Below are positions 1 through 64,000 of a DNA stretch of 64,000 nucleotides, one piece after another. This DNA comes from Escherichia phage vB_EcoM_SP13. The position numbers were made by a program, and so were the translations under genes. The stretch lies in sequence record OP352608; one strand, given 5' to 3'. Under the pieces are notes generated by a model. The model did not search any database. It was not told where the DNA came from and saw nothing but the letters and a program-made list of their open reading frames with translations. Numbering within the stretch: the stretch's first letter is position 1; each line of letters begins with the position of its first letter.

Positions 1-155
1 TAATTATTTTACGCGAAAGAATAGGCGCGTGCCACACAGCGAGTCCCAACGGCCTTCACCATCCCATACCGACCCAACGCCAGCGGTGATGACACCAGCA
101 GAATTGGCGGCATTGGCCCAGGCGAGTCGTTTCAGCTTCCAACTACACCAACGAT

Positions 156-389
156 TCACAGTTCATCTCCAGATTGCAGAACAAGTCCCGCATAGAGGAT
201 TGCCAAGGCCAAAGGTGCACCACCACCAGCCTCTCTATTCTCTTTGATTTGAAGAGTATCCTTAAGGAATTGCAGCTGAACGTTGAATTCACTTTCAATT
301 CCAAGCACTCTAGCCAATTCTTTTACAGAATCTGCATATGCCTTGTCTAGCACTTCTTTTGGTACTGTTAAGGTTAATTCATTTGCCAT
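156..389 (-). CDS. hypothetical small protein
   Basis: ORF in track; internal ATG at 389 preceded by GGAG; overlaps upstream gene by 11 nt; no recognisable motif. Confidence 0.3.
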   Translation of the reverse strand: MANELTLTVPKEVLDKAYADSVKELARVLGIESEFNVQLQFLKDTLQIKENREAGGGAPLALAILYAGLVLQSGDEL

Positions 390-600
390 TTTCTTTCCAC
401 TCCACAAATGTGTTGCCGCTTGTTTCTCTGTTTAGCAGGTATCTGCCGCGCATCCCATGAAGGCTGAACTCAACCGTCGATGGATTAGATTTTGAAAGCC
501 ATATAGGCTGCCCGTCGAATGGACCGCCTACGCATGTATATTTCGCTTTTGGCTCACTCCTTTTGGGCCGTTTTGCCCGCTCTTTGATTGATAGTCTCAT
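379..600 (-). CDS. hypothetical protein
   Basis: 73-aa ORF, basic N-terminus; ATGA overlap with upstream gene at 600. Confidence 0.3.
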   Translation of the reverse strand: MRLSIKERAKRPKRSEPKAKYTCVGGPFDGQPIWLSKSNPSTVEFSLHGMRGRYLLNRETSGNTFVEWKENGK

Positions 601-815
601 CAGTCTTCACCTTGAGATTCCAGACAAGTAAGGACAAGCCAAGTCATCGGAAGAATCAAAACCAGAGAAATGAGGGACCAGATAGACCAGCACAGGATGA
701 CAGACTTGAATGTGTGAACGTCGCCAAACGCAGCAGTAAAACAGAATCCCATTACAAATGCAATAGCGGTGGAATGGTTGTCTATGGCTTTGATGGCACG
801 GTCGATGAGTTTCAT
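600..815 (-). CDS. small membrane protein (two predicted hydrophobic helices)
   Basis: 71-aa ORF with two long hydrophobic stretches; first gene of a leftward three-gene set. Confidence 0.35.
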   Translation of the reverse strand: MKLIDRAIKAIDNHSTAIAFVMGFCFTAAFGDVHTFKSVILCWSIWSLISLVLILPMTWLVLTCLESQGED

Positions 816-889
816 ATTACCTCCGGTTTTGAGTTAATATGATTATAACGCAGAGTCTCAGAAAGGCAAACTTTTTGTGAATTTTAATC

Positions 890-920
890 AAAAAAAATGG
901 CCAGAAAAAAATCTGGCCGA
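890..920 (-). terminator. stem-loop (GGCCAGA / TCTGGCC) with T-tract on minus strand
   Basis: 7-bp inverted repeat 899-905 / 912-918 flanked by A-run on plus strand (T-run on minus). Confidence 0.3.
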
Positions 921-994
921 AAGATCACCCTTTATCCACTACTAAGCTGGAATCATAATTTTACTTGATATAGCTTGTACAAGCAAACTATAAT

Positions 995-2455
995 ATGAAT
1001 AAAATATTAACACATAATTGGAAATTCATGTACCAGTTGAATCCTGCTTTAAAAGAAGTCTGGAAGACAAAAGCGCGATACAAAGTAATATACGGCGGTC
1101 GTGCATCTTCCAAATCGCACGATGCCGCTGGTTTTGCTATTTATTTGGCGGCAAACTTCAAATTAAAATTCCTTTGCGTTCGACAATTCCAGAACAAAAT
1201 TTCTGAATCTGTATATACTCTATTAAAAGACAAAATAGAGATTTCTGATTTCAAAGATGAGTTCAATTTATTAAAGAACTCTATTGAACATAAAAGAACT
1301 AAATCTGAATTTCTATTTTACGGTATCGCACGTAACGTTGATGAAATTAAATCAACAGAAGGTGTTGACGTCCTTTGGCTGGAAGAAGCGCACGCGCTTA
1401 CTGAAGAACAGTGGGACATTATTGAGCCGACAATCCGTAAAGAAGGGTCCGAAATATGGATCATCTTTAACCCCGATGAAGAGGCCGATTTTGTCTACCA
1501 AAACTTTGTTATGCGACCGCCGAAGAATGCCATTGTTAAAAAGATAAACTGGCAAGACAATCCATTTTTGTCGCAAACGATGCTGGACGTTATTGCAGGC
1601 ATGTACGAGCGCGACCCGAAAAAGGCAGAGCACGTTTATGGCGGCGTGCCGAAGACTGGCGGCGATAAATCTGTAATCAACCGCGCATTCGTTAAGGCCG
1701 CGCTTAATCTCCACAAACACCCTACGCTGGGATGGAGTTTGTCAGGGTCTAACCGTATAGGCTTTGACGTAGCGGACGATGGCGACGACCTTAACGCCAC
1801 TGCATTCGTTACAGGAAACGTATTGCGCGGCATCAAGACATGGGAAGGTCTGGAAGATGAATTGTTAAAATCGGCAAGCGGAGTTTGGAAAGATGCGCTT
1901 ACATTTGGCGCTTCTATAACTTATGACGCCATCGGTGTCGGCGCTTTTGCTGGTTCAAAATTTGATGAACTGAACGAGTATGCAATACATGAAAATCCAT
2001 CATTTCCAAGAATCGAATTTAATGCGTTCAATGCGCAAGGGTCTGTTGATGATCCTGATGACGTTTTTCTTGAATTACCACACGTTGAAATACTCAATAA
2101 AGACCATTTCGCAAACATAAAAGCGCAAAAGTGGACTGAAATTGCAGAGAGATTCAGAAAGACATACGAATATGCAACTGGGCAAGCCGTATATCCGACT
2201 GATGAGTTGATTTCAATCGACACCGATGGCATACCAGAACTTGGAATTCCAGCTTGGACTACTGAAGAGATTGAGACGTTTCTTTTTGAGATGTCAGCGC
2301 CGCGCAAAGATACGTCTGTTCTTGGCAAGTTCAAAGTTGAATCTAAAAAGGATATGGCAAAGCGTGGAGTCAAATCACCTAACAAAGCGGACGCGGCAAT
2401 CATGGCATTAATGAAACCAATCGTTGCAGCATCCGGCTTCTTCTCTAACCTTTAA
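995..2455 (+). CDS. terL: terminase large subunit
   Basis: N-terminal Walker A-like YGGRASSKS after LNPALKE, typical of phage large terminases; 486 aa; sits ahead of portal. Start could instead be ATG 1028 because a TTGATA-N18-TATAAT box abuts ATG 995. Confidence 0.8.
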   Translation: MNKILTHNWKFMYQLNPALKEVWKTKARYKVIYGGRASSKSHDAAGFAIYLAANFKLKFLCVRQFQNKISESVYTLLKDKIEISDFKDEFNLLKNSIEHKRTKSEFLFYGIARNVDEIKSTEGVDVLWLEEAHALTEEQWDIIEPTIRKEGSEIWIIFNPDEEADFVYQNFVMRPPKNAIVKKINWQDNPFLSQTMLDVIAGMYERDPKKAEHVYGGVPKTGGDKSVINRAFVKAALNLHKHPTLGWSLSGSNRIGFDVADDGDDLNATAFVTGNVLRGIKTWEGLEDELLKSASGVWKDALTFGASITYDAIGVGAFAGSKFDELNEYAIHENPSFPRIEFNAFNAQGSVDDPDDVFLELPHVEILNKDHFANIKAQKWTEIAERFRKTYEYATGQAVYPTDELISIDTDGIPELGIPAWTTEEIETFLFEMSAPRKDTSVLGKFKVESKKDMAKRGVKSPNKADAAIMALMKPIVAASGFFSNL

Positions 2456-2458
2456 CAA

Positions 2459-2698
2459 TCAAAGCATTCCGTGCTGAAGGTCTAGTTTTCTTGCAGCAAA
2501 TGACCTGGCACGGAATCGCTTACCCGCCCTTACTGCCTGCCGAATCTTCTTTTGCATACACTTACGGTCAAAATCGTTGCGGTCAACGGCTTCGAGTAAA
2601 TCCCGACGCAAAGCACCTAGTGTCGCCTTTTCGGATAATTCTACGCCCAGCGCGGCTGCAACGTCTTTCAAAACATCGAGTTCGGTTAACGTTCTCAT
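2459..2698 (-). CDS. hypothetical protein (basic, 79 aa)
   Basis: ORF convergent with terL; 4-bp ATGA overlap with upstream minus-strand gene. Confidence 0.4.
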   Translation of the reverse strand: MRTLTELDVLKDVAAALGVELSEKATLGALRRDLLEAVDRNDFDRKCMQKKIRQAVRAGKRFRARSFAARKLDLQHGML

Positions 2699-3111
2699 TT
2701 GATAATCCCCTTGATGTCTGATTCTGCCATAAAGATTGGAGTGCCGCCGCCAGGAACAATCGAGCGCGTTACTTTGTCGAACATATCGTTTTCTTCAACT
2801 TGAATACGATAAAATTTATTCTTGGATGAAGATGGGCACAATTCCATAAATTTACCAATGCCGCGAACGCATTCATCTTCAAAGTATACTGTTTCACCTT
2901 GAATGGATTCGATGTTTTCAACCGGATACACCTTGCGACCTAAAAGCCATTCATCCATGGTCGCCTGCAACACGCTTCTCGCATCCAAAATCCAAGGGTC
3001 AACTGTGGCACCTTCATATCGCGCAGCAGTGGCTTTTGCCAGCTCTTCATATTCGCATACGTTTACTACTTCGCCTTGATGAAGGACGACAAATACAATT
3101 GTTGTGCTCAT
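2695..3111 (-). CDS. hypothetical protein (138 aa)
   Basis: ORF with perfect AAGGAG Shine-Dalgarno 6 nt before ATG at 3111; opposite strand to flanking terL and portal. Confidence 0.5.
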   Translation of the reverse strand: MSTTIVFVVLHQGEVVNVCEYEELAKATAARYEGATVDPWILDARSVLQATMDEWLLGRKVYPVENIESIQGETVYFEDECVRGIGKFMELCPSSSKNKFYRIQVEENDMFDKVTRSIVPGGGTPIFMAESDIKGIIK

Positions 3112-3206
3112 TTCAATCTCCTTTCGTTTGGTTAACTAAAATATAACTCAAAATGATACAAAAGCAAAATATTTTATGAACTATTTATGATTACTATACA
3201 TATCAT

Positions 3207-3235
3207 TTGCTTACAAACACATGAATATTTATAAT
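3207..3235 (+). promoter_or_regulatory. sigma70-like promoter TTGCTT-N17-TATAAT
   Basis: -35 at 3207-3212, -10 at 3230-3235, in AT-rich gap upstream of portal. Confidence 0.45.
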
Positions 3236-3273
3236 ATAGATTGATTCCCTTTCACTGTCAGGTGGCGTTAACA

Positions 3274-5649
3274 ATGAAAATTCTTGGCATAAAACTCTGG
3301 GAGAAGACGCGACCAGAAGCCGAACCAGCGGAGATGCCGCCAGGCGACCCATTGGCACCGTTTGAACGCCTTGAAAGGCGCGGCAGCGGTCAACGCTGGG
3401 AAAAGACTGAAAGCAATCGACCGACCTTTAAAACGGTTGATGACTTCCCTTTATATGAGCCTGATATTAACGGGGACGGTGTTGCAATCATCAAAGGTCG
3501 CTCAGTAGATTCAGCAACCGTATCCAAAAAAGTTATGGATAATGCCTTAAAGAACATCAGTTCAGAAGGGCAGGTGAATCCATACACAGTGCCTATTCAG
3601 TTGCAAAACTGGTACTTATCGCAATCATTTATCGGATATCAAGCTTGCGCCATCATCGCGCAGCACTGGCTAGTGAACAAGGCTTGTTCCATGGTAGGCC
3701 GCGATGCGGTCCGTAAAGGCTGGGAAGTCAAATCCAGTTCTGAGTCGGAATTGTCAGTACAGGCCAGCGAACGCTTAAAGCAAATTGATAAAGAATTTAA
3801 CATCAAAGAGCACTTAGTTGAAGCCGAACGATTCAAGAATATTTTTGGCATCCGCGTCATCATATTTGATGTGCGCAGTGATGACCCAGAATATTATAGC
3901 AAACCTTTTAACATCGATGGTGTGACAAAAGGGTCTTATAAGGGAATCATTCAGGTTGACCCTTATTGGATGATGCCATTCTTGACGTCTGAAAACACTG
4001 CAGACCCTGCGTCACAGCATTTCTATGATCCAGAATACTGGGTGATCAGCGGACAGCGTTATCATCGCAGCCACCTAATCATCTTGCGCAACGATGAGCC
4101 AGCTGATATTCTCAAGCCGACTTATATCTACGGCGGCATTCCTCTGACTCAGCAGATTTATGAACGTATCTATGCCGCTGAACGTACCGCTAACGAAGCG
4201 CCATTGCTGGCGATGTCTAAGCGTACAACCACGCTTCGGACCGACGTTGACAAGGCGATTGCCAATGAGCGGTCGTTTGCCGAACGTCTGATGATGTGGA
4301 TTAAGTACCGCGACAACTATGCAGTCAAAGTGCTTGGTCAGAAAGAAGAGATGGACCAGTTCGACATCAACTTGTCAGACTTCGACAGCATCATCATGAA
4401 CCAGTACCAGCTGGTGGCCGCAATCGCAAAAGTTCCGTCGACAAAACTGTTAGGGACGTCACCTAAAGGCTTTAACGCCACTGGTGAGTTCGAAATGGTC
4501 AGCTATCACGAAGAATTGGAGACTTGTCAACAGCACGATTTGACGAAGATTCTTGACCGCCACTATAAAATCCTTTTGAAGTCTGAAGGCGTGGAAGTCG
4601 ACGTTAAAGTGGCATGGGAGCCAGTTGGTTCACTTACTGCTACTCAGCTTGCAGAGATTAACGACAAACGAGCGAATACTGGCAAGACTCTCATTGATGC
4701 TGGCGTAATCTCCCCTGATGAAGAGCGCGACCGCATCAAGGACGACAAAAACAGCGGCTACAACCGTTTGCCGGAAGATGCAGCAGAAGAAACCCCAGGG
4801 ATGTCTCCAGAGAATATGGCACTGCTTGGCAAGTCTGCTGGTGAAGTTCTGCAAGGCAAGGCCGATATTGAACAGGCCAAAGCTGATGTTGTCAAGATGG
4901 GCGGCCAGTTCTATAGCGAGACTGGTATTATGCCGGAAGGTGCCGCGCGTGGTGAGTTGGCGGAAAACCCTGACAGGGCACCAGTTGAGATTAACATGGA
5001 TGATACCGATGACGAATCAAGCCATCACGTTGATGTCCTAACGCAACTGAAAGAAGGTCTGGAGGGTATTGCTGACTATTACCTTAAAGAAGGTCAGGAC
5101 GTGGATTTTGACCCTCAAAAAGATGCAAGGTCGGTGCAACCGTCTACGCTTCCAAGCGTAAAAGGAAATGTCGTGAACTTGCGACACAATGTAGGGAAGA
5201 TGGATGCTGCATCGCTGCCTAAGATGAAGTTGCACGGGATGATTCTTGGTATTGAGAATCCTCGCAACAGCATTCGCAGGGGTAACAGCCTTGATGGTGA
5301 ATGGGCAGTTAAGATGCCGCACCATTACGGATTTATCAAAGGCACCAAGGGCGCTGATGGTGATGAAGTCGACTGCTTTGTTGGACCAAACATGAAGTCG
5401 CCTAAAGTATTCATCATTAACCAAAATGATAATTATTCTGGCGAATTTGATGAACACAAGTGTATGCTTGGATTTGATTCAGCAGAAGAAGCGAAAGAAG
5501 CTTATCAGGCGTCATTTGGTAACGGTTGGAACGGATTTGACTCAATCCACGAATTGGATGTAAACTCATTCAAGGAGTGGTTGAAGGGTGATTGCTCTCA
5601 AGCATATGGAGCACTCAACAATCCTACTAATTCACCGAAGCAAGGTTGA
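3274..5649 (+). CDS. portal protein (putative) with C-terminal inorganic-pyrophosphatase-like domain
   Basis: Large ORF directly after terL; AGGTGG RBS 8 nt before ATG 3274; C-terminus carries YGFIKGTKGADGDEVDC, which fits the family I PPase signature D-[SGDN]-D-[PE]-[LIVMF]-D-[LIVMGAC]. Confidence 0.55.
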   Translation: MKILGIKLWEKTRPEAEPAEMPPGDPLAPFERLERRGSGQRWEKTESNRPTFKTVDDFPLYEPDINGDGVAIIKGRSVDSATVSKKVMDNALKNISSEGQVNPYTVPIQLQNWYLSQSFIGYQACAIIAQHWLVNKACSMVGRDAVRKGWEVKSSSESELSVQASERLKQIDKEFNIKEHLVEAERFKNIFGIRVIIFDVRSDDPEYYSKPFNIDGVTKGSYKGIIQVDPYWMMPFLTSENTADPASQHFYDPEYWVISGQRYHRSHLIILRNDEPADILKPTYIYGGIPLTQQIYERIYAAERTANEAPLLAMSKRTTTLRTDVDKAIANERSFAERLMMWIKYRDNYAVKVLGQKEEMDQFDINLSDFDSIIMNQYQLVAAIAKVPSTKLLGTSPKGFNATGEFEMVSYHEELETCQQHDLTKILDRHYKILLKSEGVEVDVKVAWEPVGSLTATQLAEINDKRANTGKTLIDAGVISPDEERDRIKDDKNSGYNRLPEDAAEETPGMSPENMALLGKSAGEVLQGKADIEQAKADVVKMGGQFYSETGIMPEGAARGELAENPDRAPVEINMDDTDDESSHHVDVLTQLKEGLEGIADYYLKEGQDVDFDPQKDARSVQPSTLPSVKGNVVNLRHNVGKMDAASLPKMKLHGMILGIENPRNSIRRGNSLDGEWAVKMPHHYGFIKGTKGADGDEVDCFVGPNMKSPKVFIINQNDNYSGEFDEHKCMLGFDSAEEAKEAYQASFGNGWNGFDSIHELDVNSFKEWLKGDCSQAYGALNNPTNSPKQG

Positions 5650-5650
5650 T

Positions 5651-6502
5651 ATGGCTTTTAAAGCTTCGAAAAAACGTGAACGCCGCTCACCCGATAGAAT
5701 CGGGCGCGGCAGTCCGATAATCCCATCCAACGCAATCGCGATGGCCTATCGTCGTGAGATGAAAGGTCTTTGCTATGCGATGATTGACGACTATCAAGAA
5801 GGAATTGCTGAGTGGCTTGAAAAGAAGCAGGTGAAAAAATTCTTTGCGCAAGACTCTGCTGATTCAACTTTTCAAACCTTGATGAAGCGACTGCAACTGA
5901 AATGGGCAAAAGCTTTCGCCCGTGTCGGGTCAAAGATTGCCGCAGATTTCATCAAGTCAGTTGAAAAGGGTGCCACTTCTGCTACATTTGCAAGTCTTAA
6001 ATCTGCAGGAATAGAAGCGCCAAAAGCCACATATAATAAATTCGTTGAGAACACTCTTAAAACAAGCGAGACGTTCAACACGACTTTAGTGACTAAGGTT
6101 GGCGAGGATATTCACAACAGGGTGTACGAAGCGGTGATGCTTTCGCTGACTTCGCCAGACCCAGCGCAACAAGGCACGTCCGGTATTCAGGCGGCATTAA
6201 GGAATGTAAAACACTTCTCTGCAAAGCGCGTAGACCTTATTGCAAAAGACCAAACGAGCAAACTTTATTGCGTATTAAGTGATGAAAGGATGCGACAGAA
6301 TGGAGTCGAGGAATTTGAGTGGGCGCATTCAGGAGCAGGCAAAGAGCCGCGAATATCGCATGAGCATGTCGATGGAATGAGATTCAAGCTTGATGACAAA
6401 CGCTTATGGGAAGTAGGTGGAGAACTTAAGTTCAAAAAGGGTGACATCGGTCCTCCTGGATGGGCGATACACTGCAAGTGCAGGAAAATACCAATTATCT
6501 GA
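5651..6502 (+). CDS. head morphogenesis protein (MuF/SPP1 gp7-like, putative)
   Basis: Position immediately after portal, size about 280 aa; assignment mainly by synteny. Confidence 0.45.
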   Translation: MAFKASKKRERRSPDRIGRGSPIIPSNAIAMAYRREMKGLCYAMIDDYQEGIAEWLEKKQVKKFFAQDSADSTFQTLMKRLQLKWAKAFARVGSKIAADFIKSVEKGATSATFASLKSAGIEAPKATYNKFVENTLKTSETFNTTLVTKVGEDIHNRVYEAVMLSLTSPDPAQQGTSGIQAALRNVKHFSAKRVDLIAKDQTSKLYCVLSDERMRQNGVEEFEWAHSGAGKEPRISHEHVDGMRFKLDDKRLWEVGGELKFKKGDIGPPGWAIHCKCRKIPII

Positions 6503-6509
6503 GGTCATT

Positions 6510-7430
6510 ATGACGATACCAATCAACACATTCCCTCTATCTGGACAAACTCCAGTCTTGCCTGCGGTGTATGCTAATGGCTTGGCAATTGTCTCAGAAT
6601 TCACTTCTGATAAAAACTTGATTGTTCCACTGAGCCCGCCGCTTTCATCAGGGTATAACTCAGTAGGCCAGTTCTTTATGATTGGCAATGATGGCGATTC
6701 GACCAGCAAGCCTAATCTGACATTGTCTGTACCTAAGATGAACATCACCGACGTTCAAACTGGCTTGACTGCATCAACAATCACCATTGCTTTTGGAGAA
6801 GCAGTGATTATAGGAATGGAGTCTGGAGGGTCCAAGAATGCTGTCGCCGTTAAGGTAGTCAAATCCAGCGACAACCAATACACTTTACCAGCTGCGACGG
6901 CTTCCGTTCTCGGCGGCGTCAAAATAGGAAGCGGAATAAGCGTCGCAGGTGACGGTACAATTAGCGTAACTCAATACTCATTGCCGATTGCGTCAGCATC
7001 TACTTTAGGCGGCGTAAAGGTCGGTACAACTCTATCAATTGATGGTTCCGGTGTGCTTAACGCAGCAGCAAGCACCGTCCAGAATGCCACGAACAGTGTT
7101 AGCAATCCTCCAACCACTTTGGTTAATCTGGCAACCTTAAACCTTCCTGCAGGAAAGTGGCTTGTGACGGCAAGCCAATTGACCGTTGCAACTGCAGGCA
7201 TTCAAGCGAATACCGGAATCACTGTAAAATTATCAACAAGCAATTCAGATATTACGGATGATGCATTTACCATGTCAGCGGGTATTCGGGCTTCAGGACG
7301 TTTTGGCGGTAACGTCCCAACAAAAATGATTACTCTTGCCGCGCCTGGTAATGTGTATCTAAACTATCAGTGCACCGATGCGTTAACATCTACCGTTTAC
7401 GGACAGATCACCGCAATTAAGCTGAACTAA
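6510..7430 (+). CDS. structural protein with tandem fibre-like repeats
   Basis: GAGGT RBS; tandem repeat LPAATASVLGGVKIGSGISVAGDGTISV / LPIASASTLGGVKVGTTLSIDGSGVLN resembling phage tail-fibre repeats. Confidence 0.45.
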   Translation: MTIPINTFPLSGQTPVLPAVYANGLAIVSEFTSDKNLIVPLSPPLSSGYNSVGQFFMIGNDGDSTSKPNLTLSVPKMNITDVQTGLTASTITIAFGEAVIIGMESGGSKNAVAVKVVKSSDNQYTLPAATASVLGGVKIGSGISVAGDGTISVTQYSLPIASASTLGGVKVGTTLSIDGSGVLNAAASTVQNATNSVSNPPTTLVNLATLNLPAGKWLVTASQLTVATAGIQANTGITVKLSTSNSDITDDAFTMSAGIRASGRFGGNVPTKMITLAAPGNVYLNYQCTDALTSTVYGQITAIKLN

Positions 7431-7440
7431 AGAGGAAGTT

Positions 7441-7578
7441 ATGCAAAAGATTATTCAGTCACGTTATGTTAAAGTGCGAAATATTAATTGCAACTCTTTG
7501 CTTTCTTGGAAATGGGCTGTTTATGACTCGATGTTGATTGGCGTTTTAGTGGCAGGAGTGCTATTTAATATTCACTGA
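7441..7578 (+). CDS. small hydrophobic protein (45 aa)
   Basis: AGAGGA RBS 5 nt before ATG; C-terminal hydrophobic stretch MLIGVLVAGVLF; below the ORF-track size cutoff. Confidence 0.3.
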   Translation: MQKIIQSRYVKVRNINCNSLLSWKWAVYDSMLIGVLVAGVLFNIH

Positions 7579-7619
7579 ATTCATCGGCAAAGGATTGCCG
7601 CGAGTTTTATACGTATAAT

Positions 7620-7890
7620 GACGTATCATCCGTATCAAGTAAGTTGTTGTTTTCAAAAGAATCTTACGGATGATACGGATGATACGCGTTGCCGCCGTAC
7701 TATATAGGAATTCAAATAAATTAATTTAAAATTATATATCTAATTTAATTTTATTTTTTTATAAACTCTTATATATATGAAAAGTATCCGTATCATCCGT
7801 ATCATCCGTAGCACACCAGTGATAGCGCGGCTTATACACCGATACGGATAAAAATACGCCTCATTTTATCCGTATCATCCGTATCACACT
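7620..7890. repeat. palindromic 9-bp repeat element A (ATCCGTATC / GATACGGAT units around an AT-rich core)
   Basis: Units at 7622-7636, 7665-7686 (inverted), 7786-7810 (three tandem copies), 7841-7850 (inverted), 7867-7886; AT-rich core 7700-7785. Confidence 0.8.
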
Positions 7891-7943
7891 AATAAAGGCG
7901 CGGCTATATCGGTTGTTATACATATTCAAACCATAATTATTGT

Positions 7944-7972
7944 TTGCCTAAGTTTTTTTCATTAGATATAAT
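7944..7972 (+). promoter_or_regulatory. sigma70-like promoter TTGCCT-N17-TATAAT
   Basis: -35 at 7944-7949, -10 at 7967-7972, followed by GAGGGTGG RBS and ATG 8002. Confidence 0.5.
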
Positions 7973-8001
7973 ACACAATACTTATTTGAGGGTGGATGCG
8001 A

Positions 8002-9417
8002 ATGCAAACGGCACGCGAAATTGACAAAAATGGATTCTTGACGATTATGGGTTGTCCGATTTCGTCATTTGGCATTTTTGATTATTCTGCTGGTCAAGTT
8101 GGTCTTGATGGTGATCCGAATCGCATCGTAAAAGTCTATCGCCCTGAGTCAGCGGTGAAAGACCCCGAAGCGATAGATTCATTCAAAAATATCCCTTTCA
8201 TCGACAATCACGAAATGCTTTCTGGATTTGAAGGTGATGAGGATAACACAGCACCCGAAGAGTATGGCGTTGATGGCGTTCTGACTGGCAATGTTTATTA
8301 TGACAAGCCATGGATGCGCGGCGACCTTAAAGTGTTTAGCCGTCGTCTGAAGAAGGCCATTGATTCTGGAAAGGTTGACTTGTCTTTGGGCTATGACTGT
8401 GAATTCATCATACAGTCTGGAGAGTTTGACGGGCAGCCGTATGAAGTGGTGCAGACAACTCTTCGCGGCAACCACATTGCTCTCGTGGACGTTGGTCGAG
8501 TACCAGGTGCACGGGTGCTGGATGGTCGTTGCTTTGACCATCTTTGTTTGACGACTGTAACACCATCCAACGAGGATTTAGACATGCCAAAACCGTTAAA
8601 AGGTAAAGCGCGTGATAATGCTGTTGAACAGCTGAAATCACTGATCCCTGCGCTCGAACAATTTCTGAACGAAGAGAGTACTGAAGCTGCTCATCAGGAC
8701 GAAGTTGAAGTGAAAGCAGAAGAGAAGGACTCAACCGAAAATCGTGAAGAAGTAATGGTTGATCCAGAAGTCAAGGCAGAAGCAGAAGAAACCCCAGAAG
8801 GTGAAGAGAAGTTTGAAGTTGAAACTGAATCTCACGCTGGCGGCGAACTTCCGCAATTGATCAGCCAAATCGAAGCACTTATTGCAAAACTGAAAGGTGG
8901 CGCGGTAGGTGATGAAGAAGAAGTTGAAGCCGAAGTCAAAGACGAAGAAGAAGTTGAAGTCAAGGCTGAAGATGTATCACCTTGCGACAAAGCTGAAGAT
9001 GTGGTTAGCGGCCTGCAAAACAGCAACGTAAAGGGGGCTTCGGTCGAAAAAGATGACAAACCGACAAAAGCGGCGAAAGCGTCGCCAGGTCCAGCAAAAG
9101 GGGAACACTCAATGGCATCTGATTCAGCAGTTGCTGCTTTCTACGCTGATTCTGCTCGTAAGAATAGCCTCTACCAGCGCCTGTCTAAAGTTGTTGGTGC
9201 CTTTGATCATGCAACTATGGACTCCAAGTCCGTAGCGAAATATGGCGCTAAAAAGTTAGGCTTGAAGTGCGTTGATGGTGCTGAGTTTGACGTGGTGGAT
9301 AATTATCTGCGCGGCGTTGAGCACGGTCAGAAACAGCGTGTAGTCGCAAAACAAAAGGCCGCTGCGGATTCTGCAGCAACTGACGAAGCATTTGAAGCTT
9401 GGTTGAAAGGGGAATAA
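8002..9417 (+). CDS. prohead protease / scaffold fusion protein (putative)
   Basis: N-terminal about 190 aa resemble phage prohead protease-like domains (RGNHIALVDVGR), followed by a long acidic E/K-rich coiled-coil region typical of scaffolds; lies before the capsid gene. Confidence 0.5.
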   Translation: MQTAREIDKNGFLTIMGCPISSFGIFDYSAGQVGLDGDPNRIVKVYRPESAVKDPEAIDSFKNIPFIDNHEMLSGFEGDEDNTAPEEYGVDGVLTGNVYYDKPWMRGDLKVFSRRLKKAIDSGKVDLSLGYDCEFIIQSGEFDGQPYEVVQTTLRGNHIALVDVGRVPGARVLDGRCFDHLCLTTVTPSNEDLDMPKPLKGKARDNAVEQLKSLIPALEQFLNEESTEAAHQDEVEVKAEEKDSTENREEVMVDPEVKAEAEETPEGEEKFEVETESHAGGELPQLISQIEALIAKLKGGAVGDEEEVEAEVKDEEEVEVKAEDVSPCDKAEDVVSGLQNSNVKGASVEKDDKPTKAAKASPGPAKGEHSMASDSAVAAFYADSARKNSLYQRLSKVVGAFDHATMDSKSVAKYGAKKLGLKCVDGAEFDVVDNYLRGVEHGQKQRVVAKQKAAADSAATDEAFEAWLKGE

Positions 9418-9419
9418 AC

Positions 9420-10037
9420 ATGACTTTCCAAACTAGTGTAGGCCGTCAATATACAACTGGCTTTCCTGGCGACATCGTTCGCGACGGCCCACAGCGTGGG
9501 AAGCCAGGCCGAATCGTTAGCGCCAACGACGGTGCAAACGTAAACGCCATCAGCCGTGTGTTTGGTTTTAAGGCTGACGTGTCATTAATGGGTACTGGCC
9601 AGACCAAAACCTTGGGCGCGCAGGACTTTGAAGTTGAACTGGGCGGCACCAATTACTATGGCATCCTTGGCAACAGCAAGCGTTACGCTCTGTATGGCAA
9701 CTCTACTGGTCCTTTGGGTGCCAGCATGGTTCTGCCTCAATATAGCGAAGGCGAGTTCTACGATATGTGCACGGGCCTCGTAGTTGAAGTGTTCAACCCA
9801 AGCACCAGTCCGCAGACGCTGAACTACGGCGACCTGCTCGCTTATGTACCTAAAGGCATTTCCAGCGGTAACAACCCGAACAACTTGCCTATCGGTGCAA
9901 TTATCGCCTATACTGGCTCACTGCCAACTGGCATGGTTGCCATTCCAGGCGGTATCGTGATTGACCCGACTGCTATTGCCCTTTCCGGCCCAAGCGTCCA
10001 GTCTTCCACTTATACCATTGTACAATTGACTCGTTAA
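9420..10037 (+). CDS. hypothetical head protein (possible decoration protein)
   Basis: ORF between scaffold and major capsid gene; RBS present; no motif recognised. Confidence 0.35.
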   Translation: MTFQTSVGRQYTTGFPGDIVRDGPQRGKPGRIVSANDGANVNAISRVFGFKADVSLMGTGQTKTLGAQDFEVELGGTNYYGILGNSKRYALYGNSTGPLGASMVLPQYSEGEFYDMCTGLVVEVFNPSTSPQTLNYGDLLAYVPKGISSGNNPNNLPIGAIIAYTGSLPTGMVAIPGGIVIDPTAIALSGPSVQSSTYTIVQLTR

Positions 10038-10051
10038 TAGGCAGGTGAATA

Positions 10052-11191
10052 ATGACTCGCATTAGCCAAACACACTCTCGCCTCCCAGCGAGCAAGGTGC
10101 GCCCTTTTGATATGCAATCTGTTACCGACGCGGCTGTTTCCCAGCTTGCTCGTATCGGTATTGTGTTTGATTCCGCGATTGTGCGTGATCAGATTGAGCA
10201 CTTAAACCGTGCAGGCGCTTTCCGCGTAGGTGACGCCGCGTTCACTGCACCGCAGACTACTCCGTCAATCCCGACCCCGCTGCAGTTCCTGCAGCAGTGG
10301 CTGCCTGGCTTCGTCAAAATCATGACCGCTGCTCGTAAAATCGACGAGCTGGTTGGTATTGATACCGTTGGTCAGTGGGAAGATGCAGAAATCGTTCAGG
10401 GTATCGTTGAACCAGCTGGCACCGCAGTTGAATATGGTGATTTCACCTCTATTCCTCTGGCAAGCTGGAACGTAAACTTTGAACGTCGTTCTATCGTTCG
10501 TGGCGAAATGGGCATGGCAGTTGGTATGCTGGAAGAAGGCCGCGCGTCTGCTATGCGTCTGAACTCCGCAGAAACCAAGCGCCAGCAGGCTGCTGTATCT
10601 CTGGAAATCATGCGTAACGCAATCGGCTTCTATGGCTGGTACAACGGGAACAACCGCACATTCGGCTTCCTGAATGATCCAAACCTGCCAGCGGCGATGA
10701 CTTCCAACACCACTTCCGGCTGGGCTACTGCGACTTTCCAACAGGTAACTGCAGACATCCGTTTGATGGTTCGTCAAATTCGTGTGAACTCTCAGGACCA
10801 GATTGATCCAGAGAAAGTTGACATGACTCTGGCGCTGCCGACTAACTCTATCGATTGGCTGTCCAACACCACTGACTTCGGTATTTCTGTACGTGACTGG
10901 ATCACCCAGACCTATCCGAAGATGAAGATCAAATCTGCACCGGAACTCAACGGCGCACTTGGCAGTGACCCGACTTTCTTGAACGTGGCATACCTGTACG
11001 CTGATCACATCGATTCCTCAATCGATGGTTCAAGCGATGATGGTTCCGTATTCAGTCAGCTGGTTCAAACCAAGTTCATGACTCTGGGCGTTGAAAAGCG
11101 TGCTAAGAGCTACGTTGAAGACTACGCAAACGCAACAGCAGGCGTTCTGCTCAAGCGTCCGTTCGCAGTCGTCCGTATGACTGGCATTTAA
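10052..11191 (+). CDS. major capsid protein
   Basis: 379 aa, AGGTGA RBS, position after protease/scaffold; sequence resembles the DUF2184-type capsid family; followed by a stem-loop. Confidence 0.7.
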
Positions 11192-11216
11192 TTGCTGTGA
11201 TTACACAGTAAAACAC

Positions 11217-11246
11217 ATGGGGCGTGGTCGAAAGGCTTCGCCCCAT
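11217..11246 (+). terminator. stem-loop after capsid gene (ATGGGGCG / CGCCCCAT)
   Basis: 8-bp inverted repeat with 14-nt loop just after the capsid stop codon; no clear U-tract. Confidence 0.3.
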
Positions 11247-11306
11247 ATCAATAGACCTCAAGGGCTGTAGGGGCTTATCTGAGGCTTATATAAATAGGAC
11301 TACAAA

Positions 11307-11771
11307 ATGTCAAAATACATCGTTTCAACTATGTCTATGTCAGTTAACTACACTTTCTATACGGAAGTGAAAGAAAACCCGAATGCAAAAGCTGGTTCAG
11401 GCGCTCTTCCAAATATTCGCAAACAGATTCTAATCAAGGGCGGCGCTGGTCTTACTTCAGCAACTTCCGGCTTTGGTGAAATGGCAAAAGGCGCTGACGG
11501 TGCACCTTTGTGGACTCCTGAAGGAATCGTCACCGTTGTAAGCGATGCAGATTTTGAGCATCTGAAAGATCATCACGTGTTTAAGCAGCATCTTGAAAAA
11601 GGTTTGGTGAAAGTCGTAAATCACGACATTGTTGGCAATCACAAAGCCGTCGCTAAAGAAGTTCGCAGCATGTCAGACGACCCGTTTGCGCCTATGACGC
11701 GCGAAACTGCTGACAAGCGCATCAAGGTAAAATTGAGCGGCGACCAAGAAGATGATTTGTTCCGCGTTTAA
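11307..11771 (+). CDS. hypothetical structural protein
   Basis: 154-aa ORF after capsid gene. Confidence 0.4.
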   Translation: MSKYIVSTMSMSVNYTFYTEVKENPNAKAGSGALPNIRKQILIKGGAGLTSATSGFGEMAKGADGAPLWTPEGIVTVVSDADFEHLKDHHVFKQHLEKGLVKVVNHDIVGNHKAVAKEVRSMSDDPFAPMTRETADKRIKVKLSGDQEDDLFRV

Positions 11772-11785
11772 ATAAGGTGAATGCC

Positions 11786-12241
11786 ATGTCATTAGATTAC
11801 GAAAAGTTCAGAATTAAATTTCCACAGTTTGCTGATCAGGTTAAATTCCCTGACACAACACTTCAAGTATTCTATGACATGGCATGTGAATTTATTGAAT
11901 CACAAGACAGTCCTTGTCGTGTTTTAAATGGCAGTAAATTGGAGCTGGCATTGGAATATATGACGGCTCATCTTTTATGCATAGCCGCAGACCAACAAGT
12001 GTCTGTGTCTTCTGGTGACGGAGTTGAACAAGGCGGCTTCGTGACTGGCGCAACAATTGGTGACATCACAGTGAACAAAGTCGCGCCGCCTGCGAGTGAT
12101 GGCTGGGAATACTGGCTATCAAGCACTCCATATGGCATGGCGCTGTGGGCGCTTCTTCAAGCACTGGCCGTTGGCGGCTTGTCATTCGGCGGTCTTCCAG
12201 AGCGTGAAGGATTCCGTAAAATTGGTGGGGTATTCTGGTGA
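11786..12241 (+). CDS. hypothetical head-tail joining protein
   Basis: AAGGTGA RBS 5 nt before ATG 11786; synteny only. Confidence 0.4.
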   Translation: MSLDYEKFRIKFPQFADQVKFPDTTLQVFYDMACEFIESQDSPCRVLNGSKLELALEYMTAHLLCIAADQQVSVSSGDGVEQGGFVTGATIGDITVNKVAPPASDGWEYWLSSTPYGMALWALLQALAVGGLSFGGLPEREGFRKIGGVFW

Positions 12242-12624
12242 GGATTCCTGGCGTAAACTTATATCGAGTTGCGACAAAGGTTATCGGTCGCCAACCGATT
12301 CAATATTACATGTACAAGGGGCGCACCCTTGATAAGATGCGCAACTATGTCACTACATATGAAGAACCAATCACCTTACTTGCTTCGGTGCAGGCTGTAC
12401 TTCGAAACCAATACGTTGAGCTTGGTTTAGAGCTTCAAAAGAACTATGTCAAAATCTGGGTGGACAAAGACATTGTTGACCTTGACCGCGACGCTTCCGG
12501 CGACTATTTTGTGTTTGGTGGCAAAACATACAAGATGGAAGATGAAACGACATGGTTTGACCAAGATGGTTGGACGTCTTGCCTTGCCGTGGAAGTAAAA
12601 CAAAGCTTTCCAGTGTCTACTTGA
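12238..12624 (+). CDS. hypothetical head-tail protein
   Basis: GTG start overlapping previous stop; synteny. Confidence 0.35.
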   Translation: MRIPGVNLYRVATKVIGRQPIQYYMYKGRTLDKMRNYVTTYEEPITLLASVQAVLRNQYVELGLELQKNYVKIWVDKDIVDLDRDASGDYFVFGGKTYKMEDETTWFDQDGWTSCLAVEVKQSFPVST

Positions 12625-12631
12625 GGTGTAT

Positions 12632-13207
12632 ATGACAGATGTCGACCTGATTGACATGCTGGCAACGCGAATTGAAGAAGGTCTGGCGGCGTATAGTCGT
12701 GCAGACCTTTCTGCTGTTCCGGTCCAGAAAAAATACCAACCGACTCAACAGGGCATTCCGACTGGTGATCAGATTTGGTTTAACCTTTTATTCTCAGTCC
12801 CATTCGGTTGGTCAATGAGAAAGAATGAATTTGTCAATGATGAATCTCAATTCGTTAATGGCAAATTTAAAGATATTGAAGATCAGATATACGCAACACG
12901 TTTTCAAATTAGCGGCTTATTTCCAGAAGTTCCTGGCAATCCAGAAAAGCCTACGGCTAATGACGTTTTGACTTATTTAGCAAGATTCATAACCCACAAG
13001 GCTAATTTGAGGGATTGGTTTAAAAGGCATCAAGCTTCAGTATATAGAGTCGACATGAACAACAATGAAAAGTTCTATGACGACATGTCTCAGTTTGAAT
13101 CGTTTCCTTCTTTTGATTTGGTAATCCTTCACAGAAACGCAATTTCAATTGACACGCCTGCTGTTGCAAGAGCTGTTAATAACGATTTAGGCGATATTCC
13201 GGTGTGA
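12632..13207 (+). CDS. hypothetical head-tail protein
   Basis: ORF with GAGGTG upstream; synteny. Confidence 0.35.
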   Translation: MTDVDLIDMLATRIEEGLAAYSRADLSAVPVQKKYQPTQQGIPTGDQIWFNLLFSVPFGWSMRKNEFVNDESQFVNGKFKDIEDQIYATRFQISGLFPEVPGNPEKPTANDVLTYLARFITHKANLRDWFKRHQASVYRVDMNNNEKFYDDMSQFESFPSFDLVILHRNAISIDTPAVARAVNNDLGDIPV

Positions 13208-13208
13208 T

Positions 13209-13694
13209 ATGACAAAATCAAAAATGATAGAAAAACAGATAAAGGCGCTTCAATCGATGAAGGGTCTTACTGTTGAAGCAGGATGGTTTGATTCTACCAG
13301 ATACCCTTCAGAAACTGGTGGGGAAGGCATGTTGGTGTCAGAAGTCGCGCGACTGAATGAATTTGGTCACATAGCCGTTTTGAACTTTGGGCAAGGGCCA
13401 GTCAGGGTAGAAGTGCCACCCAGACCATTCATGAGATATGCCTATGAATTATTCGTTAGTGAGCGCAGTGAAATAGAGAATAAAATTGCTAAAAAGATTT
13501 TTTCCGGTAAAATAGACGCTAGACAGGCATTAGGTCAGATTGGGCTTGCGATGGAAGCAAAGATTGTCGAATCAATTAAAAACGGACCTTGGCAAAGAAA
13601 CGCCAGATATACCGTGCGTGTGAAAGGATTCGACAAACCTTTAATTCACAGCAGCCTTATGTGGCAATCTGTCAACAGCCAAGTCATTAAATAA
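13209..13694 (+). CDS. hypothetical tail protein
   Basis: ORF tightly packed before sheath gene. Confidence 0.35.
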   Translation: MTKSKMIEKQIKALQSMKGLTVEAGWFDSTRYPSETGGEGMLVSEVARLNEFGHIAVLNFGQGPVRVEVPPRPFMRYAYELFVSERSEIENKIAKKIFSGKIDARQALGQIGLAMEAKIVESIKNGPWQRNARYTVRVKGFDKPLIHSSLMWQSVNSQVIK

Positions 13695-13706
13695 GAGGAC
13701 ACCGAC

Positions 13707-15245
13707 GTGATCAGTCAATCTCGTTATATTAAAATTGTATCAGGGGTCGGAGCAGGCGCGGCTGTTGCAGTTCGCAAACTGTCGCTTCGCATCATGACTT
13801 CCAATACAGTTCTGCCGCCAGGCATTGTAGCAGAATTTTCAACTGCTGATGCCGTTGGATCATATTTCGGTTTTTCTTCCGAAGAATACAAGCGTGCAGC
13901 ACTGTATTTCGGATTCATCAGCAAGCAAATCAACTCGCCTGATTCAATCAGCTTTTCTCGCGTTGTATCCACGGCGATTCCTGCAATGGTTATCGGCGAC
14001 ACTGAGCCTAAAACGCTTGCTACTTTCCAGGCATTCACTGGCGCTATCTTAAGCATCACTTATGACGGCACAGACTACCTGACTGACGCCATCAACCTTT
14101 CAGCGGCAACAAGTCTTGCCAACGTAGCGGAACTTTTGGAAACGGCAATCAACACCAAGTTTGCAGCAGAAGGTGGCACGTCGGTGCCTGCACTTGCTGA
14201 TGCAGAAGTGTATTGGAATGCCAACACCCAGCAGTTCACTTTGGAAGCCGCTCCGTCGACCGCTGGTGCTGGAAACCTTTCGATTAACGTCACAGGTCAA
14301 CCGACAGACCCATCTCAGGCGCTTGGTTGGACGACTACTGGCACCGTTACGGTTGCTGGACAGGGTGTAGCAAGTCCGGTAGAAGCCATCGCGGCATCTG
14401 TGGAGATTTCCAACAACTTTGGCTCATTCCTTTTCGCTGGAGCAGACCGAACGCTGGAAGAAATCACAGCCGTTGCAGCTTGGACTCACTCGCAGAACAA
14501 CATGTACATGTATCTGTTCTCGACTGCATTCGCCAACATCGGCTCATACTATACCGCGTTGAAAGGTTACTCAGGCGTTGGTATGATGATCCGTGCAACT
14601 AACCTCGCGAATGATTACATCGACCAGGCGCCTGCTGAAATTCTTGCGGCGACAAACTATAACACTGTAAATGCAACTCAAAACTACATGTATTATCAGT
14701 TTGAAACGCGAAATGTAACCGTATCGACTGATTCACGCGCAGATACTGCTGATCAAAACCGTGCAAACTATATCGGTGCGACTCAGCAAGCTGGTCAAAC
14801 TCTCGCGTTCTTCCAGCGTGGTGTTCTGATGGGCGGGTCTACCGCAGCAGTTGACATGAACACTTATGCCAACGAGATGTGGCTTAAATCTGCTATCACT
14901 TCTCAGCTGTTCAGCATGTTCTTGAATCTTGGTCGCGTGCCTGCAAACGAAGAAGGCAAAGCGACTGTCCAAGCCATGATTCAAGTTGCTGTTGACAATG
15001 CGAAGGTTAACGGCACCATCTCTGTCGGTAAGGCGCTGACGGAAATTCAGAAACAGTACATCACGCAAACCTCCGGTGACAACACTGCTTGGCGGCAGGT
15101 TGAGACTATCGGTTATTGGTTGACTGTCGATTTTGACACTGAAACCACTTCCGATAACCGCACCGAATACTATGCAACATACACGCTAATCTACTCTAAA
15201 GATGATGCTGTGCGTCGCGTTGAAGGTCGTGACGTTCTTATTTAA
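13707..15245 (+). CDS. tail sheath protein (putative)
   Basis: 512-aa protein immediately upstream of tube gene; size and position typical of contractile sheath; GTG start. Confidence 0.55.
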   Translation: MISQSRYIKIVSGVGAGAAVAVRKLSLRIMTSNTVLPPGIVAEFSTADAVGSYFGFSSEEYKRAALYFGFISKQINSPDSISFSRVVSTAIPAMVIGDTEPKTLATFQAFTGAILSITYDGTDYLTDAINLSAATSLANVAELLETAINTKFAAEGGTSVPALADAEVYWNANTQQFTLEAAPSTAGAGNLSINVTGQPTDPSQALGWTTTGTVTVAGQGVASPVEAIAASVEISNNFGSFLFAGADRTLEEITAVAAWTHSQNNMYMYLFSTAFANIGSYYTALKGYSGVGMMIRATNLANDYIDQAPAEILAATNYNTVNATQNYMYYQFETRNVTVSTDSRADTADQNRANYIGATQQAGQTLAFFQRGVLMGGSTAAVDMNTYANEMWLKSAITSQLFSMFLNLGRVPANEEGKATVQAMIQVAVDNAKVNGTISVGKALTEIQKQYITQTSGDNTAWRQVETIGYWLTVDFDTETTSDNRTEYYATYTLIYSKDDAVRRVEGRDVLI

Positions 15246-15292
15246 ATAATTGCCGCCGTAAATGGCGGCCATCTCTCTGAGAGGAATCTGTA

Positions 15293-15760
15293 ATGATTAA
15301 CGTTTCCGGTTTTGGCGCTTCGATTCGTTTGGTAGCATCAAACACTTTTCCGAATGGTGTGACTCTTTCTGATTTTGCAGATGATGCTGATCCGATTGAC
15401 GCGCCGGACCTGCAAATCTCTGAGGCTGCAATGGGCCTTAACGGTGACTTAGTAGTATGGAACCGTGCAAACCCGCTTGAAGTAGGTGTGAACATCATCC
15501 CTACTTCTGAAAGTGATGTCAACTTGGACGTTCTTGCAGCTGCAAACCGCGTAGGCAAGCGTAAGAACTCTGCAAAAGACGTGATCACACTTGTGCTGAC
15601 TTATCCTTCTGGAATGGTTATCACGCTAAACAAAGGCACCTTGACAACTGGTTCAGTAATTCCTGGCATCCAGTCTCAAGGTCGTGTGAAAACACGTCAA
15701 TATCGCTTCAAGTTTGAGAACGTAGTCAAAACTGGCGTGAGCAACCAAGAGATTTTATAA
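15293..15760 (+). CDS. tail tube protein (putative)
   Basis: 155 aa directly after sheath; GAGAGGAA RBS; paralog of 16711-17208. Confidence 0.5.
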   Translation: MINVSGFGASIRLVASNTFPNGVTLSDFADDADPIDAPDLQISEAAMGLNGDLVVWNRANPLEVGVNIIPTSESDVNLDVLAAANRVGKRKNSAKDVITLVLTYPSGMVITLNKGTLTTGSVIPGIQSQGRVKTRQYRFKFENVVKTGVSNQEIL

Positions 15761-16089
15761 TGTATCAAATACCACTTGACAGCGTACCTAACCAGAATAT
15801 CAGCTTTAACGTTGACGGTGCATATTGGCAGTTGCACATTTTTGCCGCTATCGAGCACATGTGCGCCGACGTATACCGCAACGGTGAACTTTTGATTCAA
15901 GGGGTGCGCTGTTTTGGTGGTATCCCAATGGTGCCTTATAAGTATCTCATGATTGGGTACGGTAATTTCATTTTCGACAGCGTACCTGATTATGAAAGTT
16001 TTAACTCTGGCGGCTGTAATCTATATTACATGTCAGAATCTGAGTTGGCTGAATTCCAGGCAACTGCTGAAGCGGAGTTTGCAATTTGA
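15760..16089 (+). CDS. hypothetical tail protein
   Basis: ATG overlaps previous stop (TAATG). Confidence 0.35.
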   Translation: MYQIPLDSVPNQNISFNVDGAYWQLHIFAAIEHMCADVYRNGELLIQGVRCFGGIPMVPYKYLMIGYGNFIFDSVPDYESFNSGGCNLYYMSESELAEFQATAEAEFAI

Positions 16090-16442
16090 CAACTCTAACA
16101 ATTGAAGTTAACGAAAATAATGACCTTTTTCTGCCTGATGGAAGAAACTTAAATATTCTTTCAGGAGAAAAAGCGATGGTGCAAGTAATCAAGGCCGCGC
16201 ACCAGATGCGACTTGGTGAAGACTTGTACGATATAGAAAACGGTGTCGATTATTTGGGGACCGTTTTCAAGTCGCCCGTTGACGAAGACGGTGCGCGAAA
16301 GTCGATTGCAGATGCTATTCTGAAGAAAGCAGACGTTGCCGGAATCGACTCGTTGACTGTCACCATCCAAAACGGTATCCTTGGATTCACTGCAGAAGTG
16401 GTGACTATTTATGGCGAACGTATAAAGGTGAGTAATCAATAA
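16086..16442 (+). CDS. hypothetical tail protein
   Basis: TTG start in track; alternative ATG at 16176 with AGGAG RBS. Confidence 0.35.
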   Translation: MTTLTIEVNENNDLFLPDGRNLNILSGEKAMVQVIKAAHQMRLGEDLYDIENGVDYLGTVFKSPVDEDGARKSIADAILKKADVAGIDSLTVTIQNGILGFTAEVVTIYGERIKVSNQ

Positions 16443-16708
16443 TGGCACAAGTAATTCATTTTGCAAATGGCGTCATGAAATTTGGCGAAAAATTTGAAGA
16501 CGCATCAGAGCTGTTTAATAAGAAGGTTGATCCTGTTGCAGAAATCAAAGAGCAGGTCGAAGAAAAATCCGTTGAACAAAAACTAGATTTTGATTCCATG
16601 AGCGTTTCAGAATTGAAGTCTTATGCTAAAGAAAATGGCATTGACATCAAGGGTCTTTCTTATAAGGATGAAATTCTTGCTGCAGTTAAATCTGCATCTG
16701 CGGAGTAA
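16442..16708 (+). CDS. small protein with HeH/SAP-like motif
   Basis: SVSELKSYAKENGIDIKGLSYKDEILAAV resembles a helix-extension-helix DNA/RNA-binding motif. Confidence 0.35.
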   Translation: MAQVIHFANGVMKFGEKFEDASELFNKKVDPVAEIKEQVEEKSVEQKLDFDSMSVSELKSYAKENGIDIKGLSYKDEILAAVKSASAE

Positions 16709-16710
16709 AC

Positions 16711-17208
16711 ATGGTCAATATTAGTGGATTTGGCACAAGCATTAGAATTGTCGCTCTTCAATCTTTTCCTGTTGGGCTGAATATCAGTTCTTTGTCTGAT
16801 GACCAGGATTCGCTAATCATTGAGGAAGTTGAATCAGTAGGTTATCAACTTACTTACGACGGCGGCATTTGCATATACGACAAAGCCGCCGTCGTTCGCG
16901 TATCCATTGCGGTCATTCCAAACACTGAAGACGACATAAATCTTAAGCTTTTATTATCTGCCCGTAAAGGTGGATTCAAGTGGTTGCCAATTCAGGATGT
17001 GACATCGATGCTCATTACATATCCTGACGGTGGAAGGGTGGCATTCTCTAACGGAACGATAATCAGCGGTCCGCTTGGTGACTCCATAGAGCAATCAGGC
17101 CGTCGCAAGACAAACCGATACACATTTGTGTTTGCCAGCTACGGTGGCGCACAGAGCACGTCTCAAATTGCCAAGGGCGTGGTGCAGAGCATATTGGGGT
17201 CCATTTAA
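16711..17208 (+). CDS. tail tube protein paralog
   Basis: Clear similarity to 15293-15760 product (MINVSGFGASIRLVA vs MVNISGFGTSIRIVA; ITYPxG; RxKTxRY). Confidence 0.5.
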   Translation: MVNISGFGTSIRIVALQSFPVGLNISSLSDDQDSLIIEEVESVGYQLTYDGGICIYDKAAVVRVSIAVIPNTEDDINLKLLLSARKGGFKWLPIQDVTSMLITYPDGGRVAFSNGTIISGPLGDSIEQSGRRKTNRYTFVFASYGGAQSTSQIAKGVVQSILGSI

Positions 17209-17741
17209 TGGCTATCGATTTACTGTCATATAGTCTATCAAACAGAAGCTTCACGATAAAGAGCTTCAACCTTGGAGAAGTATCCACGCTTGGATGGGCC
17301 ATAGTCAACGTCAAAATAAGACTCCAAGCAAAGATATTCAAAAACCAAAGGGAAGACGGCAGCTATATTGTCGATGGCAGAGTAAAGATGCCGCGAATAC
17401 TCACTGTCACCGTGATAGCTCAGACGAAAAGCGCATCAGATGCAATAGCTAAGATGTTGCAAAACAGGTCGACTATATACACAATTAATTCCCGTGGTCT
17501 AATATTCGAACGTATGGTGCTGCAAAATAACAACTTCAGCCAGGACGCTGACAATATAACGTCTCAGCCCATACAATTGGTCTTCCATGAGATATTAACA
17601 CAGCAGGATGTGTCTATTCAAACAGCGCAGGCAGGCGACTCAACAGTAATAGAGCGCGGCATTGCATACATAAAAGAAACTTCTGCCAGCGTCACCGGCG
17701 TCGCTACAAAGGTGATGAATGGTATCAAGGGGATGTTCTGA
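17208..17741 (+). CDS. hypothetical tail protein
   Basis: ORF overlapping previous stop. Confidence 0.35.
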   Translation: MAIDLLSYSLSNRSFTIKSFNLGEVSTLGWAIVNVKIRLQAKIFKNQREDGSYIVDGRVKMPRILTVTVIAQTKSASDAIAKMLQNRSTIYTINSRGLIFERMVLQNNNFSQDADNITSQPIQLVFHEILTQQDVSIQTAQAGDSTVIERGIAYIKETSASVTGVATKVMNGIKGMF

Positions 17742-18301
17742 TGGACTTCGTTTCGATTCTGCTTTCTGGTCAATCTTTGACCATAACGAATGAGTCAACA
17801 GGTCTTCCTGTCTGGACAAGGCTTTCACCTGTTTCTGCAGAAATAACATCCCCAGCAGAAACAACTCAATTCCCTCTTGCTGGCACAGCCATGCAGGTTG
17901 TCGAAGTATCAAGCACGTCATCAGTAAGCAATTTACAGGCAGCAAAGGTTGTAATGCCAGCCCATATGGCGTTAAACGTAATTTGCAATGACCAGTCTAC
18001 AATTGAAAATATCATAAATTCATTTGATGATGACGAAGTCACATTTTCAATAACTTCTCGAAGCATCATTGCCAGTAAAATGTCGATGTCCGACGTTGAA
18101 ATAACCCAGTCAGAAGAAAACTTGAATGGAGTCTCAATAGTAATAACTTTCGAGCAAACGTCATTTAGCATTCAAGGAAGCTTCGACCCTAAACAATCTG
18201 CAGACGAATCATCAAATGGTGTTGCTATTAAAGAACCAGTCAGTTTGACTACAACTGTGAGTTCGTTATATAATAAAATAAAATCAACAGTAGGAATATA
18301 A
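17741..18301 (+). CDS. hypothetical tail protein
   Basis: ORF overlapping previous stop. Confidence 0.35.
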   Translation: MDFVSILLSGQSLTITNESTGLPVWTRLSPVSAEITSPAETTQFPLAGTAMQVVEVSSTSSVSNLQAAKVVMPAHMALNVICNDQSTIENIINSFDDDEVTFSITSRSIIASKMSMSDVEITQSEENLNGVSIVITFEQTSFSIQGSFDPKQSADESSNGVAIKEPVSLTTTVSSLYNKIKSTVGI

Positions 18302-18302
18302 A

Positions 18303-18719
18303 ATGAAGATCACCAACAAACAAACTGGTCGTACAGTAGAAATTAAAATCAGCAAAATGACTGCGATGGAAGGCTGGAATATTCAGCGTCGCTTTGTCGA
18401 ATTTGCAATGTCGAAAGACCCTGCGTTTCGTTCAGAGTATACGATGGAAGTGTTGAGCTTCGCAAAAGTCGAGCTTGATGTGGGTCAAGAAATCCCATTA
18501 AGCACTGGTGCACTAATTGACAACCATCTTGGTGACTGGGAAAACCTTAAAGAAGTCTTCGAAGCAGTCCTCATGGAGAACGGTATAAACCCAGATACTC
18601 ACGCCGAGCGTGAAGGCTACTGGGAACAAGCTGGCGGCGAAATGGCTGCAGCATTCATCGGCGAATCGATGCGATTAATCGCGCCATTCCTCAGCGGCGA
18701 GACTCCAAACAAGGGGTAA
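18303..18719 (+). CDS. tail assembly chaperone (putative)
   Basis: 138-aa acidic protein immediately upstream of tape measure gene. Confidence 0.4.
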   Translation: MKITNKQTGRTVEIKISKMTAMEGWNIQRRFVEFAMSKDPAFRSEYTMEVLSFAKVELDVGQEIPLSTGALIDNHLGDWENLKEVFEAVLMENGINPDTHAEREGYWEQAGGEMAAAFIGESMRLIAPFLSGETPNKG

Positions 18720-18722
18720 ACT

Positions 18723-20903
18723 GTGTCTGACTCATTAGAAAAATTTGTGCTTCAATATACGGTGGACTTGAAAGAGTCCATCAATCGTCTTGAGCAATTG
18801 CAAGATAAAGTTGATCAGACAAACAAAAAGGCGAAATCCGCTGGAAAAGATTTCTCTGGAGCATTCAAAGATGTTTTTGGCGAGCTAAAGCCGCTCACTG
18901 GTGAGCTAGGGTCAATCGACGGAATACTTGCGCGGCTGACATATCGTTTTGCCGCGCTTGTTCCTGTGGTAGCAGGATTGGCTGTCGTTGTCAAATCCAT
19001 CGTTGATGTTCGAAAAGAATACGAAGCGCAAAGAAAGCTTGGTTTTGAAGCCGGACTCTCTCCAATGGGTGTCGAACAACTACAACGACAGTTGAATGAA
19101 AGTTCAGGTGGCATCCTTGGCGCACAGGGGTCGCGCGATTTAATCAGCAAAGCTTCTAATTTGGCATTCAATGCATACACCAACCCTGATGTGATGAACA
19201 AGGACAACTTGTTGCTGAACAAGATGGGGACAAGTCCTTTCAATAGTAACGGCGGCATCAAAGACACGAATCAGCTGCTTGATGAAATTGGAACAAAGCT
19301 GAGAAGTGTTAATGAGCAAACCGCTCGTGCCATTGGTGCTCTGGCAGGATTCACGGCTGATGAAGTCCGCGCCCTTCGTGAGCGCAACCAGTCTGTGAAA
19401 GAAAGCACGCGCATAAGTGACGAAGAAACCGCGAAGCTGCAAAGACAGCAAGCTGCTCTTGAGACTATACGAAATAGTATGGGGCAAATTCAAGAAGATT
19501 GGCGGCGTATTGAACTGGTCATCGGTGAAAACGTTATGCCTGCATTCTCGACGCTTGTCAGCAAAACCGCCGATACAGTCGAAGGATTCCAGATGATGTT
19601 CCAAAGAATGTCCGATGGGTGGTCTGAATTCGTCGACAATTTCATCGCTGACTTGAAACATCCGTTCGACAAGCAGGCCGCTGTCAACGAGCGTCACGAG
19701 CGTGCCGTTGATAGATGGATCACGCAGATGGCAGACGGCGATGTGAAACGCCAGAGGAACCAGGAGCAAAACGCTGCTGAACAACGCTCTGCACAGGCTC
19801 TTTTTACTCGCGATATCAACCTGTTTTCAAGTGCCGTTTCAACCTTTGCTGGCGTGATTGATGAGCGTCAAGCTTGGGCGGCATGGGCAGGTGAAATCGG
19901 GCGCAGCGCAGGGCAATCCGCGATGCCTGGAACACCAGCATTGAATACTGGCGCGACCGTAGGGAATAATCTTGGGTCAGGGAATCCGACAGCATACGAC
20001 TCAATATATGAGGAAGCTTCAAAACGCTATGGTATACCTGTTGCGATGATGAAGGCCGTAACAGAAGTCGAATCTGGATTCAACCCCAATGCCGTAAGCG
20101 GAGCAGGTGCGACCGGACTGATGCAAATCATGCCTTCCAACTTCAAGGGTCTTGGTATCACAGACGGCAACGACCCTAGACAAAACATTATGGGCGGCGC
20201 TCAACTGTTGAAAGAGTATTTAAACGCTGCCAACGGCGATTGGAATCTTGCGCTGACGATGTATCACGGTGGCTACGACCGCAGCGGCTGGGGCAAGAAT
20301 ACACGCGCTTATCCTGGAAAGGTCATGGCAGCTCTCGACCGACAATCCAATGGTGAGTATGCCACGGCAGCGCCGCAAGGTGCACCAGTTACTCCAGTAC
20401 TTAGCGGTAGCGGAGCGGAAGCACCAAAGGGCCGTTATGCACCAGTACAAGGTCAATCGCGCCAAACGGTGCAATACAGGCAATTGCAAGAAGCCATTGC
20501 AGGATACCTGAACGTACCAGTTGAGCAGTTGATGCAGGGACAAGTCAACAAAGGTGATATTGACTTTGCTCAAACTTACCTTAAGCTTGGAACGCAAAGG
20601 GATTATATTAAAAACATGCAACTGGCTTCAACTCCAGGTGTAAGACCGAACATTCAAGCCGAAGCGATGAAAAACGCTCGTCTTGCTGCATTCCAACTTG
20701 AAGCATTCCAGAAATACGGCGGCGACCTTTCCGCGAATAGTCGACCTGGTGGGCGTGATATTACTATGGGTCAGAAAAACGTTGTCATCAACGTCAACGG
20801 CGCTCAAGACCCACGCAGCACGGCATTCGAAACGAAACGAGTGCTTGAACAAGATGATATCAACGACATAAACAACCTTACTGCTACACCTTTGAAGTGG
20901 TGA
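18723..20903 (+). CDS. tail tape measure protein with lytic transglycosylase (SLT) domain
   Basis: 726 aa, coiled-coil N-terminal half; C-terminal SLT motif EVESGFNPNAVSGAGATGLMQIMP; GTG start. Confidence 0.7.
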   Translation: MSDSLEKFVLQYTVDLKESINRLEQLQDKVDQTNKKAKSAGKDFSGAFKDVFGELKPLTGELGSIDGILARLTYRFAALVPVVAGLAVVVKSIVDVRKEYEAQRKLGFEAGLSPMGVEQLQRQLNESSGGILGAQGSRDLISKASNLAFNAYTNPDVMNKDNLLLNKMGTSPFNSNGGIKDTNQLLDEIGTKLRSVNEQTARAIGALAGFTADEVRALRERNQSVKESTRISDEETAKLQRQQAALETIRNSMGQIQEDWRRIELVIGENVMPAFSTLVSKTADTVEGFQMMFQRMSDGWSEFVDNFIADLKHPFDKQAAVNERHERAVDRWITQMADGDVKRQRNQEQNAAEQRSAQALFTRDINLFSSAVSTFAGVIDERQAWAAWAGEIGRSAGQSAMPGTPALNTGATVGNNLGSGNPTAYDSIYEEASKRYGIPVAMMKAVTEVESGFNPNAVSGAGATGLMQIMPSNFKGLGITDGNDPRQNIMGGAQLLKEYLNAANGDWNLALTMYHGGYDRSGWGKNTRAYPGKVMAALDRQSNGEYATAAPQGAPVTPVLSGSGAEAPKGRYAPVQGQSRQTVQYRQLQEAIAGYLNVPVEQLMQGQVNKGDIDFAQTYLKLGTQRDYIKNMQLASTPGVRPNIQAEAMKNARLAAFQLEAFQKYGGDLSANSRPGGRDITMGQKNVVINVNGAQDPRSTAFETKRVLEQDDINDINNLTATPLKW

Positions 20904-20907
20904 TAAT

Positions 20908-21780
20908 TTGAAAAAGAGAATCCTTAAAGTCACCTTATCTATGCCGGATGGCACAAGCCAAGTGCTTGATGAAGGATTGATGCTTAGATGCCGAATCAAA
21001 AAGGCAGCACTTTCCGTGCAAAATAAGGCCACAATCGAAGTCGCAGGATTGACAGGGTACTTGAGAGAGTACCTGCTTTCCAACTTCACCGCATTCAACA
21101 AACGTCTGCGTGATCAAGGTCAATTGGCGGCGAATTATGTCAACGTAACAATTGAAGCTGGATATAGAGAAGGCAACGTTGTTAGTAGCAACTTAGTCTA
21201 CAAGGGGCAAGTCACAACGGTCGAGATAACAGCGCCGCCGCCGAACATCGTCATACGCATCACTTGCTACACCAACCAGATAAACAGGACTAAGTTTATC
21301 ACTCAAGCTGCACCGTCAAACCCAACATTCAAAGAGTTTGTGGAGTGGTCGGCAAAGCAAATGGATATTGATACTGTTATATGCGATACTTCGATTAACA
21401 ATCAGCGCCTTGTTAACCCAGGCCGCACAACATATGTTGCAGCCGCCTTGTTGCTTGAGATTCAGAACTATCAAAGGAACTCTATTGCGGCATATATCGA
21501 TGATGATACGCTCATCGTCAAGGATAAAGACAAAATTCTGAATCCAGAACAGATAACGGTGATTGAGGAATTTGTCGGAATACCGATGTGGAACGAGTGG
21601 GGCGCTGACTTCACTTGCATGTATAACGCGGATTTGAAGCTTGCCCAAGGTGTGAAATTCAAATCAGTCTTAAACCCAAGCTTGAACGACACCACATTCG
21701 TCATCATGCAACTTGAATATGATTTAGCAAGTCGTGATGACATATTTACGGTGACGGGCGGCGTTGCACCATCGGCCTAA
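20908..21780 (+). CDS. hypothetical tail/baseplate protein
   Basis: TTG start right after tape measure; synteny. Confidence 0.35.
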   Translation: MKKRILKVTLSMPDGTSQVLDEGLMLRCRIKKAALSVQNKATIEVAGLTGYLREYLLSNFTAFNKRLRDQGQLAANYVNVTIEAGYREGNVVSSNLVYKGQVTTVEITAPPPNIVIRITCYTNQINRTKFITQAAPSNPTFKEFVEWSAKQMDIDTVICDTSINNQRLVNPGRTTYVAAALLLEIQNYQRNSIAAYIDDDTLIVKDKDKILNPEQITVIEEFVGIPMWNEWGADFTCMYNADLKLAQGVKFKSVLNPSLNDTTFVIMQLEYDLASRDDIFTVTGGVAPSA

Positions 21781-21782
21781 AT

Positions 21783-22304
21783 ATGAGAAAGAATAAAGTA
21801 ATTGATTTGTTTGGAGTTACTTATGAAATACATCAATTCAGCGCAATAGATGCGTTTGAAATGGTTGATGCGATAAGCATATTAACTCCACTTGAATTAT
21901 TAAGTGAATGTCATGTTATTAAATATGACGGAACTAAAGTCAGATTAAATTCTGAGAAGGCCATCAGTGAAGAAGTGAAAAGTGTGCCAAATCACTTGCC
22001 GCCCAACCTTGTATTGAAAGTTCTAATGGAAGCGGTAAAGAAGCACAATTTTGGATTCCTCAGTGATTGGAAAGGCACTAAGATTCCAAATAGATTCTTG
22101 GCTGACGTTCCGACCGTGGAGCCTAATTATCTTGAGCCGATGGTTGCAAGCCTAATAAACAATGGTCTTGCTTCGTTAAAAGAATTGGAAGAATATTATT
22201 CATTGCGTGATGCATTCGCTATGTTTGATGGACTAATAGCAAAATCACTTAATGAAGCCTACTCAAACGAAGCTGCCATTAAAGAATCAAAGTCAAATCG
22301 CTAA
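21783..22304 (+). CDS. hypothetical protein
   Basis: 173-aa ORF; followed by inverted repeat and promoter-like box. Confidence 0.35.
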   Translation: MRKNKVIDLFGVTYEIHQFSAIDAFEMVDAISILTPLELLSECHVIKYDGTKVRLNSEKAISEEVKSVPNHLPPNLVLKVLMEAVKKHNFGFLSDWKGTKIPNRFLADVPTVEPNYLEPMVASLINNGLASLKELEEYYSLRDAFAMFDGLIAKSLNEAYSNEAAIKESKSNR

Positions 22305-22308
22305 AATA

Positions 22309-22337
22309 TTGCTTATAGACTCCTTATAGATTATAAT
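22309..22337 (+). promoter_or_regulatory. sigma70-like promoter TTGCTT-N17-TATAAT inside tail module
   Basis: -35 at 22309-22314, -10 at 22332-22337; overlaps left arm of a 14-bp perfect inverted repeat (22315-22328 / 22350-22363). Confidence 0.4.
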
Positions 22338-22364
22338 TTGTTGATCAGATATAAGGAGTCTATG

Positions 22365-23090
22365 ATGGCAGAAAAGTTAACCCAACTTACAAGCCCCAAC
22401 CAAACTGACAAATCAAGTATGTTTGCCGCGCTGCAGGGAATGCTGGACCGTGGCAAGTATACCACTGACGGCATGATTCCTGCACAAGTAATATCTTATG
22501 ACCGCAAACAGAATTTAGCAGTCATAAAGCCTGTTATTCATTTCGTAAGTCTTGATGATAAACCAGTGGAGCGTCAACCCCTGGTGTCAATTCCTGTGTT
22601 GGCAATCGGCGGCGGCGGCTTTGTAATCAACTTTCCTCTGAAAGAGGGTGATTTGGGCTGGATATTCGCTGGCGACCGCGAGTTGTCGACATTCCTTGAA
22701 GAATTGAAGCCGACCGCGCCTACCAATGGTCGCGCGAAAACTTTCGCTGATGGACTGTTCATACCGGATGTATTTCGAAAATACACCATAAGCGGAGAGG
22801 ATGCAGGCTCAATGGTAATCCAGTCACTCAGCGGCGCTGTCCGCATTGCATTAAGTGATGACTCGATAAACATAACTGCATCCGCTGGAGTAAATGTGAA
22901 AACACCAATAACCACTATCGACCAACAATTGATAGTTAATGGAAAGGCAACGTTCAATGGTGGTATAGAAGGGAAAGAAGGAACGACGGCAACGCTTCCG
23001 ACTGGCACAACAATCGGCGGCATAAATGTATCCACTCACGGTCACATAGGTAACGGACCTGGAAACAGAACTGGGGATATGATAGAATGA
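22365..23090 (+). CDS. baseplate central spike / gp138-like protein (putative)
   Basis: AAGGAG RBS; N-terminal region resembles phage baseplate spike N-domains; C-terminal HGH motif. Confidence 0.4.
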   Translation: MAEKLTQLTSPNQTDKSSMFAALQGMLDRGKYTTDGMIPAQVISYDRKQNLAVIKPVIHFVSLDDKPVERQPLVSIPVLAIGGGGFVINFPLKEGDLGWIFAGDRELSTFLEELKPTAPTNGRAKTFADGLFIPDVFRKYTISGEDAGSMVIQSLSGAVRIALSDDSINITASAGVNVKTPITTIDQQLIVNGKATFNGGIEGKEGTTATLPTGTTIGGINVSTHGHIGNGPGNRTGDMIE

Positions 23091-24358
23091 GTGCACAATA
23101 TTCTTACATAGTAAGCACTGGTGTAATAACCATCGACACAGCCGATTTGCTGGCTGACGTTCAAAGTGAATGGATTGAGTCATTAGGGGTCGGGCTTGAC
23201 GTTGATGCATCGACACCGCAAGGCACCCTAATCGCGACAGAGACTTTGGCAAGAACTTCAGTCATGAAGAACAACGCCGAGCTGGGAAGTCTCATCAACC
23301 CTAATTATTCATATGGCGTATACCTTGATGCCATCGCGGCATTGCTTGGTATTGAGCGAACGAAAAACATCAGCACGATGTTGAAAGGAATTACCGCAGA
23401 AGGAACGCCGCTGTTGGAAATTCCTGCTGGAAGTTTGCTGACGGATTCAAACGGCACATACTGGTATGTTCTTGAAGACGTTCAAATCACTTCGACTGGC
23501 AAGACAAGCAACATGACTCTTGCATCAAAAGATTATGGCTCATTTACTGTTGCCCCTGATGAAGAGTTTACAGTGGTGCAAGGATATGACGTCATCGGAT
23601 GGTCAAGAACGTATTCAACATCAGCAACGACGACCGTACCAGGTACGCAATACATGGGCGACGGAGCGTTAAAGGCCGCTCGCGTAAAGCGCCTTTACCA
23701 GCAGGGAATTGCATCGCTTGGTGCTATTCGCGCTCGCGCCATGTCGGTCGACGGCGTGGAATCGGTGATGGTCGTGGAGAACGACACGGGATTGCCTGGA
23801 ACGGTGCGCGGCATCACCTTTTCAACGCCTAACGGTGTCTGGGTGTGCGCAAGCGGAACGTTCGATAAGCAAGTTTTTGCTGAGACTATTTTCAAGGCAA
23901 AGATGGGCGGCCAGCCGTGGGACTTTGGTGCTACCAACCAGGGTGATCCAGTCAACTCGCCTGATGGAATAGAAGTTGTCGACGAAGAATCGCAACTGTC
24001 TTATTTCGTAAAGTTCAACACTGCTGTCATATATGACTTGTATGTCGATATTACTGTTGTAAGAGGCACCGCAACCGCCGATGCCGAATCTATTATTGCC
24101 GCTGTGTTGAATTACGGTAATGGAAATTTTAACGGCGAGCAAGGATATGCAGTGGGCCAATCTCAATCTTCTTTTGAGATTGCTTCAGCAGTGTCTTGCG
24201 AGTATCCAGGTCTGTACATTAAAGATTGCAAAATTGCAGCAGTAAAAAGCGGACAGGCAGCGCCAAATTATCCATCCGATTACGGCAGCGAGTGGATTGC
24301 CAATCCTTGGGATAAGGCTAATACTATGCGCGGCTTCATCAACGTTAAATTTGTGTGA
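23087..24358 (+). CDS. baseplate J-like protein (putative)
   Basis: 423 aa, position after spike; resembles baseplate J / gp47 family by composition and synteny. Confidence 0.45.
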   Translation: MSAQYSYIVSTGVITIDTADLLADVQSEWIESLGVGLDVDASTPQGTLIATETLARTSVMKNNAELGSLINPNYSYGVYLDAIAALLGIERTKNISTMLKGITAEGTPLLEIPAGSLLTDSNGTYWYVLEDVQITSTGKTSNMTLASKDYGSFTVAPDEEFTVVQGYDVIGWSRTYSTSATTTVPGTQYMGDGALKAARVKRLYQQGIASLGAIRARAMSVDGVESVMVVENDTGLPGTVRGITFSTPNGVWVCASGTFDKQVFAETIFKAKMGGQPWDFGATNQGDPVNSPDGIEVVDEESQLSYFVKFNTAVIYDLYVDITVVRGTATADAESIIAAVLNYGNGNFNGEQGYAVGQSQSSFEIASAVSCEYPGLYIKDCKIAAVKSGQAAPNYPSDYGSEWIANPWDKANTMRGFINVKFV

Positions 24359-24364
24359 GGAACT

Positions 24365-27103
24365 ATGCAAAAGTTTGACACAAACCTGTTGCAAAACCTT
24401 AAGTGGATGCAGAACAATGCGCCAAACATTACATCTTTGGTGCAAAAGAAAAGTGACTGGTATGAAAGATACCAAGATCAGTTTTGGACTGACTGGTACA
24501 ATAACATTTTTAACATTGACACTTGTGATGCAATGGGCATTTATATTTGGTGCGACATTCTTTGCATACCAAGAGACTTTGTGGACTTAAGCAATTATGA
24601 GCACAACTGGGCGTTTGGACCGACGCGCGACAACTTTGAAGGTGCGGACAACATCGGCGGCAACTTCTTTGGTGCTGGCGGGAAGGTTGTAAAGAATATC
24701 GAAGAAGCGCGCATACTTCTTAAGCTTCGTTATCTGACGCTTACAAGTGATGGCCGCATCGAAAGTATCAATCGCATGCTTAAGTGGATTTTCAACCGTG
24801 GAGAGGCTTGGGATTACTCTTCATCACGCTACGCATATGTGACCGACAATACTCAAGGCGCAGTGTCTTCGTCTGAATCAACCAATGGCTCATTCCTTCT
24901 GTACGACTGGCAAGGGTCAACTGAGATTCAGCACGATTATAAGCAGATACTTTTAAGCCATGGCAACAACGCCGGACTGACCATCAGCGGAGTATCAGGC
25001 ACCGTGTCACGGATGGCGCATCCAGATTGGTACTCATGGGGGAATGGCTCCGGCACAGGTCTTGTCGGCGGCGACACCAGACAGTATGGCGGCCCTGATT
25101 ACTATGGACAGTTGTGTGGTGATTACCCAGGCGAGGCCATAGAGAATTTTGCCAACGCAGTAAGGGTAGTCAAGACTGCTTCAAGCGGTGAGCCTGTGTA
25201 TTCTTTGGCAGATAATCCAAGCGCCCAATCCATTGCGCTTCCTTCGCAGGCTGGCGTTAACGTTTGTTATAGCTTCTACATAAAGGTGCTTTCTGAAAAT
25301 GTCGCTTCTGTTTCGGTTACAGAGAATAGTGATGCATCTAGTAATGGAAAGTTGTTTGACCCAGTCACTGGGCAGTTCAACTTGGACCCGTATTTGAGCT
25401 ATTTCATCACAGGCAAATTCGATGGAGTAAGAAGGGAATCAAGCCGTGGTGGCATCAAAGCAATCGGCGGCGATTGGTATCGAATCTGGATTGTAGAGCA
25501 GACGGCAACCGCTGCGTCTGGAGTAAGTACCAGCTTTTCAATAGAGTTGAAGGCGACTGCCGCTGGATCAACTCAAACTCGTGAATTGCCTGAAGGGTCT
25601 GATGCACTTCTTTTTGGATACTCGATTTGCGTCTGCGACCCTGTTCAGAATCCAAATGGACCTGAGCCTTATTTTTATGGAACGCAAAACCCTCCTTCTG
25701 ACGGAACAGCAATACTGTCTGTAACGGCGGGAACGCTCAACAACATCTCCTGTGCAAACGGACCGCTGACGACAAGAAACGGTGTGGTTGGCGAGTCATT
25801 CATGCAACCTGGCTCATCACTTGCATACTCTGGCTCAATCGGCGGCTACCCGTACCCAGGGAACGCCACATTGATTGCAGAGACTGACGGCATCAGACGC
25901 TCATGGAACGTTAGCAGGCTTGATGGAGTACCGCCGCCGCCGACCGCTGACTATTACATGGAATACGTCATCGGACCTTATTTCGCCAACAACCTGTCAG
26001 ACAACTTTAAGACGCTAGTTGGCGACAGGGATGAAGGATTCTTGCCAGCAAATGCCGGAATACGCTGGCAGCTTTACCAAGAAGTCGCAGACTTATCTGA
26101 TATTGATTTGACTGTCAGCAACATAACAGACACGCGAGTAGGATTTGAAACGGAAGGTGTTGCTTGGATTAACACTGACGGTATCATCAGAGTTGGCGGC
26201 ATTAACGAGTGGCCGCTGAACAACTTCAACGGTGTGATACGCCAGCTTGAATCTTTGAAAGGTGTAAACCAGGTCATCGACGGCGCGCTTGTCAACGACT
26301 ATTCAATCTCAAAAGCATCAAGAGATGACTTTGGTCGTGAAATCCCACGTGCCGCAATCACTAACTACTGGAGATACACACAGCCCAATGACGGCACATC
26401 TTTTGGCAATATCATTGAGGATGGCGCAAACACGGTCACAGCGACGCCAATCAGCGGTGTACCCAACCAGTTCCCATCATTCAAGCTTTCCGCTACAATA
26501 GGGACTGTGCCAGCGTCCGGTTATGCACGCGCTGTACTTGCTACTAAATACACTGGCACCCTGACTGGTCCTTTATCATTCATTGCGGTAGTCAAAAACA
26601 ACACGGTTAACGGTCAAAAACTTTTTGTAACTGTACCGGATGGGATGGGTGGCTATATCCCTAAATTCTACAACATAGGCGCAGGTGATTTGCAACGTAT
26701 CGAAATTGACCTTGCCGCTGAGATTGTTGAAGGCGCTACCTGGGATGGATCAACAGGCGGCATCAGCATCGGTTTGATATCAGGGAAAGACTTGCCGACC
26801 GAAGTTGGTACGACTCTTGAACTTGATATTTTAAGCTTGATGCTTGTGTCTGGTAATACGATGAATGCGCTTGCAATTTCAACAAGCGAAGATTTCGCAA
26901 AGAAGACTGCGACTTCTATATACATCAAAAACCCAGGATCACTTGCCACTGGAGTTCAATTGATTGCTTCTAATGGTGATGTTGTAGCAACAGTAAACTT
27001 TCCGAGAAGTGCTGCTGGTGGTTATGTTTCAAGCATGAACATAACTGACTTAACTGGTGATTGGGCATCAACCCTTTTATCAAAAATTAAATACATCGTG
27101 TAG
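24365..27103 (+). CDS. baseplate wedge / tail fibre-associated protein
   Basis: 912-aa protein between baseplate J and tail fibre genes. Confidence 0.4.
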   Translation: MQKFDTNLLQNLKWMQNNAPNITSLVQKKSDWYERYQDQFWTDWYNNIFNIDTCDAMGIYIWCDILCIPRDFVDLSNYEHNWAFGPTRDNFEGADNIGGNFFGAGGKVVKNIEEARILLKLRYLTLTSDGRIESINRMLKWIFNRGEAWDYSSSRYAYVTDNTQGAVSSSESTNGSFLLYDWQGSTEIQHDYKQILLSHGNNAGLTISGVSGTVSRMAHPDWYSWGNGSGTGLVGGDTRQYGGPDYYGQLCGDYPGEAIENFANAVRVVKTASSGEPVYSLADNPSAQSIALPSQAGVNVCYSFYIKVLSENVASVSVTENSDASSNGKLFDPVTGQFNLDPYLSYFITGKFDGVRRESSRGGIKAIGGDWYRIWIVEQTATAASGVSTSFSIELKATAAGSTQTRELPEGSDALLFGYSICVCDPVQNPNGPEPYFYGTQNPPSDGTAILSVTAGTLNNISCANGPLTTRNGVVGESFMQPGSSLAYSGSIGGYPYPGNATLIAETDGIRRSWNVSRLDGVPPPPTADYYMEYVIGPYFANNLSDNFKTLVGDRDEGFLPANAGIRWQLYQEVADLSDIDLTVSNITDTRVGFETEGVAWINTDGIIRVGGINEWPLNNFNGVIRQLESLKGVNQVIDGALVNDYSISKASRDDFGREIPRAAITNYWRYTQPNDGTSFGNIIEDGANTVTATPISGVPNQFPSFKLSATIGTVPASGYARAVLATKYTGTLTGPLSFIAVVKNNTVNGQKLFVTVPDGMGGYIPKFYNIGAGDLQRIEIDLAAEIVEGATWDGSTGGISIGLISGKDLPTEVGTTLELDILSLMLVSGNTMNALAISTSEDFAKKTATSIYIKNPGSLATGVQLIASNGDVVATVNFPRSAAGGYVSSMNITDLTGDWASTLLSKIKYIV

Positions 27104-27113
27104 AGGAACGGCA

Positions 27114-28898
27114 ATGCCAACACTTATTAACAGACCTTTCGCGCAAAGCGGTGATGTATCCGTGGTGCCGGATGCAAGTCCAAGCGGTTATGTGAACTTC
27201 CAGCGCGGCTACACCCCTGACTATGCACTTGCGCTGGAAGCCGGAAACGTCGCCGCGAAAGCAGTTGAACGTGAGTCGATGAACTGGTTGCTGAATCTGA
27301 TCACCGACAACCTTATGTTCATCCAGGACCACGGCGCTCAACAGTATTTCTCGTCTGACTTGAAGCCAGATGGATACCCGAAAAATGCCATCGTTGTCAG
27401 CAACTCTGGCACCCCTTCAGCGCCTGAATGGCGCATTTTCCAGAGTGTGGTAGACGGCAACACCAGCGCAGTCCCAGCTAACGGCGAAACGGAATCTTGG
27501 CAGGAATTGACGCTGCCTAGCGAAGCGAGAAAATATATTCCTATGCCTGCTGGCGGCGATGCGCAAAACCCGTATTTTGTTCGCGGACTGATTTCAAACT
27601 TTGTGGACTTTGATAATATCACGACTTCCACAACTATTGTCATTCAATCTGATGCCGTTGCCGCTCTCTGCTCTAACATCCCGAACGCGGTTGGTGCGAC
27701 GAAGGTTGCAGGTCGTCTCCAGGTTTGCGCTTGGCAGGTTGATGCGCAGACTTTCGCCCTGCAACAATACACGTCAATGAACGGATATGTTTTCACCCGC
27801 TCTTATACTTCTGGTGCTTGGAGTGCTTGGATTCAAAATGCAACTGTTCAAGACGTGCAAATCGGCACGCCGAATCTTGCATCAGGTAAAGGCGCACAAG
27901 ATATAATCCTTACCGTTCCGGCAGGTTATGCATGGCCGCCGTCAGCAGGTAGTCGCCTGACAATTGTCAATGATGTAACGACTACCGGACCTGTTACCGT
28001 GACCATTGGTGCAAACAAAGTTGCAGTCCTTGGATTCGACGGCGGCGAGCTGCCAGCAGGGTCCATCGTCGGTCTTCTTCCTTTTACTATTATTTATGAC
28101 GGCACCGTTTGGCGTCTTCTTCAAGCATTCGGCGCGGCGCAAATCGGTGTCGATGCTAGTGAGCCGCAACAGTTTGTTACAAAGCGCCAACTCGATGCTT
28201 TGGCTGCGAAATTGATAACTATGGGTGATGTATTCGAAGTCGGTGAGACTCGATTCTTGACTAATGGCACTAACCCAAATACTAAACTGGGCGCTTATGG
28301 ACAGGTTTGGACCAGATTGCCTGACAACATGGTCATCAGGACATCTGGCACAGCAAGAAACGGCCTTGCCACTGGCGGCGCGGACTCTGTTACTCTTACC
28401 GCCGCCATGCTTCCTCTGCACAATCACAGCGTGAACATAACTACGCGACAGAGCGGTCCATGGTCCAATACCACTGGAGGCGCAGGCAACCATAACCACA
28501 CAGGCGATACCAGTCAAAACGGCGCTCACGTGCACGGAATGGATGCTGCTGGTAATCATCATCACGACAGTGGCTGGGGTGAGGCTTATGCAGACCAGGC
28601 TAGATACGGGGTGTATGATGGCACGCACAATAACCTTGGAAGTGCAAGGTCTGATTATGACAACTACAAATACAACACCTCGACTAACGGTAGCCACGTC
28701 CACAATATTCAATCTTCTGGGTCACACACCCATGGGTTGAATATAAATTTCGCTGGCAATCACAGCCATAGCTATACCCTTCCCGCTCACACTCACGATG
28801 TGGTCGGTAACACTGGCAATGCAGGGCAGTCCGTCCCAACGGCTGTTTCAACTCTGCCGCGATATGTCGTCTTGAACGGCTGGTACAGAAGCGCATAA
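27114..28898 (+). CDS. tail fibre protein with HxH repeats
   Basis: GAGGAA RBS; C-terminal region has many HxH motifs (NHNHTG, AHVHG, NHHHD, SHVHN, SHTHG, NHSHS, AHTHD) as in metal-binding fibre tips. Confidence 0.55.
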   Translation: MPTLINRPFAQSGDVSVVPDASPSGYVNFQRGYTPDYALALEAGNVAAKAVERESMNWLLNLITDNLMFIQDHGAQQYFSSDLKPDGYPKNAIVVSNSGTPSAPEWRIFQSVVDGNTSAVPANGETESWQELTLPSEARKYIPMPAGGDAQNPYFVRGLISNFVDFDNITTSTTIVIQSDAVAALCSNIPNAVGATKVAGRLQVCAWQVDAQTFALQQYTSMNGYVFTRSYTSGAWSAWIQNATVQDVQIGTPNLASGKGAQDIILTVPAGYAWPPSAGSRLTIVNDVTTTGPVTVTIGANKVAVLGFDGGELPAGSIVGLLPFTIIYDGTVWRLLQAFGAAQIGVDASEPQQFVTKRQLDALAAKLITMGDVFEVGETRFLTNGTNPNTKLGAYGQVWTRLPDNMVIRTSGTARNGLATGGADSVTLTAAMLPLHNHSVNITTRQSGPWSNTTGGAGNHNHTGDTSQNGAHVHGMDAAGNHHHDSGWGEAYADQARYGVYDGTHNNLGSARSDYDNYKYNTSTNGSHVHNIQSSGSHTHGLNINFAGNHSHSYTLPAHTHDVVGNTGNAGQSVPTAVSTLPRYVVLNGWYRSA

Positions 28899-28906
28899 GG
28901 TGATTT

Positions 28907-29551
28907 ATGATTAATGCAAACGTAATATCTAAAGGGACCGGATGCAGCATGGATGTTGCTGAAAAATGGGTCGACCCCTTCAAGCAGGCTTGTGAGCACT
29001 ACGGAATCAAAAGCAAGAATGCCATCGCGGCGTTGCTTGCAAACGTAGGAGTAGAAACAGGCAGTATGAAGACTTTTGTGGAGAACTTGAATTACTCCGC
29101 TCAAGGTCTTGCGAATACATGGCCTAGCCGTTACAGCGCCAGCGGTCGTTTCGGTGGCGCACCAAACTCCTTGGCATTGTCTATTGCCCGTAAACCAATG
29201 GAAATCGCCAATAATACATATGCAAACCGAATGGGCAATGGTTCGGTAGCATCTGGCGACGGTTGGAAGTACCGTGGCCGTGGTGCCATTCAGCTGACTG
29301 GAAAGGCTAACTATGCAGAGTATTCAAAGCAATCAGGGTATGATGCATTGAATAACCCTGACATTTTGACTGAGCCGAAACACATCGCTGACAGCGCGGC
29401 ATGGTTCTTCAAGAACAGCGGTTGCATCCCACTTGCTGATGCTGGCGCATTTGATTCGACTGTGAAGCGGATTAACGGGGCCGCGCCGAATACGGCTAAC
29501 CATGGAGATTTGCGACGGAAGCGTTACAAGGATGCACTAGCAGTTATGTAA
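28907..29551 (+). CDS. endolysin, glycoside hydrolase family 19-like
   Basis: YRGRGAIQLTGKANY motif characteristic of GH19 phage lysins; last gene of virion module. Confidence 0.6.
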   Translation: MINANVISKGTGCSMDVAEKWVDPFKQACEHYGIKSKNAIAALLANVGVETGSMKTFVENLNYSAQGLANTWPSRYSASGRFGGAPNSLALSIARKPMEIANNTYANRMGNGSVASGDGWKYRGRGAIQLTGKANYAEYSKQSGYDALNNPDILTEPKHIADSAAWFFKNSGCIPLADAGAFDSTVKRINGAAPNTANHGDLRRKRYKDALAVM

Positions 29552-29552
29552 G

Positions 29553-29580
29553 AAAAAGGCCCATATGGGCCTTTGTTTAT
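29553..29580. terminator. bidirectional rho-independent terminator
   Basis: Palindrome GGCCCATATGGGCC (29558-29571) flanked by A-run and T-run, between convergent genes. Confidence 0.65.
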
Positions 29581-29789
29581 TTTACGGCTTCAACCTGGAC
29601 GGGCGGCGCGGAACTTGTATCAATGTCTGGCAAGTCGAAGTAATACCCCGCCATGCCAATCACGCCAACAATCGCGGCCCGTGCCACCTTGTTGCTGATT
29701 GACTCCCCAATAAGCTTTACCAACAGGGACAAGATTTGAGACGTCAAAGCCTTTTTCAGCCTTTTGTTTTCTTCCAAATCTTTCTGCAT
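29577..29789 (-). CDS. small membrane protein (70 aa)
   Basis: GGGTGG RBS 5 nt before ATG 29789; C-terminal hydrophobic segment AAIVGVIGMAGYYF. Confidence 0.4.
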   Translation of the reverse strand: MQKDLEENKRLKKALTSQILSLLVKLIGESISNKVARAAIVGVIGMAGYYFDLPDIDTSSAPPVQVEAVK

Positions 29790-29803
29790 AACTACCACCC
29801 ATG

Positions 29804-30346
29804 TCAACGCACTTCCTGTGTCTTAACATTACCTGAAGCATCTCTTAAGGGCAGTGGATAGTAGGCCATTTGGTAGTCTGATACGCCTTCAACATGATAA
29901 AACACGATTACGTCTTTGCTGTTGATGAGCATGTTAACGACATCTGATTTATCTTCTGGAGTGAGTATGAGTGCGCCGCCTGTCCTGCTGTCTACTGCAA
30001 CAGGGTATGTCTTATCGACAAGGCCGCTGTCCAATGTATTATACCTGACAACGATTTCAGGGGCATCAACTTTTGCAATTGACATTCCGAACACAAACGA
30101 CACGACTTGGCGACCGCGATCATTCATTACGCACATCTTTTCCTTATCAAACCTTTCCTTTATCACATCATATTTGTTCCAACAAAATTCGAACGATTGG
30201 CCGTTGTTAAAATATCTCGTTAATACTTTTGCATTGCTGTTTGGCGGCGTAAACATACTTTCAGCCGCTGCACTTTTGGTGAAGAACAAAACTGTCAGCA
30301 TAGCCATGATGATGATCAAAACAATCTTTAAGTTTTTCGATTTCAT
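29804..30346 (-). CDS. secreted protein of unknown function
   Basis: N-terminal signal-peptide-like sequence MKSKNLKIVLIIIMAMLTVLFFTKSAAAE; own TTTACT-N16-TATACT promoter upstream. Confidence 0.5.
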   Translation of the reverse strand: MKSKNLKIVLIIIMAMLTVLFFTKSAAAESMFTPPNSNAKVLTRYFNNGQSFEFCWNKYDVIKERFDKEKMCVMNDRGRQVVSFVFGMSIAKVDAPEIVVRYNTLDSGLVDKTYPVAVDSRTGGALILTPEDKSDVVNMLINSKDVIVFYHVEGVSDYQMAYYPLPLRDASGNVKTQEVR

Positions 30347-30423
30347 TATAATTCACCTTTTGATTACGAATATTAATAGTATAGGCCGAAGGTTTTGAAA
30401 GTAAATAAGGCGAAAGGTAAATA

Positions 30424-30448
30424 AAAGAAAAGCCGGAGATTTCCGGCT
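30424..30448. terminator. rho-independent terminator (AGCCGGA / TCCGGCT)
   Basis: 7-bp stem, 4-nt loop, flanked by A-run and T-run. Confidence 0.55.
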
Positions 30449-30522
30449 TTATGTATACACTGTATATTAAATTCTATAAAACGACGAGATAGATTATCCG
30501 CACCAATTATTTATCTAGTGTC

Positions 30523-31500
30523 TTAGAAATACTCCATATCGGTAATATCACGGAAGCATTTATACAAAGCAGAGCGCGGCACGTCAACGATGCCAAAGTT
30601 AAAGAATTTATACGTAAGGTATTTATCGCGATAGTTTTCGCGATTCTCCCAAAGCATTTTACGCTCTGCCATAGGCATTGAACCAGCGGAGACGCGGAAA
30701 GGAATCATTTCACCTTTCTCATCCACATATTTTGGATTGACGACTACGAATGAGCCAAGGTATCCTTTCGCAACTAAACCTTCAGCCTCTTTTGAACGCT
30801 TGGTGCGACCCAATTCGTCAATGAATGCTTCGTTGTTGTTCTCCATCATCTCAACGAAGTCTATGATCAATCCTTCTTCATCGGTCCACGGCTTGTCCTT
30901 CCACACATCACGTGACTTCGGCGTCGCGCGGCCATGCTTGTATTTGCCCGTCCAAGACTTGCCATACAAGCCTTCATATCCAAGCTGGTCCGCTTCGATT
31001 TGCATCGCCGCGTACTGTTCCATATTTTCGATGTTTCGATATTCGAGAGCGCGAAGGAATGGGCGTCGACCATGGTTGATGAGATGTTGATTAACTTCAG
31101 CAACTCTAGCTCGATAGTTCGCATAACGCTTTTCAAAAGGCAAATCAGGGTCGCTGAAGTCATCAAACACCCACCATGTAAAGTTAGTGATTGCATCAGT
31201 ATTCATGCACGCAGTATAGGCCTGTTGCATGACGTTCTTGTCATTTGGATTGCCGTCGATTAGCTCTCCATCAAGTCCGTGAATTAGTTCACCCAAAAAG
31301 AGGAATTCTTTTTTGATTTGAACGTTTCTCAGCGCCATGCCGGACGTGCCCATTGGCAAGTTGTCATACGCCATTGCGCGTATTCCATCGACCTTGAATG
31401 ACAATCCGCAAGGCAGCGGCACGTCTTCGCCGCGCTCGATTATTTGCTTACGCTGGCAACCCTTCATTGGTTTTAATGCTTTGATTTCTCCTGCCATCAC
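30523..31500 (-). CDS. ATP-dependent DNA ligase
   Basis: Adenylation motif I FKVDGIR near N-terminus; 325 aa consistent with minimal phage ligases; AAGGAG RBS. Confidence 0.6.
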   Translation of the reverse strand: MMAGEIKALKPMKGCQRKQIIERGEDVPLPCGLSFKVDGIRAMAYDNLPMGTSGMALRNVQIKKEFLFLGELIHGLDGELIDGNPNDKNVMQQAYTACMNTDAITNFTWWVFDDFSDPDLPFEKRYANYRARVAEVNQHLINHGRRPFLRALEYRNIENMEQYAAMQIEADQLGYEGLYGKSWTGKYKHGRATPKSRDVWKDKPWTDEEGLIIDFVEMMENNNEAFIDELGRTKRSKEAEGLVAKGYLGSFVVVNPKYVDEKGEMIPFRVSAGSMPMAERKMLWENRENYRDKYLTYKFFNFGIVDVPRSALYKCFRDITDMEYF

Positions 31501-32090
31501 TCAAACTCCTTATTCATCACTTGTTCCAGCGCATAGGCGTAAGCCTGATCAGTAGATTTGATGAACGTTCCGTTGTACATGACACCTTTGCGGTCCTTGA
31601 TGTCTTCGTAGGCCGCTTGCGCACAGTCGGATAAGCGAAGGCCATAATCATGAGCTACGCCGGAAAGGTAATCGACTGCGGCCATGATGGTGACGTCAAT
31701 ATCCATGGTCTGATTCTTAGCAATAGCATCACCAAGCCGTCCAAGGGTCTTTGCCAGGCGAAGGATGAATGAATGAGGGTGAGCGCCTTTATCAGCACAA
31801 CCGCCGCCATTAATGTTTTCGATTTCAGTACCGTTTTGCGCCGCCAGGATGGTCAACACAACAAGACAATCGCCAATGTCGTCCTTGATTGCAGCTTGCA
31901 AGTCACAGATGGCCTGCTCTGTATATCCAATTTCAGGGTCGAAGAACACAAGGTCATGGAGTTGATCAACGTGGTCGGTTAACTCCCCAAACTCGCTGAT
32001 AAGCTTCGGGTATTGGTCCTTAAGGTCGCAACCTTGGATGATGTTACGGTCAGAAGCCCACTGGCGAATGTTTGCATAAATCTGTTTCAT
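31497..32090 (-). CDS. MazG-like nucleotide pyrophosphohydrolase
   Basis: EFGEL ... DIGDCLVVLTILA motif pattern typical of all-alpha NTP pyrophosphatases. Confidence 0.5.
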   Translation of the reverse strand: MKQIYANIRQWASDRNIIQGCDLKDQYPKLISEFGELTDHVDQLHDLVFFDPEIGYTEQAICDLQAAIKDDIGDCLVVLTILAAQNGTEIENINGGGCADKGAHPHSFILRLAKTLGRLGDAIAKNQTMDIDVTIMAAVDYLSGVAHDYGLRLSDCAQAAYEDIKDRKGVMYNGTFIKSTDQAYAYALEQVMNKEFE

Positions 32091-32606
32091 TTATTTTTCC
32101 TTTGATGCATTGAATTGATCGATTTTTATTTTAGCCTGATTATAAGTATCAATCAAGCTATTAACTTTCTCTTTTAATCGATTTGTTTCTGCGGCGAACT
32201 GAACAAGAAATCTGACATCCTCTTCTGATAGTCCACAGTTTCCTTCTGGGATAGAGAGGCGTCCAGTGGTCGCAGAGTCGGGCACACTCCTGAGTAACTC
32301 ACGGGAGCAGCTGAGTTGCTCGCGCAACTTGACATTCCCAGACTTGTAACGAGCAATAGTGTCATCAGCAACCAGTTGCGCTTCCTGGCGACCCTTCTCA
32401 TATGCCGATGCCGATTCAACCTGTAAAGTTGCAATTTGCTCTTCGAGTGCATTTATCTTGTCCTTACGCTCATTAAGCGATGTCAGATATTGATTATCCT
32501 TGGCCAGTGATGCGTTGGTTTGCTGCAGGTCTTCAACGTATGATCCAGCGGCAAACGCGCCAACAAGGGCCAGAATCTTCAGGAGCGGTACAATTCTTTC
32601 TATCAT
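32091..32606 (-). CDS. Rz-like i-spanin (putative)
   Basis: N-terminal hydrophobic anchor followed by long coiled-coil-like region; contains an embedded out-of-frame lipoprotein-like ORF. Confidence 0.4.
   Translation of the reverse strand: MIERIVPLLKILALVGAFAAGSYVEDLQQTNASLAKDNQYLTSLNERKDKINALEEQIATLQVESASAYEKGRQEAQLVADDTIARYKSGNVKLREQLSCSRELLRSVPDSATTGRLSIPEGNCGLSEEDVRFLVQFAAETNRLKEKVNSLIDTYNQAKIKIDQFNASKEK
32174..32365 (-). CDS. Rz1-like o-spanin embedded in alternative frame (putative)
   Basis: 63 aa from internal Met: MTLLLVTSLGMSSC (signal plus lipobox-like Cys), Pro-containing mature part; entirely inside 32091-32606 in another frame. Confidence 0.35.
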   Translation of the reverse strand: MTLLLVTSLGMSSCASNSAAPVSYSGVCPTLRPLDASLSQKETVDYQKRMSDFLFSSPQKQID

Positions 32607-32663
32607 GATGCACCAGATAAATAAAAGGCCGCCAATCGGCAGCCTTGTTGATTTGATTGTCGA

Positions 32664-33524
32664 TTAAAACTCTTCTGCGTCGGTCGGAGTTTCATTGACA
32701 GGGCCAGCGGCACCGCTTGCTTCTTCCTGCTTGCTGCGGTCAATGTTAACGTTGCCGCCAACTACGTCGTTGTGGAATGCCTTGGCGACTTCGTACAGAC
32801 CTTTGTCCTGCACCAGACCTTCCAGCTCAAACTTCAGAACTGACCATGTATTGCCGTCTTTGGACTGGGATGCAGTGCCCATGCGAACGATGTTCATAAA
32901 GGTCGGCGGCGTTTTCAGACCCTGCGGAGTCTGAACTTTCTTCTGCTGCAGAGCTGTCATCAGCATGCGAGACGGCTTGATCATGGAAGAAGTCAGAGAC
33001 AGCATTGCGCTACCAAATTCACCAGTTTCTTCGTTCAACAGAATTACGAAGTGGTTACGTGTATCTGCGTAGTAAGGCGATTTCTTCTCGTGCACCTTGC
33101 CGTTTTCGTCCGGCACAAACACTTTACCGTTGATCTCAACAGCGCGCCCTGCCGCGACTTCTGCATCAACGTGCTCTTTGGTGAATTCACCTTTAAAGCC
33201 TTTATCGTCGGACTCGCGACCGCCCCAAAGGATGAAGGTGCGTTTGAATGCACAAGGGATGATCTGCACGCCTTTCTTGCCGTCATACAACTCACCAGTG
33301 ACGGTGTTGTAAAGCATGCCAGCTTTTGCGCCAGGAACGTGTTTCGGATCATCTTCGTCGACCATAGGTGACATCTTCTGCAGGACGACGATAAAAGGAA
33401 TGGCATACGCATCGGCATCGGCACCTTCAAAACCAGCGCCAAAATCGGTCATGTCGACAAAATCGGCCATAGCGGACATCTGGGTGTTTTTCACTGCAAC
33501 TTCGGTGGTTTCTTTCTTAGACAT
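32664..33524 (-). CDS. single-stranded DNA-binding protein-like (putative)
   Basis: Acidic C-terminal tail ending in aromatic residue (ETPTDAEEF) as in phage SSBs; sits in replication module. Confidence 0.4.
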   Translation of the reverse strand: MSKKETTEVAVKNTQMSAMADFVDMTDFGAGFEGADADAYAIPFIVVLQKMSPMVDEDDPKHVPGAKAGMLYNTVTGELYDGKKGVQIIPCAFKRTFILWGGRESDDKGFKGEFTKEHVDAEVAAGRAVEINGKVFVPDENGKVHEKKSPYYADTRNHFVILLNEETGEFGSAMLSLTSSMIKPSRMLMTALQQKKVQTPQGLKTPPTFMNIVRMGTASQSKDGNTWSVLKFELEGLVQDKGLYEVAKAFHNDVVGGNVNIDRSKQEEASGAAGPVNETPTDAEEF

Positions 33525-33583
33525 TTGATATTTTCCTATAGTATCAAGTTTCGTGGCAACCTGATTTCAAGATAAAGGTTAAA

Positions 33584-34141
33584 TTACTTTTTGCTTTTAG
33601 GCAAGGTTATTTTAGCTTCTTTGTATTCAAAAACGCTAATATCTTCACTAACTGGATTGCCTGCTTCCAGCTGTTCTTTTACAAATGACTTCAGTGTAGC
33701 AGAATGAACGCCTTGTTTCAATGTGGCTTCAACGCCATCTTCACGCAGCGCGGCAACAATCTCTTGCGCCTGTTCGATTTCTTCGCGACCGAACTCAGCC
33801 GTGACGCTGGACTTGATCAAGCCGCCGTAACCGTTGTTGACAAGCCAATCGAAAACTTTTAATTCGTTTTCTTTCTTGATTGAAGCATTCACCTTGGACT
33901 CGACCTTGATTTTGGTCTTGTCCTCAAGCTTGATTTCAGACACACCAAGCTCATCCATTACGCCAGGAAGCAAAACAGTTTTGATTTCACTGATGCGCTG
34001 CTTTTGCATATCAGCTTCATCTTCAAGCTCTGTCAAAGCTTCTTGACGTTCTGCAAGTTCAGATACTAAGCGCGCAAGGCGCTCTTGAATGCTCTCAGGA
34101 GCGACCTGCGGCAAATCATCTTCCCAATTAATATTGCTCAT
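33584..34141 (-). CDS. hypothetical protein (coiled-coil N-terminus)
   Basis: 185-aa ORF in replication module. Confidence 0.4.
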   Translation of the reverse strand: MSNINWEDDLPQVAPESIQERLARLVSELAERQEALTELEDEADMQKQRISEIKTVLLPGVMDELGVSEIKLEDKTKIKVESKVNASIKKENELKVFDWLVNNGYGGLIKSSVTAEFGREEIEQAQEIVAALREDGVEATLKQGVHSATLKSFVKEQLEAGNPVSEDISVFEYKEAKITLPKSKK

Positions 34142-34401
34142 ATTTTACCTTCTTGCATTAGCCCTTCAACACGGGTCATTTGATAACGTTCAGGTTTCCA
34201 AGCCGCCAAAGCCTTCTCAGCGCCTTTTAAGGTTTTATATGCCTTGATGCCAGGCACAATAACGGTATTCACCCCAGCGCCGTTGCCATAATCAAACTCT
34301 TTAACAACGCGGAACATCCCGTCAATTTCTTTGACCAAAAGACGTTTGAAAGCGATTGCGCCAGTAGCTTCATTTTTGTAACGTTCAAGGATGCGTACCA
34401 T
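34138..34401 (-). CDS. hypothetical protein
   Basis: 87-aa ORF overlapping neighbour by 4 bp. Confidence 0.4.
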   Translation of the reverse strand: MVRILERYKNEATGAIAFKRLLVKEIDGMFRVVKEFDYGNGAGVNTVIVPGIKAYKTLKGAEKALAAWKPERYQMTRVEGLMQEGKI

Positions 34402-34475
34402 TTTGTGTTCCTCTGTTTCGTTTCGATGAAGTAATTATGACTCATCTTCCATGACAAGTCAAATTATTTTTGATA

Positions 34476-35999
34476 TTAATTCATCTTTTTGCCGTCGAGG
34501 ATGTGATCAGCAAGCATAGATTTCATGCTCAGTGAACGCTGAATTTCTTCATCGATGGTATCAACACCAATAAAATCAACATACAACACACTTGATTTGG
34601 TGCCGATGCGGTGATTTCGGTCTTCGGATTGCTTGCGCAGCTCGTTGTCATAGTTGCAAGAATAATAGATTGCCAAGTCGGCGGCGGTAAGCGTGATTCC
34701 GATGCCTGCCGCTGCAGCGTGGCAAACCAAAACTTGTGTTCCACCGTTCTCGACTGTGTTTTTCTGGAAGTCATCAATCAAGAACTCTCGCTGCTCTTTC
34801 GACGTTTCACCGTTGTATACACCAGTGACCACGCCTTCAGACTCAAGCCAATCCTTAATCTGGTTCATCTCTTCCTTAAAGATGGCCCACACAATGAATT
34901 TGCGCTCTGGGTCGTCTTCCAGCACCCCTTCCACATAGTCCTTAAAGGCCGTGAATCGTGGGTTGTCTTCCATGTAGACCATCTCATCATACACCTTAAC
35001 AAAGCCTGATGTCACCTGCTTCATCTTGGTGCGAGATGCGATCATCTCAAACTTAACGTTTTCTTCTTCGCCTTTGTACTCCATCAGATAGTTGTACTCA
35101 TTCTTGAGTTCATCATATACATCGCGCTGCTTAGGCGACAACTCGAAGTCGATAAACTTGTACACCTTCTCTGGAAGGTCCGGCAAGTATTCCGCTTTTG
35201 TCGCGCGGAAATAGTGCGGTTCCATCAGCCGGATAAGCTTGTCAAGGTTCTTGTACATCGGTCGGCCAAACTGGTCTTTGCGAGGCACTTGCGGAATGCC
35301 ATAACCGTTGCCGCCGATTTTCTTGAGAATGGCCTGCATCTCTGGGTCGTGCGCTTCAAGCAGGACTGTAAATTCAGAGTTGAATGCACGGAACGATTTG
35401 GTGCCAAGCAAGCCAGCTTCAAGGAAGTGATATTGCATGTAAATATCAGCAGGCGAGCGCGGCAGCGGCGTACCGGAAAGGATTCGACGGGCCTTTGCCA
35501 GCCGTCCCAATTCCACAACCTTGATGGAGCGTTTGGCTGTGTTATTTTTGATACGCGTCGATTCATCAATGATCATCAAACAGCGGTATTTCTTCAAGAC
35601 CGACTCAATGTGTTGATAACCGACTGGTGTGTTGACGGTATCAATGTTGAATGAGAAGATGCGCGCAGGCACTTCGCCTTCAGGGTAGTGATCAGCAAAC
35701 ATCTTCTCCCAAATCGCCTTGCCCTTTTTAGTCTTCATCTTGTCATTGCCGCGCCAGTAATGCCCAATCCACTTGATGGAAAGGTGTTCTGGTGCTTCAC
35801 GACGAATCCAGTTTGAGTGCACACCGTTAGGAGCGATGACAACCATGGCATCAAATGCGCCAGCGGCGAAGTGTTTTTCAAACTCTGCCAAAGCAGTCCA
35901 GGTTTTGCCAAGACCCTGCTCCATAAAATAAGCAAAGTATTTTCTGCGGCCTGCTTTATCAAGCGCCAATAATTGGTGGCGCATTCCTTGTGTTTTCAT
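34476..35999 (-). CDS. SNF2-family helicase
   Basis: Walker A GLGKT, DExx box MIIDESTRIKN, helicase C-terminal motifs. Confidence 0.7.
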   Translation of the reverse strand: MKTQGMRHQLLALDKAGRRKYFAYFMEQGLGKTWTALAEFEKHFAAGAFDAMVVIAPNGVHSNWIRREAPEHLSIKWIGHYWRGNDKMKTKKGKAIWEKMFADHYPEGEVPARIFSFNIDTVNTPVGYQHIESVLKKYRCLMIIDESTRIKNNTAKRSIKVVELGRLAKARRILSGTPLPRSPADIYMQYHFLEAGLLGTKSFRAFNSEFTVLLEAHDPEMQAILKKIGGNGYGIPQVPRKDQFGRPMYKNLDKLIRLMEPHYFRATKAEYLPDLPEKVYKFIDFELSPKQRDVYDELKNEYNYLMEYKGEEENVKFEMIASRTKMKQVTSGFVKVYDEMVYMEDNPRFTAFKDYVEGVLEDDPERKFIVWAIFKEEMNQIKDWLESEGVVTGVYNGETSKEQREFLIDDFQKNTVENGGTQVLVCHAAAAGIGITLTAADLAIYYSCNYDNELRKQSEDRNHRIGTKSSVLYVDFIGVDTIDEEIQRSLSMKSMLADHILDGKKMN

Positions 36000-36418
36000 G
36001 ACAATTCCTCTAAATACTTGATGATGTGATGAATAGTTCCCTTCACGATTATCTCACGTTGAACGTCTGCAGTATTATAACGCTTTAATTCAATAGAAGG
36101 GTGGACTAAATAAAACATCTTCTCAGAATCAACCTTAAGCAGAACAAATGATGGGTATTTCCAATCATTCCACGAAGAAAGAAAGCTGCATTGGCCTTTC
36201 TCAAATGCATTTCTGAAAGGTGCAGTGGTGGCCCTTGCAGGCCACGATTCAAAGAACTTCATTTCAAGCCAAAAGCCGCGCCCTTTCCGGTTGGTGCCGA
36301 TTACGTCCGGCACGCCATCACCAGTCATCGACTCGATTCGTTGAAGCTTCAATACCGATTCTGAATGCTTCTTCAAAGGCACGAATATGTATTTCTGCTC
36401 ACGGTTATTTGTTGCCAT
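35996..36418 (-). CDS. VRR-NUC domain nuclease
   Basis: GDGVPDVIG ... FWLEMK pattern of PD-(D/E)xK VRR-NUC nucleases; adjacent to SNF2 helicase as is common. Confidence 0.55.
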   Translation of the reverse strand: MATNNREQKYIFVPLKKHSESVLKLQRIESMTGDGVPDVIGTNRKGRGFWLEMKFFESWPARATTAPFRNAFEKGQCSFLSSWNDWKYPSFVLLKVDSEKMFYLVHPSIELKRYNTADVQREIIVKGTIHHIIKYLEELS

Positions 36419-39302
36419 CTGGATACACCTGTTTGATCACGTCAACGATGAACATGTCAATGCCTTCAAGCTTACGACCTTTCATCAGGAAGAATGCGCC
36501 GTTCCCGACGTTTTCAGCGATGTACTTCCCGTACTTCTGGAATTTCTCTGGACGAATCCTGAAGCGCATTGGCGAGTCGGTCGAGTCATCCTTGCACATA
36601 AGGTCGATGAACTGAGTCTCAAGCTTGTTCCCGTACTGGTCAAACTCTGCGTAGCGGCCATCAGCTTGAAGACCCTTTTTAAGCTTGCCGTGCTTTGTAT
36701 AGATGCCGCGCTCAAGTCGTTTACGGATGCGTGTTGCTTCGTTCTCGTCCGCAAGCACTTTCTTTGTCAACTTGCCGATTACTATTGCGCGCTCGTCATC
36801 ACCGACTTCCTTCATCTGGCGTATTGAAGCGCCGGACGTCACGCCAATCAGATAAGGGTCATTATATGCCCATCCGAACTTTGTGTGCATCTCTGTCAGG
36901 TCGCCATATTTAACTTCAGCATTGGCCAATGCATCCTTCTGCTTTTGCGTTAAGGTTCCGGCTTCACGCGCTTCGATATATTTCATCGCCTTCACCATGC
37001 CGTACCCTTTCGCGTTCATGATGCCGCCGATTAGCTTTCCGTTCGCGATGGTCCAGTTCATTGAAGAGTGATCAGGGTCGATTGGCACATAATCCACGCC
37101 TTCCTTCGCAAGTTCACGTAATATCGCAATCGTCTGGTCTTCGTCCTTAGCAGCGCGTAAGCAGGCTGCGGCAAATTCCAACGGGTAGTGTCGCTTAAGC
37201 CACAAGGTCCAGTAGGTCACGACCGCGTATGACACGGAGTGTGACTTGTTAAAGCCCCATGACCCGAACGTGGCCATCGCTTGCCAAAGCTTTCTTGCAT
37301 CCGCTTCCGGTACGCCATTATTTATTGCGCCTGCAACAAAGTCCTCTCCAAGCTTGTTAAAGTATTCTTCACCCTTACGGCCTGACATTGCCTTACGTAC
37401 AGCGGATGTTTTCGCCCAGTCGAATGAACCAATCTCTTTAACCACGGCCATGATTTGCTCTTGGTAAAGAAACACGCCGTAAGTCTCTTTTAGGTACGGC
37501 TCAATCTGCGGCACGTCGTACTCAATCGGCGCACGCCCTGCCGCGCGTTCAATGTATTTCTGGGCCATACCGGATGACAACGGGCCAGGTCGACCCAAAG
37601 CCGTCAGGTTGTCGATTTTGTTAAAGTTATCGACGTGCACAAAGTTTGTTACTGAGCGTACAGCGTCGCCTTCAAACTGGAAGATGCCTGACATCTTGTT
37701 TTCGTTAAGAATGTCAAGGACGCTTTGATCATCAAGCTTGATGCCGTAGAGCGTTTCAGCATCAATAACGCCTGTATCAGAAATAATTCCGAGAGTACGA
37801 AGGCCCAACGCATCAAGCTTCAAAAGGTTAAGGTATTCGCTGTCAGGCTTATCAATTTGTGCAATCCCTTCTGCAGTTACAGTACAGTAATCAGAGATTG
37901 GGTCATTACACACAATGATTCCCGCTGCGTGAACACCTGTGTGGGACGGGTGAATCTCAAGGTCGCCCATGCAACGCGCGGCATCAGGATATTTGGCCAC
38001 GAACTCTTGACCCGTGGTTGTTGTTGCAAAGGTATCCTCCAGGCCGTGACCATAACGGGCGTCACCGGATGAGTATTCAAGCAGTGCGTTTTTAATGTTG
38101 GCCGTTTCGTGGTATCCAATGTTGAACTTCTTACCAACCTGCGCCATTACTGAGTTGGCCTTAAGCGTGTTGATGTTGCCAAGCTTTGCAACGTTCATTT
38201 CGCCGTATTTCTCTTTAAGGTAATCAAACACCATGTAGCGTTTGGTATCTTCAAAGTCGATGTCGATGTCAGGAAGGTCGGCGCGGCTTACGTCGATGAA
38301 TCGGGCAAACAGCAGCTTATACGGGATTGGGTCCACTTCCGTGATGCCAAGGCAATAGCAAACAAGTGAACCAGCCGATGAGCCGCGAGCAGGACCGACG
38401 AGCATTTTTGTTTTTGCGAATCGTACAAGGTCCGCTACTACCAGAAAGTATGAGTCGAAATCTTTCAGCTGAATCTGGTGAATTTCTTCGTTGAAGCGGT
38501 CCTCATATTCCTGAGTCCATTCTTTGATGTGACCTGCTTTGAGACGGTACTCCATCCCCTCACGCGCAAGCTTTACCATATCACCAGCAAGGTGAATAAT
38601 CGGTGCCTTGCGTAATTTCAGGTCAAGTCCGACTATGCCGTTTGCTATGTCAACAGCATTGGCCGTTGCCTGATTCAGCTCATCTTCCGTCAAGATGCCT
38701 TTAAGCTGTTTGCGCAAGTCTTCCGCGTCAACGATGCAGTGCGGCTTGACCGTGTCGCGCACTTCCCAAGCATAAGCAAAGTCAACGTGCTCAGGTGAAG
38801 GCATGTGGTTGTATCCGGTTAAAACCAGCGGCCTTCCGTTGCTGCGGTGAGCCAACACCTGGCGCTTAGCCAAAAGGAACGATGATGGGTTGACGTCTAT
38901 ATAATCGTAGTCCTCTGGCCGCAGCAACTCCACGGCACCGCCACAGAATTTAACGACGCCATCGAGCGCACCGAACTCTGCACGGGTAAGCCCGCCGCGC
39001 TGCGTTGAAAGTGTTGTAGCGTTGTAAAAAGATTTTAAGTCAAGGGCCAATATCCAAGCCTTCGGTTTGAATCCCTTTTTCGGGTCCGCATCAGGGTCGA
39101 TGATTGGAATCTCCATCCCAAACATAGGCTTAATATCATTTTTCTGGCATTCCTTTTCCCAGCGAACGTGACCCCATGTATTGTTATCAACTAATGCCGC
39201 GACTTCGCAGCCCAACTCTTTGAGCCGTGCTATAATTTCAGGATGCCGTCCATAAACTTCTTTGAACGTGTAACCGCTGCGAACTCTCAATTGTGGAAAC
39301 AT
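36405..39302 (-). CDS. dnaE: DNA polymerase III alpha subunit-like replicative polymerase
   Basis: 965 aa; N-terminal PHP-like region and ADLPDIDIDFE motif characteristic of Pol III alpha. Confidence 0.7.
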   Translation of the reverse strand: MFPQLRVRSGYTFKEVYGRHPEIIARLKELGCEVAALVDNNTWGHVRWEKECQKNDIKPMFGMEIPIIDPDADPKKGFKPKAWILALDLKSFYNATTLSTQRGGLTRAEFGALDGVVKFCGGAVELLRPEDYDYIDVNPSSFLLAKRQVLAHRSNGRPLVLTGYNHMPSPEHVDFAYAWEVRDTVKPHCIVDAEDLRKQLKGILTEDELNQATANAVDIANGIVGLDLKLRKAPIIHLAGDMVKLAREGMEYRLKAGHIKEWTQEYEDRFNEEIHQIQLKDFDSYFLVVADLVRFAKTKMLVGPARGSSAGSLVCYCLGITEVDPIPYKLLFARFIDVSRADLPDIDIDFEDTKRYMVFDYLKEKYGEMNVAKLGNINTLKANSVMAQVGKKFNIGYHETANIKNALLEYSSGDARYGHGLEDTFATTTTGQEFVAKYPDAARCMGDLEIHPSHTGVHAAGIIVCNDPISDYCTVTAEGIAQIDKPDSEYLNLLKLDALGLRTLGIISDTGVIDAETLYGIKLDDQSVLDILNENKMSGIFQFEGDAVRSVTNFVHVDNFNKIDNLTALGRPGPLSSGMAQKYIERAAGRAPIEYDVPQIEPYLKETYGVFLYQEQIMAVVKEIGSFDWAKTSAVRKAMSGRKGEEYFNKLGEDFVAGAINNGVPEADARKLWQAMATFGSWGFNKSHSVSYAVVTYWTLWLKRHYPLEFAAACLRAAKDEDQTIAILRELAKEGVDYVPIDPDHSSMNWTIANGKLIGGIMNAKGYGMVKAMKYIEAREAGTLTQKQKDALANAEVKYGDLTEMHTKFGWAYNDPYLIGVTSGASIRQMKEVGDDERAIVIGKLTKKVLADENEATRIRKRLERGIYTKHGKLKKGLQADGRYAEFDQYGNKLETQFIDLMCKDDSTDSPMRFRIRPEKFQKYGKYIAENVGNGAFFLMKGRKLEGIDMFIVDVIKQVYPDGNK

Positions 39303-39844
39303 TATTTACTCCAGATGTCATATACGCCAATTTGTTGGCAGACTTTGTGCAGTAATATTACGTCGTCTAATGCACGGTGCTTCTGTTCATATTTTCCGAA
39401 ATATAATTCATACAACTCTTGAAGCTTAACTCTTCGGCCAAAAATAGGCAAGGTTTGCTCAACTGTACATATGTTTATTTCTGGAAAATTAACATCATCA
39501 AGCGTAAGTCCTTCGCGCTGTAGTGCATAATCAAGAATGTTTTTATCGAACGCATGGTTGTGCGCGATAGTTGCATCAGTCTTCTTGAAGATTTCTTTTA
39601 GCTGCGGGACGAAATTGATGAACGGTGGATTGCACTCAAGGTCTTCATTTGTTAATCCGGTAATCTTTGTGATGATTTCTTCGATCACAATTTCAGGATT
39701 AATTATGAATTCAAAAGTTTCAAGAATCTCTTTGCCGTCTGTCAACAGACCTGCAAATTCAATAGGGCGCGGCTGCATCCCAAGCGGCGCTTTCGGGTGC
39801 ACTGTCAATCCGGTTGTTTCGAAGTCATAAGGGAGAAATAACAC
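39302..39844 (-). CDS. DnaQ-like 3'-5' exonuclease
   Basis: DEDDh motifs: DFETTG, HNHAFD, HRALDD. Confidence 0.7.
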   Translation of the reverse strand: MLFLPYDFETTGLTVHPKAPLGMQPRPIEFAGLLTDGKEILETFEFIINPEIVIEEIITKITGLTNEDLECNPPFINFVPQLKEIFKKTDATIAHNHAFDKNILDYALQREGLTLDDVNFPEINICTVEQTLPIFGRRVKLQELYELYFGKYEQKHRALDDVILLHKVCQQIGVYDIWSK

Positions 39845-39898
39845 ATTAGCCTCCTACAAAAAGGCCGCCCATTAGGACGGCCACAGATTCACGATTCG

Positions 39899-40450
39899 TT
39901 ATACAGTGTACGGAGTACCGTCTTGATTCAAGCGCACGATAAACTTCAAATCAACGCCGATGATTTCACGCGTATCAAAGATCACATAGTTGTAACGACG
40001 TTGACCAGCAATGTTCGGGTTGGTATGAGAGTCAGTTACAACTTCCTGTGCAACCTGAATACCTTCTTCTTTAAAGAACTTACGCCATTCAGCAAGTTCA
40101 GCGGCAGTCACGTGCATGCCAAGGTGGCTGACCTGATTGTCATGCGCATCGATATATTCGATGTTTTCGTTAATCCAGTTGCAGCCCATTGTGTAGTCAA
40201 GGATTTCAAGCTCAAGAGGCTTACCAGCGCCGCCATCAGTACCGTTGCCAGCCTGATAGTTGAAGCGCAAGTCAGCTTCATTGGTGCAATCGTCGCGACG
40301 ACCTTTAAAGTCATCAGCTTCAAATACGCGACCAGTAGCAACAACATGATCATGGAACCATTCTGTCAGGCCGATTTTAGCCAAGAAATCCTGTGCGCGC
40401 TGAGCATCTGGAATTGACAGGGCGATTTGTTCAATTTTAAAATGTGGCAT
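39899..40450 (-). CDS. VOC (glyoxalase/bleomycin-resistance-like) family protein
   Basis: Two beta-alpha-beta-like modules (KIEQIALSIPDAQRAQDFL; HLGMHVTAAELAEWRKFF) reminiscent of VOC fold; motif-level only. Confidence 0.35.
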   Translation of the reverse strand: MPHFKIEQIALSIPDAQRAQDFLAKIGLTEWFHDHVVATGRVFEADDFKGRRDDCTNEADLRFNYQAGNGTDGGAGKPLELEILDYTMGCNWINENIEYIDAHDNQVSHLGMHVTAAELAEWRKFFKEEGIQVAQEVVTDSHTNPNIAGQRRYNYVIFDTREIIGVDLKFIVRLNQDGTPYTV

Positions 40451-40546
40451 TTTGTTTCCTTAATTAAATATTATTGATTAATTACTGCGTTGTCTTCGTC
40501 CTGTTTCTTTTCAGGAGCGGGTGTGACAACTTCAAGTGTTCGTGAT

Positions 40547-41230
40547 TTATTTACCAAATGGAATATCAGTGCCAGACATAAAGCGCCATGCGCCCGTAAT
40601 TAAGATATGGCGAATGAAGTCAGCAATTACTTGCGGCTCAGTCTCCAATCCATTCATCAGTGCCTTTTTCTGGTATTCAGCGGCGTATTCAGGAGTCCAG
40701 CCGCGAGTCGCGCAAACGGCATCTTCAATCTGTTTAGACATGCCAGTGCCGCGCAACTTGTTAGGACTAATAGAGAATACCGTGATGCCGTACTTAGGCG
40801 TAAGTTCGTGAGCCATCTGCTTGCTGATCATAAGCGCAGCGGCCTTGGATGCATTATAACACAAGCTGGACGTCATAGGAATATGCGCAGCATTTGAAAC
40901 GATGTTGATCACAAAACCTTTGTTTTCGATAAGACCTTTCAGCGCGGCCTGAGTCGTGTTAACGAAAGAGAATGCATTGGTGTGCATAACGCGGTTAAAC
41001 TCTTCATAGTTTACATCTTCAAACCAATTGTTAGAGTTGACACCAGCACAGTTGATCAAGCCTTCAACATCATATGGGCTTAAAATTTCTTTCATCTGTT
41101 TAGCATCGCGGACGTCATATCCGTATGCTGAATCGATGCCAAGCACGTTATGACCGTAAGCGCCAAGGGTGTCAAAAATAGATTTACCAAGACCGGAATT
41201 GGAACCTGTTACAACAATTACTTTTTTCAT
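40547..41230 (-). CDS. short-chain dehydrogenase/reductase (SDR)
   Basis: Cofactor motif VTGSNSGLGK, NCAG, catalytic YNASK. Confidence 0.65.
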   Translation of the reverse strand: MKKVIVVTGSNSGLGKSIFDTLGAYGHNVLGIDSAYGYDVRDAKQMKEILSPYDVEGLINCAGVNSNNWFEDVNYEEFNRVMHTNAFSFVNTTQAALKGLIENKGFVINIVSNAAHIPMTSSLCYNASKAAALMISKQMAHELTPKYGITVFSISPNKLRGTGMSKQIEDAVCATRGWTPEYAAEYQKKALMNGLETEPQVIADFIRHILITGAWRFMSGTDIPFGK

Positions 41231-41295
41231 TTATTTATCCTTTTTGGACTTCGTTTCGATGAGGTAAATATAACTCATCGAAACGAACAAGTAAA

Positions 41296-42168
41296 CTATT
41301 TATTGAAATTAATATTATGGGTGTTTACAAGACGTTCACACATGGCGCTATAAACACCATCGTCGTGTATTGAGTCTTCGTGCTTCAGGCCGCTGATTGC
41401 GAAGCGTGTAAGCTTGACAATCTTAAGCTCGAACAGATGCCACATGTGGTAGTCTTCCGGCGTTTTCAACGTTACGCCATTAGGGAAAAGCACCTGCATA
41501 ACCTGACCTACCATCACAGCGTTATCGCCATAGACAGCGTTGCGCTCACGGAAGGTCGCTGCCATTGCATCAAGAATATCGGCGGCAGTTGCCGGAGATT
41601 GTTCAACTTCCACAGCCTTAGTCTCTTCTTGCCCTGTTGCGCTTGGATCAATTGCTAATTGTTGCACCACTTCACCTGCTTTGCAAAGATTAAATGTAAA
41701 AGCGATTTTATTTTGAGCAACGGAGTTATAATACAATGCTTCATCTTGCATCCGCGCGAGTACGTCTTGTCGGTCGTCGAATACATTGATGATTCGATAA
41801 TCGCCGTGCCGCAAAGCGTGCGATAGCCATGCAGATTTCATAATAGTTGATGGACGTTTGTCGCCATAGTCTCTCATCTTGATTGTAAATTCATCAAAAG
41901 GGAAAACATTGTCCAGACGTTCAAAAGTCACTTGTCTGTATTTTTCTGGCCTTGCAGTCCAATATTCAACCGCCTCACCGCGAAGAGATGCCGACTCTAC
42001 TGCTGATGCAATGTGAGGATAGAACTGATCATAACCAATACCGCTGTGATAGTCATCATAGTCTGACAACGGACCTGCCACCTTGATGCGGTCTAAGCGC
42101 CAACGGTCATCAAACAGAGTTCCGTCAAGGTCGAATACGTTTAAGATTTGGTTATTTTTGATACTCAT
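41296..42168 (-). CDS. HAD-superfamily phosphatase with C-terminal domain of unknown function
   Basis: N-terminal HAD motif I FDLDGTLFDD; about 120-aa C-terminal extension not recognised. Confidence 0.5.
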   Translation of the reverse strand: MSIKNNQILNVFDLDGTLFDDRWRLDRIKVAGPLSDYDDYHSGIGYDQFYPHIASAVESASLRGEAVEYWTARPEKYRQVTFERLDNVFPFDEFTIKMRDYGDKRPSTIMKSAWLSHALRHGDYRIINVFDDRQDVLARMQDEALYYNSVAQNKIAFTFNLCKAGEVVQQLAIDPSATGQEETKAVEVEQSPATAADILDAMAATFRERNAVYGDNAVMVGQVMQVLFPNGVTLKTPEDYHMWHLFELKIVKLTRFAISGLKHEDSIHDDGVYSAMCERLVNTHNINFNK

Positions 42169-42968
42169 CCTTTTGATACTCCATCTTTGGCAACCGGATT
42201 ATTGGTGATTGGCATCGCATCCCAAAACTGGATGCGCAACTCTTCTTGCTGTGCAGTGGTATCCATCCAATCACGATACCAAGGGCAATGGGCCTTGCCA
42301 TGGCGAGGGAATGCGCACTTGCCCATACCGATGCATTGCGGCTGTAGTAAAGGATTAGCCCACGGGTGCACCTTGAGGACTTCCGCTACCATCGCACGGA
42401 AAACTTCCTGATACTCGCCTTGAGTACGCGTGCACAAGCGGTTAGAGGCCATTTGTTGTAGAGTGCGCAAGTTGAACTTTGCCATGATATGCGTTTGCAT
42501 ATTAGAAGGCAACACGGCACGTGCATCTTGAATCTCTGCGCCAGCCGCGCGAAGTTCTTGGTATAGGGCGTCAATGGTTGCCATTGCATCATCCCATTTC
42601 TCTGCCAGTTCAGCAGCCTTCTCGTCATGACGAGTCCATCCCTTTGGATCATCCTCTGGGTAAGTGAATTTGGCAGGACGAATCGCATCAAACGCTGACG
42701 ACTCCTGAGCGCGGCTTGTTCGTTCTTGATATGCACCTGTTCGTGTGCGCACCATCTGATGAGTCATATTCTTTGATACATCAGTGATGTCAAAGATATA
42801 GTCAACAAAGTCGAAAGGTGACTTTATGGTGTCAAGCATGTAGCGCCAGTGCTCTTGCTTCTCTGATTCTGTCATCTCAGAGACTGGCTTACCAGCCATG
42901 CGCGTATTCTTTGTTTCCAGCAGAAGGTCAAGTGCATCTTGGGTGTATCGAATTAATTCAACTTTCAT
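42165..42968 (-). CDS. thyX: flavin-dependent thymidylate synthase ThyX-like
   Basis: ThyX-like blocks: VRTRTGAYQERTSR (RHR-x8-S motif with His replaced by Thr), ARAVLPSNMQTHIMAKFNLRTL; extra Cys/His-rich C-terminal 50 aa. Confidence 0.6.
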   Translation of the reverse strand: MKVELIRYTQDALDLLLETKNTRMAGKPVSEMTESEKQEHWRYMLDTIKSPFDFVDYIFDITDVSKNMTHQMVRTRTGAYQERTSRAQESSAFDAIRPAKFTYPEDDPKGWTRHDEKAAELAEKWDDAMATIDALYQELRAAGAEIQDARAVLPSNMQTHIMAKFNLRTLQQMASNRLCTRTQGEYQEVFRAMVAEVLKVHPWANPLLQPQCIGMGKCAFPRHGKAHCPWYRDWMDTTAQQEELRIQFWDAMPITNNPVAKDGVSKG

Positions 42969-42981
42969 TTTAATTATCCTA

Positions 42982-43428
42982 TTAACGGTAGTTAACTAGT
43001 TGCTGATCACCAGAGAAGGTGCAATGATAAACGAATTGTGCGTTATAAAGCAACTGAAAACTTTTCTTTGGTTCATTATTAGAACTCATTGATGTAAAGA
43101 TTTCTGCACCAGAACGGTTTTCACCAATCAGGTTGATAAAGCCGCCAGTTGAACGAGGCTGAACGAAAGTGAAACGTTGCATCCACGGAGTGCGGTTGGC
43201 ACCTTTCCCTGTGAATCCTTGAATCTGAATATTCAGGCCTTCTTGCTCGTTCACACCGATGTAAGTGGTAATTGTTGCGCCAGTCGTTGCTGCAGTCTTG
43301 CCGTCCATCGCTTCGCAATCGTAAACAGCGATTGAATCGGAAGTACGGACAGCGGCTTCAGTCGCTTCCATATACATGGTTCCGAGAATAGCAGTTGCGG
43401 CAAGCGCGATTCCAGTGATTCGTTTCAT
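42982..43428 (-). CDS. secreted protein of unknown function
   Basis: Signal-peptide-like N-terminus MKRITGIALAATAILGTMYMEATEA. Confidence 0.45.
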   Translation of the reverse strand: MKRITGIALAATAILGTMYMEATEAAVRTSDSIAVYDCEAMDGKTAATTGATITTYIGVNEQEGLNIQIQGFTGKGANRTPWMQRFTFVQPRSTGGFINLIGENRSGAEIFTSMSSNNEPKKSFQLLYNAQFVYHCTFSGDQQLVNYR

Positions 43429-43493
43429 TTTCGTTTCCTCTATGAGTTCTGCTTCAATGATTAAAGTATACGCCCATTGAAGCAGAAAGCAAA

Positions 43494-44489
43494 TTATTTA
43501 TTAGCAATATAAGCAAATTTTTGATAGTTATTTGCTTTGATGAGTTTTTCAACTTCAACAAGGTCATGAGCAACGTCATCAAGCAAAATGTTTCGCCAAG
43601 TAGCAAAGCGACCGACACTAAATACGTTCAAATCCATGGTCAGCTGTAGGAGTAGAGCGTGTCGCAAGTCTTTCGGAATGTCGACAATCTTGCCATACTT
43701 CTGGTCGACCTTTTCAACTTCTTCGAGATCGATGTCACTCCATGATAGGCCAAAGGCTGTCAATACTTCGTCAACTTCTGCACGCAACTTAATGTCACGG
43801 TAACGAGTAATGCCGCCAGCGGCTTCAACTGCGGCTTCACTTACGCTAACCAAAGGAATTGTTTCAATGATCAGTGTGTCACCAGTGATTGATGCGCGGT
43901 AAGTTCTGACGGAGTAGTCAGGAAAGTAAATGGTTTGATACAGTGCACACTTGCGCTTAATCTTAAAGCGGTAAACACGAATGTTTGCCTTATCGAATGA
44001 GAAATCAATCTTTTGATCAATCCCAGCAAGCTTCATCATGACTGGCAGCGGCGACGTGTTGATGATTGGCGTCTCGCTATAGCCGCAAAGAGTATCAACA
44101 GGAGTATTAAAGAATATGCGGTCACCCAGTTTGTCGACAAGCTGATCATAAAAGTCATCAGGCGCAATATAACGCGTTGCAGTTTTAAGCTTCATGATTG
44201 AGCGGCTACCGAATTGATTAGTGACCTTCATGGAATACATATTGGCAAGGTTGATTGGGCAATGGTCGTGGTAGTAGTTGCCGCGAAAATACACAGCCTT
44301 GTCAACTGTCACGGCCTTAAAAGGGATTCCGGTAATACGGCTTACTTCTTCGCCGCGAAATCGTAGCAAAGCCTTGTGCTGTGGCGCTCGTTCCCCTGCT
44401 TCGTACACAATGGAGTTCGGGAAGTGACACGCGGTAATAAGTCCTGCCAAACCGCCGCCGATAATCATTACAGGTTGTTTCATGTTCAT
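43494..44489 (-). CDS. FAD/NAD(P)-binding oxidoreductase
   Basis: N-terminal Rossmann dinucleotide-binding motif VMIIGGGLAGL; 331 aa; function unknown. Confidence 0.5.
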   Translation of the reverse strand: MNMKQPVMIIGGGLAGLITACHFPNSIVYEAGERAPQHKALLRFRGEEVSRITGIPFKAVTVDKAVYFRGNYYHDHCPINLANMYSMKVTNQFGSRSIMKLKTATRYIAPDDFYDQLVDKLGDRIFFNTPVDTLCGYSETPIINTSPLPVMMKLAGIDQKIDFSFDKANIRVYRFKIKRKCALYQTIYFPDYSVRTYRASITGDTLIIETIPLVSVSEAAVEAAGGITRYRDIKLRAEVDEVLTAFGLSWSDIDLEEVEKVDQKYGKIVDIPKDLRHALLLQLTMDLNVFSVGRFATWRNILLDDVAHDLVEVEKLIKANNYQKFAYIANK

Positions 44490-44622
44490 TTGTCCTTTGT
44501 GGGTGATATGAGAAGTATAATAGCTAAATTATTTTACAGCAACAAGTCATTTCTATTTAGTACAGACGAAAAAGACCCACAACAAGTGTGGGTCAATTAC
44601 CGCTATATAACCGTCCTACAGG

Positions 44623-45462
44623 TTATTCCGCTTGATCACCGTCTTCGGCATTGTCGTTGGATTCAACATCGACAAACTCGATGTGGCCCATCTCTTCCAG
44701 CTTGCTCAGGTAGGAGCGAACGGAAGCGCCAAACAGTTGATCTTTAACTTTTTCGCCCAGCTCATCGATAGACTGCGCCACGCCAACTTCGCCTTCTTTG
44801 ATCGCCGCCAGAACGCGTCCACGGGTGGAATGCTCTTGCGGCTGGCTCAGGCCATTGCCGGTGTAGATGAAGTGAGTGGCTTTTGCACGACGCTGACCGT
44901 TTGCCTTTTTAGCAGCCTTGCGCTCTGCGATGGCTTTGCGACGTTCTTCAGCTTCTTTCTTACGCTGTTCTTTCTGCTGTTCTGCAGCTTCTTTAGCCGC
45001 AATCTTAGCAGCTTCACGCTCTGCCTTGCGTTTCGCTTTAGCTTCTTCTTTGGCCTTCTCTTTTTCGGCCTTCGCTGCAGCACGGGCTTGATCACGCTCT
45101 GCTTTCTTGGCCGCAGCCTGCTCAGCTTTCAGGCGCTTGGCTTCTTCTTTAGCCTTTGCCTTTTCGATTTCTTTTGCTGCTTTAGCGGCTTCACGCTCTG
45201 CTTTCTTAGCAGCAGCCTTTTCTGCACGCTCTTTAGCTTTCTTAGCTGCTTCTTCAGCACGCTTCTGCGCCTTCTCATCAGCAGCCTGCTTGCGTTTCAG
45301 CGCAGCTTCTTCACGCTTGGCTTGTTTTTCCTGCTCACGCTTCTGGCGCTTCTCTTCGGCTTCTTTCTTTTTAGCCAGGCGTTTTTCTTCAGCCACGCGA
45401 CGACGTTCTGCTGCGGCTGCTTGTTTTTCTTCTTTAGATAATACTTTGATTGCTTCGGCCAT
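44623..45462 (-). CDS. highly charged K/A/E-rich protein with globular C-terminal domain
   Basis: About 190 aa of KAE-rich low-complexity repeats (AKKAKERAEKAAAKKAERE...) then a 70-aa non-repetitive C-terminus; AAGGA RBS before ATG 45462. Confidence 0.5.
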   Translation of the reverse strand: MAEAIKVLSKEEKQAAAAERRRVAEEKRLAKKKEAEEKRQKREQEKQAKREEAALKRKQAADEKAQKRAEEAAKKAKERAEKAAAKKAEREAAKAAKEIEKAKAKEEAKRLKAEQAAAKKAERDQARAAAKAEKEKAKEEAKAKRKAEREAAKIAAKEAAEQQKEQRKKEAEERRKAIAERKAAKKANGQRRAKATHFIYTGNGLSQPQEHSTRGRVLAAIKEGEVGVAQSIDELGEKVKDQLFGASVRSYLSKLEEMGHIEFVDVESNDNAEDGDQAE

Positions 45463-45621
45463 ATTCACAGTCCTTAAATAAATTAGTTTATTTTATATTC
45501 CCCGTTTGGGATAACTTAATTATGCCTTCAGTTGCCGCCAGTAGCAACTAAAAACTATGGCGGCAATGCCACTTTAATTAAACTGATTTTCAGTTTTATT
45601 TTTCGTAAATTTACGTCAACA

Positions 45622-46806
45622 TTAACGCGCTTTCAAATCACGGTACACGGTCAGATTCTTCTTAGCACGGGTGATAGCGGTGTACATCATCTTGGAGTAC
45701 GGAACGCCGCGCAAGATTTCTTCCAGCACGCACACATTATCCCACTCGCTGCCTTGCGATTTGTGCACCGTGATGACATAGCCATAGTCCATCCCGCCAA
45801 CAGCGCGTTGCGCTTCTTTGCGCACTTCCTGATCAGTAGAGAAGGAAAGAGGATTGATCTTCACCTTTATATCTTTACCATCAGTTAATGAACGCAAGTT
45901 GACATACATTATTTCATTCGACTCATCTTCATCCCTTTCAAAGTCCGGCACTGGCTCATAGCTAATAACAATCCCTTGCTCGCCATTACAGAATCCTGGA
46001 CCGTGTTGGTTGAATGTGCAAATAACCTTCTCGCCGATTCCTGGCATTGGCGTTATACGTCCGCTCACTTGCCGTAATAATGAATTCCATTTATCTTTGG
46101 TGCTATTATAGGAGCAAATAATTTGATCATCTTCGCCCATGAATTTCTTCAATGCAGTAACGCGCGGCGATTCTGCCAATACTTTGACGTCATCGTATTC
46201 ACGCGGGGGAAGGCGGTTGCCTTGGCGCACGAAGAAGGAGGCGCGGATTATATTGGACTCTTTCCCTTGCCGCATGATTTCGGTTAACAGCACGTCAACG
46301 GCATCTTCAGTAAAGTAGGCGGCGGCTTTTACCGGAGGGACTTGTCCAATGTCGCCTAATGCCAGGACAGGGATGCGGTGATCAAGAAGGCGCTCTGTGT
46401 CCCACTCGCCAACCATCGACGCTTCATCGAGTACAACAAGGTGCGGCCTTTCATCCAGCTTTGACTTTCTCGAAAAGATTGGCTCATTGTCGTCATTTAC
46501 GCCGCGCACGTTATAGATGAACTGGTGAAGGGTCTTAGCGCCACGACAGCCTTTTTGCTTTAATCGGCTTGCAGCCTTTCCGGTCGGCGCAATATAGATA
46601 GCTCCATACTCACCGACACAACGGCGCACAATCTCGCGAGCAATAGAGGTTTTACCAGTCCCTGCATAGCCAGCGATGAAAAACACGCGCTTCGTCGTTT
46701 TACCGTCCTGCAATCGCTTGTACCATGCAACGGCTTTCTCGATGGCGTCGATTTGTTGCGCGTTAAACTGAATCACTGGCTCATCATTAAATTCTGGAAT
46801 GTTCAT
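45622..46806 (-). CDS. Dda/RecD-like SF1 DNA helicase
   Basis: Walker A AGYAGTGKT, Walker B VVLDEASMV, C-terminal VITVHKSQGSEWDNV and TAITRAK motifs. Confidence 0.7.
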   Translation of the reverse strand: MNIPEFNDEPVIQFNAQQIDAIEKAVAWYKRLQDGKTTKRVFFIAGYAGTGKTSIAREIVRRCVGEYGAIYIAPTGKAASRLKQKGCRGAKTLHQFIYNVRGVNDDNEPIFSRKSKLDERPHLVVLDEASMVGEWDTERLLDHRIPVLALGDIGQVPPVKAAAYFTEDAVDVLLTEIMRQGKESNIIRASFFVRQGNRLPPREYDDVKVLAESPRVTALKKFMGEDDQIICSYNSTKDKWNSLLRQVSGRITPMPGIGEKVICTFNQHGPGFCNGEQGIVISYEPVPDFERDEDESNEIMYVNLRSLTDGKDIKVKINPLSFSTDQEVRKEAQRAVGGMDYGYVITVHKSQGSEWDNVCVLEEILRGVPYSKMMYTAITRAKKNLTVYRDLKAR

Positions 46807-47132
46807 TATAACTCCACTACGCTTTCAAGGTCCAGATATACTGGAATAAAATGGCAATCTTCTTTTCGTTCAAACATCTCACCATCAACATGGCTGAAGA
46901 AAACAGTTGTGTTTGGTATCTTCCATCCTTTCTCGTCGCGCACTAAGTACGCCATGGATTCAACAGGGATGTACAGCGATACCGGATTTGCGGCAAAAAT
47001 AAATTTGATTCTGTCTGGTTGGCCCAGAAATCGCATGATTGTTAGGCTTGAATTCAATCTTGTATTAAGGAAGGACTCAACGATTCCGACGTGTGTTGCA
47101 CGTTCGCGTTGCTTCGTCTCTTTTTCGTTCAT
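46806..47132 (-). CDS. hypothetical protein
   Basis: 108-aa ORF, first gene of leftward module. Confidence 0.4.
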   Translation of the reverse strand: MNEKETKQRERATHVGIVESFLNTRLNSSLTIMRFLGQPDRIKFIFAANPVSLYIPVESMAYLVRDEKGWKIPNTTVFFSHVDGEMFERKEDCHFIPVYLDLESVVEL

Positions 47133-47235
47133 TTCAGGCGACCTTTGTTAGTGCGGAAATATTTTCTGATAGTATAATTGCAGATATAGTATAAAGCAAA
47201 GTAAATCGAAATTGTGAACTAAATGGTAAATATTG

Positions 47236-47263
47236 TTGACTTTGTATCACTCAATATTATACT
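47236..47263 (+). promoter_or_regulatory. sigma70-like promoter TTGACT-N16-TATACT in divergent control region
   Basis: -35 at 47236-47241, -10 at 47258-47263; in 160-bp AT-rich gap between divergent modules. Confidence 0.5.
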
Positions 47264-47292
47264 GCAGGTATTGATCACCAAAGGAAAGAAAG

Positions 47293-48375
47293 ATGGCTAG
47301 TTTAAGAGAAGAAGCAAAAATAATTGAAGAGTTTTTAACAGAACTCCAGAGAGGCATCCCAGAAGATGAGCGCGTCATGACGGTGTTTGCTCCTGAAGCA
47401 ACGGTGCAGACTGACGAGCGCGGAAAGAAGATTAACAGCAGCTTCTGGCCTAAGCCTTGGAAGTTGGGCAAGCCGCTCATGCAGCACCAAAACGGCTATG
47501 CTTGCATCAGTTCAATGCGTAAGTCTCCCAACCCAAAGACGGGTGAGATGCGATACTGGCGTACAGAGTCGGCCTTTGGTCACGGTATGGCGATGATGGT
47601 CGACGACATCGGTCACGGTAAAGGGTCCAAAGGCGATTTAGATTTGGAATTCTTTTTTGAGCGACTGAAGCCGACTGTCATCGTCGAGACTTCACCGAAC
47701 AACCACCAGCTTTGGTACTTCTTTAAAGAACCGATTGACCATCTTATTCAGTTCAAAGCGTTCCTTGGGTCTTTCGTTAACATGGTACTCAAGAAGGGCG
47801 GCGACAACACGATTAAAGACGTAACGCGCGTGGGCCGTGTTCCTGGGTGCATCAATAACAAGCGTGTGACTCACGACGGCCCCTATAAATATGTCGATGA
47901 GAACGGCGACCCGTTCCGCTGCCGACTTGTCCATGCAGACTACTCCTTGCGCTACACCATCGAAGACATTTGTCACGCATTTGGCTTTCACGTCGTCATG
48001 CCGCAAAAGCGTGAGATTCAAATTGACGTCGATGAATACAAGTATGATGCCGTTTGGTATAAAATAGCCCAGCAGATTCTGGCGCGCAACAAGATGGGTG
48101 AAGGGTCTGATGGCGACGTCATCGAGAATATGTCAGGCAAGTGCCGCATAATCTGTCCTTGGGGTGAAGAGCACACCAACGGCGACCCGTATGGCGCGTA
48201 CTTTCGCGGCCCTATCCCTGGTGCAGAACATGAATTTGTGTTCGGTTGCGCCCACGACTGTCACCGGAAAGGGGAAGGCAAGAAAGGTTGGACTGCTTTT
48301 GTTGAAGCAATCGTCATGCCTTATATTGAGAATCAACTTGACATGATAAATCGTCGTGCAGGTGGCATAAAATAG
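47293..48375 (+). CDS. DNA primase (archaeo-eukaryotic primase / Prim-Pol-like) with zinc-binding C-terminus
   Basis: hhhDD motif MAMMVDDIGHG, His motif region, C-terminal CPWGEEH ... CAHDCH cysteine/histidine cluster. Confidence 0.5.
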   Translation: MASLREEAKIIEEFLTELQRGIPEDERVMTVFAPEATVQTDERGKKINSSFWPKPWKLGKPLMQHQNGYACISSMRKSPNPKTGEMRYWRTESAFGHGMAMMVDDIGHGKGSKGDLDLEFFFERLKPTVIVETSPNNHQLWYFFKEPIDHLIQFKAFLGSFVNMVLKKGGDNTIKDVTRVGRVPGCINNKRVTHDGPYKYVDENGDPFRCRLVHADYSLRYTIEDICHAFGFHVVMPQKREIQIDVDEYKYDAVWYKIAQQILARNKMGEGSDGDVIENMSGKCRIICPWGEEHTNGDPYGAYFRGPIPGAEHEFVFGCAHDCHRKGEGKKGWTAFVEAIVMPYIENQLDMINRRAGGIK

Positions 48376-48376
48376 T

Positions 48377-48404
48377 TTGCTTTTATTTTCATAGCAACTA
48401 TAAT
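48377..48404 (+). promoter_or_regulatory. sigma70-like promoter TTGCTT-N16-TATAAT
   Basis: -35 at 48377-48382, -10 at 48399-48404. Confidence 0.4.
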
Positions 48405-48433
48405 CATTTTATGAACTGAAGCAGAGGTGATTT

Positions 48434-48580
48434 ATGCAAAGCGAAGAATTGAACATCGAGGTTGAAGGACTGTTAAAGTCGTTAGAACCTAAACCAGTAG
48501 AGCTTCCGACCCTTCAAGGCGTCATGGCTCACCATCAATCGGCTGCGGCCCAACACTACTCTGAATTTGTTAAGGAATAA
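48434..48580 (+). CDS. small hypothetical protein (48 aa)
   Basis: GAGGTGA RBS before ATG; below track cutoff. Confidence 0.3.
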   Translation: MQSEELNIEVEGLLKSLEPKPVELPTLQGVMAHHQSAAAQHYSEFVKE

Positions 48581-48582
48581 AA

Positions 48583-48873
48583 ATGAACGAACCAAAAATG
48601 ATGACCGTTGAAGAAGCACAAAAGCTTCGTGTTGAAAACGAGCTTAAGCTTGTCAACCAGATTCTTCCTTTGTTTGCAGGCTACGCAGTGGAGGAAGTTG
48701 TTGGGGCAATCCTTAACGTATCCACGCATGTCGCTATGAATCTTCAGGCCGAGCGATTCAACACACTGCTGACTATTAAAGACCTTACCGTCAGCGCAAC
48801 GTTCACTGTTGAGCCAGTCAATTTTGACGAAGCTTCAGCCGCGATTCAACAGCAAAGAGATCAAGAGGTGTAG
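48583..48873 (+). CDS. hypothetical protein
   Basis: 96-aa ORF. Confidence 0.4.
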   Translation: MNEPKMMTVEEAQKLRVENELKLVNQILPLFAGYAVEEVVGAILNVSTHVAMNLQAERFNTLLTIKDLTVSATFTVEPVNFDEASAAIQQQRDQEV

Positions 48874-48874
48874 C

Positions 48875-49138
48875 ATGGGCGCTTTCCGTAACGAGTTCAC
48901 CTGGAACGTTACCAGCAATCTCTCGACTTGTCCTAACTGTGCAAGCGATGTTATCAAGGTGCGGCAGCATCGCAACGCGGAGGAAGGTGCCTGGGAAGAT
49001 GGCGACCTTGTAGAGTGCCAGTGCTGCTCTCATGAAGGTGTTGTTGAGCTTCAAGCTGGTGAAGGTTGCCCACCAGCAGAGCGCACAGCACGCGTTGAAT
49101 GGGATGCAACAGACTCCATTGGTGATCCTCAACAGTAA
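48875..49138 (+). CDS. zinc-ribbon protein (putative)
   Basis: CPNC ... CQCC cysteine pairs. Confidence 0.4.
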   Translation: MGAFRNEFTWNVTSNLSTCPNCASDVIKVRQHRNAEEGAWEDGDLVECQCCSHEGVVELQAGEGCPPAERTARVEWDATDSIGDPQQ

Positions 49139-49257
49139 ATTTAGGTATAGATACTTATGAAAGCCGTAAAGAAATACACATTAATCATTTCCCTTGTCAT
49201 CATCCTGGGGCTATTATATGTATTGGATATGGCATATTATTTGGCAGGGGTGAGTGG

Positions 49258-49548
49258 ATGAATATTGTAATTCTTTATGGTGAAAATATCAGCGATGACG
49301 ACATCGAAGTTGCCGTTGATGTTTACGGTATCGATGAGGTGAAACGTGTTGAAGAAATTAGTGGCGCAAATCTCAATGAGATTGTCAAAGAAGCTTGCTG
49401 CCCTTCGGAAGAGATTCTGGTGGTTACTAACGATGACCTGTCTTCTATGGATCATTTGCGCCGCATCTTCACCGATTGCCAATACCTTCATGCTGTTCAA
49501 TCAGTAAACAAATTGAGAAAGGCATACGCCAACCAATTTCCTTGCTGA
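49258..49548 (+). CDS. hypothetical protein
   Basis: 96-aa ORF. Confidence 0.35.
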   Translation: MNIVILYGENISDDDIEVAVDVYGIDEVKRVEEISGANLNEIVKEACCPSEEILVVTNDDLSSMDHLRRIFTDCQYLHAVQSVNKLRKAYANQFPC

Positions 49549-49598
49549 TAGTTCACCAGTTATATTGCTTTAAATTGAGTTTTACTATATTAATATAC

Positions 49599-49618
49599 AA
49601 CGCCAGATTTCTGGCGTT
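49599..49618 (+). terminator. rho-independent terminator / 5' leader hairpin (AACGCCAGA TTTC TGGCGTT)
   Basis: Perfect 8-bp stem followed by TATTT; lies just downstream of a TTGCTT-N17-TATATT box (49565-49593). Confidence 0.5.
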
Positions 49619-49684
49619 TATTTACCGCACCCTGAAAGGATATATCCATGCAACAATATAACAAAGCCGTATCAGGAGGATTAA

Positions 49685-51355
49685 ATGTCAATTAATAATG
49701 ACAATCTTCCAGAGGATACAGGTGATGAATTTGGTGCAATCTTTGACGAAATTCAAGATGCAGGCGTTTCGGAAGAAATGCAGGCAGCAGAGCAGCAAGG
49801 CACCAGAGCTAAAATCAGCCTTCAACATAAAGCCGTTGAAAAAGATTCAGAGCGCATGGAATGCTACGGTGAAGAAGACTTGGTTGAAAGAGCACGCTTG
49901 CTCGCCTCACTTCAGGTAATCAAGTTCCCTCACTACAAGCCGACCAAAGATGACTTCGTTCTACAGGCAGACCGGACGAGTGACATGAACCGTTATGCGG
50001 TTTTCGACGCGTTGTTTGATAAGGGAAGTGGCGTTGTTCCATTCCCTCACAAAGATACTTTTCGTGGGCGCTTAGTCGACCATCGCGGCGAAACATTCAC
50101 CGACCGTACTTTGGAAGTCACAGAGATAGTTGCCGCTGTCGACGCAGCAGGATTGTCCAACCCAAACTCACGTCAGGTCGCTCAATCCTATAAGGAATGG
50201 GCCATGCGTTATCAGCGCGACGACCTGATGGACTTCTTCTACAAGAAGCTGCCTGAATGGGACGGTACTGCGCGCATCGAGAAATACCTTATCGAGCTAT
50301 TCCGACCGTTCGATACAGAGTTAAACCGACAAATCGGTGTGTATTTTTGGCTATCGCTCTACAACCGCCTGACCAACCCTGGCTGTCAAGCGCCAATTTC
50401 TATCGCGCTCATCGGCGGCCAGAACGCAGGGAAGAGTTATTTTAGCAAGCTGCTTTGCGAAGCTATTATGAACGACCGCCACGCAACACCGATTCCGTTG
50501 AACTTAGCCGCGCAAAACTTCAACCCGTTCTTGCGAGCTATTACGGGTCGCTCAATTATCGCGAACGTTGGCGAGATGACAGGCTTTAAAAAGGCCGACA
50601 TCGAAAACATGAAAGCATTCCTGACTAAGACGGAAGATGACCTGGACTTCAAATTTGAAGATACGCAGGTTAAACCACGCCAGTGGATTGCGATAATGGA
50701 CGGCAACGAATACGCAGGTATGCAGCGTGATGACACGGGCAACCGTCGTGTGTATCCTATCTTTGTTGGCCAACTCGCCGACAAGGACGGGCAACCGAAC
50801 TGGTCGAAAGACTTCCAAGCTGACCTTTCCACTTTGAAAGAAGACGTTTGGCAATTGATGGCTGAGTGCGCTGCTTGGATGGAGAAGCACGGCGAAGCAG
50901 GTTACAACGCGTTTGTTGGTGAAACATCTCGCATGCTCACTGAGTTTAGTAAGAACGAAATGGAACGTGCACGCGGCGTTATTCGTGATGAGATGGTTGA
51001 CAACGACCTTGTTGAAGTCGTCATTACCGCGCCTTATGACCGACATCACAGCGGACGCTGGCACATAACCAGTGGTGCTATTGCTATGGGATTCAGAGCG
51101 AAGTGCGGCAAGTCGCCTTTCTCTCGTACCCTTGCGCCGCACATGTCGAAGCTTGGTTTTGAGCCTGCAACCTATCGCAACCAGCGCGGTTACTTTACGC
51201 CGCTGATTAAGAATGAAGCAGGAGAATACATTTCTGATTTGATGACCATCTTAGCGTATCTTATCCGCGATGAGTCTGACCCTGAAGATATTGAATTCTT
51301 GAAGAAGGTTATTGAGCGTAAACGTTCTTTGGGAAGAGATAAGGATGAATTCTGA
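49685..51355 (+). CDS. VirE/P4-type primase-helicase family NTPase
   Basis: Walker A IGGQNAGKSYF and downstream NTPase motifs in C-terminal half; 556 aa. Confidence 0.5.
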   Translation: MSINNDNLPEDTGDEFGAIFDEIQDAGVSEEMQAAEQQGTRAKISLQHKAVEKDSERMECYGEEDLVERARLLASLQVIKFPHYKPTKDDFVLQADRTSDMNRYAVFDALFDKGSGVVPFPHKDTFRGRLVDHRGETFTDRTLEVTEIVAAVDAAGLSNPNSRQVAQSYKEWAMRYQRDDLMDFFYKKLPEWDGTARIEKYLIELFRPFDTELNRQIGVYFWLSLYNRLTNPGCQAPISIALIGGQNAGKSYFSKLLCEAIMNDRHATPIPLNLAAQNFNPFLRAITGRSIIANVGEMTGFKKADIENMKAFLTKTEDDLDFKFEDTQVKPRQWIAIMDGNEYAGMQRDDTGNRRVYPIFVGQLADKDGQPNWSKDFQADLSTLKEDVWQLMAECAAWMEKHGEAGYNAFVGETSRMLTEFSKNEMERARGVIRDEMVDNDLVEVVITAPYDRHHSGRWHITSGAIAMGFRAKCGKSPFSRTLAPHMSKLGFEPATYRNQRGYFTPLIKNEAGEYISDLMTILAYLIRDESDPEDIEFLKKVIERKRSLGRDKDEF

Positions 51356-52002
51356 TGAATAAAGCAATCAACATCGCTAAATTCTTTCAACATCTTGGTG
51401 AACTGAACAAAGAAAGTGACGTTCACGGCGAAGAAATGAACCGGATGATTTCAACCGTGTTGCGTGGCTTTGGTTATGATAAGGACTCCATCACTTGCAA
51501 GCGTACAAAACTTGTCGATGAGTCTTATCTTTACTACGTAGAGCTGCGCATTGGTAAAGATGTAATGATTATTGACCCTAAACTGGAAGGGGCGCACTGT
51601 TTTGGCGCTCATCCTCGTGCGAGTGAATTCAAGGGTCGCGGTCGCAACCGAATCCAGAAGCTTGATGACGCAGGCGACTTGAACATTGCCATGTTCCTCA
51701 AAGAGTTCCTTGCGCTACCGAAGGTTGCATCATCCACTGGCCGTGATGACCCTTGCAAGATTGGATTCAGAACTAAAGATTTGCGCAATGCGCTACGCAA
51801 GAAGGGATTTGTGCCTTCTTATGACAACGTCGCCGCGCTGATGGCTTCAATGGAGGAAGCTGAAGCGATGGACAAGGTGCGCGGCTATTTCCTGAATACA
51901 GGCTTCACCATGTATGAATGGCACACGAAGGGATTGACTGTCGCCGACTTCATCTATTCATTAGAGCAGAAGTATGTACGCAATATGCAGGCCACAGGAT
52001 AA
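51355..52002 (+). CDS. hypothetical protein
   Basis: 215-aa ORF overlapping previous stop. Confidence 0.4.
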   Translation: MNKAINIAKFFQHLGELNKESDVHGEEMNRMISTVLRGFGYDKDSITCKRTKLVDESYLYYVELRIGKDVMIIDPKLEGAHCFGAHPRASEFKGRGRNRIQKLDDAGDLNIAMFLKEFLALPKVASSTGRDDPCKIGFRTKDLRNALRKKGFVPSYDNVAALMASMEEAEAMDKVRGYFLNTGFTMYEWHTKGLTVADFIYSLEQKYVRNMQATG

Positions 52003-52041
52003 TTATCATCAAAATATTTGCTTTTCTGACGAGGTGATATT

Positions 52042-52266
52042 ATGATTAATTTAGACAGGATTGAGTTAGCACTTAGTACCTTAATCAAATATTACCAGTT
52101 TGCTTTTAAGGCTAGTTTGTTTGGCTTGTTCAATCCTCATCAAGCAGCAAAGGCGAGAAGCAATGCCAACCGCCTGCGCTGCACTGGTATAGTTATCCAC
52201 GACCGGATATTGACAGAGGGTAGATTCAGCCATGAATACACAGGGGAGAATAACAAATCAACGTAG
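52042..52266 (+). CDS. hypothetical early protein
   Basis: GAGGTGA RBS. Confidence 0.35.
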   Translation: MINLDRIELALSTLIKYYQFAFKASLFGLFNPHQAAKARSNANRLRCTGIVIHDRILTEGRFSHEYTGENNKST

Positions 52267-52437
52267 GGCTTTACAAGTCCTCATCCACTACCTGTCACGC
52301 CTTTATCCAACGGCGCACGAGCAGAATCCAGCGACTGGTAATCTGTTTAAGCGCCGTAACCTTTCGTTAAAAACATTCGCTTTAATCCAATATGACCGCT
52401 ACCTGGACGGGCGCTACTGCGGCCCGAAGGATTCTCT

Positions 52438-52716
52438 ATGATTACTACATACAAAGTATTCTTTGTCAAGTGCACATCATCTATTGATGACCAATTTACT
52501 GCTGGCAAGAATTATCCCGTGATTTCTGAGTCAAAGCTAGATATAATCTTGAACGATCATGAAATCTATGAGCCGATGCCAGCGACTGCGTTTGATGTTA
52601 TCGGTCACGTTCGGATCAAGACGAATGTTGAGACGATGCATGACCCGTTGTTCAAGAAGCAAATCAAGAATGCCATGCAAGACTTTTGCGCGGCCATGTT
52701 TAAATATTATAAGTGA
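52438..52716 (+). CDS. hypothetical early protein
   Basis: 92-aa ORF. Confidence 0.35.
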   Translation: MITTYKVFFVKCTSSIDDQFTAGKNYPVISESKLDIILNDHEIYEPMPATAFDVIGHVRIKTNVETMHDPLFKKQIKNAMQDFCAAMFKYYK

Positions 52717-52723
52717 GTTGAAG

Positions 52724-52945
52724 ATGAGCAAGAAAACCCTTAAGGCTGGCGACCGTATCCGTTGGATGTCAGGACAGAATATGCGCGCAGGCACCATCCT
52801 TGAGCTGGACCAGTACCTTACCGATTCACGCGGTCGCAATCATTACCGCGTTCGAATCGATACAGTAAAAGAAGATGACAAGTCACTGGTTGGTGAAGTC
52901 GTCATCGTAACTCCACGTCAAATCAAGGCGGCTTGTGAAGCGTGA
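52724..52945 (+). CDS. hypothetical small protein
   Basis: 73 aa from ATG 52724. Confidence 0.3.
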   Translation: MSKKTLKAGDRIRWMSGQNMRAGTILELDQYLTDSRGRNHYRVRIDTVKEDDKSLVGEVVIVTPRQIKAACEA

Positions 52946-53099
52946 ATAAATATCAATTTAACGATAATAAAATCAGTAAGGCAGACGCAATCAAGCAGCT
53001 TCGTCGCGTACTTGAAGCCAGCGGTCACACGAAAGAGCGTGCACGCGTCCTGGCCAAAGAGCATTATAAACGTTTTGTGTCACAAATCAGAGGTTAATT

Positions 53100-53582
53100 A
53101 TGATCATCCATCGCCCTTTAATGTTAAGTAAAACAGAAGCAGCAATTATTTTAGCGGCAGCAAGTCAATGTAACGTTCCAATTCCATTAAGGATGAAAAT
53201 AAATAAATTCATCGACAGCGAGTTTGCAGATGTTGAGTCATTCGATATTTTACCGCCAACCAAAAGGCATGTTGAAAGACTTGTACATCACCAATCACGT
53301 TGCGCAAAAGTTCCTATTCAAACTTATGTTGATAAAAAGCCGCGCCTTAAACCTGTTCCGGCTGATAAGATAGAAGTTGGTGACGTTATTGTTTGCGTAT
53401 ATTACGGCAGTCAGATTTTCAATGCTGTTGTAGTAAGGCGATACAGCATGAACGGTTGCCAATACATGGAAGTGACGAACGCAAAGAAAGAACCTGGCAG
53501 CTTGAACGTGGCTTACGCATTAAGGGAATTCAGCAGTCCTTCTTGCACTCTTTATAAGGTACTCGACCATGGCTCATGTTAA
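53100..53582 (+). CDS. hypothetical early protein
   Basis: 160-aa ORF. Confidence 0.4.
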   Translation: MIIHRPLMLSKTEAAIILAAASQCNVPIPLRMKINKFIDSEFADVESFDILPPTKRHVERLVHHQSRCAKVPIQTYVDKKPRLKPVPADKIEVGDVIVCVYYGSQIFNAVVVRRYSMNGCQYMEVTNAKKEPGSLNVAYALREFSSPSCTLYKVLDHGSC

Positions 53583-53916
53583 AGACGAAGTGTTGTTTGG
53601 CGCAGAGATTAAGAAACGTGTCAGAGAAATGGCAGGAGAAGAAAGAGTGAAGTCGCTGCGAAAAGGTTTTGATCACATCAATGGTGTATCCGGCACGAAG
53701 GAGATGGGCGTGTTGGTAAAAGACATTCGCATTGGCGATGTCATGGTCATCGACCGACAAGCACGAGTCGTTATCCAGGTGCAACCGAACGATGATGAAG
53801 GATGTGTCCTATTGAAGCTGAAGAAGCTTTCATCCAGCCCAGCAAAAGCCGTCATCAAGAAGGTCTGGCCCGAAGGATTACGCAAACTCATTCGTCGACC
53901 CGTGGAGAATGTATAA
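53569..53916 (+). CDS. hypothetical early protein
   Basis: 115-aa ORF. Confidence 0.4.
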   Translation: MAHVKDEVLFGAEIKKRVREMAGEERVKSLRKGFDHINGVSGTKEMGVLVKDIRIGDVMVIDRQARVVIQVQPNDDEGCVLLKLKKLSSSPAKAVIKKVWPEGLRKLIRRPVENV

Positions 53917-54152
53917 TGGAAGATTATATCAATGCGATGTACATGGCATTCTATGTCGTGCAACTTCCCAATGGCGCGGTATTTTATGGCGAGTATACCT
54001 TTGACGTTCAATATGACGTTTCAGAGCGTACAGTGTTAACAAGGGAGTTGATTGCGGACCTTAAGGACGACATAAAACGCGTCGCGCGGCAGCAGTTCAA
54101 TTTGGATGACACCGTCATCGTTCGAATTACCGGAATAACAGAGGTGCAGTGA
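53916..54152 (+). CDS. hypothetical small protein
   Basis: 78 aa, ATG overlapping previous stop. Confidence 0.35.
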   Translation: MEDYINAMYMAFYVVQLPNGAVFYGEYTFDVQYDVSERTVLTRELIADLKDDIKRVARQQFNLDDTVIVRITGITEVQ

Positions 54153-54481
54153 TGACCCGTGATCAGATACTCGCCGCGCATGAGCGTGAGAAGGTGAAAG
54201 AGATTTGTAAAAGGCACGCATTATTTGCTGACTCTTATGTGTTCTTAAAGTCTTGCATCAAACAAAACGCAAGGATGGATAACACTGTATTGACATTCAA
54301 CCTTTTGTCTAACGGAGCAAAGCTTGATGCAATATGCGGGTGCAGAATTGCCAGCATGACGTTTGAACGAGGTGCTCACAAAGACTCTTTCTTCTATCAA
54401 TTCTCCCACCGGACGGGTGATACAAAGATAACAAGGACAAGGCACGAGATAGAGATTGACCTACTCCACTATGTAAAATGA
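54149..54481 (+). CDS. hypothetical early protein
   Basis: 110-aa ORF. Confidence 0.4.
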   Translation: MMTRDQILAAHEREKVKEICKRHALFADSYVFLKSCIKQNARMDNTVLTFNLLSNGAKLDAICGCRIASMTFERGAHKDSFFYQFSHRTGDTKITRTRHEIEIDLLHYVK

Positions 54482-54497
54482 ATGTCAAAGGTGATTT

Positions 54498-54692
54498 ATG
54501 AGTGTTAAACTAGACATACAGAAAACTCTTGATAAGGCCGCTGCAATAAAGAACTTCATGGATTGTTATGCCAGTTGCACGCTTTATGGAAGCGTGCCAA
54601 ACGGCGACGTAAGGCCGGAAAGCATGCTTGAGTGGCTTGTTGAACATCGTTACATCATCGACATAGTTGATGAATACATAAAGCAGAAATGA
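54498..54692 (+). CDS. hypothetical small protein
   Basis: 64-aa ORF with RBS. Confidence 0.35.
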   Translation: MSVKLDIQKTLDKAAAIKNFMDCYASCTLYGSVPNGDVRPESMLEWLVEHRYIIDIVDEYIKQK

Positions 54693-54716
54693 ATATCAAA
54701 AAGGTGAGCTAAATGC

Positions 54717-54745
54717 TTGCCTTTTCTTTTATCAATACTTATACT
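54717..54745 (+). promoter_or_regulatory. sigma70-like promoter TTGCCT-N17-TATACT within conserved 50-bp element
   Basis: Element CAAAAAGGTGAGCTAAATGCTTGCCTTTT... is repeated at 55949. Confidence 0.45.
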
Positions 54746-54776
54746 CTTTTCATCAAGACGAAAAGTGAGGTGAATT

Positions 54777-55094
54777 ATGATTTACTTAGGCATCGACAAG
54801 GAACAAGACGAGCGGTTAGGAAGCGTGTTAAACGTAGACTTGAACACAGCTGTACACATCAAGCCTTGGCCAGATGGCCACCCCGACGTAGTTGTACCCG
54901 TTGCGCCTTGGACGCGTTACGTTGCCATTGACAATAACGGCCTTGTTCATTGTTATTCAGAAAGGCCAACGTATTTCGAGATGTACCGCGAATGGCTCAT
55001 GACTGGATGGGCAAAGGTGCGCTGTTGCGGCGAAGTCGGTCTGGATGGCTGGAGCTTCGAGGCTAGTGAATCGTGTGTCGAGGTGCAATTATGA
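54777..55094 (+). CDS. hypothetical early protein
   Basis: GTGAGGTGA RBS. Confidence 0.4.
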   Translation: MIYLGIDKEQDERLGSVLNVDLNTAVHIKPWPDGHPDVVVPVAPWTRYVAIDNNGLVHCYSERPTYFEMYREWLMTGWAKVRCCGEVGLDGWSFEASESCVEVQL

Positions 55095-55309
55095 ATGGCG
55101 CGCTGGGTAAGTTGTCTTTCAACAAGCGTAATGAGCTGCGCATGGTGTCGCGCTTTCAGTTTGTATTGAACGCAATGTCGAATATTGCCATCACGATGCT
55201 TCGCGCTGATTGCCCTGCTGAAAAGCGTGAGACTTTATTTGAACGTCACAACCAATTACGAAAGGCTGCTTATAAGCTGCAGCAATATGCTATGGAGTAT
55301 GCAAAATGA
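55091..55309 (+). CDS. hypothetical small protein
   Basis: GAGGTG RBS 5 nt before ATG 55091. Confidence 0.35.
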   Translation: MNGALGKLSFNKRNELRMVSRFQFVLNAMSNIAITMLRADCPAEKRETLFERHNQLRKAAYKLQQYAMEYAK

Positions 55310-55689
55310 GAATGAAGCGTTGCCCTTACTGCCACGATGTGATGCACCTTCCACACGAAGAGTTTGTGCAGCACATGACTAACTGTGATAAGAATCCTAA
55401 TAGCGAAAGCCAGCTTGAAGAAAGAATGTTCTTGGTGTCATTCAAAGCTTCTGCTTATGAAGTGCAACGTTCTTACGGCGCACCAAGTACGATTTACTGT
55501 CCAACAACATTGAGAAGTGATATCGACTCAATTCAGCTTGCTGCCTGGATTAACGTTAAGGAAGGAATCACGCCGCACTTTATTGCGCGCATCCAATCTC
55601 AGATTCTACAAATGAAGCGCGAATACAACCGTGACATCACTGAAGTGAAGGTGTTGTCCATCACGCCAATGAATAAGGAGTTGCCGTGA
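55306..55689 (+). CDS. zinc-finger-like protein (putative)
   Basis: CPYCH ... H ... H ... C near N-terminus. Confidence 0.35.
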   Translation: MRMKRCPYCHDVMHLPHEEFVQHMTNCDKNPNSESQLEERMFLVSFKASAYEVQRSYGAPSTIYCPTTLRSDIDSIQLAAWINVKEGITPHFIARIQSQILQMKREYNRDITEVKVLSITPMNKELP

Positions 55690-55946
55690 ACAAGGGTCCG
55701 ATGACTAAGTTAGCCGTTGCCGCGCGGAAGCTTCGACAAGCCGTTAATGGGTCGCGCCCCGTGGTGTTAACACTCGACGACGCAAAGGCACTGGTAGAGC
55801 TACTCGACGAGCACAACCGACGCAAGAATCTGGAGAACACATTACGCTGGCGCGTTACTCCGAAAGGGCGGGAGAGTGAAAAGAAAGCTTACTTGCGACG
55901 CAAACTAAGGTCGGTCGGCCTCCACGAAGAGGCGAAGAATATTTAA
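55686..55946 (+). CDS. hypothetical basic protein
   Basis: 86-aa ORF. Confidence 0.35.
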   Translation: MNKGPMTKLAVAARKLRQAVNGSRPVVLTLDDAKALVELLDEHNRRKNLENTLRWRVTPKGRESEKKAYLRRKLRSVGLHEEAKNI

Positions 55947-55968
55947 TTCAAAAAGGTGATCTAAATGC

Positions 55969-55996
55969 TTGCCTTTTTATTTGCCTGTATTATACT
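55969..55996 (+). promoter_or_regulatory. sigma70-like promoter TTGCCT-N16-TATACT (second copy of conserved element)
   Basis: Same upstream AAAAAGGTGAxCTAAATGCTTGCCTTTT sequence as at 54697. Confidence 0.45.
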
Positions 55997-56024
55997 TAGT
56001 TCATCAAGCAAAGGAGATTTGATT

Positions 56025-56327
56025 ATGAGTTACGACGAAAGGTTTGGCAGAAGTGGATTATTTCACGATGCTGTATGTAAGGACAGCCAAGATGTTGTCT
56101 GCGTATTCAACGTTGATTCTTACGGCGTGCTCAAACCGTTTAAAATCGGTGAGACATACGAATTGTTTCACGGATGGTTGACGCGTCGCAACAACCTTCC
56201 TGATATGGAAGTCTGGTGGATAGAATATAAGGGCCAGGCCCATCGCTGCAAGGTTGTAGAGGTGCGCGGCGTGAACTACTATCAATCTGTTATCAGCGGC
56301 TTTGTTTTTAAAGAGGGTGAGCTATGA
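56025..56327 (+). CDS. hypothetical early protein
   Basis: AAAGGAG RBS before ATG 56025. Confidence 0.4.
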   Translation: MSYDERFGRSGLFHDAVCKDSQDVVCVFNVDSYGVLKPFKIGETYELFHGWLTRRNNLPDMEVWWIEYKGQAHRCKVVEVRGVNYYQSVISGFVFKEGEL

Positions 56328-56629
56328 GTACCGAAGCAATGAAGAAAAAGATTTTGAACGCTTTGCAAGAAGCCGTGAACTGTGGTGCAATTAAAGAGTT
56401 CAAGGAGACGCAAGAAGGCGGTGAGCCAGTATTCTTCTTTAAGAATAAAAAGGACGGTGTAGCGGCAATCATGCTATTAAAGAATAGTGATGATACATTT
56501 ATTCTTTGCGTCGGCGGTTACGACCTTGTCACTGATGATGCATTCATCACTTGTGTCGACGGCCTTAATCCTATGTTGACATTTGAGCGTCGCGCCATCC
56601 GTGTTGCAACGTTTGGAGGGAATTTATGA
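56324..56629 (+). CDS. hypothetical early protein
   Basis: 101-aa ORF. Confidence 0.4.
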   Translation: MSTEAMKKKILNALQEAVNCGAIKEFKETQEGGEPVFFFKNKKDGVAAIMLLKNSDDTFILCVGGYDLVTDDAFITCVDGLNPMLTFERRAIRVATFGGNL

Positions 56630-56811
56630 GTACCGAAGTCCATAACGCTTCAGCAATGGTAAGCTTTTACCGTAACAAAGGCGTGTCACTCGTTAAAACG
56701 CCGCAAGGCATGATGTTCTTTGGCACGCGATTCCTTAAGGCTTCGGAGCGTGAAACGCTGTCCAAGTTTGACCAGAAAACATTGCACGCAGTTTGGAGAA
56801 GACAACAATGA
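56626..56811 (+). CDS. hypothetical small protein
   Basis: 61-aa ORF. Confidence 0.3.
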   Translation: MSTEVHNASAMVSFYRNKGVSLVKTPQGMMFFGTRFLKASERETLSKFDQKTLHAVWRRQQ

Positions 56812-57101
56812 GATTAAGCCTAGCTCAGATTCAGACATTATATCGCATGGAAGACGGCACATCATACATGTTGCGCGGCGACCGCAAGAAGGCTTATGAG
56901 AAACGGCCTTCATTGTTTCACGACGTTAACGCGCCATCAATCCCTGTCTTATTCCGGCTGGGCCTTGTTGACTGGAAAGTGCCAGGAGAGAAAGACCCAA
57001 CTCGATATTCACCGGTTGTGATGACAAAGAAAGGTCGTGCAGCATTAAAAGAAATTAAAGAGCATATGGCTGGAGAAAAATACTATGACATCAAATCTTA
57101 A
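56808..57101 (+). CDS. hypothetical early protein
   Basis: ATG 56808 with GGAG upstream. Confidence 0.35.
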   Translation: MRLSLAQIQTLYRMEDGTSYMLRGDRKKAYEKRPSLFHDVNAPSIPVLFRLGLVDWKVPGEKDPTRYSPVVMTKKGRAALKEIKEHMAGEKYYDIKS

Positions 57102-57265
57102 GGCCCGTTTGTTATTCATCAAGCCGCATGTGCCATATAAGATTAGTAAGCGCACCTGGCTTAACATTTACAACCGCAGCGGCGACCGTTGTCTGTACAA
57201 GGCGAAGCGACGCAAGAAGGTATATTCTTACACAACATCTATCAAATAAATAGGAGAAGACAACA

Positions 57266-57769
57266 ATGAAAATAGAACAACTCGAAGCAGTATTGGAAAT
57301 GGCCGTAAAAGCTGGCGCAATCAGAAGCTATCGCCGCGAGAAGTCGGAAAACGATATGGTGTTTTGTCGCAACTTCTATATCGTCGGCAACCTTAATGAC
57401 CACTACACCATCGAGTGGTATACTAACATGATGACGCTTAAGTCGCGCACCATGGAGCTTTGGTGTGATGACATCTGCTTATCCAACACCCATCCATCCT
57501 ACGACGTTGCATTGGCATTCTATTACGGAAGCCGTCAACCTGTCGCCCACATCGGTGAGAAGCATGAGCATCTTAAGGCGCGACCAGAGGAATCAATGGA
57601 AGGTTGGATTGAATGGGCTGGCGGCAAGAATCCGGTGCCTGGTAAGAAGGTCATGTTGATGTGGAGGAATGAAGGGAAGTCTTCTTATTCATCCAATTCA
57701 GAAGGATGGCTATGGCAGCACAACGGAAGCGTTTATGACATCATTGCTTATCGCGTCGTGGAGGAATAA
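57266..57769 (+). CDS. hypothetical protein with C-terminal DIIAYRVV domain
   Basis: AGGAGAAG RBS; C-terminal domain shared with 58651-59076 product. Confidence 0.45.
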   Translation: MKIEQLEAVLEMAVKAGAIRSYRREKSENDMVFCRNFYIVGNLNDHYTIEWYTNMMTLKSRTMELWCDDICLSNTHPSYDVALAFYYGSRQPVAHIGEKHEHLKARPEESMEGWIEWAGGKNPVPGKKVMLMWRNEGKSSYSSNSEGWLWQHNGSVYDIIAYRVVEE

Positions 57770-58110
57770 TGGAAGAGCAAGAAGGCCGTGAGCTAACATT
57801 TGACGAGCAGATGCAAGAGCTTCAGCGCACATCGCCGCTGCGCGGTAAGGTTGTTGACATTGAGGCGAGCGAATCCAATCTCACCCAGTGGCGACTCAAG
57901 TGCACCAGCACAAGCAAGGATATGTTAAGCTTCAAAGTCGGTCAAACCTATTTGCTTTATGAGGCAAAAGGACTTATTATTGATGGAAGGCAAATCGTCT
58001 TCACGGTAGTCAGCGGAATGCGTTGGTTCGTGAAGCGTGATGTCGAGGGCCGTGATATGTTTGTCGCAGGCTTTCCAGAAACAAGATTCCAATTGGAGAA
58101 GGTTAAATGA
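57769..58110 (+). CDS. hypothetical early protein
   Basis: 113-aa ORF. Confidence 0.4.
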   Translation: MEEQEGRELTFDEQMQELQRTSPLRGKVVDIEASESNLTQWRLKCTSTSKDMLSFKVGQTYLLYEAKGLIIDGRQIVFTVVSGMRWFVKRDVEGRDMFVAGFPETRFQLEKVK

Positions 58111-58436
58111 AATTGAAATGGTACGTGGACCCTGAGCCGACAGGCCAATACAGGTCATTCCAACGTCGCGGCTGGCCGATTTGTTACAGCGGCAATCCCG
58201 ATAAAGAAGATTGCGAGATGCTCGCCGCGATAGTAAGTCTTAACCATGACGGCTATGAAGGCCACTACGCGAGAGCAACCAACCTTCGGCTCAAGGTGCG
58301 CATCCATTTCAAGGTCGCAGGCGAGGACCGCACCGGACTCTCCAAAGAAGAGTTCAGCAGCATTGCCGAAGCAAAGGCATGGCTAAAGGCATTCTACAAG
58401 GCCAATCCTAAATTTTATCCAACTAAGGGTGCATAA
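58107..58436 (+). CDS. hypothetical early protein
   Basis: 109-aa ORF. Confidence 0.4.
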   Translation: MKLKWYVDPEPTGQYRSFQRRGWPICYSGNPDKEDCEMLAAIVSLNHDGYEGHYARATNLRLKVRIHFKVAGEDRTGLSKEEFSSIAEAKAWLKAFYKANPKFYPTKGA

Positions 58437-58654
58437 TGACCGATAAACAATACGCAGTCGGGCAACGTGACATCGAGCAACTCGACGAGGGCGGTTATTA
58501 TACACGCCACATCTATGCTATGACTCAAGAAGGACTTTACAGCAAGTCGGACATCGCCGCTGAACTGGCCCATCGCGACTTGCAAATTGATCTTCTCAAG
58601 ATAGAAGTGCAGAACTTACGAAACACCCTGTTAAACACCTGGAGCTTAAAATGA
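58436..58654 (+). CDS. hypothetical small protein
   Basis: 72-aa ORF. Confidence 0.35.
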   Translation: MTDKQYAVGQRDIEQLDEGGYYTRHIYAMTQEGLYSKSDIAAELAHRDLQIDLLKIEVQNLRNTLLNTWSLK

Positions 58655-59076
58655 TACAGCGTTACGACCTGACATATGATGTGGCATCGGACGATTTCGC
58701 CGTCACTCCCGTTCCAGAAAGTCATGAAGGACGTTTTGTTGCATATGAGGACTATGAATCACTGCTCAAGCTTAATGAGTCGCTAACAAAAGAGATTGAG
58801 CAATACCACGAGCGCATCAAAGTCGCTGAAGATGTTATCAAGCTTTTTAGCGAGGCTGTTGAGAAATACAAGGAGCGCAACGTACCGATTAAGGAGGAAG
58901 CGTGGACCGTGTGGCTTGGTGGTGAGAATCCTGCACCTGGCGAGATTGTTGAATACAAGCTGCGCAATGGAGGTGATAAAGTATTGTCGAGACTTTCTGA
59001 CCATCTTCACTGGGGTCATATAGGAGCACTCAAAGGCAGCGACATCATTGCTTATCGGGTCGTTAAGGAGGGGTGA
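58651..59076 (+). CDS. hypothetical protein with C-terminal DIIAYRVV domain (paralog)
   Basis: C-terminal W-GG-NP-PG ... DIIAYRVV pattern shared with 57266-57769 product. Confidence 0.45.
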   Translation: MIQRYDLTYDVASDDFAVTPVPESHEGRFVAYEDYESLLKLNESLTKEIEQYHERIKVAEDVIKLFSEAVEKYKERNVPIKEEAWTVWLGGENPAPGEIVEYKLRNGGDKVLSRLSDHLHWGHIGALKGSDIIAYRVVKEG

Positions 59077-59609
59077 TGGGTAACGATGCAGGATGGGGCA
59101 AGCCGCGATACTCAAAACTTGCCCACTACTTTGACGACGGCGAGCAAATCAGCTTGTGCGGTAAATTCAACAAAGGCAATACAGAGTTGACCGATGCTCA
59201 AGAAATGGAATCAAGTCTGACAATTGGTGATTGCTCTAAGTGCAGAAAGGCATTATATGAGTTATTGACTCTAAGGGGATTGAAAGCGGCAAAATCAAGG
59301 GATGAATGGGTCATCAACGTCTGTGAAGGGAATCCAGAATTGATGGATGAATTGCTGAAAACAGATGCCGTTAATGCCATTTTCAAAAGGCATTATAAAA
59401 CTTGTATGCGTTACAAGATGAATGATGATATTATTTTTATGGTATTATCTTATTCAAGGAGCACAATGGACGTCAAAAAGCTTCGACAATATCGCCACAA
59501 GGTCATGTGTGAATTGCGCCGTTTAGGAGTTATTGTGGATAATAATGTCATTAAAACGGAGTTAAAGAAGCGTGATAAAAGGAATGGTGACTGGAAGGTC
59601 AGCGGATAA
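59073..59609 (+). CDS. hypothetical Cys-rich protein
   Basis: 178-aa ORF with several Cys pairs (CGKF, CSKCRK). Confidence 0.4.
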   Translation: MMGNDAGWGKPRYSKLAHYFDDGEQISLCGKFNKGNTELTDAQEMESSLTIGDCSKCRKALYELLTLRGLKAAKSRDEWVINVCEGNPELMDELLKTDAVNAIFKRHYKTCMRYKMNDDIIFMVLSYSRSTMDVKKLRQYRHKVMCELRRLGVIVDNNVIKTELKKRDKRNGDWKVSG

Positions 59610-59612
59610 ATA

Positions 59613-59637
59613 AACACTGTTTACGTGTTTTGAAGAA
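59613..59637 (+). terminator. stem-loop after last early gene (AAACAC / GTGTTT)
   Basis: 6-bp inverted repeat followed by TT. Confidence 0.3.
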
Positions 59638-59869
59638 TGGAATGTGTGCAATGGGTCGCTTTATGCGGCCTTTTGTCGTTTGGGTCATGTTTTGCTATGG
59701 AATAATTATGAGGTTGTGTTTTATTTATTAATTGTGCGGAAATATTTAGAAATATATATAAACAGGATTGTTAATATTTTAATAGTTTATGGCTATTGGT
59801 CCGTGGTGTTTGTTAGATTCTATCTATGGATTGGATTTTCTTGGGTCGTGAAACGTGGTTTTGAACACA

Positions 59870-60240
59870 TTTGATACGCCTAAAATACGGTTAAAAATTA
59901 AGCGTATCATGGCTGCAGGCCGCGCCGTTCCTGGATTCCTCTTTTCCAAATTGGTACACCCTTACGTCATGATACGTCATGGTTTTTTATCCGTATCAGT
60001 GTACAACCCTTGCCGCGCCTGGCTTGTACATTAATCTTACGGATGATACGGATAAAACTGAGCATCGTTATATATAGAATTCGAAAAATTAATTAACTCC
60101 AATTTTAAAAACATTTATATTAATTTTTTTCATATCCTCATACTTATGTTAATTTATATATTTAACGTATCATCCGTAAGATATAAGTAAAAACAAAGAC
60201 TTGCGGCAATACGGATGATACGTCATGATACGCTTCAACC
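59870..60240. repeat. palindromic 9-bp repeat element B (homolog of element A)
   Basis: Units at 59965-59980, 59990-59998, 60038-60054 (inverted), 60167-60179, 60211-60234; AT-rich core 60065-60165 resembles 7700-7785. Confidence 0.8.
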
Positions 60241-60461
60241 AGCCAGCAGCGGCTAAGTCGTTGATTTGCATAACAAGCGGCAAAAGGGATGGATTTCTTT
60301 TATACGTATCAAACAGTACACCACGCACCACGGTCCGTTATCCATTCAGCAATATGATTTGTGTACGTTTATAGCCATAATGAACATCAATCTGCACTTG
60401 AATATAATGTCCATCCATTGTATAATTCACACTATTAATTTGCACTATGGGATTTTGCACT

Positions 60462-60935
60462 ATGAGTCAAGATTATGTAGCGATGCCTGAAGACTTTGAA
60501 GACCCGCGATTCGCAGAGCACAATCAGGCTTTATTCGATGAGTTCATTGACCTTGTTATTCAGGGTCATGACATGCGCGCAGCTTTTGCACTAGTATTTG
60601 GAATGGAAGTTGCAACGGATAACTACACTGGCCAGCGAATCCTTTGCACGCAACGCAATCCATACTACAAGATGCGCTTCAAAAAGCGTATGGAAGAGAT
60701 GCCACTCAAGGATTTGTGGAGCGTAAAAGGTGCAATTCACAATTTGGTTAAGCTTGTTCGTGATCCAGAAGTCGCGGCGTCAGCCAAGCTTAATGCTATT
60801 CGTGAACTGAATATCATCTACGGCATCACGATGATTGATGAAAACGGCAATAGTAAAATGGGCCGTTCCATGGACGATTTCTACAAGGATTTTGGAGAGG
60901 CGGCCAAAGAAGGTGAGCAATTCTCCCGCCACTAG
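60462..60935 (+). CDS. terminase small subunit-like protein (tentative)
   Basis: 157 aa; C-terminal AKLNAIRELNIIYG region resembles small-terminase/DNA-binding folds; motif copies overlap its start codon; far from terL in this window. Confidence 0.3.
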   Translation: MSQDYVAMPEDFEDPRFAEHNQALFDEFIDLVIQGHDMRAAFALVFGMEVATDNYTGQRILCTQRNPYYKMRFKKRMEEMPLKDLWSVKGAIHNLVKLVRDPEVAASAKLNAIRELNIIYGITMIDENGNSKMGRSMDDFYKDFGEAAKEGEQFSRH

Positions 60936-60954
60936 CCAATTTGCACTATAAAAC

Positions 60955-60988
60955 GGCCCTAGAACACATTTTCTCCAATTCTAGGGCC
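60955..60988 (+). terminator. stem-loop (GGCCCTAGAA / TTCTAGGGCC)
   Basis: 10-bp perfect inverted repeat with 14-nt loop just after the 60935 stop; no U-tract. Confidence 0.35.
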
Positions 60989-61049
60989 ATCGGTAATACG
61001 ACGGGGAAGGTTACAAACATAAACGCGTTAGAAAGTGTATTATTATAAG

Positions 61050-61313
61050 TCATCTTTTAGTCACCTTACGTAACAATTTACGACCTTCAACCGTCCAATC
61101 GAACGACTCCACCAGCAGATTCGCACTATAACCTAAGACGATGCGTCCCTTCTCGTTATCGACCCGCCAACAAGTCTCGAATAGCATTCGATTTGCACTA
61201 TTAACTATTGCCGCAACTCGCGTAGGATAAGCGCAATTTGAACTATGGTCGTAAAGGGATAAGGTGCGACCACTTCCGATGGACAACGTAGCGATGAGAA
61301 TGAGCGTATTCAT
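61050..61313 (-). CDS. hypothetical protein
   Basis: 87-aa ORF; motif copies fall inside it. Confidence 0.3.
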   Translation of the reverse strand: MNTLILIATLSIGSGRTLSLYDHSSNCAYPTRVAAIVNSANRMLFETCWRVDNEKGRIVLGYSANLLVESFDWTVEGRKLLRKVTKR

Positions 61314-61363
61314 AAGCCACCAATTTGCACTATGAAAAGCGACCCCGAAGGGCCGCCATTCGA

Positions 61364-61990
61364 TTAGATAATCTGGAAGGTATAGGATTTGTTGCCGAAC
61401 TCAAAGTTCAAGCGCCCAGCTTCCTTAAGCTTCATGCGGAAGCGAATGTGCTTGCTATCCGGCAAGCCCAGCACGGCGAACGCTACGCGGACCGATTTGA
61501 ACTCGCCTACACCCTCGACCATAACGCCGTTACGGGTGAGACGCTTTTGCGCCACTTCCTTATTATCCCAACTTTTTGCAATACCTTCGCTATTCGAACG
61601 GCGATGGGAAGGAGTTCCATTTTGCACTACGCAATTTGCACTATCGTTTAGACCGCTCTTAACGAAGGCTTCATACTCTTCGTCGGTCATCGCGTCGAGT
61701 TCTTCCTGGGTCGGCTCGGCCTTTTTAACGACCGCACGCGCCTTATGCGTTTTTACATCGCTGGACACTTCCTCGCGCGACTTCGCTTCGGGGATGGGCG
61801 ATTCGTTGGACGGCTCATCGAGCGCGTTTAAGGACTCGATTAACGCGATTACGCGAGTCTCGGCGGTACGGCGGTCCGCAAATTTCTTAATCGGCTTCGA
61901 ACCGGAATTTGCATTATAAAATGCAACGAGGTCGGCGGTCTTAGTTGCGATAACGTCGCCGCTAGTCGAGAAACGATTTAAGCTAACCAT
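61364..61990 (-). CDS. hypothetical protein
   Basis: 208-aa ORF spanning the visible composition change. Confidence 0.4.
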   Translation of the reverse strand: MVSLNRFSTSGDVIATKTADLVAFYNANSGSKPIKKFADRRTAETRVIALIESLNALDEPSNESPIPEAKSREEVSSDVKTHKARAVVKKAEPTQEELDAMTDEEYEAFVKSGLNDSANCVVQNGTPSHRRSNSEGIAKSWDNKEVAQKRLTRNGVMVEGVGEFKSVRVAFAVLGLPDSKHIRFRMKLKEAGRLNFEFGNKSYTFQII

Positions 61991-62070
61991 AATGAACTCC
62001 TATTTGTTAGGGCGCTAGGCGCGAAAGAATTTTATTAAAGCGCCGCGCACGACGCTCTAAAAATCCTCTC

Positions 62071-62355
62071 TTACGCTTCGACGAGGGAGAAGGTCTCAAA
62101 TTCTTCTTCGCCCATAACGAGTAAGATGTTACCGATTTCGACCGCTTCGAAGAAGTATCCGTTAACGTTTACTTCGAAGGCTTCGCGGTCCGATTCCGGT
62201 AACGCCGCGTAAAGTTTAAAAGCCTCGGCGACCGTTACCCCACCCGCCTCGATGGTCTGGTCTACGTTCGCGGCGTAGACTTCGGATAAAATTTGTTTTA
62301 CGCCGTAGTTCTCGACGATAGCGTTACGGATGGAAGAAACGTTAAGAATAGCCAT
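62071..62355 (-). CDS. small acidic protein, paralog family member
   Basis: Similar to 62990-63280 product (MAILNVSSIRNAIVEN vs MITLSAIRAARVETSEN; VNVNGYFFEAVEIG vs VTINGFVYTITEIG); preceded on minus strand by conserved promoter-hairpin-RBS cassette. Confidence 0.5.
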   Translation of the reverse strand: MAILNVSSIRNAIVENYGVKQILSEVYAANVDQTIEAGGVTVAEAFKLYAALPESDREAFEVNVNGYFFEAVEIGNILLVMGEEEFETFSLVEA

Positions 62356-62423
62356 TTTAAACTCCTAGTTGGGAGAGGCGTTAACGACCTATTCGCTAAC
62401 TCATCCCGTCCCGATATGAGTAC

Positions 62424-62451
62424 ATTATAATATAGTGTAGAAAAAAGTAAA
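62424..62451 (-). promoter_or_regulatory. promoter TTTACT-N16-TATAAT (minus-strand copy of cassette)
   Basis: Minus -35 at 62446-62451 and -10 at 62424-62429; same cassette as 62894-62922. Confidence 0.5.
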
Positions 62452-62495
62452 GCACTTTTTCGATAAAAATGCGATAAATTATTTTATCTTTTTTC

Positions 62496-62523
62496 TTTAC
62501 TTCTTCGTACACTCGCGTATACT
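62496..62523 (+). promoter_or_regulatory. promoter TTTACT-N16-TATACT (cassette copy)
   Basis: -35 at 62496-62501, -10 at 62518-62523; followed by GGGAG RBS and ATG 62580. Confidence 0.5.
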
Positions 62524-62579
62524 TGTTTATATCGAGACGGGCGATGGCCCTTCCTTCTACTAGCATCGGGAGCTTTATT

Positions 62580-62882
62580 ATGACTACTTTAATCTCTTCC
62601 ATCCTTACTTACGACGAAGACCGTTTAACCGTTCGCTCTCTTATCGCCGCCGTTAACGCCGAACTAGAATCTAGCGCCATTAAGGTCCGCGCGGTTGCCT
62701 TCGTCGGTCTTTCCTTCGACGATATCAAGTACGCCGAACGTAGCGCCATCCGCTTCGCGAAGACCGACGACGAAGCCGTTACCCTTATCGAGACGGTTAC
62801 TCCGCGCGGCGAAACGTTAATTATCGTCGAGTATATCGACGTAGAAGGCGATAAGGCTTATAAATATTTTATCGCAAAATAA
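62580..62882 (+). CDS. hypothetical small protein
   Basis: GGGAG RBS 7 nt before ATG 62580. Confidence 0.45.
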   Translation: MTTLISSILTYDEDRLTVRSLIAAVNAELESSAIKVRAVAFVGLSFDDIKYAERSAIRFAKTDDEAVTLIETVTPRGETLIIVEYIDVEGDKAYKYFIAK

Positions 62883-62893
62883 CGAAAAAGTGC

Positions 62894-62922
62894 TTTACTT
62901 CTTAGTACACTAAGACTATAAT
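62894..62922 (+). promoter_or_regulatory. promoter TTTACT-N17-TATAAT followed by 5' UTR hairpin
   Basis: -35 at 62894-62899, -10 at 62917-62922; hairpin GGTAGCGA / TCGCTACC at 62945-62965; AGGAG RBS; ATG 62990. Confidence 0.55.
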
Positions 62923-62989
62923 GTTTTATATCGAGAGGGGATGAGGTAGCGAATAGGTCGCTACCCTCCCGACTAACTAGGAGAATATT

Positions 62990-63280
62990 ATGATCACTTT
63001 ATCCGCTATCCGTGCCGCTCGCGTCGAAACTTCCGAAAACTCTAACGTATTTGGCGAAACCTTAGAGAGCGTTTATCTCTCTAACGTTGACGCGATTATC
63101 GAGTCTATTTATGAGCCGATCAACTTCCTCGACCTTTACAAGTATCGCGATGAGGACATCGTGTCCTACCGCGTAACGATTAACGGCTTCGTTTATACGA
63201 TTACCGAAATCGGCGGCGAATATCTCGCTGTACCGCAACTCGGCGGCGAAGTAACTTACTTTAAAATCGTAAGCCTTTAA
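62990..63280 (+). CDS. small protein, paralog family member
   Basis: Paralog of 62071-62355 product; strong promoter and RBS. Confidence 0.5.
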   Translation: MITLSAIRAARVETSENSNVFGETLESVYLSNVDAIIESIYEPINFLDLYKYRDEDIVSYRVTINGFVYTITEIGGEYLAVPQLGGEVTYFKIVSL

Positions 63281-63291
63281 GGAGAAGAAAA

Positions 63292-63501
63292 ATGATTAAT
63301 ATGAATAACTCTCTTAACGCGCGCGCCCATCGCACCGCCGTCATCGATATGTTCCGTGAGCTTAAGGACTTATGCGATAATATGAACGCGATGTTATCCA
63401 TCGGCGGCTGGGGATACGAAGAAGAAGTTAAATATGCGGTTATGCGTCGCCGTCGCGATAACGTCCTTGGGCAAATTAAACGCGCCGGATTATTCCTTTA
63501 A
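63292..63501 (+). CDS. hypothetical small protein
   Basis: AAGGAGAAG RBS before ATG. Confidence 0.45.
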   Translation: MINMNNSLNARAHRTAVIDMFRELKDLCDNMNAMLSIGGWGYEEEVKYAVMRRRRDNVLGQIKRAGLFL

Positions 63502-63669
63502 TTATAATCAACCACCGTTACTAATAGGCCGCGCTTAGTCGCGGCTTTTCTTCGTCCCTATCTCGGTGCGCTCCTACGCGAAAACTCCTTTATCCTTCCC
63601 TTCGTCGTCGCATAATCTTCGTCGATATGCGCCTTAGTTCGCATAACAGGTATTACGTTAAATGGAGAA

Positions 63670-63940
63670 CATCGCGTAAGTCCTTGTTTTATATAGACAC
63701 CTATATCGGACCGTTAGGGCGGGTCGCGTAAGTCGTTGTTTTATAAAGGCGCAAAACTTTCCCTTCGTTCCGAACTAAAACGAGGAATATGCCGACCCTT
63801 CGTCCGAAAATAGTACGCATGCGAAATTACATGCATCTAGAATAATCCCCACAGATATTATCCTACACGCAATCATTCGCTTTCGAATCATTATGCTTCA
63901 TATTATTATGCGTCGAATCATTCGCTTTCGAATTGTAACG
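63670..63940. repeat. direct repeats in 3' non-coding region
   Basis: CGCGTAAGTC(C/G)TTGTTTTATA twice (about 63673 and 63725); AATCATTCGCTTTCGAAT twice (about 63870 and 63917). Confidence 0.6.
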
Positions 63941-64000
63941 CTGGAAACTGTAACGGCGATTGATTATTGCGTTCGTGTGGTTTTTATGGCATGGGTCTTT

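Follow-up and report, generated by a model that had tools for sequence, protein, structure and literature searches.

Two overlapping minus-strand genes located between terL and the portal gene of Escherichia phage vB_EcoM_SP13, hereafter orfA and orfB, are probably the smallest remaining form of an accessory ("early") block that was ancestrally present, on the opposite strand, in Pbunavirus-like myoviruses, and probably encode non-structural accessory proteins, a reading to which we give a probability of roughly 0.6. In Wifcevirus, in the lineage of the metagenomic phage L005, in Kyle-like phages, in L013-L015 and in Pbunavirus, this block begins, on its promoter side, with orfA. In the enterobacterial branch, the older gene order is A, a lipoprotein trypsin-like protease, B and further genes including one for a DUF2786 protein.

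The window, i.e. the whole stretch of 64,000 nucleotides that was analysed (OP352608), is 100% identical over positions 900-5700 to Escherichia phage F13 (OP745617.1, Wifcevirus), and the label F13 is used below for this locus. No new kind of system is demonstrated here: orfA belongs to an existing PHROG and both genes were already present in GenBank records, where they are annotated as hypothetical proteins. The location of all features is given in Table 1.

Layout, conservation and control signals of the pair

The coordinates and the overlap originally predicted for the pair proved exact: the plus-strand tcat at 2695-2698 corresponds to ATGA on the minus strand, with the TGA of orfA overlapping the ATG of orfB. 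The AAGGAG ribosome-binding site announced for orfA was found as well, and a second site, AAGGGG, precedes orfB. The ATGA overlap and this internal site suggest that translation of the two genes is coupled. On one side, orfB converges on terL, the two stop codons being separated by 3 nt (2455-2459); on the other, orfA diverges from portal. Both genes are real, under purifying selection and core to Wifcevirus. They were found in 28/28 Wifcevirus records with 93-100% amino-acid identity and, in six Wifcevirus genomes, dN/dS was 0.076 for orfA and 0.052 for orfB (dS of about 0.23-0.27) as compared to 0.012-0.014 for terL and portal, which puts orfA about 5-fold above portal. Their GC contents of 43.4% and 49.6% are close to the mean of the window (46.1%, sd 4-5%), a composition typical for the genome. 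In L006 (6001-6471), a Wifcevirus contig obtained from public sequencing data, a 1-nt deletion shifts the frame of orfA after ca. residue 97 and leaves orfB intact, which may reflect an assembly error or a natural knock-out.

Table 1. Location and content of features at the terL-portal locus of the window and of related phages
Feature	Sequence	Position	Strand	Description
Intrinsic terminator upstream of terL	Window	899..918	-	GGCCAGA-TTTTTT-TCTGGCC then T8; strong, unidirectional; annotated in WFC
terL	Window	1028..2455	+	Terminase_3, E 3e-37
orfB	Window	2459..2698	-	79 aa; ORF call, dN/dS 0.052, AlphaFold2 pLDDT 85
orfA	Window	2695..3111	-	138 aa; PHROG 5124 member
Ribosome-binding site of orfB	Window	2707..2712	-	AAGGGG; inside orfA 3' end; annotated in phage Mansfield
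Ribosome-binding site of orfA	Window	3118..3123	-	AAGGAG; 6-nt spacer to ATG at 3111; annotated in phage Mansfield
Divergent control region	Window	3112..3273	.	162 bp; 26.5% GC vs 46.1% for the window
Best candidate promoter of orfA-orfB	Window	3140..3167	-	TTGCTT (3167-3162), 16 nt, TATATT (3145-3140); predicted start near 3132
Candidate promoter of the divergent portal/structural operon	Window	3207..3235	+	TTGCTT-17-TATAAT
Second promoter-like site facing orfA	Window	3233..3261	-	CTGACA-17-TATATT, 10/12
Portal	Window	3274..5649	+	Phage_portal_3, E 4.5e-88
Terminator at the place and in the orientation of that at 899..918	L005	9601-9618		GGCCAGG-GCTT-CCTGGCC
Trypsin_2 protease	L005	6411-7019		
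Trypsin_2 protease	L004	8414-8959		
Trypsin_2 protease	L024	1857-2417		
terL/block convergence	L005	8061-8072		
terL/block convergence	L004	10333-10336		
terL/block convergence	L023	1452-1455		
Block	Myosmarvirus (MyoSmar, TropicalSun)			8 genes, including a T4 Imm-like gene and a DUF2786 protein
Block	Pantoea phage Kyle			5 genes (KYLE_28 to KYLE_24)
Block	L005			4 genes; 72.5-kb phage, terL 90% identical to that of F13
Block	L023, L024			Partial
Block	L013-L015			Present
Block	Pbunavirus (14-1, antinowhere; about 300 records)			In 14-1, 14 annotated genes labelled ORF05-ORF16

An own promoter had been proposed for the pair in an AT-rich gap at 3112-3240. The gap is AT-rich and contains a conserved sigma-70-like candidate, but it ends at 3273, portal starting at ATG 3274 and terL at ATG 1028 according to the annotations. 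Only 3 of its 162 columns vary within Wifcevirus, as compared to 29-34% of the third codon positions in the flanking genes, and the region can be aligned across F13, L005, Kyle and L024. A stock sigma-70 scan showed no enrichment over shuffles and the promoter calls therefore rest on conservation across lineages. The best candidate for orfA-orfB is conserved in these four sequences (in L024 as TTGACT-16-TATACT); it fails the stock scan because its -35 hexamer matches at 3/6 positions only. For the second site facing orfA, the alignment indicated that the -10 hexamer is not conserved in Kyle or L024. Both hexamers of the portal-facing candidate are conserved in the four lineages, and this candidate stands back-to-back with that of orfA, the two being of one class. 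A promoter-like TTGCYT-N16/17-TATAAT pattern recurs in the window at 842-869 (-), 3207-3235 (+), 7944-7972 (+) and, with TATATT, 3140-3167 (-), where it precedes the leftward genes below 842, portal, the gene starting at 7996 and orfA, respectively.

Neither a terminator scan nor folding of the sequence downstream of orfB (z -0.23) detected a terminator between orfB and terL. The minus-strand terminator upstream of terL is the probable 3' end of a predicted leftward transcript. It can be reached only by transcripts antisense to terL, and L005 has a counterpart (Table 1). These data do not support the proposal that the pair was acquired as a moron. Like phage morons, it is oriented opposite to its late neighbours and has a promoter candidate of its own; it differs from them in being present in all Wifcevirus records, in having no terminator of its own and in showing no compositional anomaly.

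Several other observations were made in the window. A near-consensus promoter, TTGATA-18-TATAAT (11/12), ends at 994 close to the start of terL (965-1030). The latter is placed at ATG 1028 in the F13, WFC and Mansfield annotations and at 995 in that of vB_Eco4M-7; ATG 1028 (475 aa) is likelier than 995 (486 aa), because 995 would precede the predicted transcription start. Positions 600-842 are also annotated differently, with a 43-aa plus-strand ORF in F13 (714-842) and a 71-aa minus-strand ORF in WFC (600-815). At its C-terminus, the portal bears an InPase domain resembling inorganic pyrophosphatase (PF18823, E 4e-46; residues 660-782 of the ORF called from 3241). L005 and L006 display this fusion as well, and in MyoSmar the orthologue is labelled "phosphatase family protein". 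Finally, a crude ORF map displays a leftward block of ca. 21 genes (29577-47132, -) and a rightward run of ca. 31 mostly small ORFs (48809-60935, +), possibly the principal early region of this phage.

The terL-portal block in related phages

The original prediction took terL and portal to be normally adjacent and the pair to be an insert wedged into a hotspot. The relatives examined comprised Pbunavirus, Kylevirus, Myosmarvirus and metagenomic phages or contigs (L005, L013-L015, L023, L024). In every one of them an opposite-strand block of 2-14 genes lies between terL and portal, and the two genes are adjacent in none; the suggested comparison with relatives lacking the insert thus found no such relative in this set. 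The gene content of the region does fluctuate between genera, and to this extent the hotspot idea holds, but the opposite-strand block is homologous in every relative and does not correspond to an insertion.

The orfA family profile matches the first gene beside portal in all lineages except Myosmarvirus (E 1e-28 to 1e-50), including ORF16 of Pbunavirus 14-1 (E 8e-30). The family is very small, with 15 representatives at E < 1e-3 among 1.84 billion proteins, and 15/15 of the collected members match phrog_5124, PHROG 5124 being a family without assigned function. Homologues of orfB are confined to the enterobacterial branch (Wifcevirus, L005, L006, Kyle, L023 and L024); profile searches revealed none in Pbunavirus, and orfA thus occurs without orfB in about 300 Pbunavirus records and in L013-L015. 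In Myosmarvirus, which shares terL and portal, profile searches detected a homologue of neither gene. At the protein level, orfA displays 56% identity with a 137-aa protein of L005 and 26% with KYLE_28, and orfB 67% with a 79-aa protein of L005 and 33% with KYLE_26; the portal of F13 is 66% identical to that of Kyle, against 26% for orfA.

The block is best documented in Pbunavirus, where the literature refers to it as "the early genome region" and where it encodes gp12, which binds the RNA polymerase alpha subunit, and gp11, the YfiN-binding YIP peptide. In 14-1, this region (ORF05-ORF16, between terL as ORF04 and portal as ORF17) resembles the F13 pair in its position, in being on the opposite strand and divergent from portal, and in being non-structural. 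Its ORF16, the orfA homologue, is likewise the first gene beside portal, and a sigma-70 promoter facing portal is annotated in the divergent region, equivalent to that of F13. The two differ in size, as F13 retains 2 block genes versus 14 annotated in 14-1, and in content, since the F13 block has no gp12 RNA polymerase binder, no gp11/YIP and no DUF2786 protein, and since orfB has no Pbunavirus homologue. They also differ at the terL end, where F13 has no terminator. At that end, the last block gene overlaps the 3' end of terL by 4-12 nt in L005, Kyle and L023 (Table 1), again with no terminator; an annotated bidirectional terminator separates terL from the block in MyoSmar, and a 36-nt gap does so in 14-1.

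In Kyle, L005 and L024, the order and orientation of A and B and the promoter region are as in F13. These blocks differ from that of Wifcevirus by a gene encoding a Trypsin_2 serine protease between A and B, with all genes overlapping or abutting, and by a DUF2786/DUF7168 gene after B. The protease has a lipoprotein signal peptide (LAGC lipobox) and an intact His/Asp/Ser pattern, and would be an envelope-targeted enzyme encoded inside a phage accessory block. Both the protease and DUF2786 genes are missing from Wifcevirus, and their loss there is the parsimonious reading because L005, the closest outgroup, has the A-protease-B order. In L005, the two protease junctions share a similar context of ribosome-binding site and start codon (GGATT..AAATG), and a deletion between these contexts by microhomology would yield exactly the junction seen in F13. 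Given the A-protease-B order in Kyle-like phages and in the closest outgroup, the ATGA overlap of Wifcevirus is probably secondary, and the junction has the look of a scar left by a clean deletion.

Protein features and expression

Scans of both proteins against Pfam, PHROGs, NCBIfam and PADLOC returned a single match above threshold, phrog_5124 for orfA. No family of defence systems was matched in PADLOC-DB by either protein at E values up to 1, and profile searches of the PDB detected no relatives of orfA or orfB. The profile and structure searches that had been proposed as a check thus assigned orfA to a family, and pointed to no toxin, antitoxin or defence family. In the AlphaFold2 model of orfA (pLDDT 85), a small beta-beta-alpha-beta unit at the N-terminus precedes an SH3/Sm/Tudor-like barrel at the C-terminus; a KOW-like G-[DE]-x-V-x-F...R-G-x-G pattern may be present, although no Pfam match backs it. 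The protein is acidic (pI 4.7, net charge -8), as are all family members (pI 4.5-5.1), which makes protein binding a more plausible function than DNA binding. In the orfB model, a short helix and a loop are followed by a long C-terminal helix, forming a helical hairpin; the first 44 residues are acidic and the last 35 have a net charge of +10.8. Its N-terminus may resemble a HeH/SAP/Rho_N motif, again without support from Pfam.

Three further assignments were considered and set aside. The weak match of orfB to phrog_2130 (E 0.0035) corresponds to none of the nine 14-1 block proteins scanned. For orfA, Foldseek against BFVD returned its own family and matches to T4-type "transcriptional regulator"/MotB entries that are too weak to be relied on (E at least 0.08); for orfB, Foldseek against the PDB returned nothing. 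Finally, neither protein matched a solved small terminase (TerS) in the PDB, including that of E217 (7UXE), and orfB is missing from Pbunavirus. In E217, a related phage, TerS maps about 58 kb from terL, which places the small terminase outside the block; the TerS of F13 was not located (two ORFs tried).

Proteomic data are available for two Wifceviruses. Mass spectrometry found 33 proteins of vB_Eco4M-7 and 28 of ECML-117 (Necel et al. 2020). The portal and a 7.8-kDa protein are listed, and gp34 (orfB) and gp35 (orfA) of vB_Eco4M-7 are not; the ECML-117 equivalents, upstream of portal PI34_gp34, are likewise unlisted. This absence of detection in virion or lysate material suggests, and does not prove, that orfA and orfB are non-virion proteins, and neither emerges as the structural component that would have contradicted the original prediction. 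In a 2024 study, gp35 of vB_Eco4M-7 ("138 aa, unknown") was tagged with HiBiT and the tagged phage was equally viable (336 vs 332 plaques for the untagged phage). From the published mean differences to gp27, gp35-HiBiT gave a higher signal than the untagged phage in three strains, the excess being about 3.1e6, 3.8e5 and 2.4e6 RLU; read out at 2 h, the signal was above that of the tagged portal in one strain. The orfA orthologue is thus translated during infection.

Proposed role and alternative readings

Under the reading favoured here, host RNA polymerase would transcribe the pair leftward from TTGCTT-N16-TATATT in the 162-bp control region, and orfA and orfB would be translated as a coupled pair. 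As no terminator follows orfB, the transcript would run antisense through terL to 918-899. Both products would be cytoplasmic and non-structural, with an accessory or host-takeover function: as judged from the models, acidic orfA may be a protein-binding module built on the SH3/Sm-like barrel, and orfB may bind nucleic acids via its arginine/lysine-rich C-terminal helix.

A narrower form of the accessory-gene reading would have orfA (as an acidic immediate-early protein), orfB or both counteract a host immunity system such as restriction-modification. The Imm-like superinfection immunity gene of the Myosmarvirus block is consistent with such a role, as is the faster evolution of both proteins relative to structural genes. 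We nevertheless regard it as rather unlikely: neither protein resembles a known anti-defence protein or has a PADLOC, Pfam or PDB match, the net charge of orfA is far from that of DNA mimics such as Ocr, and conservation across phages of Pseudomonas and Escherichia points to a target that these hosts share rather than to a strain-specific defence.

It is also conceivable, though unlikely, that the main role of the locus is exerted in cis, leftward antisense transcription damping or timing terL. The 3-nt spacing of the terL and orfB stop codons with no terminator, the overlap of the last block gene with terL in L005, Kyle and L023, and the presence in F13 and L005 of a minus-strand terminator that only antisense-terL transcripts can reach would all fit this proposal, which is compatible with the accessory-block reading. 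Against it stand the annotated bidirectional terminator of MyoSmar and the 36-nt gap of 14-1, and the strong purifying selection at the protein level implies that orfA and orfB themselves matter.

A non-virion morphogenesis or packaging helper, with orfA tied functionally to portal or terminase, appears quite improbable. An assembly role would explain why orfA is always beside portal, an adjacency fixed in five lineages while other block genes turn over; the orfA promoter candidate is of the same class as that of portal, and the HiBiT signal after 2 h is within the range of some structural proteins. Against this, orfA was undetected in virions and is unmentioned among E217 virion gene products, it is missing from Myosmarvirus despite the shared terL and portal, and it diverges far faster than portal, as indicated by the identities to Kyle and the dN/dS values given above. 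Moreover, TerS of the related E217 lies far from terL, and neither protein matches a solved TerS.

Finally, a type II toxin-antitoxin operon or other defence cassette acquired as a moron, as originally proposed, is very improbable: the pair does resemble such operons in consisting of two small, same-strand, ATGA-overlapping genes with an acidic first and a basic second product, an own ribosome-binding site and a promoter candidate, but its partners are neither strictly co-occurring (A without B in Pbunavirus and L013-L015) nor always adjacent (the protease in three lineages), no toxin, antitoxin or defence model of Pfam, NCBIfam, PADLOC or the PDB was matched, the models show an SH3-like barrel for A and a helical hairpin for B, the pair has a typical composition and belongs to the core genes of a virulent genus, a C-terminal tag on A is tolerated, and a toxicity screen of 38 early-region ORFans from three Pbunaviruses, for which inclusion of the orfA homologue is not stated, gave phenotypes only for gp12 and gp11/YIP.

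Some of these elements might be combined, and we offer the combination as an unlikely, speculative extension: orfA would be a supergroup-wide immediate-early factor whose target is a host component shared by Pseudomonas and enterobacteria (e.g. transcription, termination or RNA machinery via the KOW/Sm-like barrel), the Wifcevirus block would have been pared down to A and the basic B, and its transcription would at the same time restrain terL in antisense. If true, a takeover module reduced in this way might be linked to the very short infection cycle that has been reported, or to the insensitivity of Wifceviruses to restriction.

Overall, the accessory-block reading implies that the ancestral layout of a large phage group, which includes therapy phages (Pseudomonas PB1-like), has an opposite-strand block between terL and portal, and that the pair is not a hotspot insert. 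Within this block, orfA (PHROG 5124) is the one gene that keeps the promoter-proximal place in all lineages examined except Myosmarvirus, and Wifcevirus has the smallest natural version, with two genes. An in-vitro genome assembly system has been published for vB_Eco4M-7 (PMC11074155) and a defence-phenotyping panel exists; together with this smallest block, they make the function of the orfA family, and a possible antisense control of terL, directly testable.

Follow-up and report, generated by a model that had tools for sequence, protein, structure and literature searches.

A phage-type pyrophosphatase-like domain at the C-terminus of a Wifcevirus portal protein

Why does a portal protein end in a sequence that resembles an inorganic pyrophosphatase (PPase), and what could such a domain do in a virion? 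The question is raised by one gene in the 64,000-nucleotide stretch of Escherichia phage vB_EcoM_SP13 DNA that was analysed here (record OP352608; the window). Phages of the PB1-like and Wifcevirus groups are candidates for phage therapy, and virion structures at high resolution are available. In these structures nothing is seen of about 240 residues at the portal C-terminus, which encode a conserved, virion-resident, enzyme-like domain; the Pa193 structural paper has no mention of a pyrophosphatase domain, and the C-terminal domain is likewise undescribed in passages of the E217 paper (PMC10329688, PMC11456595). The finding itself changes little, because a Pfam entry, the UniProt naming and a 2017 report of the portal fusion already exist. 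Its remaining value is practical and lies in these candidate therapy phages and the unmodelled C-terminus of their portals, which may bring a pre-made enzyme into the cell.

Portal gene and family of its C-terminal domain

The portal gene (Table 1) is translated in one frame of 791 codons with the sole stop at its end, and its sequence agrees at 100% identity with the portal gene annotated in Escherichia phage F13. A match to PHROG 4660 covers the full portal length. The preliminary description had read the pyrophosphatase-like part as continuous in frame with the portal, and this is borne out by the open frame, by the identity with F13 and by about 350 phage records with the same portal-InPase architecture, from phages that infect hosts of seven or more genera. 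An AGGTGG ribosome-binding site lies 8 nt 5' of the ATG at 3274. A search for an internal start that could yield a free InPase protein found no ATG preceded by a convincing ribosome-binding site in the range aa 520-660. The gene belongs to a head module, with the large terminase gene on its 5' side and the MuF-like, DUF2213, cement and major capsid genes on its 3' side. Scans for tRNA and Rfam families gave no matches in the whole 64 kb window, and the signal of a promoter and terminator scan around the portal gene was equal to background. The phage that carries this gene is a Wifcevirus, and its relatives include the Pseudomonas PB1-like phages.

Table 1. Coordinates of the portal gene, its parts and two neighbouring genes in the window
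Feature	Position	Strand	Basis
Large terminase subunit (context)	1028..2455	+	Pfam Terminase_3, E 3e-37; F13_0038
Portal gene with C-terminal InPase domain	3274..5649	+	791 aa + stop; F13_0041; single ORF
Portal core, Pfam Phage_portal_3 (aa 122-468)	3637..4677	+	PF06381, E 4e-88
Barrel helix, then flexible linker that is acidic and poorly conserved (aa 469-648)	4678..5217	+	composition, PB1 comparison
InPase domain, family I pyrophosphatase-like fold	5218..5586	+	Pfam PF18823; aa 649-771
DGDEVDC, metal-binding Asp triad motif (D695, D697, D700)	5356..5376	+	aligned to E. coli D65/D67/D70
DEHK motif (D726 E727 H728 K729), candidate second acidic/basic catalytic cluster	5449..5460	+	family conservation
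MuF-like minor head protein, directly 3' of portal, outside fusion	5651..6502	+	Pfam Phage_Mu_F, E 4e-7; F13_0042

The core is a member of Phage_portal_3 (295.8 bits, threshold 33.8) and shares 65% identity with the PB1 portal core. Residues 469-648 have a net charge of -18 by composition, and the linker shares 27% identity with that of PB1, with variation in length, compared with 59-65% for the flanking domains. The orthologous gp19 of phages E217 and Pa193 shares about 51% identity with the protein as a whole, 65% within the core and 59% within InPase, and its barrel also projects into the head, whereas its linker differs from that of the E. coli phage in sequence and length.

The C-terminal domain matched Pfam InPase (PF18823) with 156.6 bits against a gathering cut-off of 26.8, over model positions 12-135 of 135 (domain E-value 4e-46). 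The classical PPase family PF00719 gave 18.3 bits with the full protein and 20.8 bits with the C-terminal fragment, below its cut-off of 23.5, over only about 25 residues that fall on the same motif as the InPase match. Apart from portals, every PDB sequence match was a family I PPase, and the predicted fold of the domain matches family I PPases only, at 12-20% identity. Sequence comparison confirms that the portal C-terminus carries a real pyrophosphatase-like domain. The PPase-like reading of the preliminary description agrees with both the profile searches and the predicted fold; its label "E. coli-type" should be dropped, as the domain sits in a phage-specific InPase branch, and its start at 5230 was slightly late compared with the Pfam start (nt 5218, aa 649).

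The preliminary description had also been unable to place a portal-borne PPase module in a known family, and in this it does not hold. The domain has a named Pfam entry, and both the phage-specific branch and its fusion to portals have been known since 2017, when Iyer, Burroughs, Anand, de Souza and Aravind defined the branch and explicitly noted the fusion (J Bacteriol, PMC5512222), for example in BcepF1.124 (YP_001039808.1). The present portal is a "simple fusion" case of these authors and not a polyvalent protein proper (PMC5512222); polyvalent proteins combine multiple effector domains in a single polypeptide delivered by the virion, often together with a processing peptidase. It shares with the InPase of polyvalent proteins and BcepF1 the family, the order of an N-terminal portal and a C-terminal InPase, the head-module context and the invariant residues. 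We see nothing substantively different in it, and it is another member of the family, in an E. coli Wifcevirus; the AQKEAGNY-type motif that is found before most polyvalent-protein copies is lacking upstream. UniProt names the relatives "inorganic pyrophosphatase domain-containing protein".

The family is abundant, with more than 11,000 sequence clusters. The nearest relatives of the portal domain are all phage InPase domains; of their 11,274 cluster representatives many belong to proteins of 1000-6400 aa, and most family members reside in virion-packaged polyvalent proteins. In some relatives, an ADP-ribosyltransferase or a topoisomerase IB is appended after InPase. A Pfam profile search of the portal protein found the portal and InPase domains only, with no peptidase domain. 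Between this phage and phage Mansfield, the InPase codons have 30 synonymous and 2 nonsynonymous differences, and the resulting dN/dS of 0.011 indicates purifying selection on the domain.

Active-site correspondence with family I pyrophosphatases

The segment PHHYGFIKGTKGADGDEVDCFVGP (aa 682-705, nt 5317-5388) contains DGDEVDC, whose position had been given exactly and corresponds to aa 695-701. Its earlier match to the PROSITE-type signature D-[SGDN]-D-[PE]-[LIVMF]-D-[LIVMGAC] was right. It is the sole occurrence in six frames of the 64 kb, and because 0.007 occurrences are expected by composition, it is not a chance match. In fitting the classical signature, the portal domain is like only 29 of 168 InPase-family domains. 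With hhalign, Y685/G686 fall on Y55/G56 and D695/D697/D700 fall on D65/D67/D70 of E. coli PPase (probability 89-92%), so the suspected metal-binding aspartates do align. Among the family members, D695 is conserved in 166/168, D697 in 158/168 and D700 in 168/168. The family residues E661, R668, G670, G675, W677, Y685, G686, D695, D697, D700, G704, Q717, D726, E727, K729, G733, A740 and Y744 are all present in the portal domain, and each is kept in at least 94% of the 168 domains. Within DEHK, the conservation is 167/168 (D726), 168/168 (E727), 155/167 (H728) and 166/167 (K729); judged from strand order only, this motif may be the counterpart of E. coli D102/K104.

Compared with E. coli Ppa (1INO/1FAJ, PF00719), the domain has the same OB-like beta-barrel fold and YG...DGDxxD core, and the first-strand glutamate of IE(I/N)P is probably shared. 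The portal domain is tethered to a portal and is not a free hexamer like Ppa, it falls below the PF00719 threshold, and it is about 9 residues shorter between the equivalents of K29 and Y55 (17 residues for R668-Y685, versus 26 in E. coli). According to Iyer et al. 2017 (PMC5512222), InPase domains are without the beta-hairpin that classical PPases have inserted behind their first core strand, and the shorter spacing in the sequence appears consistent with this deletion.

The rest of the active site is less clear. The PPase resemblance that had been noted for AEEAKEAYQASF (aa 737-748, nt 5482-5517) is weak, being a local hhalign match to E. coli G154-E170 with P 0.009. When the C-terminal half was aligned separately, the only match, weak and local, fell on helix alphaB of the E. 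coli enzyme; it conflicts with the mapping by secondary-structure order, and the counterparts of D97, D102, K104, Y141 and K142 were therefore left unassigned. Equivalents of E20 and K29 (as R668) were aligned by motif only, with low confidence; the position of E31 is an invariant Gly in the family, and no conserved counterpart was seen for R43, Y51 or K142. When hhalign was extended (mact 0.05), its alignment covered the whole domain, but the confidence was zero beyond the core. To obtain a diverse PPase profile, E. coli Ppa was used as a query, which brought up relatives of at least 82% identity only. The profile is shallow, and the residue mapping outside YG...DGDxxD is unreliable.

The domain in the virion

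Published mass spectrometry of CsCl-purified virions of the 97%-identical phage vB_Eco4M-7 contains peptides spanning the InPase domain, so the domain is present in purified particles. They include GADGDEVDCFVGPNMK and the C-terminal peptide. Peptides of the N-terminal part and the linker were found too, and those on either side of every junction belong to one protein group. With regard to portal processing, the vB_Eco4M-7 list holds fully tryptic peptides only, and the KPP12 paper sequenced three other virion bands, none of them the portal.

The homologous gp19 portals of E217 and Pa193 were solved in situ as dodecamers (PDB 9b41 and related; PMC10329688, PMC11456595). Residues about 94-528 of 765 were modelled and residues 529-765 have no cryo-EM density, for E217 according to passages of the paper. 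Because density ends at residue 528 in these homologues, we place the InPase domain inside the head at the end of a flexible linker, disordered relative to the portal ring.

Proposed role and competing explanations

We propose that a dodecameric Phage_portal_3-type portal points its crown/barrel helix into the head, and that its C-terminus continues as a flexible acidic linker of about 120-180 residues and then as the InPase domain. Each virion would hold twelve copies of a predicted Mg2+-dependent phosphoanhydride hydrolase, inside the capsid by the DNA exit channel. We give this reading, including the cargo role that follows, a probability of about 0.8. By analogy with MuF-borne and polyvalent effectors, the domain may be active and may serve as cargo that is ready-made when infection begins. 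It might remove PPi and so pull early nucleotidyl-transfer reactions, or might cleave a pyrophosphate nucleotide that is a host alarm or immune signal. In the literature, we found no published enzyme assay of any InPase-family domain.

T4 Alt and MuF-borne effectors are virion-packaged enzymes that are injected with the DNA. The portal would resemble T4 Alt and the MuF/SPP1 gp7-type proteins in that the head holds an enzyme borne by a portal-associated or head-internal carrier, but here the carrier is the portal subunit itself, which stays in the capsid. To reach the cytoplasm, the domain would have to be cut from the portal by proteolysis, as the tail (about 1300 Å in the related phage Pa193) is far longer than the tether. 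The ADP-ribosyltransferase and topoisomerase IB extensions of relatives fit with the portal C-terminus as a cargo arm.

A different possibility, which we consider unlikely, is that the domain is not an inorganic pyrophosphatase and is clipped from the portal as the head matures and ejected together with the DNA as a counter-defence enzyme, destroying a pyrophosphate-containing nucleotide that a host immune system uses as signal or substrate. A remodelled leaving-group pocket, without evident R43/K142 equivalents, would explain a new substrate in that case, and the portal C-terminus would be a general cargo arm, in line with the extensions just mentioned.

Delivery itself is the point at issue if the domain works only in the cytoplasm or procapsid, while the portal is unassembled or being assembled (for example in clearing PPi from late replication and nucleotide metabolism), and then stays in the capsid as an undelivered passenger. 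No evidence of cleavage was found in the published peptide data, the N-terminal, linker and C-terminal peptides are all found in virions, and besides the short tether, the Pa193 tail-tube lumen of about 37 Å would be tight for a folded 15 kDa domain. However, a protein made late, with 12 copies per particle, would be a strange vehicle for supplying a metabolic enzyme, and the toxin-type ADP-ribosyltransferase or topoisomerase IB on the arm of relatives, as well as the polyvalent proteins in which most family members are packaged, follow a delivered-cargo logic. We hold this explanation to be unlikely.

It is less probable still that the domain is a dead structural module, a head or plug element that would bind Mg2+ or the phosphates of DNA and would help to organise or retain the last-packaged DNA end above the portal barrel. 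This would suit its place inside the head beside the DNA-filled barrel, the several classical phosphate-binding residues without evident counterpart and the lack of reported activity for the family. But the triad, E661, R668, D726/E727/K729 and Y744 are invariant in 168 diverse domains of unrelated architectures, which argues for chemistry and not packing. The domain is also invisible in C12 maps and so is not an ordered structural element, and BcepB1A-type portals work without it.

A classical family I PPase (EC 3.6.1.1) captured recently from a bacterial host would account for the exact PROSITE-type signature and for the non-portal PDB matches all being PPases, but this very improbable origin was rejected on the PF00719 shortfall and the phage-only nearest relatives, and the roughly 9 missing residues and the 12-20% identity are also against it. 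Nothing was found in favour of a chance motif, or of two genes being joined artefactually by a frameshift or in the assembly, and this least probable explanation was rejected by the motif expectation, the domain E-value, the conservation in about 350 genomes and the junction peptides.

The InPase domain of the portal protein

Translation of the portal gene gave a single frame of 791 codons without interruption, with AGGTGG placed 8 nt upstream of the ATG at 3274. At 100% identity the gene matches F13_0041, annotated as portal in Escherichia phage F13 (genus Wifcevirus), and it shows 91-97% DNA identity with about 28 other coliphages; its more distant relatives are about 300 Pseudomonas PB1-like phages. 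A preliminary description had noticed that this frame runs continuously into an end resembling family I inorganic pyrophosphatase (PPase), marked by DGDEVDC, and both the frame and the motif coordinates agreed exactly with our translation. Across all six reading frames of the 64 kb window the PROSITE-type family I PPase pattern occurred a single time, against 0.007 occurrences expected from composition, so the match is not due to chance and the observation is real.

Coordinates of the portal gene, its parts and neighbouring features
Feature	Window (nt)	Strand	Portal residues
F13_0039 (79 aa) and F13_0040 (138 aa), functions unassigned	2459-3111	-	
Portal ORF	3274-5649	+	
Phage_portal_3 (core)	3637-4677	+	122-468
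Linker		+	469-648
AAGGA with in-frame GTG and TTG	5158-5181	+	GTG 634, TTG 636
InPase region in mass spectrometry	5164-5640	+	631-789
InPase (PF18823)		+	649-771
PHHYGFIKGTKGADGDEVDCFVGP		+	682-705
DGDEVDC	5356-5376	+	695-701
AEEAKEAYQASF		+	737-748
DUF2213 / COG3566 protein (471 aa)	8002-9417		

Analysis using Pfam models identified Phage_portal_3 (E 4e-88) followed by InPase ('Inorganic Pyrophosphatase', E 4e-46), which scored 156.6 bits (cut-off 26.8) over model positions 12-135 of 135, while classical Pyrophosphatase (PF00719) matched about 25 residues around the motif with 18-21 bits, below its cut-off of 23.5. In PHROGs the whole protein belonged to phrog_4660, and its C-terminal domain recurs within phage proteins of very large size, among them a 'DarB-like antirestriction' family. 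An AlphaFold2 model of residues 633-791, built from an alignment of 18 sequences (mean pLDDT 87, pTM 0.81), predicted a beta-rich core with a helix, a strand and a second helix after it. The best 50 Foldseek matches in PDB were all family I PPases (best E 2.7e-4, TM 0.38-0.48), and the likeness of the predicted fold to classical PPases is moderate yet specific. Among predicted viral structures the best matches were phage proteins with TM up to 0.84, including 'Portal protein [Serratia phage MTx]', several 'Inorganic pyrophosphatase domain-containing protein' entries and polyvalent proteins. The profile scan and the structural comparison, both proposed as checks in the preliminary description, thus support its pyrophosphatase-like interpretation together with the aligned Asp triad. 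That description could not place such a module on a portal in a known family; however, both domain and architecture had already been described. Iyer et al. 2017 defined, in the section 'The InPase domain', a monophyletic type I PPase-like group without the hairpin (PMC5512222). With the F13 portal this family gains one more member, in an architecture that is on record too.

Active-site residues

The E. coli Ppa sequence used for comparison was checked to be equal to PDB 1FAJ/1INO. In the profile alignment the predicted metal-binding Asp triad aligns with that of E. coli PPase. The catalytic apparatus beyond this triad is putative, and hence PPi as substrate is putative likewise.

Counterparts of E. 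coli PPase residues in the portal InPase domain
E. coli PPase	Portal InPase	Basis	Confidence
Y55 / G56	Y685 / G686	hhalign, probability 89-92%	high
D65 / D67 / D70	D695 / D697 / D700	hhalign, probability 89-92%	high
E20 (IEIP)	E661 (IENP)	relaxed alignment	low
K29	R668 (invariant)	placed by motif	putative
E31	invariant glycine	by position	putative
R43, Y51, K142	no conserved counterpart	by position	putative

In an alignment of 168 InPase domains, E661, R668, G670, G675, W677, Y685, G686, D695, D697, D700, G704, Q717, D726, E727, K729, G733, A740 and Y744 were invariant or nearly so, and all these positions are present in the F13 portal protein. Only 29 of the 168 domains fit the PROSITE-type signature; with DGDHVD as the family consensus, the exact match noticed earlier is a minority state. 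From the K29-like to the Y55-like residue the F13 domain counts 17 residues, where E. coli PPase has 26. This shorter spacing fits the statement of Iyer et al. that the InPase branch is without the hairpin (PMC5512222). The invariant DEHK (aa 726-729) opens the strand after the long hairpin, the place occupied by D102 and K104 in E. coli. The sole local profile match in the C-terminal half joined G733-G749 with E. coli G154-E170, helix alphaB (P 0.009); it bears out the earlier impression that AEEAKEAYQASF is PPase-like, but conflicts with a simple order-of-elements mapping of DEHK to D102/K104.

The domain in the virion and its proposed delivery

The cryo-EM models of the orthologous gp19 portals of Pseudomonas phages cover residues 97-528 of 765 in E217 (PMC10329688) and 94-528 of 765 in Pa193 (PMC11456595). 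The portal passages of the E217 paper leave the C-terminal domain undescribed (PMC10329688), the word 'pyrophosphatase' has no occurrence in the Pa193 paper (PMC11456595), and PDB entry 9b41 matches our domain through its deposited sequence only. By homology with these portals, the InPase domain probably sits on a flexible tether within the capsid.

Virion proteomics, another check proposed earlier, was available as published LC-MS/MS of CsCl-purified virions of vB_Eco4M-7, a phage with a 97% identical portal gene. InPase peptides were GNVVNLR (14 PSMs), LHGMILGIENPR (140), MPHHYGFIK (263), GADGDEVDCFVGPNMK (10), VFIINQNDNYSGEFDEHK (7), CMLGFDSAEEAK (7) and the C-terminal GDCSQAYGALNNPTNSPK (11); peptides from the linker and the N-terminus were also listed. 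It means that the domain is translated, extends to the extreme C-terminus and occurs in purified virions. An InPase-family domain whose acidic metal site is conserved is thus built into each virion in twelve copies, at the portal's inner end. The InPase region gave 453 of 559 portal spectra and the core only 6, although candidate tryptic peptides number 18 in the core and 10 in the InPase region; digestion accessibility of the dodecamer ring may be the reason.

We suggest that InPase is a divalent-cation-dependent phosphoanhydride hydrolase, which would serve as pre-made cargo and attack PPi or a pyrophosphate-containing nucleotide early in infection. Iyer et al. proposed that it degrades infection-response nucleotides, or clears PPi and so favours early replication and transcription (PMC5512222); full-text literature searches found no experimental follow-up on InPase or PF18823. 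The domain would need cutting from the portal before reaching the cytoplasm. Stretched out, the linker of about 160 residues would reach roughly 560 A, whereas the Pa193 tail is about 1300 A long with a tube lumen of about 37 A (PMC11456595), so a cytoplasmic InPase would require release from the portal, and the narrow lumen means that it would probably pass at least partly unfolded. T4 Alt is generally assumed to pass in such a state, and we propose the same for the portal InPase. Alternatively, InPase might act solely before or during assembly. It might also be a non-catalytic internal element, but the residue conservation speaks against this. Its substrate, processing and delivery are easily testable in those phages whose virions have been solved at high resolution.

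The DUF2213 / COG3566 protein, whose annotation varies from group to group, is a candidate protease for processing the linker. Just ahead of InPase, AAGGA lies 5-6 nt before in-frame GTG and TTG codons, a weak candidate internal start which might yield a free domain; a search between aa 520 and 660 yielded no internal ATG preceded by a good ribosome-binding site.

Distribution, modularity and gene neighbourhood

The domain matched 474 phage records with tblastn (Pseudomonas 294, Vibrio 70, Escherichia 26, and others), and 350 records carried the full portal-InPase fusion at a coverage of at least 80%. Hosts of the phages with the fusion are Pseudomonas, Escherichia/Shigella, Burkholderia and Xylella, and, from the domain search, also Serratia, Xanthomonas and Salmonella. 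Searching 1.84 billion cluster representatives gave 11,274 proteins at E <=1e-3 (9,407 at E <=1e-10); among the best 147 of the 11,274, 77 exceeded 1000 aa, 49 exceeded 2000 aa and five were portal fusions. In the 168-domain alignment a conserved motif, approximately P-x-x-A-Q-K-E-A-G-N-Y-K-K-G-H (equivalent to aa 638-650), precedes most InPase domains of polyvalent and stand-alone proteins, and it is absent in the portal-fused domains of F13, PB1 and MATE2.

Identity between F13 and PB1 was 65% in the portal core, 52% in the barrel, 27% with indels in the acidic linker (net charge -18) and 59% in InPase. Against phage Mansfield, the InPase codons showed 30 synonymous and 2 nonsynonymous changes (dN/dS 0.011). 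Unlike the F13 portal, the orthologous gp28 of Burkholderia phage BcepB1A (L003:1219-2832; 50% core identity), which shares the gene order TerL / portal / MuF / COG3566, ends at 537 aa just past the barrel, a natural version without linker and InPase. The two parts are thus an add-on dispensable for portal function itself. Two metagenomic cluster representatives, closely related to this portal, carry a third domain after Phage_portal_3 and InPase, an ADP-ribosyltransferase exoenzyme in P0022 (1191 aa) and a bacterial topoisomerase IB in P0026 (1106 aa), so the portal C-terminus behaves as a cargo-carrying arm, and this arm appears to be general.

No tRNA genes and no Rfam families at gathering score were found across window 1-64000. 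The surrounding head module is of standard type, with large terminase (Terminase_3), portal, MuF-like minor head protein, head-fibre-like protein, DUF2213 protein, E217 gp24-type cement protein and major capsid protein. Between the plus-strand terminase and portal, F13_0039 and F13_0040 lie on the minus strand and so break the otherwise co-directional module.

Follow-up and report, generated by a model that had tools for sequence, protein, structure and literature searches.

The window analysed here is a stretch of 64,000 nucleotides from Escherichia phage vB_EcoM_SP13 (OP352608). Over 5600-8000 it shares 100% identity with Escherichia phage F13 (OP745617, genus Wifcevirus), and 89-98% with 27 further Wifcevirus records. 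The open reading frame at 6510-7430 is a real gene, with equivalents recorded as F13_0043, Bas99_0006, vB_Eco4M-7_38 and ECML-117 gp36, and we refer to it as the fibre gene. The locus is laid out as follows:

995-2455: terminase gene
3274-5649: portal gene, fused to an InPase domain
5651..6502, + strand: Mu F-like (MuF) head-morphogenesis (minor head) gene; Pfam PF04233, phrog_324; F13_0042
6501..6504, + strand: Shine-Dalgarno GAGG, 5 nt upstream of the ATG at 6510, read from the sequence
6510..7430, + strand: fibre gene, an ORF of 306 aa plus stop; ATG 6510, stop 7428-7430
6510..6875, + strand: N-terminal anchor domain (residues 1-122), all-beta, with a predicted XD2/T4 gp10-like fold
6876..6971, + strand: repeat 1 (residues 123-154), QYTLPAATASVLGGVKIGSGISVAGDGTISVT
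6972..7067, + strand: repeat 2 (residues 155-186), QYSLPIASASTLGGVKVGTTLSIDGSGVLNAA
7068..7427, + strand: C-terminal knob (residues 187-306), predicted TNF/C1q-like jelly roll, AF2 pLDDT about 75-85
7441..7578, + strand: small 45-aa ORF, C-terminal half hydrophobic, with a Phobius TM note in the GenBank record
7579-7995: intergenic region of 417 nt, between the 45-aa ORF and the protease gene
7585..7610, + strand: terminator-like GC hairpin (7585-7600) plus T-run, by consensus match only
7620..7890, no strand: repeat element A, in which the 9-mer ATCCGTATC occurs seven times without mismatch, some copies in one orientation and some in the other; intergenic, outside the fibre gene
7996..9417, + strand: DUF2213/Pa193_gp24-type head maturation protease-scaffold gene, by Pfam and PHROG matches
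9420-10037: cement protein gene, PF22758 and phrog_3645
10052-11191: major capsid protein gene

The stop codon of the MuF-like gene lies at 6500-6502 and the ATG of the fibre gene only 7 nt further on, so that the two genes are tightly coupled. A longer GTG-start frame (6417-7430) was considered and rejected, as it overlaps the MuF-like gene, has no Shine-Dalgarno sequence, and starts unlike the genes in the GenBank records that we inspected. An earlier, sequence-only reading of this DNA had placed the gene between head morphogenesis and protease genes, and this is indeed where it lies (MuF-like at 5651-6502, DUF2213 at 7996-9417). The same reading stressed that the gene is far from the tail fibre locus. 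The distance is real, with the main tail-fibre genes at 24365-28898, ~17 kb downstream, but it carries little weight: the gene for the T-shaped tail fibre (F13_0033) likewise sits apart from the tail module, a short way upstream of the terminase gene and on the opposite strand, and gene position is therefore weak evidence in Wifcevirus. Pfam and PHROG profiles of the cement family (E217 gp24/Pam3 gp6, PF22758) do not match the fibre protein. GenBank labels for it are inconsistent, ranging over tail protein, tail fibre, tail connector, head fiber protein and hypothetical protein, with 'head fiber protein' already present in a few records. The 45-aa ORF that follows is 100% identical in Bas99, vB_Eco4M-7 and ECML-117, the three Wifcevirus records with which it was compared, and small ORFs occupy the matching position in PB1, BcepF1 and the more distant phage L006.

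The central part of the protein consists of two tandem 32-residue units, whose alignment scores 91, shuffled sequences giving 24.5 +/- 4.8 (0 of 2000 reached 91). The presence of fibre-like repeats, for which the sequence-only reading had quoted the peptide LPAATASVLGGVKIGSGISVAGDGTISV and a second copy, is therefore confirmed, and the profile search that it had suggested as a check was also positive: the whole protein matches PF11133 (Phage_head_fibr) at 28.4 bits against a gathering cutoff of 24.6 (E 1.4e-6), as well as several PHROG families annotated as head fibre or tail fibre. The part that matches known fibre families is the shaft motif Y-x-LPxATxxxLGGVK. The PF11133 match is a single stretch, residues 108-147 on profile positions 213-252 of 277, and phmmer against the PDB aligned only the same motif of phi29 gp8.5 (fibre residues 93-147, E 0.007); both matches end inside repeat 1, at residue 147. 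The repeat is common to 944 proteins at E <= 1e-3, most of which cover only ~20% of the query; many carry 5-10 copies, some also contain T4 gp9/gp10-like domains, and in Ralstonia phage phiRSL1 the protein with the LGGVK motif bears the annotation long tail fibre subunit. Considering how widespread the LPxATxxxLGGVK motif is, tail fibres included, it marks a fibre and not a head fibre in particular. Among full-length homologues the number of copies varies, with two in P0004, three in P0002 and four in P0003.

Ahead of the repeats, the AlphaFold2 (AF2) model of the full-length chain, for which only a shallow alignment was used, shows an all-beta N-terminal domain (residues 1-118, pLDDT about 88), and a separate model of this domain is confident. 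The fold matches of the latter are to the Solidus gp83 tailspike (8.6), N-terminal fragments of CBA120 TSP4 (8.2 and 7.7), the proximal subunit of the KP1 long tail fibre (8.0), KP1 gp9 (7.5) and the Pa223 capsid spike (6.2), and on this predicted structure the domain resembles solved XD domains. Pfam and PHROG assign it to no family, Pfam scans of its distant homologues were equally empty, and PF07880 (T4_gp9_10) gave no match in the fibre protein or in 17 homologues of the domain at E up to 1. PDB profile searches with the N-domain and C-domain alignments returned nothing significant (UvrB and PrgB at E above 0.05), and HHalign detected no homology to the anchor of the T-shaped tail fibre (probability 0.4%). 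Searching 1.84 billion representative proteins with an N-domain profile yielded ~15 full-domain members, nearly all of which carry the domain at the N-terminus of otherwise unlike proteins. Judged by these profile comparisons, the domain would constitute an undescribed family: an anchor of ~120 aa in the MuF-to-protease slot of E217-like head modules.

At the other end of the model, the C-terminal domain (residues 187-306) is all-beta and reasonably confident; the repeat region is of low confidence in this monomer model, which is no surprise for a single chain out of an oligomeric shaft. When the whole model was compared with the PDB using Foldseek, the best match was the cyanophage A4 tail fibre gp24, and the Burkholderia N-terminal lectin BC2L-C-N, the Photorhabdus lectin PLTL, ExsFA/BxpB of the Bacillus exosporium, EDA-A1 and the Bdellovibrio Bd2734 fibre tip were matched with E values of 1e-4 to 1e-3, the TNF-like proteins among them (BC2L-C-N, ExsFA, EDA-A1 and PLTL) at a probability of 1.0 and a target TM of 0.4-0.6. 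In BFVD the matches were tail fibres, collagen-like proteins and proteins with C1q or BclB domains. No TNF-like proteins appear among the matches listed for the N-domain model alone, and we therefore assign those matches to the C-terminal domain, which is predicted to share the jelly-roll fold of trimeric TNF/C1q-like lectins and fibre tips (BC2L-C, PLTL, ExsFA/BxpB, Bd2734) at an identity of only 8-19%. The same domain weakly matches phrog_11393 (tail-fibre C-terminus), and its alignment found only Wifcevirus contigs in IMG/VR. It is also where the protein varies: within the genus, 15 of the 21 variable sites lie in the knob, with substitutions at 12.5% of knob sites versus 3% elsewhere. A three-module architecture of anchor, repeat shaft and knob is thus shown, and the oligomer is most likely a homotrimer.

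Is this fibre part of the particle? Absence from virions, which the sequence-only reading had named as counting against it, is not what is observed: the ortholog is found in CsCl-purified phage. Necel et al. (PMC7048862) analysed CsCl-gradient-purified vB_Eco4M-7 and ECML-117 by LC-MS/MS. The fibre ortholog vB_Eco4M-7_38, which we find to be 96.4% identical and in the same gene position, was detected in the purified phage, under the label 'unknown protein', through 8 peptides that cover 72.9% of it and with a protein score ranking third, and ECML-117 gp36 was likewise detected (PMC7048862). For seven proteins of vB_Eco4M-7 the values looked up are (PMC7048862):

Cement protein: 603 PSMs, area 1.1e11
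vB_Eco4M-7_38 (fibre): 775 PSMs, area 3.6e10
T-shaped tail fibre: 2013 PSMs, area 1.1e10
Second tail fibre: 250 PSMs, area 4.0e9
Sheath: 358 PSMs, area 2.4e9
Portal: 559 PSMs, area 2.0e9
Major capsid protein: 333 PSMs, area 4.4e8

Among these seven the area of the fibre is second only to that of the cement protein, as a crude measure of abundance, since the major capsid protein has the lowest area of all and the sample contained a few non-structural proteins, such as a helicase. We considered deriving a copy number for the fibre from areas or PSMs and rejected it, the major capsid protein (4.4e8) and portal (2.0e9) being off their known copy numbers; numbers this noisy show an abundant particle-associated protein, but a copy number is not derivable from them. 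Could the protein instead be a non-structural factor of head assembly, or a contaminant of the phage preparation? Its gene does sit in a morphogenesis operon beside MuF and the protease/scaffold, and some non-structural proteins were present in the MS sample, but CsCl-banded phage of two isolates yielded it with coverage and PSM numbers that are very high, its anchor-shaft-knob architecture is clear, and variation gathers in the distal knob, all of which makes either explanation most improbable. The fibre suspected from the sequence has thus held up, through the PF11133 and PHROG fibre matches, the architecture and the virion MS, and we have little doubt that the protein is a virion-borne fibre, at whichever site it is attached.

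How does this fibre compare with known systems? It shares with phi29 gp8.5 (PF11133; PDB 3QC7, 6QVK) the motif Y-x-LPxATxxxLGGVK (fibre residues 93-147 versus gp8.5 200-254), a similar size (306 aa versus 280 aa) and a layout in which some 110-120 N-terminal residues serve as anchor and lead into a fibrous part; each also looks like a dispensable accessory protein, with its gene lying among head genes. On the phi29 capsid surface, gp8.5 occupies quasi-three-fold positions. However, only ~40 of the 277 profile positions of the gp8.5 family are matched. In gp8.5 two small beta-barrels (residues 1-110) make up a pseudo-hexagonal trimer base, while the stalk is wound as a helix-turn-helix supercoil (PMC6542822). 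We found no match to the capsid-binding base in the fibre, as positions 1-212 of PF11133 are unaligned and phmmer with 6QVK and 3QC7 gave only the motif. Nor is a helical stalk indicated, DSSP on the AF2 model showing strands throughout and no helices of four or more residues, which is suggestive given the low confidence of the repeats. Conversely, the fibre has a TNF-like knob, and no such knob is mentioned in the description of gp8.5 (PMC6542822). Lacking the base and the helical stalk, the fibre is therefore not to be filed in the gp8.5 family beyond the repeat motif.

In overall plan the fibre is also like Pa223 gp52 (PDB 9NY6), a trimeric capsid spike of ~295 aa with N-terminal attachment, a beta-rich middle and a TNF-fold knob, which is a proposed adsorption aid. 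The two differ in detail: no sequence similarity was seen with phmmer against the PDB, the Pa223 anchor is a 40-residue extended arm and that of the fibre a 120-residue globular domain, the Pa223 shaft is a triple beta-helix and that of the fibre a set of LGGVK repeats, and the Pa223 spike belongs to a podovirus with a T=7 capsid. Cyanophage A4 gp24 resembles the whole model in having an N-terminal docking domain, a stem and a C-terminal binding domain, and its XD2-like N-domain docks on the adaptor/nozzle junction (A4 paper). The XD2/T4 gp10-like domains as a group (CBA120 TSP4, A4 gp24, KP1 gp9 and the long-tail-fibre proximal subunit) are only 4-16% identical in sequence to that of the fibre, and while they are encoded in tail modules, and A4 gp24 docks on the tail, the fibre gene is fixed in the head operon.

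This fixed position becomes clearer across genomes. The fibre gene is present in 28 of 28 Wifcevirus records at 95-98% amino-acid identity. The protein P0001 is 97% identical, and the genes of full-length homologues at 51-57% identity (P0002, P0003 and P0004) are found at the corresponding position in uncultured phages of 72 kb. Within Wifcevirus it encodes the most variable protein of the head module (96.4% identity versus 97.6-100% for its neighbours), and against L006 the fibre is 57% identical where neighbouring head proteins are 73-90%; by these identities it is the fastest-evolving head-module protein. Proteins with the N-domain lie directly after MuF in Wifcevirus, L005, L006, L011 and Burkholderia phage BcepF1. 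In L008 and L009 such a protein is in the MuF-to-protease slot, second after MuF and behind a 1073-aa fibre-like gene, the L008 phage having three fibre-like or adhesin-like genes in this slot. Of the metagenomic members, in E217-like head modules, P0122 lies directly after MuF and P0132 one gene further in the same MuF-to-protease slot. The BcepF1 protein, BcepF1.122, is 583 aa long with a collagen-like GXY stretch, and its N-domain is homologous to that of the fibre (HHalign probability 98%, E 1.9e-13). BcepF1.122, P0122 and P0132 therefore share the anchor and the slot with the fibre, but their distal parts are unlike it, being made of collagen-like GXY, other repeat types and other C-terminal domains. 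Pseudomonas phage PB1 (Pbunavirus) has no fibre gene after MuF, only two small ORFs, and as an exception the short N-domain homologue P0070 sits upstream of the terminase gene. Since the N-domain is conserved in the slot and the distal parts are unlike, the anchor travels with the head module of its lineage as the distal parts are swapped. The order portal, MuF, X, small ORF, long intergenic region, protease can be read as a conserved accessory slot.

The long intergenic region itself deserves consideration. The hairpin at 7585-7610 is terminator-like, by consensus match only, and would end the block of portal, MuF, fibre and small ORF. Beyond it, the seven exact copies of ATCCGTATC, against 0.3 expected by chance in the whole window, flank a core of 90% A+T (7700-7785), and a sigma-70-like promoter match lies at 7944-7972. 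The sequence-only reading had the fibre gene immediately followed by this element and possibly acquired together with it. Neither idea stands: the 45-aa ORF (7441-7578) and the hairpin (7585-7600) intervene, the arrays starting only at ~7620, and the gene has local GC content and is syntenic in relatives at 51-57% identity, while a copy of the element occurs elsewhere. That a recent moron arrived with element A as one mobile cassette might be suggested by the repeat-rich, A+T-rich element that the fibre gene adjoins and by the gene's absence from Pbunavirus, but the GC content of the fibre gene equals that of the neighbouring genes, synteny extends to BcepF1 as well, and no transposase, integrase or target-site duplication was seen. 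A second copy of element A, with the same layout, lies ~52 kb away at 59950-60250 among unrelated neighbours and with no fibre gene nearby. Moreover, the gap before the protease gene has the same architecture in relatives, with motifs that are lineage-specific: the equivalent gap of L006 has the same motif as ATCCGTATC, that of L005 has GCGGATAA, that of BcepF1 has CCTTAGTTAC, and that of PB1, which has no fibre gene, contains 19-nt and 16-nt inverted repeats. As this architecture also exists in relatives without the fibre, co-acquisition is not supported, and we regard the cassette as scarcely credible and already largely refuted. The element A region has the appearance of an ancestral regulatory one, evolving together with a factor that binds its DNA.

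Where on the particle, then, would the fibre be attached? One possibility is that it is a tail or neck side fibre, a third receptor-binding or adhesion fibre merely encoded in the head operon, whose XD2/gp10-like N-domain would attach to the baseplate, the head-to-tail adaptor region or some other fibre. Indeed, the best match to the whole model in Foldseek is A4 gp24, with its XD2-like domain binding the adaptor/nozzle junction, and the closest anchor folds are those of tailspike, tail-fibre and baseplate proteins (CBA120 TSP4, KP1, Solidus and A4 gp24). The C-domain weakly matches a tail-fibre PHROG, one genuine Wifcevirus tail fibre is already encoded away from the tail module, and several GenBank records say tail protein, tail fibre or tail connector. 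Yet these names stem from automated annotation, the synteny with portal, MuF and protease is strict across genera whose tail modules lie elsewhere, the anchor is unrelated to the one at the N-terminus of the T-shaped tail fibre, and the BASEL study gives only two tail-fibre sets, the fibre protein not among them. A side fibre of tail or neck seems to us rather unlikely on balance, and a baseplate or other tail site is similarly doubtful.

A head site, on the other hand, is favoured by the head-operon position, by the precedents of phi29 gp8.5 and the Pa223 spike, and by the high MS signal. Exchangeable fibres with the same anchor recur in a slot of the head operon, and we therefore favour display on the head, be it on the capsid surface or the head-proximal neck. 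That the fibre is head-borne in this sense is, as an inferred site, a matter of even odds, and attachment to the capsid proper is only plausible, because the fold of the anchor points as much to neck or tail. For Wifcevirus, neither the BASEL nor the Korf paper speaks of whiskers, collars or head fibres. Overall, we put at roughly 0.6 the probability that this is a structural accessory virion fibre of anchor, shaft and knob, with display on the head favoured. In such a fibre the conserved N-terminal beta domain (residues 1-122) would anchor the protein to the particle, and the two 32-aa LPxATxxxLGGVK repeats would form a short beta-rich shaft whose length is set by copy number (2-4 among homologues). 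The TNF/C1q-like jelly-roll knob would be the distal, ligand-binding end, probably binding surface carbohydrate weakly and reversibly. The expected effect would be that the phage stays close to cells or polymers until the true tail fibres take hold, and across E217-like myoviruses the slot after MuF would carry exchangeable fibres with a common anchor.

Perhaps the 120-residue N-domain is even a new capsid- or head-docking module, and the slot after MuF a 'plug-in' site for exchangeable head adhesin fibres, a proposal that we make tentatively. If so, Wifcevirus, Bcepfunavirus and their uncultured relatives would possess, besides the tail fibres and independently of them, a second recognition system carried on the head, displaying LGGVK shafts with TNF-like lectin knobs, or collagen-like or YadA-like fibres, and the Pbunaviruses would have lost head fibres or never gained them.

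Considering that the gene was already annotated and the protein already detected in virions, what is new here is limited to describing the protein as three modules, to its anchor domain, which belongs to no described family, and to the exchangeable slot that is conserved behind MuF; this is incremental annotation and comparative genomics of a fairly ordinary kind of phage protein, with no new biological principle. The practical side should nevertheless be considered, as Wifceviruses are candidates for biocontrol and therapy directed at Shigella and E. coli O157, and the related Pbunaviruses are in wide use against Pseudomonas. A conserved fibre that is abundant on the particle surface and ends in a lectin-like tip could bear on adsorption, on retention at mucus or biofilm, and on immunogenicity, as well as on behaviour during purification (LPS carry-over), and a conserved anchor with exchangeable distal modules may offer a handle for engineering displayed ligands.

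Position among the structural genes is a poor guide to where a protein sits in the Wifcevirus virion, since the gene for the T-shaped tail fibre with dual RBDs falls outside the tail module, just before the start of the window and upstream of the terminase gene:

12508-14817 of the F13 record (5509-7818 of its locus, L020), strand opposite to the terminase gene, T-shaped dual-RBD tail fibre gene

Window position 1 corresponds to about position 15239 of this record (OP745617, 68,786 bp). A 64-kb window beginning there would overrun the end of the linear F13 record, so the genome from which the window comes must be permuted or wrapped relative to OP745617.

The slot between the MuF and protease genes holds three surface-protein-like genes in an uncultured E217-like phage (L008, 3716-9388), which encode, in order:

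Gene 1, a protein of 1073 aa that matches YadA_head weakly
Gene 2, P0132, a fibre carrying the N-domain
Gene 3, a 402-aa protein with a signal peptide of the lipoprotein type

Signal-peptide-like or lipobox-like starts are also present in several distant homologues of the fibre N-domain (P0122, P0125, P0127 and P0130), an odd feature for virion fibres.

The fibre gene of the window is followed by a small ORF, conserved at 100% in all three of the Wifcevirus records compared:

7441-7578, ORF of 45 aa, hydrophobic in its C-terminal half

A search for Pfam and PHROG families found none for this ORF; small ORFs of 46-81 aa occupy the equivalent position in PB1, BcepF1, L008 and a further related phage locus, L006.

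Long intergenic regions in the window and its relatives (L005 being another related phage locus) share an architecture in which an extremely A+T-rich core is flanked by arrays of one short motif in both orientations:

Window 7620-7890, motif-array intergenic region
Window 59950-60250, motif-array intergenic region
L005 9413-9686, motif-array intergenic region
L006 9344-9614, motif-array intergenic region
BcepF1 (L019) 24364-24660, motif-array intergenic region
PB1 (L013) 4708-4937, motif-array intergenic region

Both the layout of the arrays and a site ahead of the protease gene are kept across E217-like phages, while the motif itself is lineage-specific: ATCCGTATC in the window and L006, GCGGATAA in L005 and CCTTAGTTAC in BcepF1. 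This combination of conserved layout and position with a motif that varies by lineage suggests a co-evolving phage DNA-binding protein, for which the motifs would be candidate binding sites, perhaps in promoter control or at an origin.

Further upstream in the window, the portal is fused to an InPase domain (PF18823, E 4e-46):

3274-5649, portal ORF with a C-terminal InPase domain at residues about 660-782

The same fusion is found in the related loci L005, L006, L007 and L011, and PHROG matches show that virion or ejection-type proteins of very large size carry the domain as well.

Follow-up and report, generated by a model that had tools for sequence, protein, structure and literature searches.

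SaPI/PICI replicons of the pri-rep-ori type, which use a self-loading Rep helicase, were reportedly described by Ubeda in 2007 and 2012. In P4, ori and crr are bound by the alpha primase-helicase; the two sites are located 4.5 kb apart, and both are needed for one origin. The primary origin of T7 lies at 15% of the genome, and the origin-like phiOL and phiOR are placed beside the terminal repeat. These two elements are implicated in concatemer processing and repeat duplication. The pac site of P1 has hexamer clusters on both sides of the cut, and SPP1 shows the arrangement pacL-pacC-pacR. SaPI origins are found immediately 3' of rep, in the gene order pri-rep-ori (PMC9371898). Their 6-12 short iterons are split equally between the two sides of an AT-rich centre, with at least two per side and in opposite directions, and are bound by the winged helix of Rep (PMC9371898).

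The window, i.e., the whole stretch of 64 kb that was analysed, was 100% identical to Escherichia phage F13 of the genus Wifcevirus. Identity to approximately 27 further Wifcevirus genomes was 95-99%. The end of the window (63995-64000) was the same as the deposited right end of the terminal repeat in phages Mansfield and WFH (GGGCATGGGTCTTT/TGGTGCG; here and below, the slash in such a sequence marks a DNA end). Therefore, the window is probably the last 64 kb of a record of approximately 72.45 kb with both repeat copies. Two related elements, copy A and copy B, were found in it. Their parts and surroundings are listed in Table 1.

Table 1. Positions of the parts of copy A and copy B and of the genes and signals around them in the window.
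Feature	Position	Strand	Description
Fibre-like head gene, left of copy A	6417-7430	+	Head or tail fibre annotation in relatives
ORF of 45 codons, just upstream of copy A	7441-7578	+	Hydrophobic C-terminal half
Terminator-like hairpin and T-run, left of copy A	7585-7610	+	Hairpin at 7585-7600; ends upstream head-fibre operon
Copy A, outer-left repeat pair	7619-7637		CGTATC and ATCCGTATC; perfect 16-nt inverted repeat with 7671-7686
Copy A, inner-left array	7663-7686		CTTACGGATGATACGGATGATACG; 9-bp period, GATACGGAT orientation
Copy A, core	7687-7785		99 bp; boxes TATATAGGAAT (7701-7711) and CTCTTATATAT (7766-7776)
Copy A, inner-right array	7786-7812		ATCCGTATC twice and ATCCGTAGC; orientation opposite to left array
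Copy A, outer-right units	7841-7885		GATACGGAT (7841-7849), ATCCGTATC twice (7868-7885); 13-nt inverted repeat, 10-nt gap
Sigma-70-like promoter of protease/scaffold/capsid operon, outside copy A	7944-7972	+	TTGCCT-17-TATAAT; conserved
Head maturation protease gene, right of copy A	7996-9417	+	
RepB-type primase gene, upstream of helicase gene	47293-48375	+	pri ... rep order
VapE/D5-family helicase gene	49685-51355	+	Candidate initiator for the repeats; predicted C-terminal winged helix, residues ~436-504
Copy B, left repeat units	59872-60053		59872, 59903, 59963-59981, 59989-59997; inner array CTTACGGATGATACGGAT (60036-60053)
Copy B, core	60054-60165		TATATAGAAT (60071-60080); conserved AATTAACTCC/ATTTT; virion left-end equivalent 60101/60102
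Direct terminal repeat, right-hand copy	60102-64000		Right end, GGGCATGGGTCTTT/, is the last base of the window
Copy B, right repeat units	60166-60310		CGTATCATCCGTA (60166-60178), ATACGGATGATACGTCATGATACG (60209-60232), ATACGTATC (60302-60310)
Sigma-70-like promoter of small terminase gene	60381-60426		
Small terminase gene, immediately right of copy B	60447-60935	+	Homologue of PDB 7UXE, E 6e-34; TerS annotation in Mansfield

Copy A (7619-7885) was composed of eight exact or near-exact 9-bp units, ATCCGTATC or its complement GATACGGAT, in opposed arrays. Exact ATCCGTATC units on the + strand started at 7628, 7786, 7795, 7868, and 7877, with ATCCGTAGC at 7804, and the complement GATACGGAT started at 7672 and 7841. 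A perfect 22-nt inverted repeat was formed by 7665-7686 and 7789-7810, leaving 102 nt between the arms. The original prediction, made from the letters of the window, had described repeat units and their reverse complement around an AT-rich core of about 90 bp. The opposed arrays were confirmed, and the core measured 99 bp. It had also stated that the element is not a CRISPR array, and this was correct, as the 9-mers abut in both orientations without spacers.

The heptamer TGATACG/CGTATCA occurred 23 times in the 64 kb, of which eight were in copy A and nine in copy B. Against the background rate, the Poisson P of this enrichment was approximately 1e-17 for copy A, and likewise for copy B. The stretch 7697-7796 had a G+C content of 14% and showed the lowest duplex stability of any 100 bp in the 64 kb, 4.8 sd from the mean. 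The dG values were -99 for the copy A core and -102 for the copy B core, i.e., the first and second least stable 100 bp, against a 64-kb mean of -138 and an sd of 8.

Copy A was placed in a non-coding gap of 417 bp, and the genes on both sides were all on the + strand. Its predicted location between a fibre-repeat gene and a protease gene agreed with the annotations in relatives (6417-7430 and 7996-9417). In relatives, a hypothetical protein is annotated for the small ORF at 7441-7578; Kyle, E217, and Maja also have small ORFs at the equivalent place. Within Wifcevirus, the intergenic region of copy A was approximately 98-99% conserved, and the flanking genes were less so. The inner-left array was the same in five Wifceviruses, except for one base in Mansfield. 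The search for presence or absence in relatives gave no polymorphism among 28 Wifcevirus genomes, and both copies were at unchanged places in at least 28 independently sequenced genomes of the genus. The copy A element is real, conserved, and functionally important.

A second copy approximately 52 kb away had also been predicted. It was found at 59872-60310, where a gap of 840 bp precedes the small terminase gene, with its arrays in the same order as in copy A and an alignable core. Comparison of the window with itself gave these two copies only. The two cores showed 74% column identity, and the blastn identity was 69.7% over 152 nt. Since the similarity of the copies is only about 70% and at least 28 genomes, sequenced independently, contain the two of them, an assembly duplication, which the original prediction had raised against itself, was rejected.

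The perfect 22-nt inverted repeats, the non-coding AT-rich core, and the presence of two copies per genome would also be expected of a MITE-like mobile element. However, the flanks of the inverted repeats differ (AATCT and GCACA), so no target-site duplication is present. The positions are fixed and orthologous in five genera although the arm sequences differ, and copy A is present in 28/28 Wifceviruses. No match to copy A was found among 5,426 E. coli genomes. For both a MITE-like nature of copy A and an assembly duplication, the probability is close to negligible, and the MITE-like alternative of the original prediction was dropped on the grounds of the missing target-site duplication, the fixed loci in five genera, and 0/5,426 E. 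coli genomes. In an IMG/VR scan for TACGGATGATACGG, nearly all hits were single chance hits, and several per contig were found in Wifcevirus contigs only.

The left end of virion DNA fell midway within the copy B core in Mansfield (by PhageTerm), WFC, WFH, MTx, and Kyle, where it is the start of a direct terminal repeat of 3.6-3.8 kb. The first base of the Mansfield left end aligned with position 60102 of the window, the middle of the core. The records of WFC and WFH included both repeat copies (3,784 and 3,701 bp) with an identical start base. In Ro157lw, the offset of the left end from the small terminase gene was as in WFC and WFH. The sequence left of 60033 was unrelated between two Wifcevirus subclades, and the left array and the strictly conserved AATTAACTCC/ATTTT were kept in both. 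Thus, the paired architecture of the original prediction was right, but the prediction had missed that the core of copy B holds the left end of virion DNA. Because this core is the site where the left end is made, the pair is tied to packaging and, probably, to replication.

The point where homology between the two Wifcevirus subclades ends (59610-60035) coincided exactly with the left repeat array of copy B. In the subclade of ECML-117 and WFH, the left flank of copy B (GCGTATAATGACGTA ... GATGATACGCGTCGCCGC) was similar to the left flank of copy A. The break at the array together with the copy-A-like flank suggests recombination or gene conversion between the copies. At the terminus (60095-60106), one additional A was found in the window/F13 type (AACTCCAATTTT), and WFC, WFH, Mansfield, FEC19, and ECML-117 had AACTCCATTTT.

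An element with repeats and an AT core was absent where the terminal repeat ends on the right in Mansfield and WFH (GGGCATGGGTCTTT/). The right end of the repeat in the WFC record was 83 bp further on than in Mansfield and WFH. Just inside the right end (63870-63960), AATCATTCGCTTTCGAAT and TGTAACG were each found twice, and in Pantoea phage Kyle, AATCATT/AATGATT repeats were found ahead of the right end (L143 ~3450-3603). This right-end motif is common to genera, unlike the arm motifs of the elements, and may be a right-end recognition signal.

Pbunavirus genomes were reported to be circularly permuted and packaged by the headful mechanism (PMC12390725, PMC10913387). In the study of phage JG024, a putative packaging site was placed at 59,376 by PhageTerm, and this position mapped inside the copy B core of JG024. 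The records of PAP8, Ab28, and PB10 start at most 3 nt from the position equivalent to JG024 59,376. In the SCUT-S1 paper, a pac site was predicted in an AT-rich region, possibly a replication origin (PMC6521218). Only two AT-rich regions in Pbunavirus genomes fitted that description. In E217, whose genome has 55.6% G+C, the two elements were the only stretches below 30% G+C. The text of the ONT-cappable-seq paper on Pbunavirus 14-1 contained nothing on these regions. The gp77 ORFs of E217 and JG024 (MF490240 58488-59108; NC_017674 59205-59786), annotated as hypothetical proteins, overlie the AT-rich copy B and are probably not genes.

The two-site layout was found at the two equivalent loci in five genera, i.e., Wifcevirus, Myosmarvirus, Kylevirus, Pbunavirus, and Bcepfunavirus, and the repeat motif was genus-specific. 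Copy A was upstream of the protease gene in Serratia phage MTx (Myosmarvirus; motif ACTTTTCG), Pantoea phage Kyle (Kylevirus; GGTTATT and AATATCCG), Pseudomonas phage E217 (Pbunavirus; AAATTACCG), and Burkholderia phage Maja (Bcepfunavirus; ATAGTTAAC). The copy B core was the start of a 3,566-bp PhageTerm repeat in MTx and of a 3,603-bp repeat in Kyle. In E217, Maja, and the metagenomic relative L150 (motif TATCCGCAAGA), copy B was between the helicase and small terminase genes. The motif of Maja was confined to the two clusters within the 50 kb examined. Forms related to the copy A core boxes TATATAGGAAT and CTCTTATATAT were found in the cores of some other genera, and in several genera, boxes related to TATA(T/A)AGG were found left of the end position. 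In Xanthomonas phage FoX7 (motif GCGTTATTTAA), copy A was absent; the only element followed the helicase gene closely and was 3 kb away from that of the small terminase. Therefore, the internal copy is not indispensable.

The iteron of L150, TTATCCGCA (6225-6690), was one position off the E. coli DnaA box TTATCCACA. The Wifcevirus sequence TTATCCGTA was two mismatches off this box, and the motif changes with genus. An ATCCG core was common to the enterobacterial lineages, a sign that one recognition specificity may have drifted gradually. A classical lambda or plasmid iteron origin, with direct repeats of 17-22 bp beside an AT-rich region and often DnaA boxes, was rejected; the units here are 9 bp, inverted, and on both sides of the core.

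Judged from the sequence, there is about an even chance that copy A is an internal helicase-loading origin and that copy B is an origin-like site which also marks the packaging cut. The candidate initiator, the VapE/D5-family helicase, matched PDB 7PDS by sequence with an E value of 4e-11. Its AlphaFold model had a pLDDT of 85.9, and the best fold match of the model was again 7PDS ('PriRep1 with dsDNA'; E 2.6e-16, TM 0.61, approximately 480 columns). This structure is the SaPI1 Rep initiator bound to dsDNA, and the match spans almost the whole helicase chain. Residues 436-504 of the model showed the helix and strand order of a winged helix. Among 40 homologues, the C-terminal stretch had an identity of 26% versus 59% for the ATPase domain and was the most variable folded part.

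Three features of a SaPI-type origin were found. At least two opposed iterons per side were present in copy A (7663-7686 against 7786-7812) and in copy B, the central region was unstable (7697-7796), and a Rep-type helicase with a predicted C-terminal winged helix was encoded in the genome (49685-51355). A position immediately 3' of rep is typical of these origins but not strictly defining. In the window, no copy has this position; copy A lies among head genes with no replication gene as neighbour, and 8.7 kb separate copy B from the helicase gene upstream of it. Among relatives, copy B was directly 3' of the helicase gene, as in SaPIs, in E217, JG024, MTx, Maja, and FoX7, and one gene off in L150. 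In Wifcevirus, Kyle, and L151, kilobases of inserted genes part copy B from the helicase gene but not from the small terminase gene. The element follows the helicase gene in FoX7 and the small terminase gene in Wifcevirus and Kyle, so adjacency is not fully discriminating.

The helicase, the element, and a small terminase homologue (E 4e-18) were also found as a trio in integrated Burkholderiales islands. Hence, the neighbourhood cannot separate the two candidate readers of the repeats, i.e., the helicase and the small terminase. The order in the Caballeronia island was integrase, VapE-type helicase, approximately 640 bp with opposed iteron arrays, small terminase homologue, and resolvase. Such satellite-like islands were seen in a Caballeronia genome and a related contig (L161 503-6662; L160 3001-5854), i.e., the module exists outside PB1-like phages.

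Cumulative GC and AT skew tracked the transcription direction only and gave no origin signal at either copy. For the origin-like organisation that the original prediction had proposed, the iterons with the AT core, the SaPI Rep-like helicase, the layout in five genera, and the lowest stability all spoke in favour, and its binding and replication part stays predicted. In the mechanism proposed for the pair, the SaPI-Rep-like helicase would bind the repeats through its C-terminal winged helix, and one hexamer would be loaded per side so that the AT-rich core is opened. The phage also encodes a Pol III alpha-type polymerase beside the RepB-type primase and the helicase. The primase and this polymerase would then begin bidirectional synthesis. 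Copy A would serve as the internal origin, approximately 15.7 kb from the left end, and copy B, exactly at the left boundary of the 3.7-3.9 kb terminal repeat, as a site resembling an origin. Rightward synthesis from copy B could duplicate the terminal repeat before the terminase cuts the opened core.

The DNA end in copy B is the one property of the pair with an experimental basis, and it points to packaging rather than replication. Repeats on both sides of a cut are also the build of the P1 and SPP1 pac sites. Copy A may be read as a second, pac-like site of terminase assembly, with the small terminase or a partner binding both copies, so that copy B is cut and copy A is uncut or rarely cut. 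We consider this main rival reading possible but rather doubtful. Copy A could then be a synapsis partner which checks concatemer maturity. A synapsis role was proposed for the gp16 sites in genes 16 and 19 of T4. In Mansfield, WFC, WFH, MTx, and Kyle, the central position of the virion left end within the copy B core is in line with such a site, as are JG024 59,376 and the record starts of PAP8, Ab28, and PB10 in the Pbunavirus copy B core. Moreover, copy B is beside the small terminase gene in nearly all lineages, integrated islands included, and the copy A core of Kyle, ATAAATTGACTACAAAAAAATAG, is very similar to the copy B cut context, ATAAATTC/ACTTAAAAAAAATAC.

However, a DNA end in copy A was not found in any record or report, and 0/28 Wifcevirus records start there. 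The Wifcevirus copy A does not have the strictly conserved cut context AACTCC/ATTTT, in FoX7, 3 kb lie between the element and the small terminase gene, and one pac site is enough in known systems. Repeats are present on both sides of the core in both copies, but a mapped end was found only inside copy B, through relatives, and the small terminase gene next to copy B is 16 kb from copy A. The small terminase of E217 was suggested to form ring-ring higher oligomers, which would suit the pac-like reading, but it showed no appreciable DNA binding in vitro (review PMC9611059). This non-binding weakly favours the helicase as the reader of the repeats. In an alignment of nine small terminases, the DNA-binding regions varied, as did that of the helicase, so co-variation with the repeats is not discriminating. 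For a 68.5-kb metagenomic Wifcevirus contig (IMGVR_UViG_3300045988_152943), both ends fell within the left array of copy A and overlapped by 20 nt, ATCTTACGGATGATACGGAT. As this 20-mer is common to copies A and B, the contig end reflects an assembly that broke at a repeat, not the physical end of a DNA molecule.

Transcriptional control regions, i.e., operator or enhancer arrays on which a phage regulator would act to control the promoters at 7944-7972 and 60381-60426, were considered for both elements and are improbable. Each copy is located between a terminator and a strong sigma-70-like late-gene promoter, and operators typically have multiple inverted short repeats. However, the arrays are approximately 270-440 bp long and centred 150-300 bp upstream of the promoters, and neither the small terminase promoter nor the protease promoter of FoX7 has the element upstream of it. 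Control of transcription explains neither the conservation of the core as a unit nor the DNA end in copy B. Outside the two elements, the window had no further core boxes, which rules out a general phage promoter. Ordinary promoter DNA without repeat conservation in relatives, which the original prediction had named as a refuting outcome, was not seen; the boxes are unique to the two elements, and the layout is conserved.

It is very improbable that copy A works as a structured RNA or a single-strand initiation hairpin instead of a duplex protein-binding site. The RepB-type primase of RSF1010 uses hairpin ssi sites, and the phage encodes a primase of this type. As single-stranded DNA, the + strand of copy A folded at -45.9 kcal/mol (z = -6.3 against shuffled sequences), but this fold is merely the pairing of the inverted arrays. 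The Rfam scan gave no family above threshold, only plant miRNA hairpin hits at chance level, and no promoter driving transcription across copy A was predicted. From genus to genus, the arm sequences are entirely different but the array layout is the same, which fits co-evolution with a protein at its site.

The origin-like reading can be extended to a dual origin-and-packaging module in PB1-like phages and some satellite-like islands. Its helicase-melted core would be both the place where replicative duplication of the 3.7-kb terminal repeat starts and the terminase substrate, and copy A would be the primary origin or a synapsis partner. In this extended form, the model is unlikely. If it is true, genome ends are made at an origin, which would give a concrete mechanism for long direct terminal repeats.

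PB1-like phages, i.e., Pbunavirus, Wifcevirus, and their relatives, are among the phages most used for therapy and synthetic rebooting. In the literature searched, their origins were unmapped and the reports on their genome ends were conflicting. The end in copy B explains the start points of related phage records. An origin-like pair, one member of which has the packaging cut, provides defined cis-elements to keep intact in genome engineering. The pair is also a tractable system for studying the duplication and cutting of long direct terminal repeats, a long-open question. Genus-specific repeats together with a variable winged helix make a natural series on the evolution of initiator specificity.

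Compared with known systems, the elements resemble MITEs in the terminal inverted repeats around a short non-coding AT-rich core. They differ from MITEs in having no target-site duplication, mobility, or host copies, and in their orthologous position across genera. The likeness to the pac sites of P1 and SPP1 applies to copy B only, where short repeats flank the terminase cut region and the small terminase gene is adjacent. In contrast, copy A is 16 kb from that gene, has no mapped end, and in Wifcevirus is missing the cut context, and the homologous small terminase of E217 did not bind DNA in vitro. With T7, the phage shares an internal origin (as proposed here) in the left quarter and AT-rich origin-like elements abutting the terminal repeat. 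The T7 elements are phage RNA polymerase promoters with a repeat of 160 bp, whereas those here are iterons, with a candidate initiator helicase and a repeat of 3.7 kb, and no sequence relationship exists between them. Two separated clusters of one short iteron and a D5/VapE-type helicase, whose role as reader is proposed here, are reminiscent of P4, but the P4 sites do not have the symmetric AT-core layout.

The likeness to SaPI/PICI origins covers the short iterons in two opposed sets around a central AT-rich region and the homologous helicase with a predicted C-terminal winged helix (7PDS as best match) and a primase gene upstream. In relatives, it also covers the position of the element immediately 3' of the helicase gene. 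The differences are the units of 9 bp instead of 5-6 bp, the two paralogous copies, with copy A far from the helicase gene, and the replicon itself, which is a virulent 68-kb myovirus and not a satellite. Here, binding is only predicted, and the core of the partner copy has the packaging cut, i.e., the terminal-repeat boundary. The element pair is best filed as an iteron and AT-core origin of the SaPI-Rep type, with the packaging cut and the boundary of the terminal repeat as an added role of its second member.
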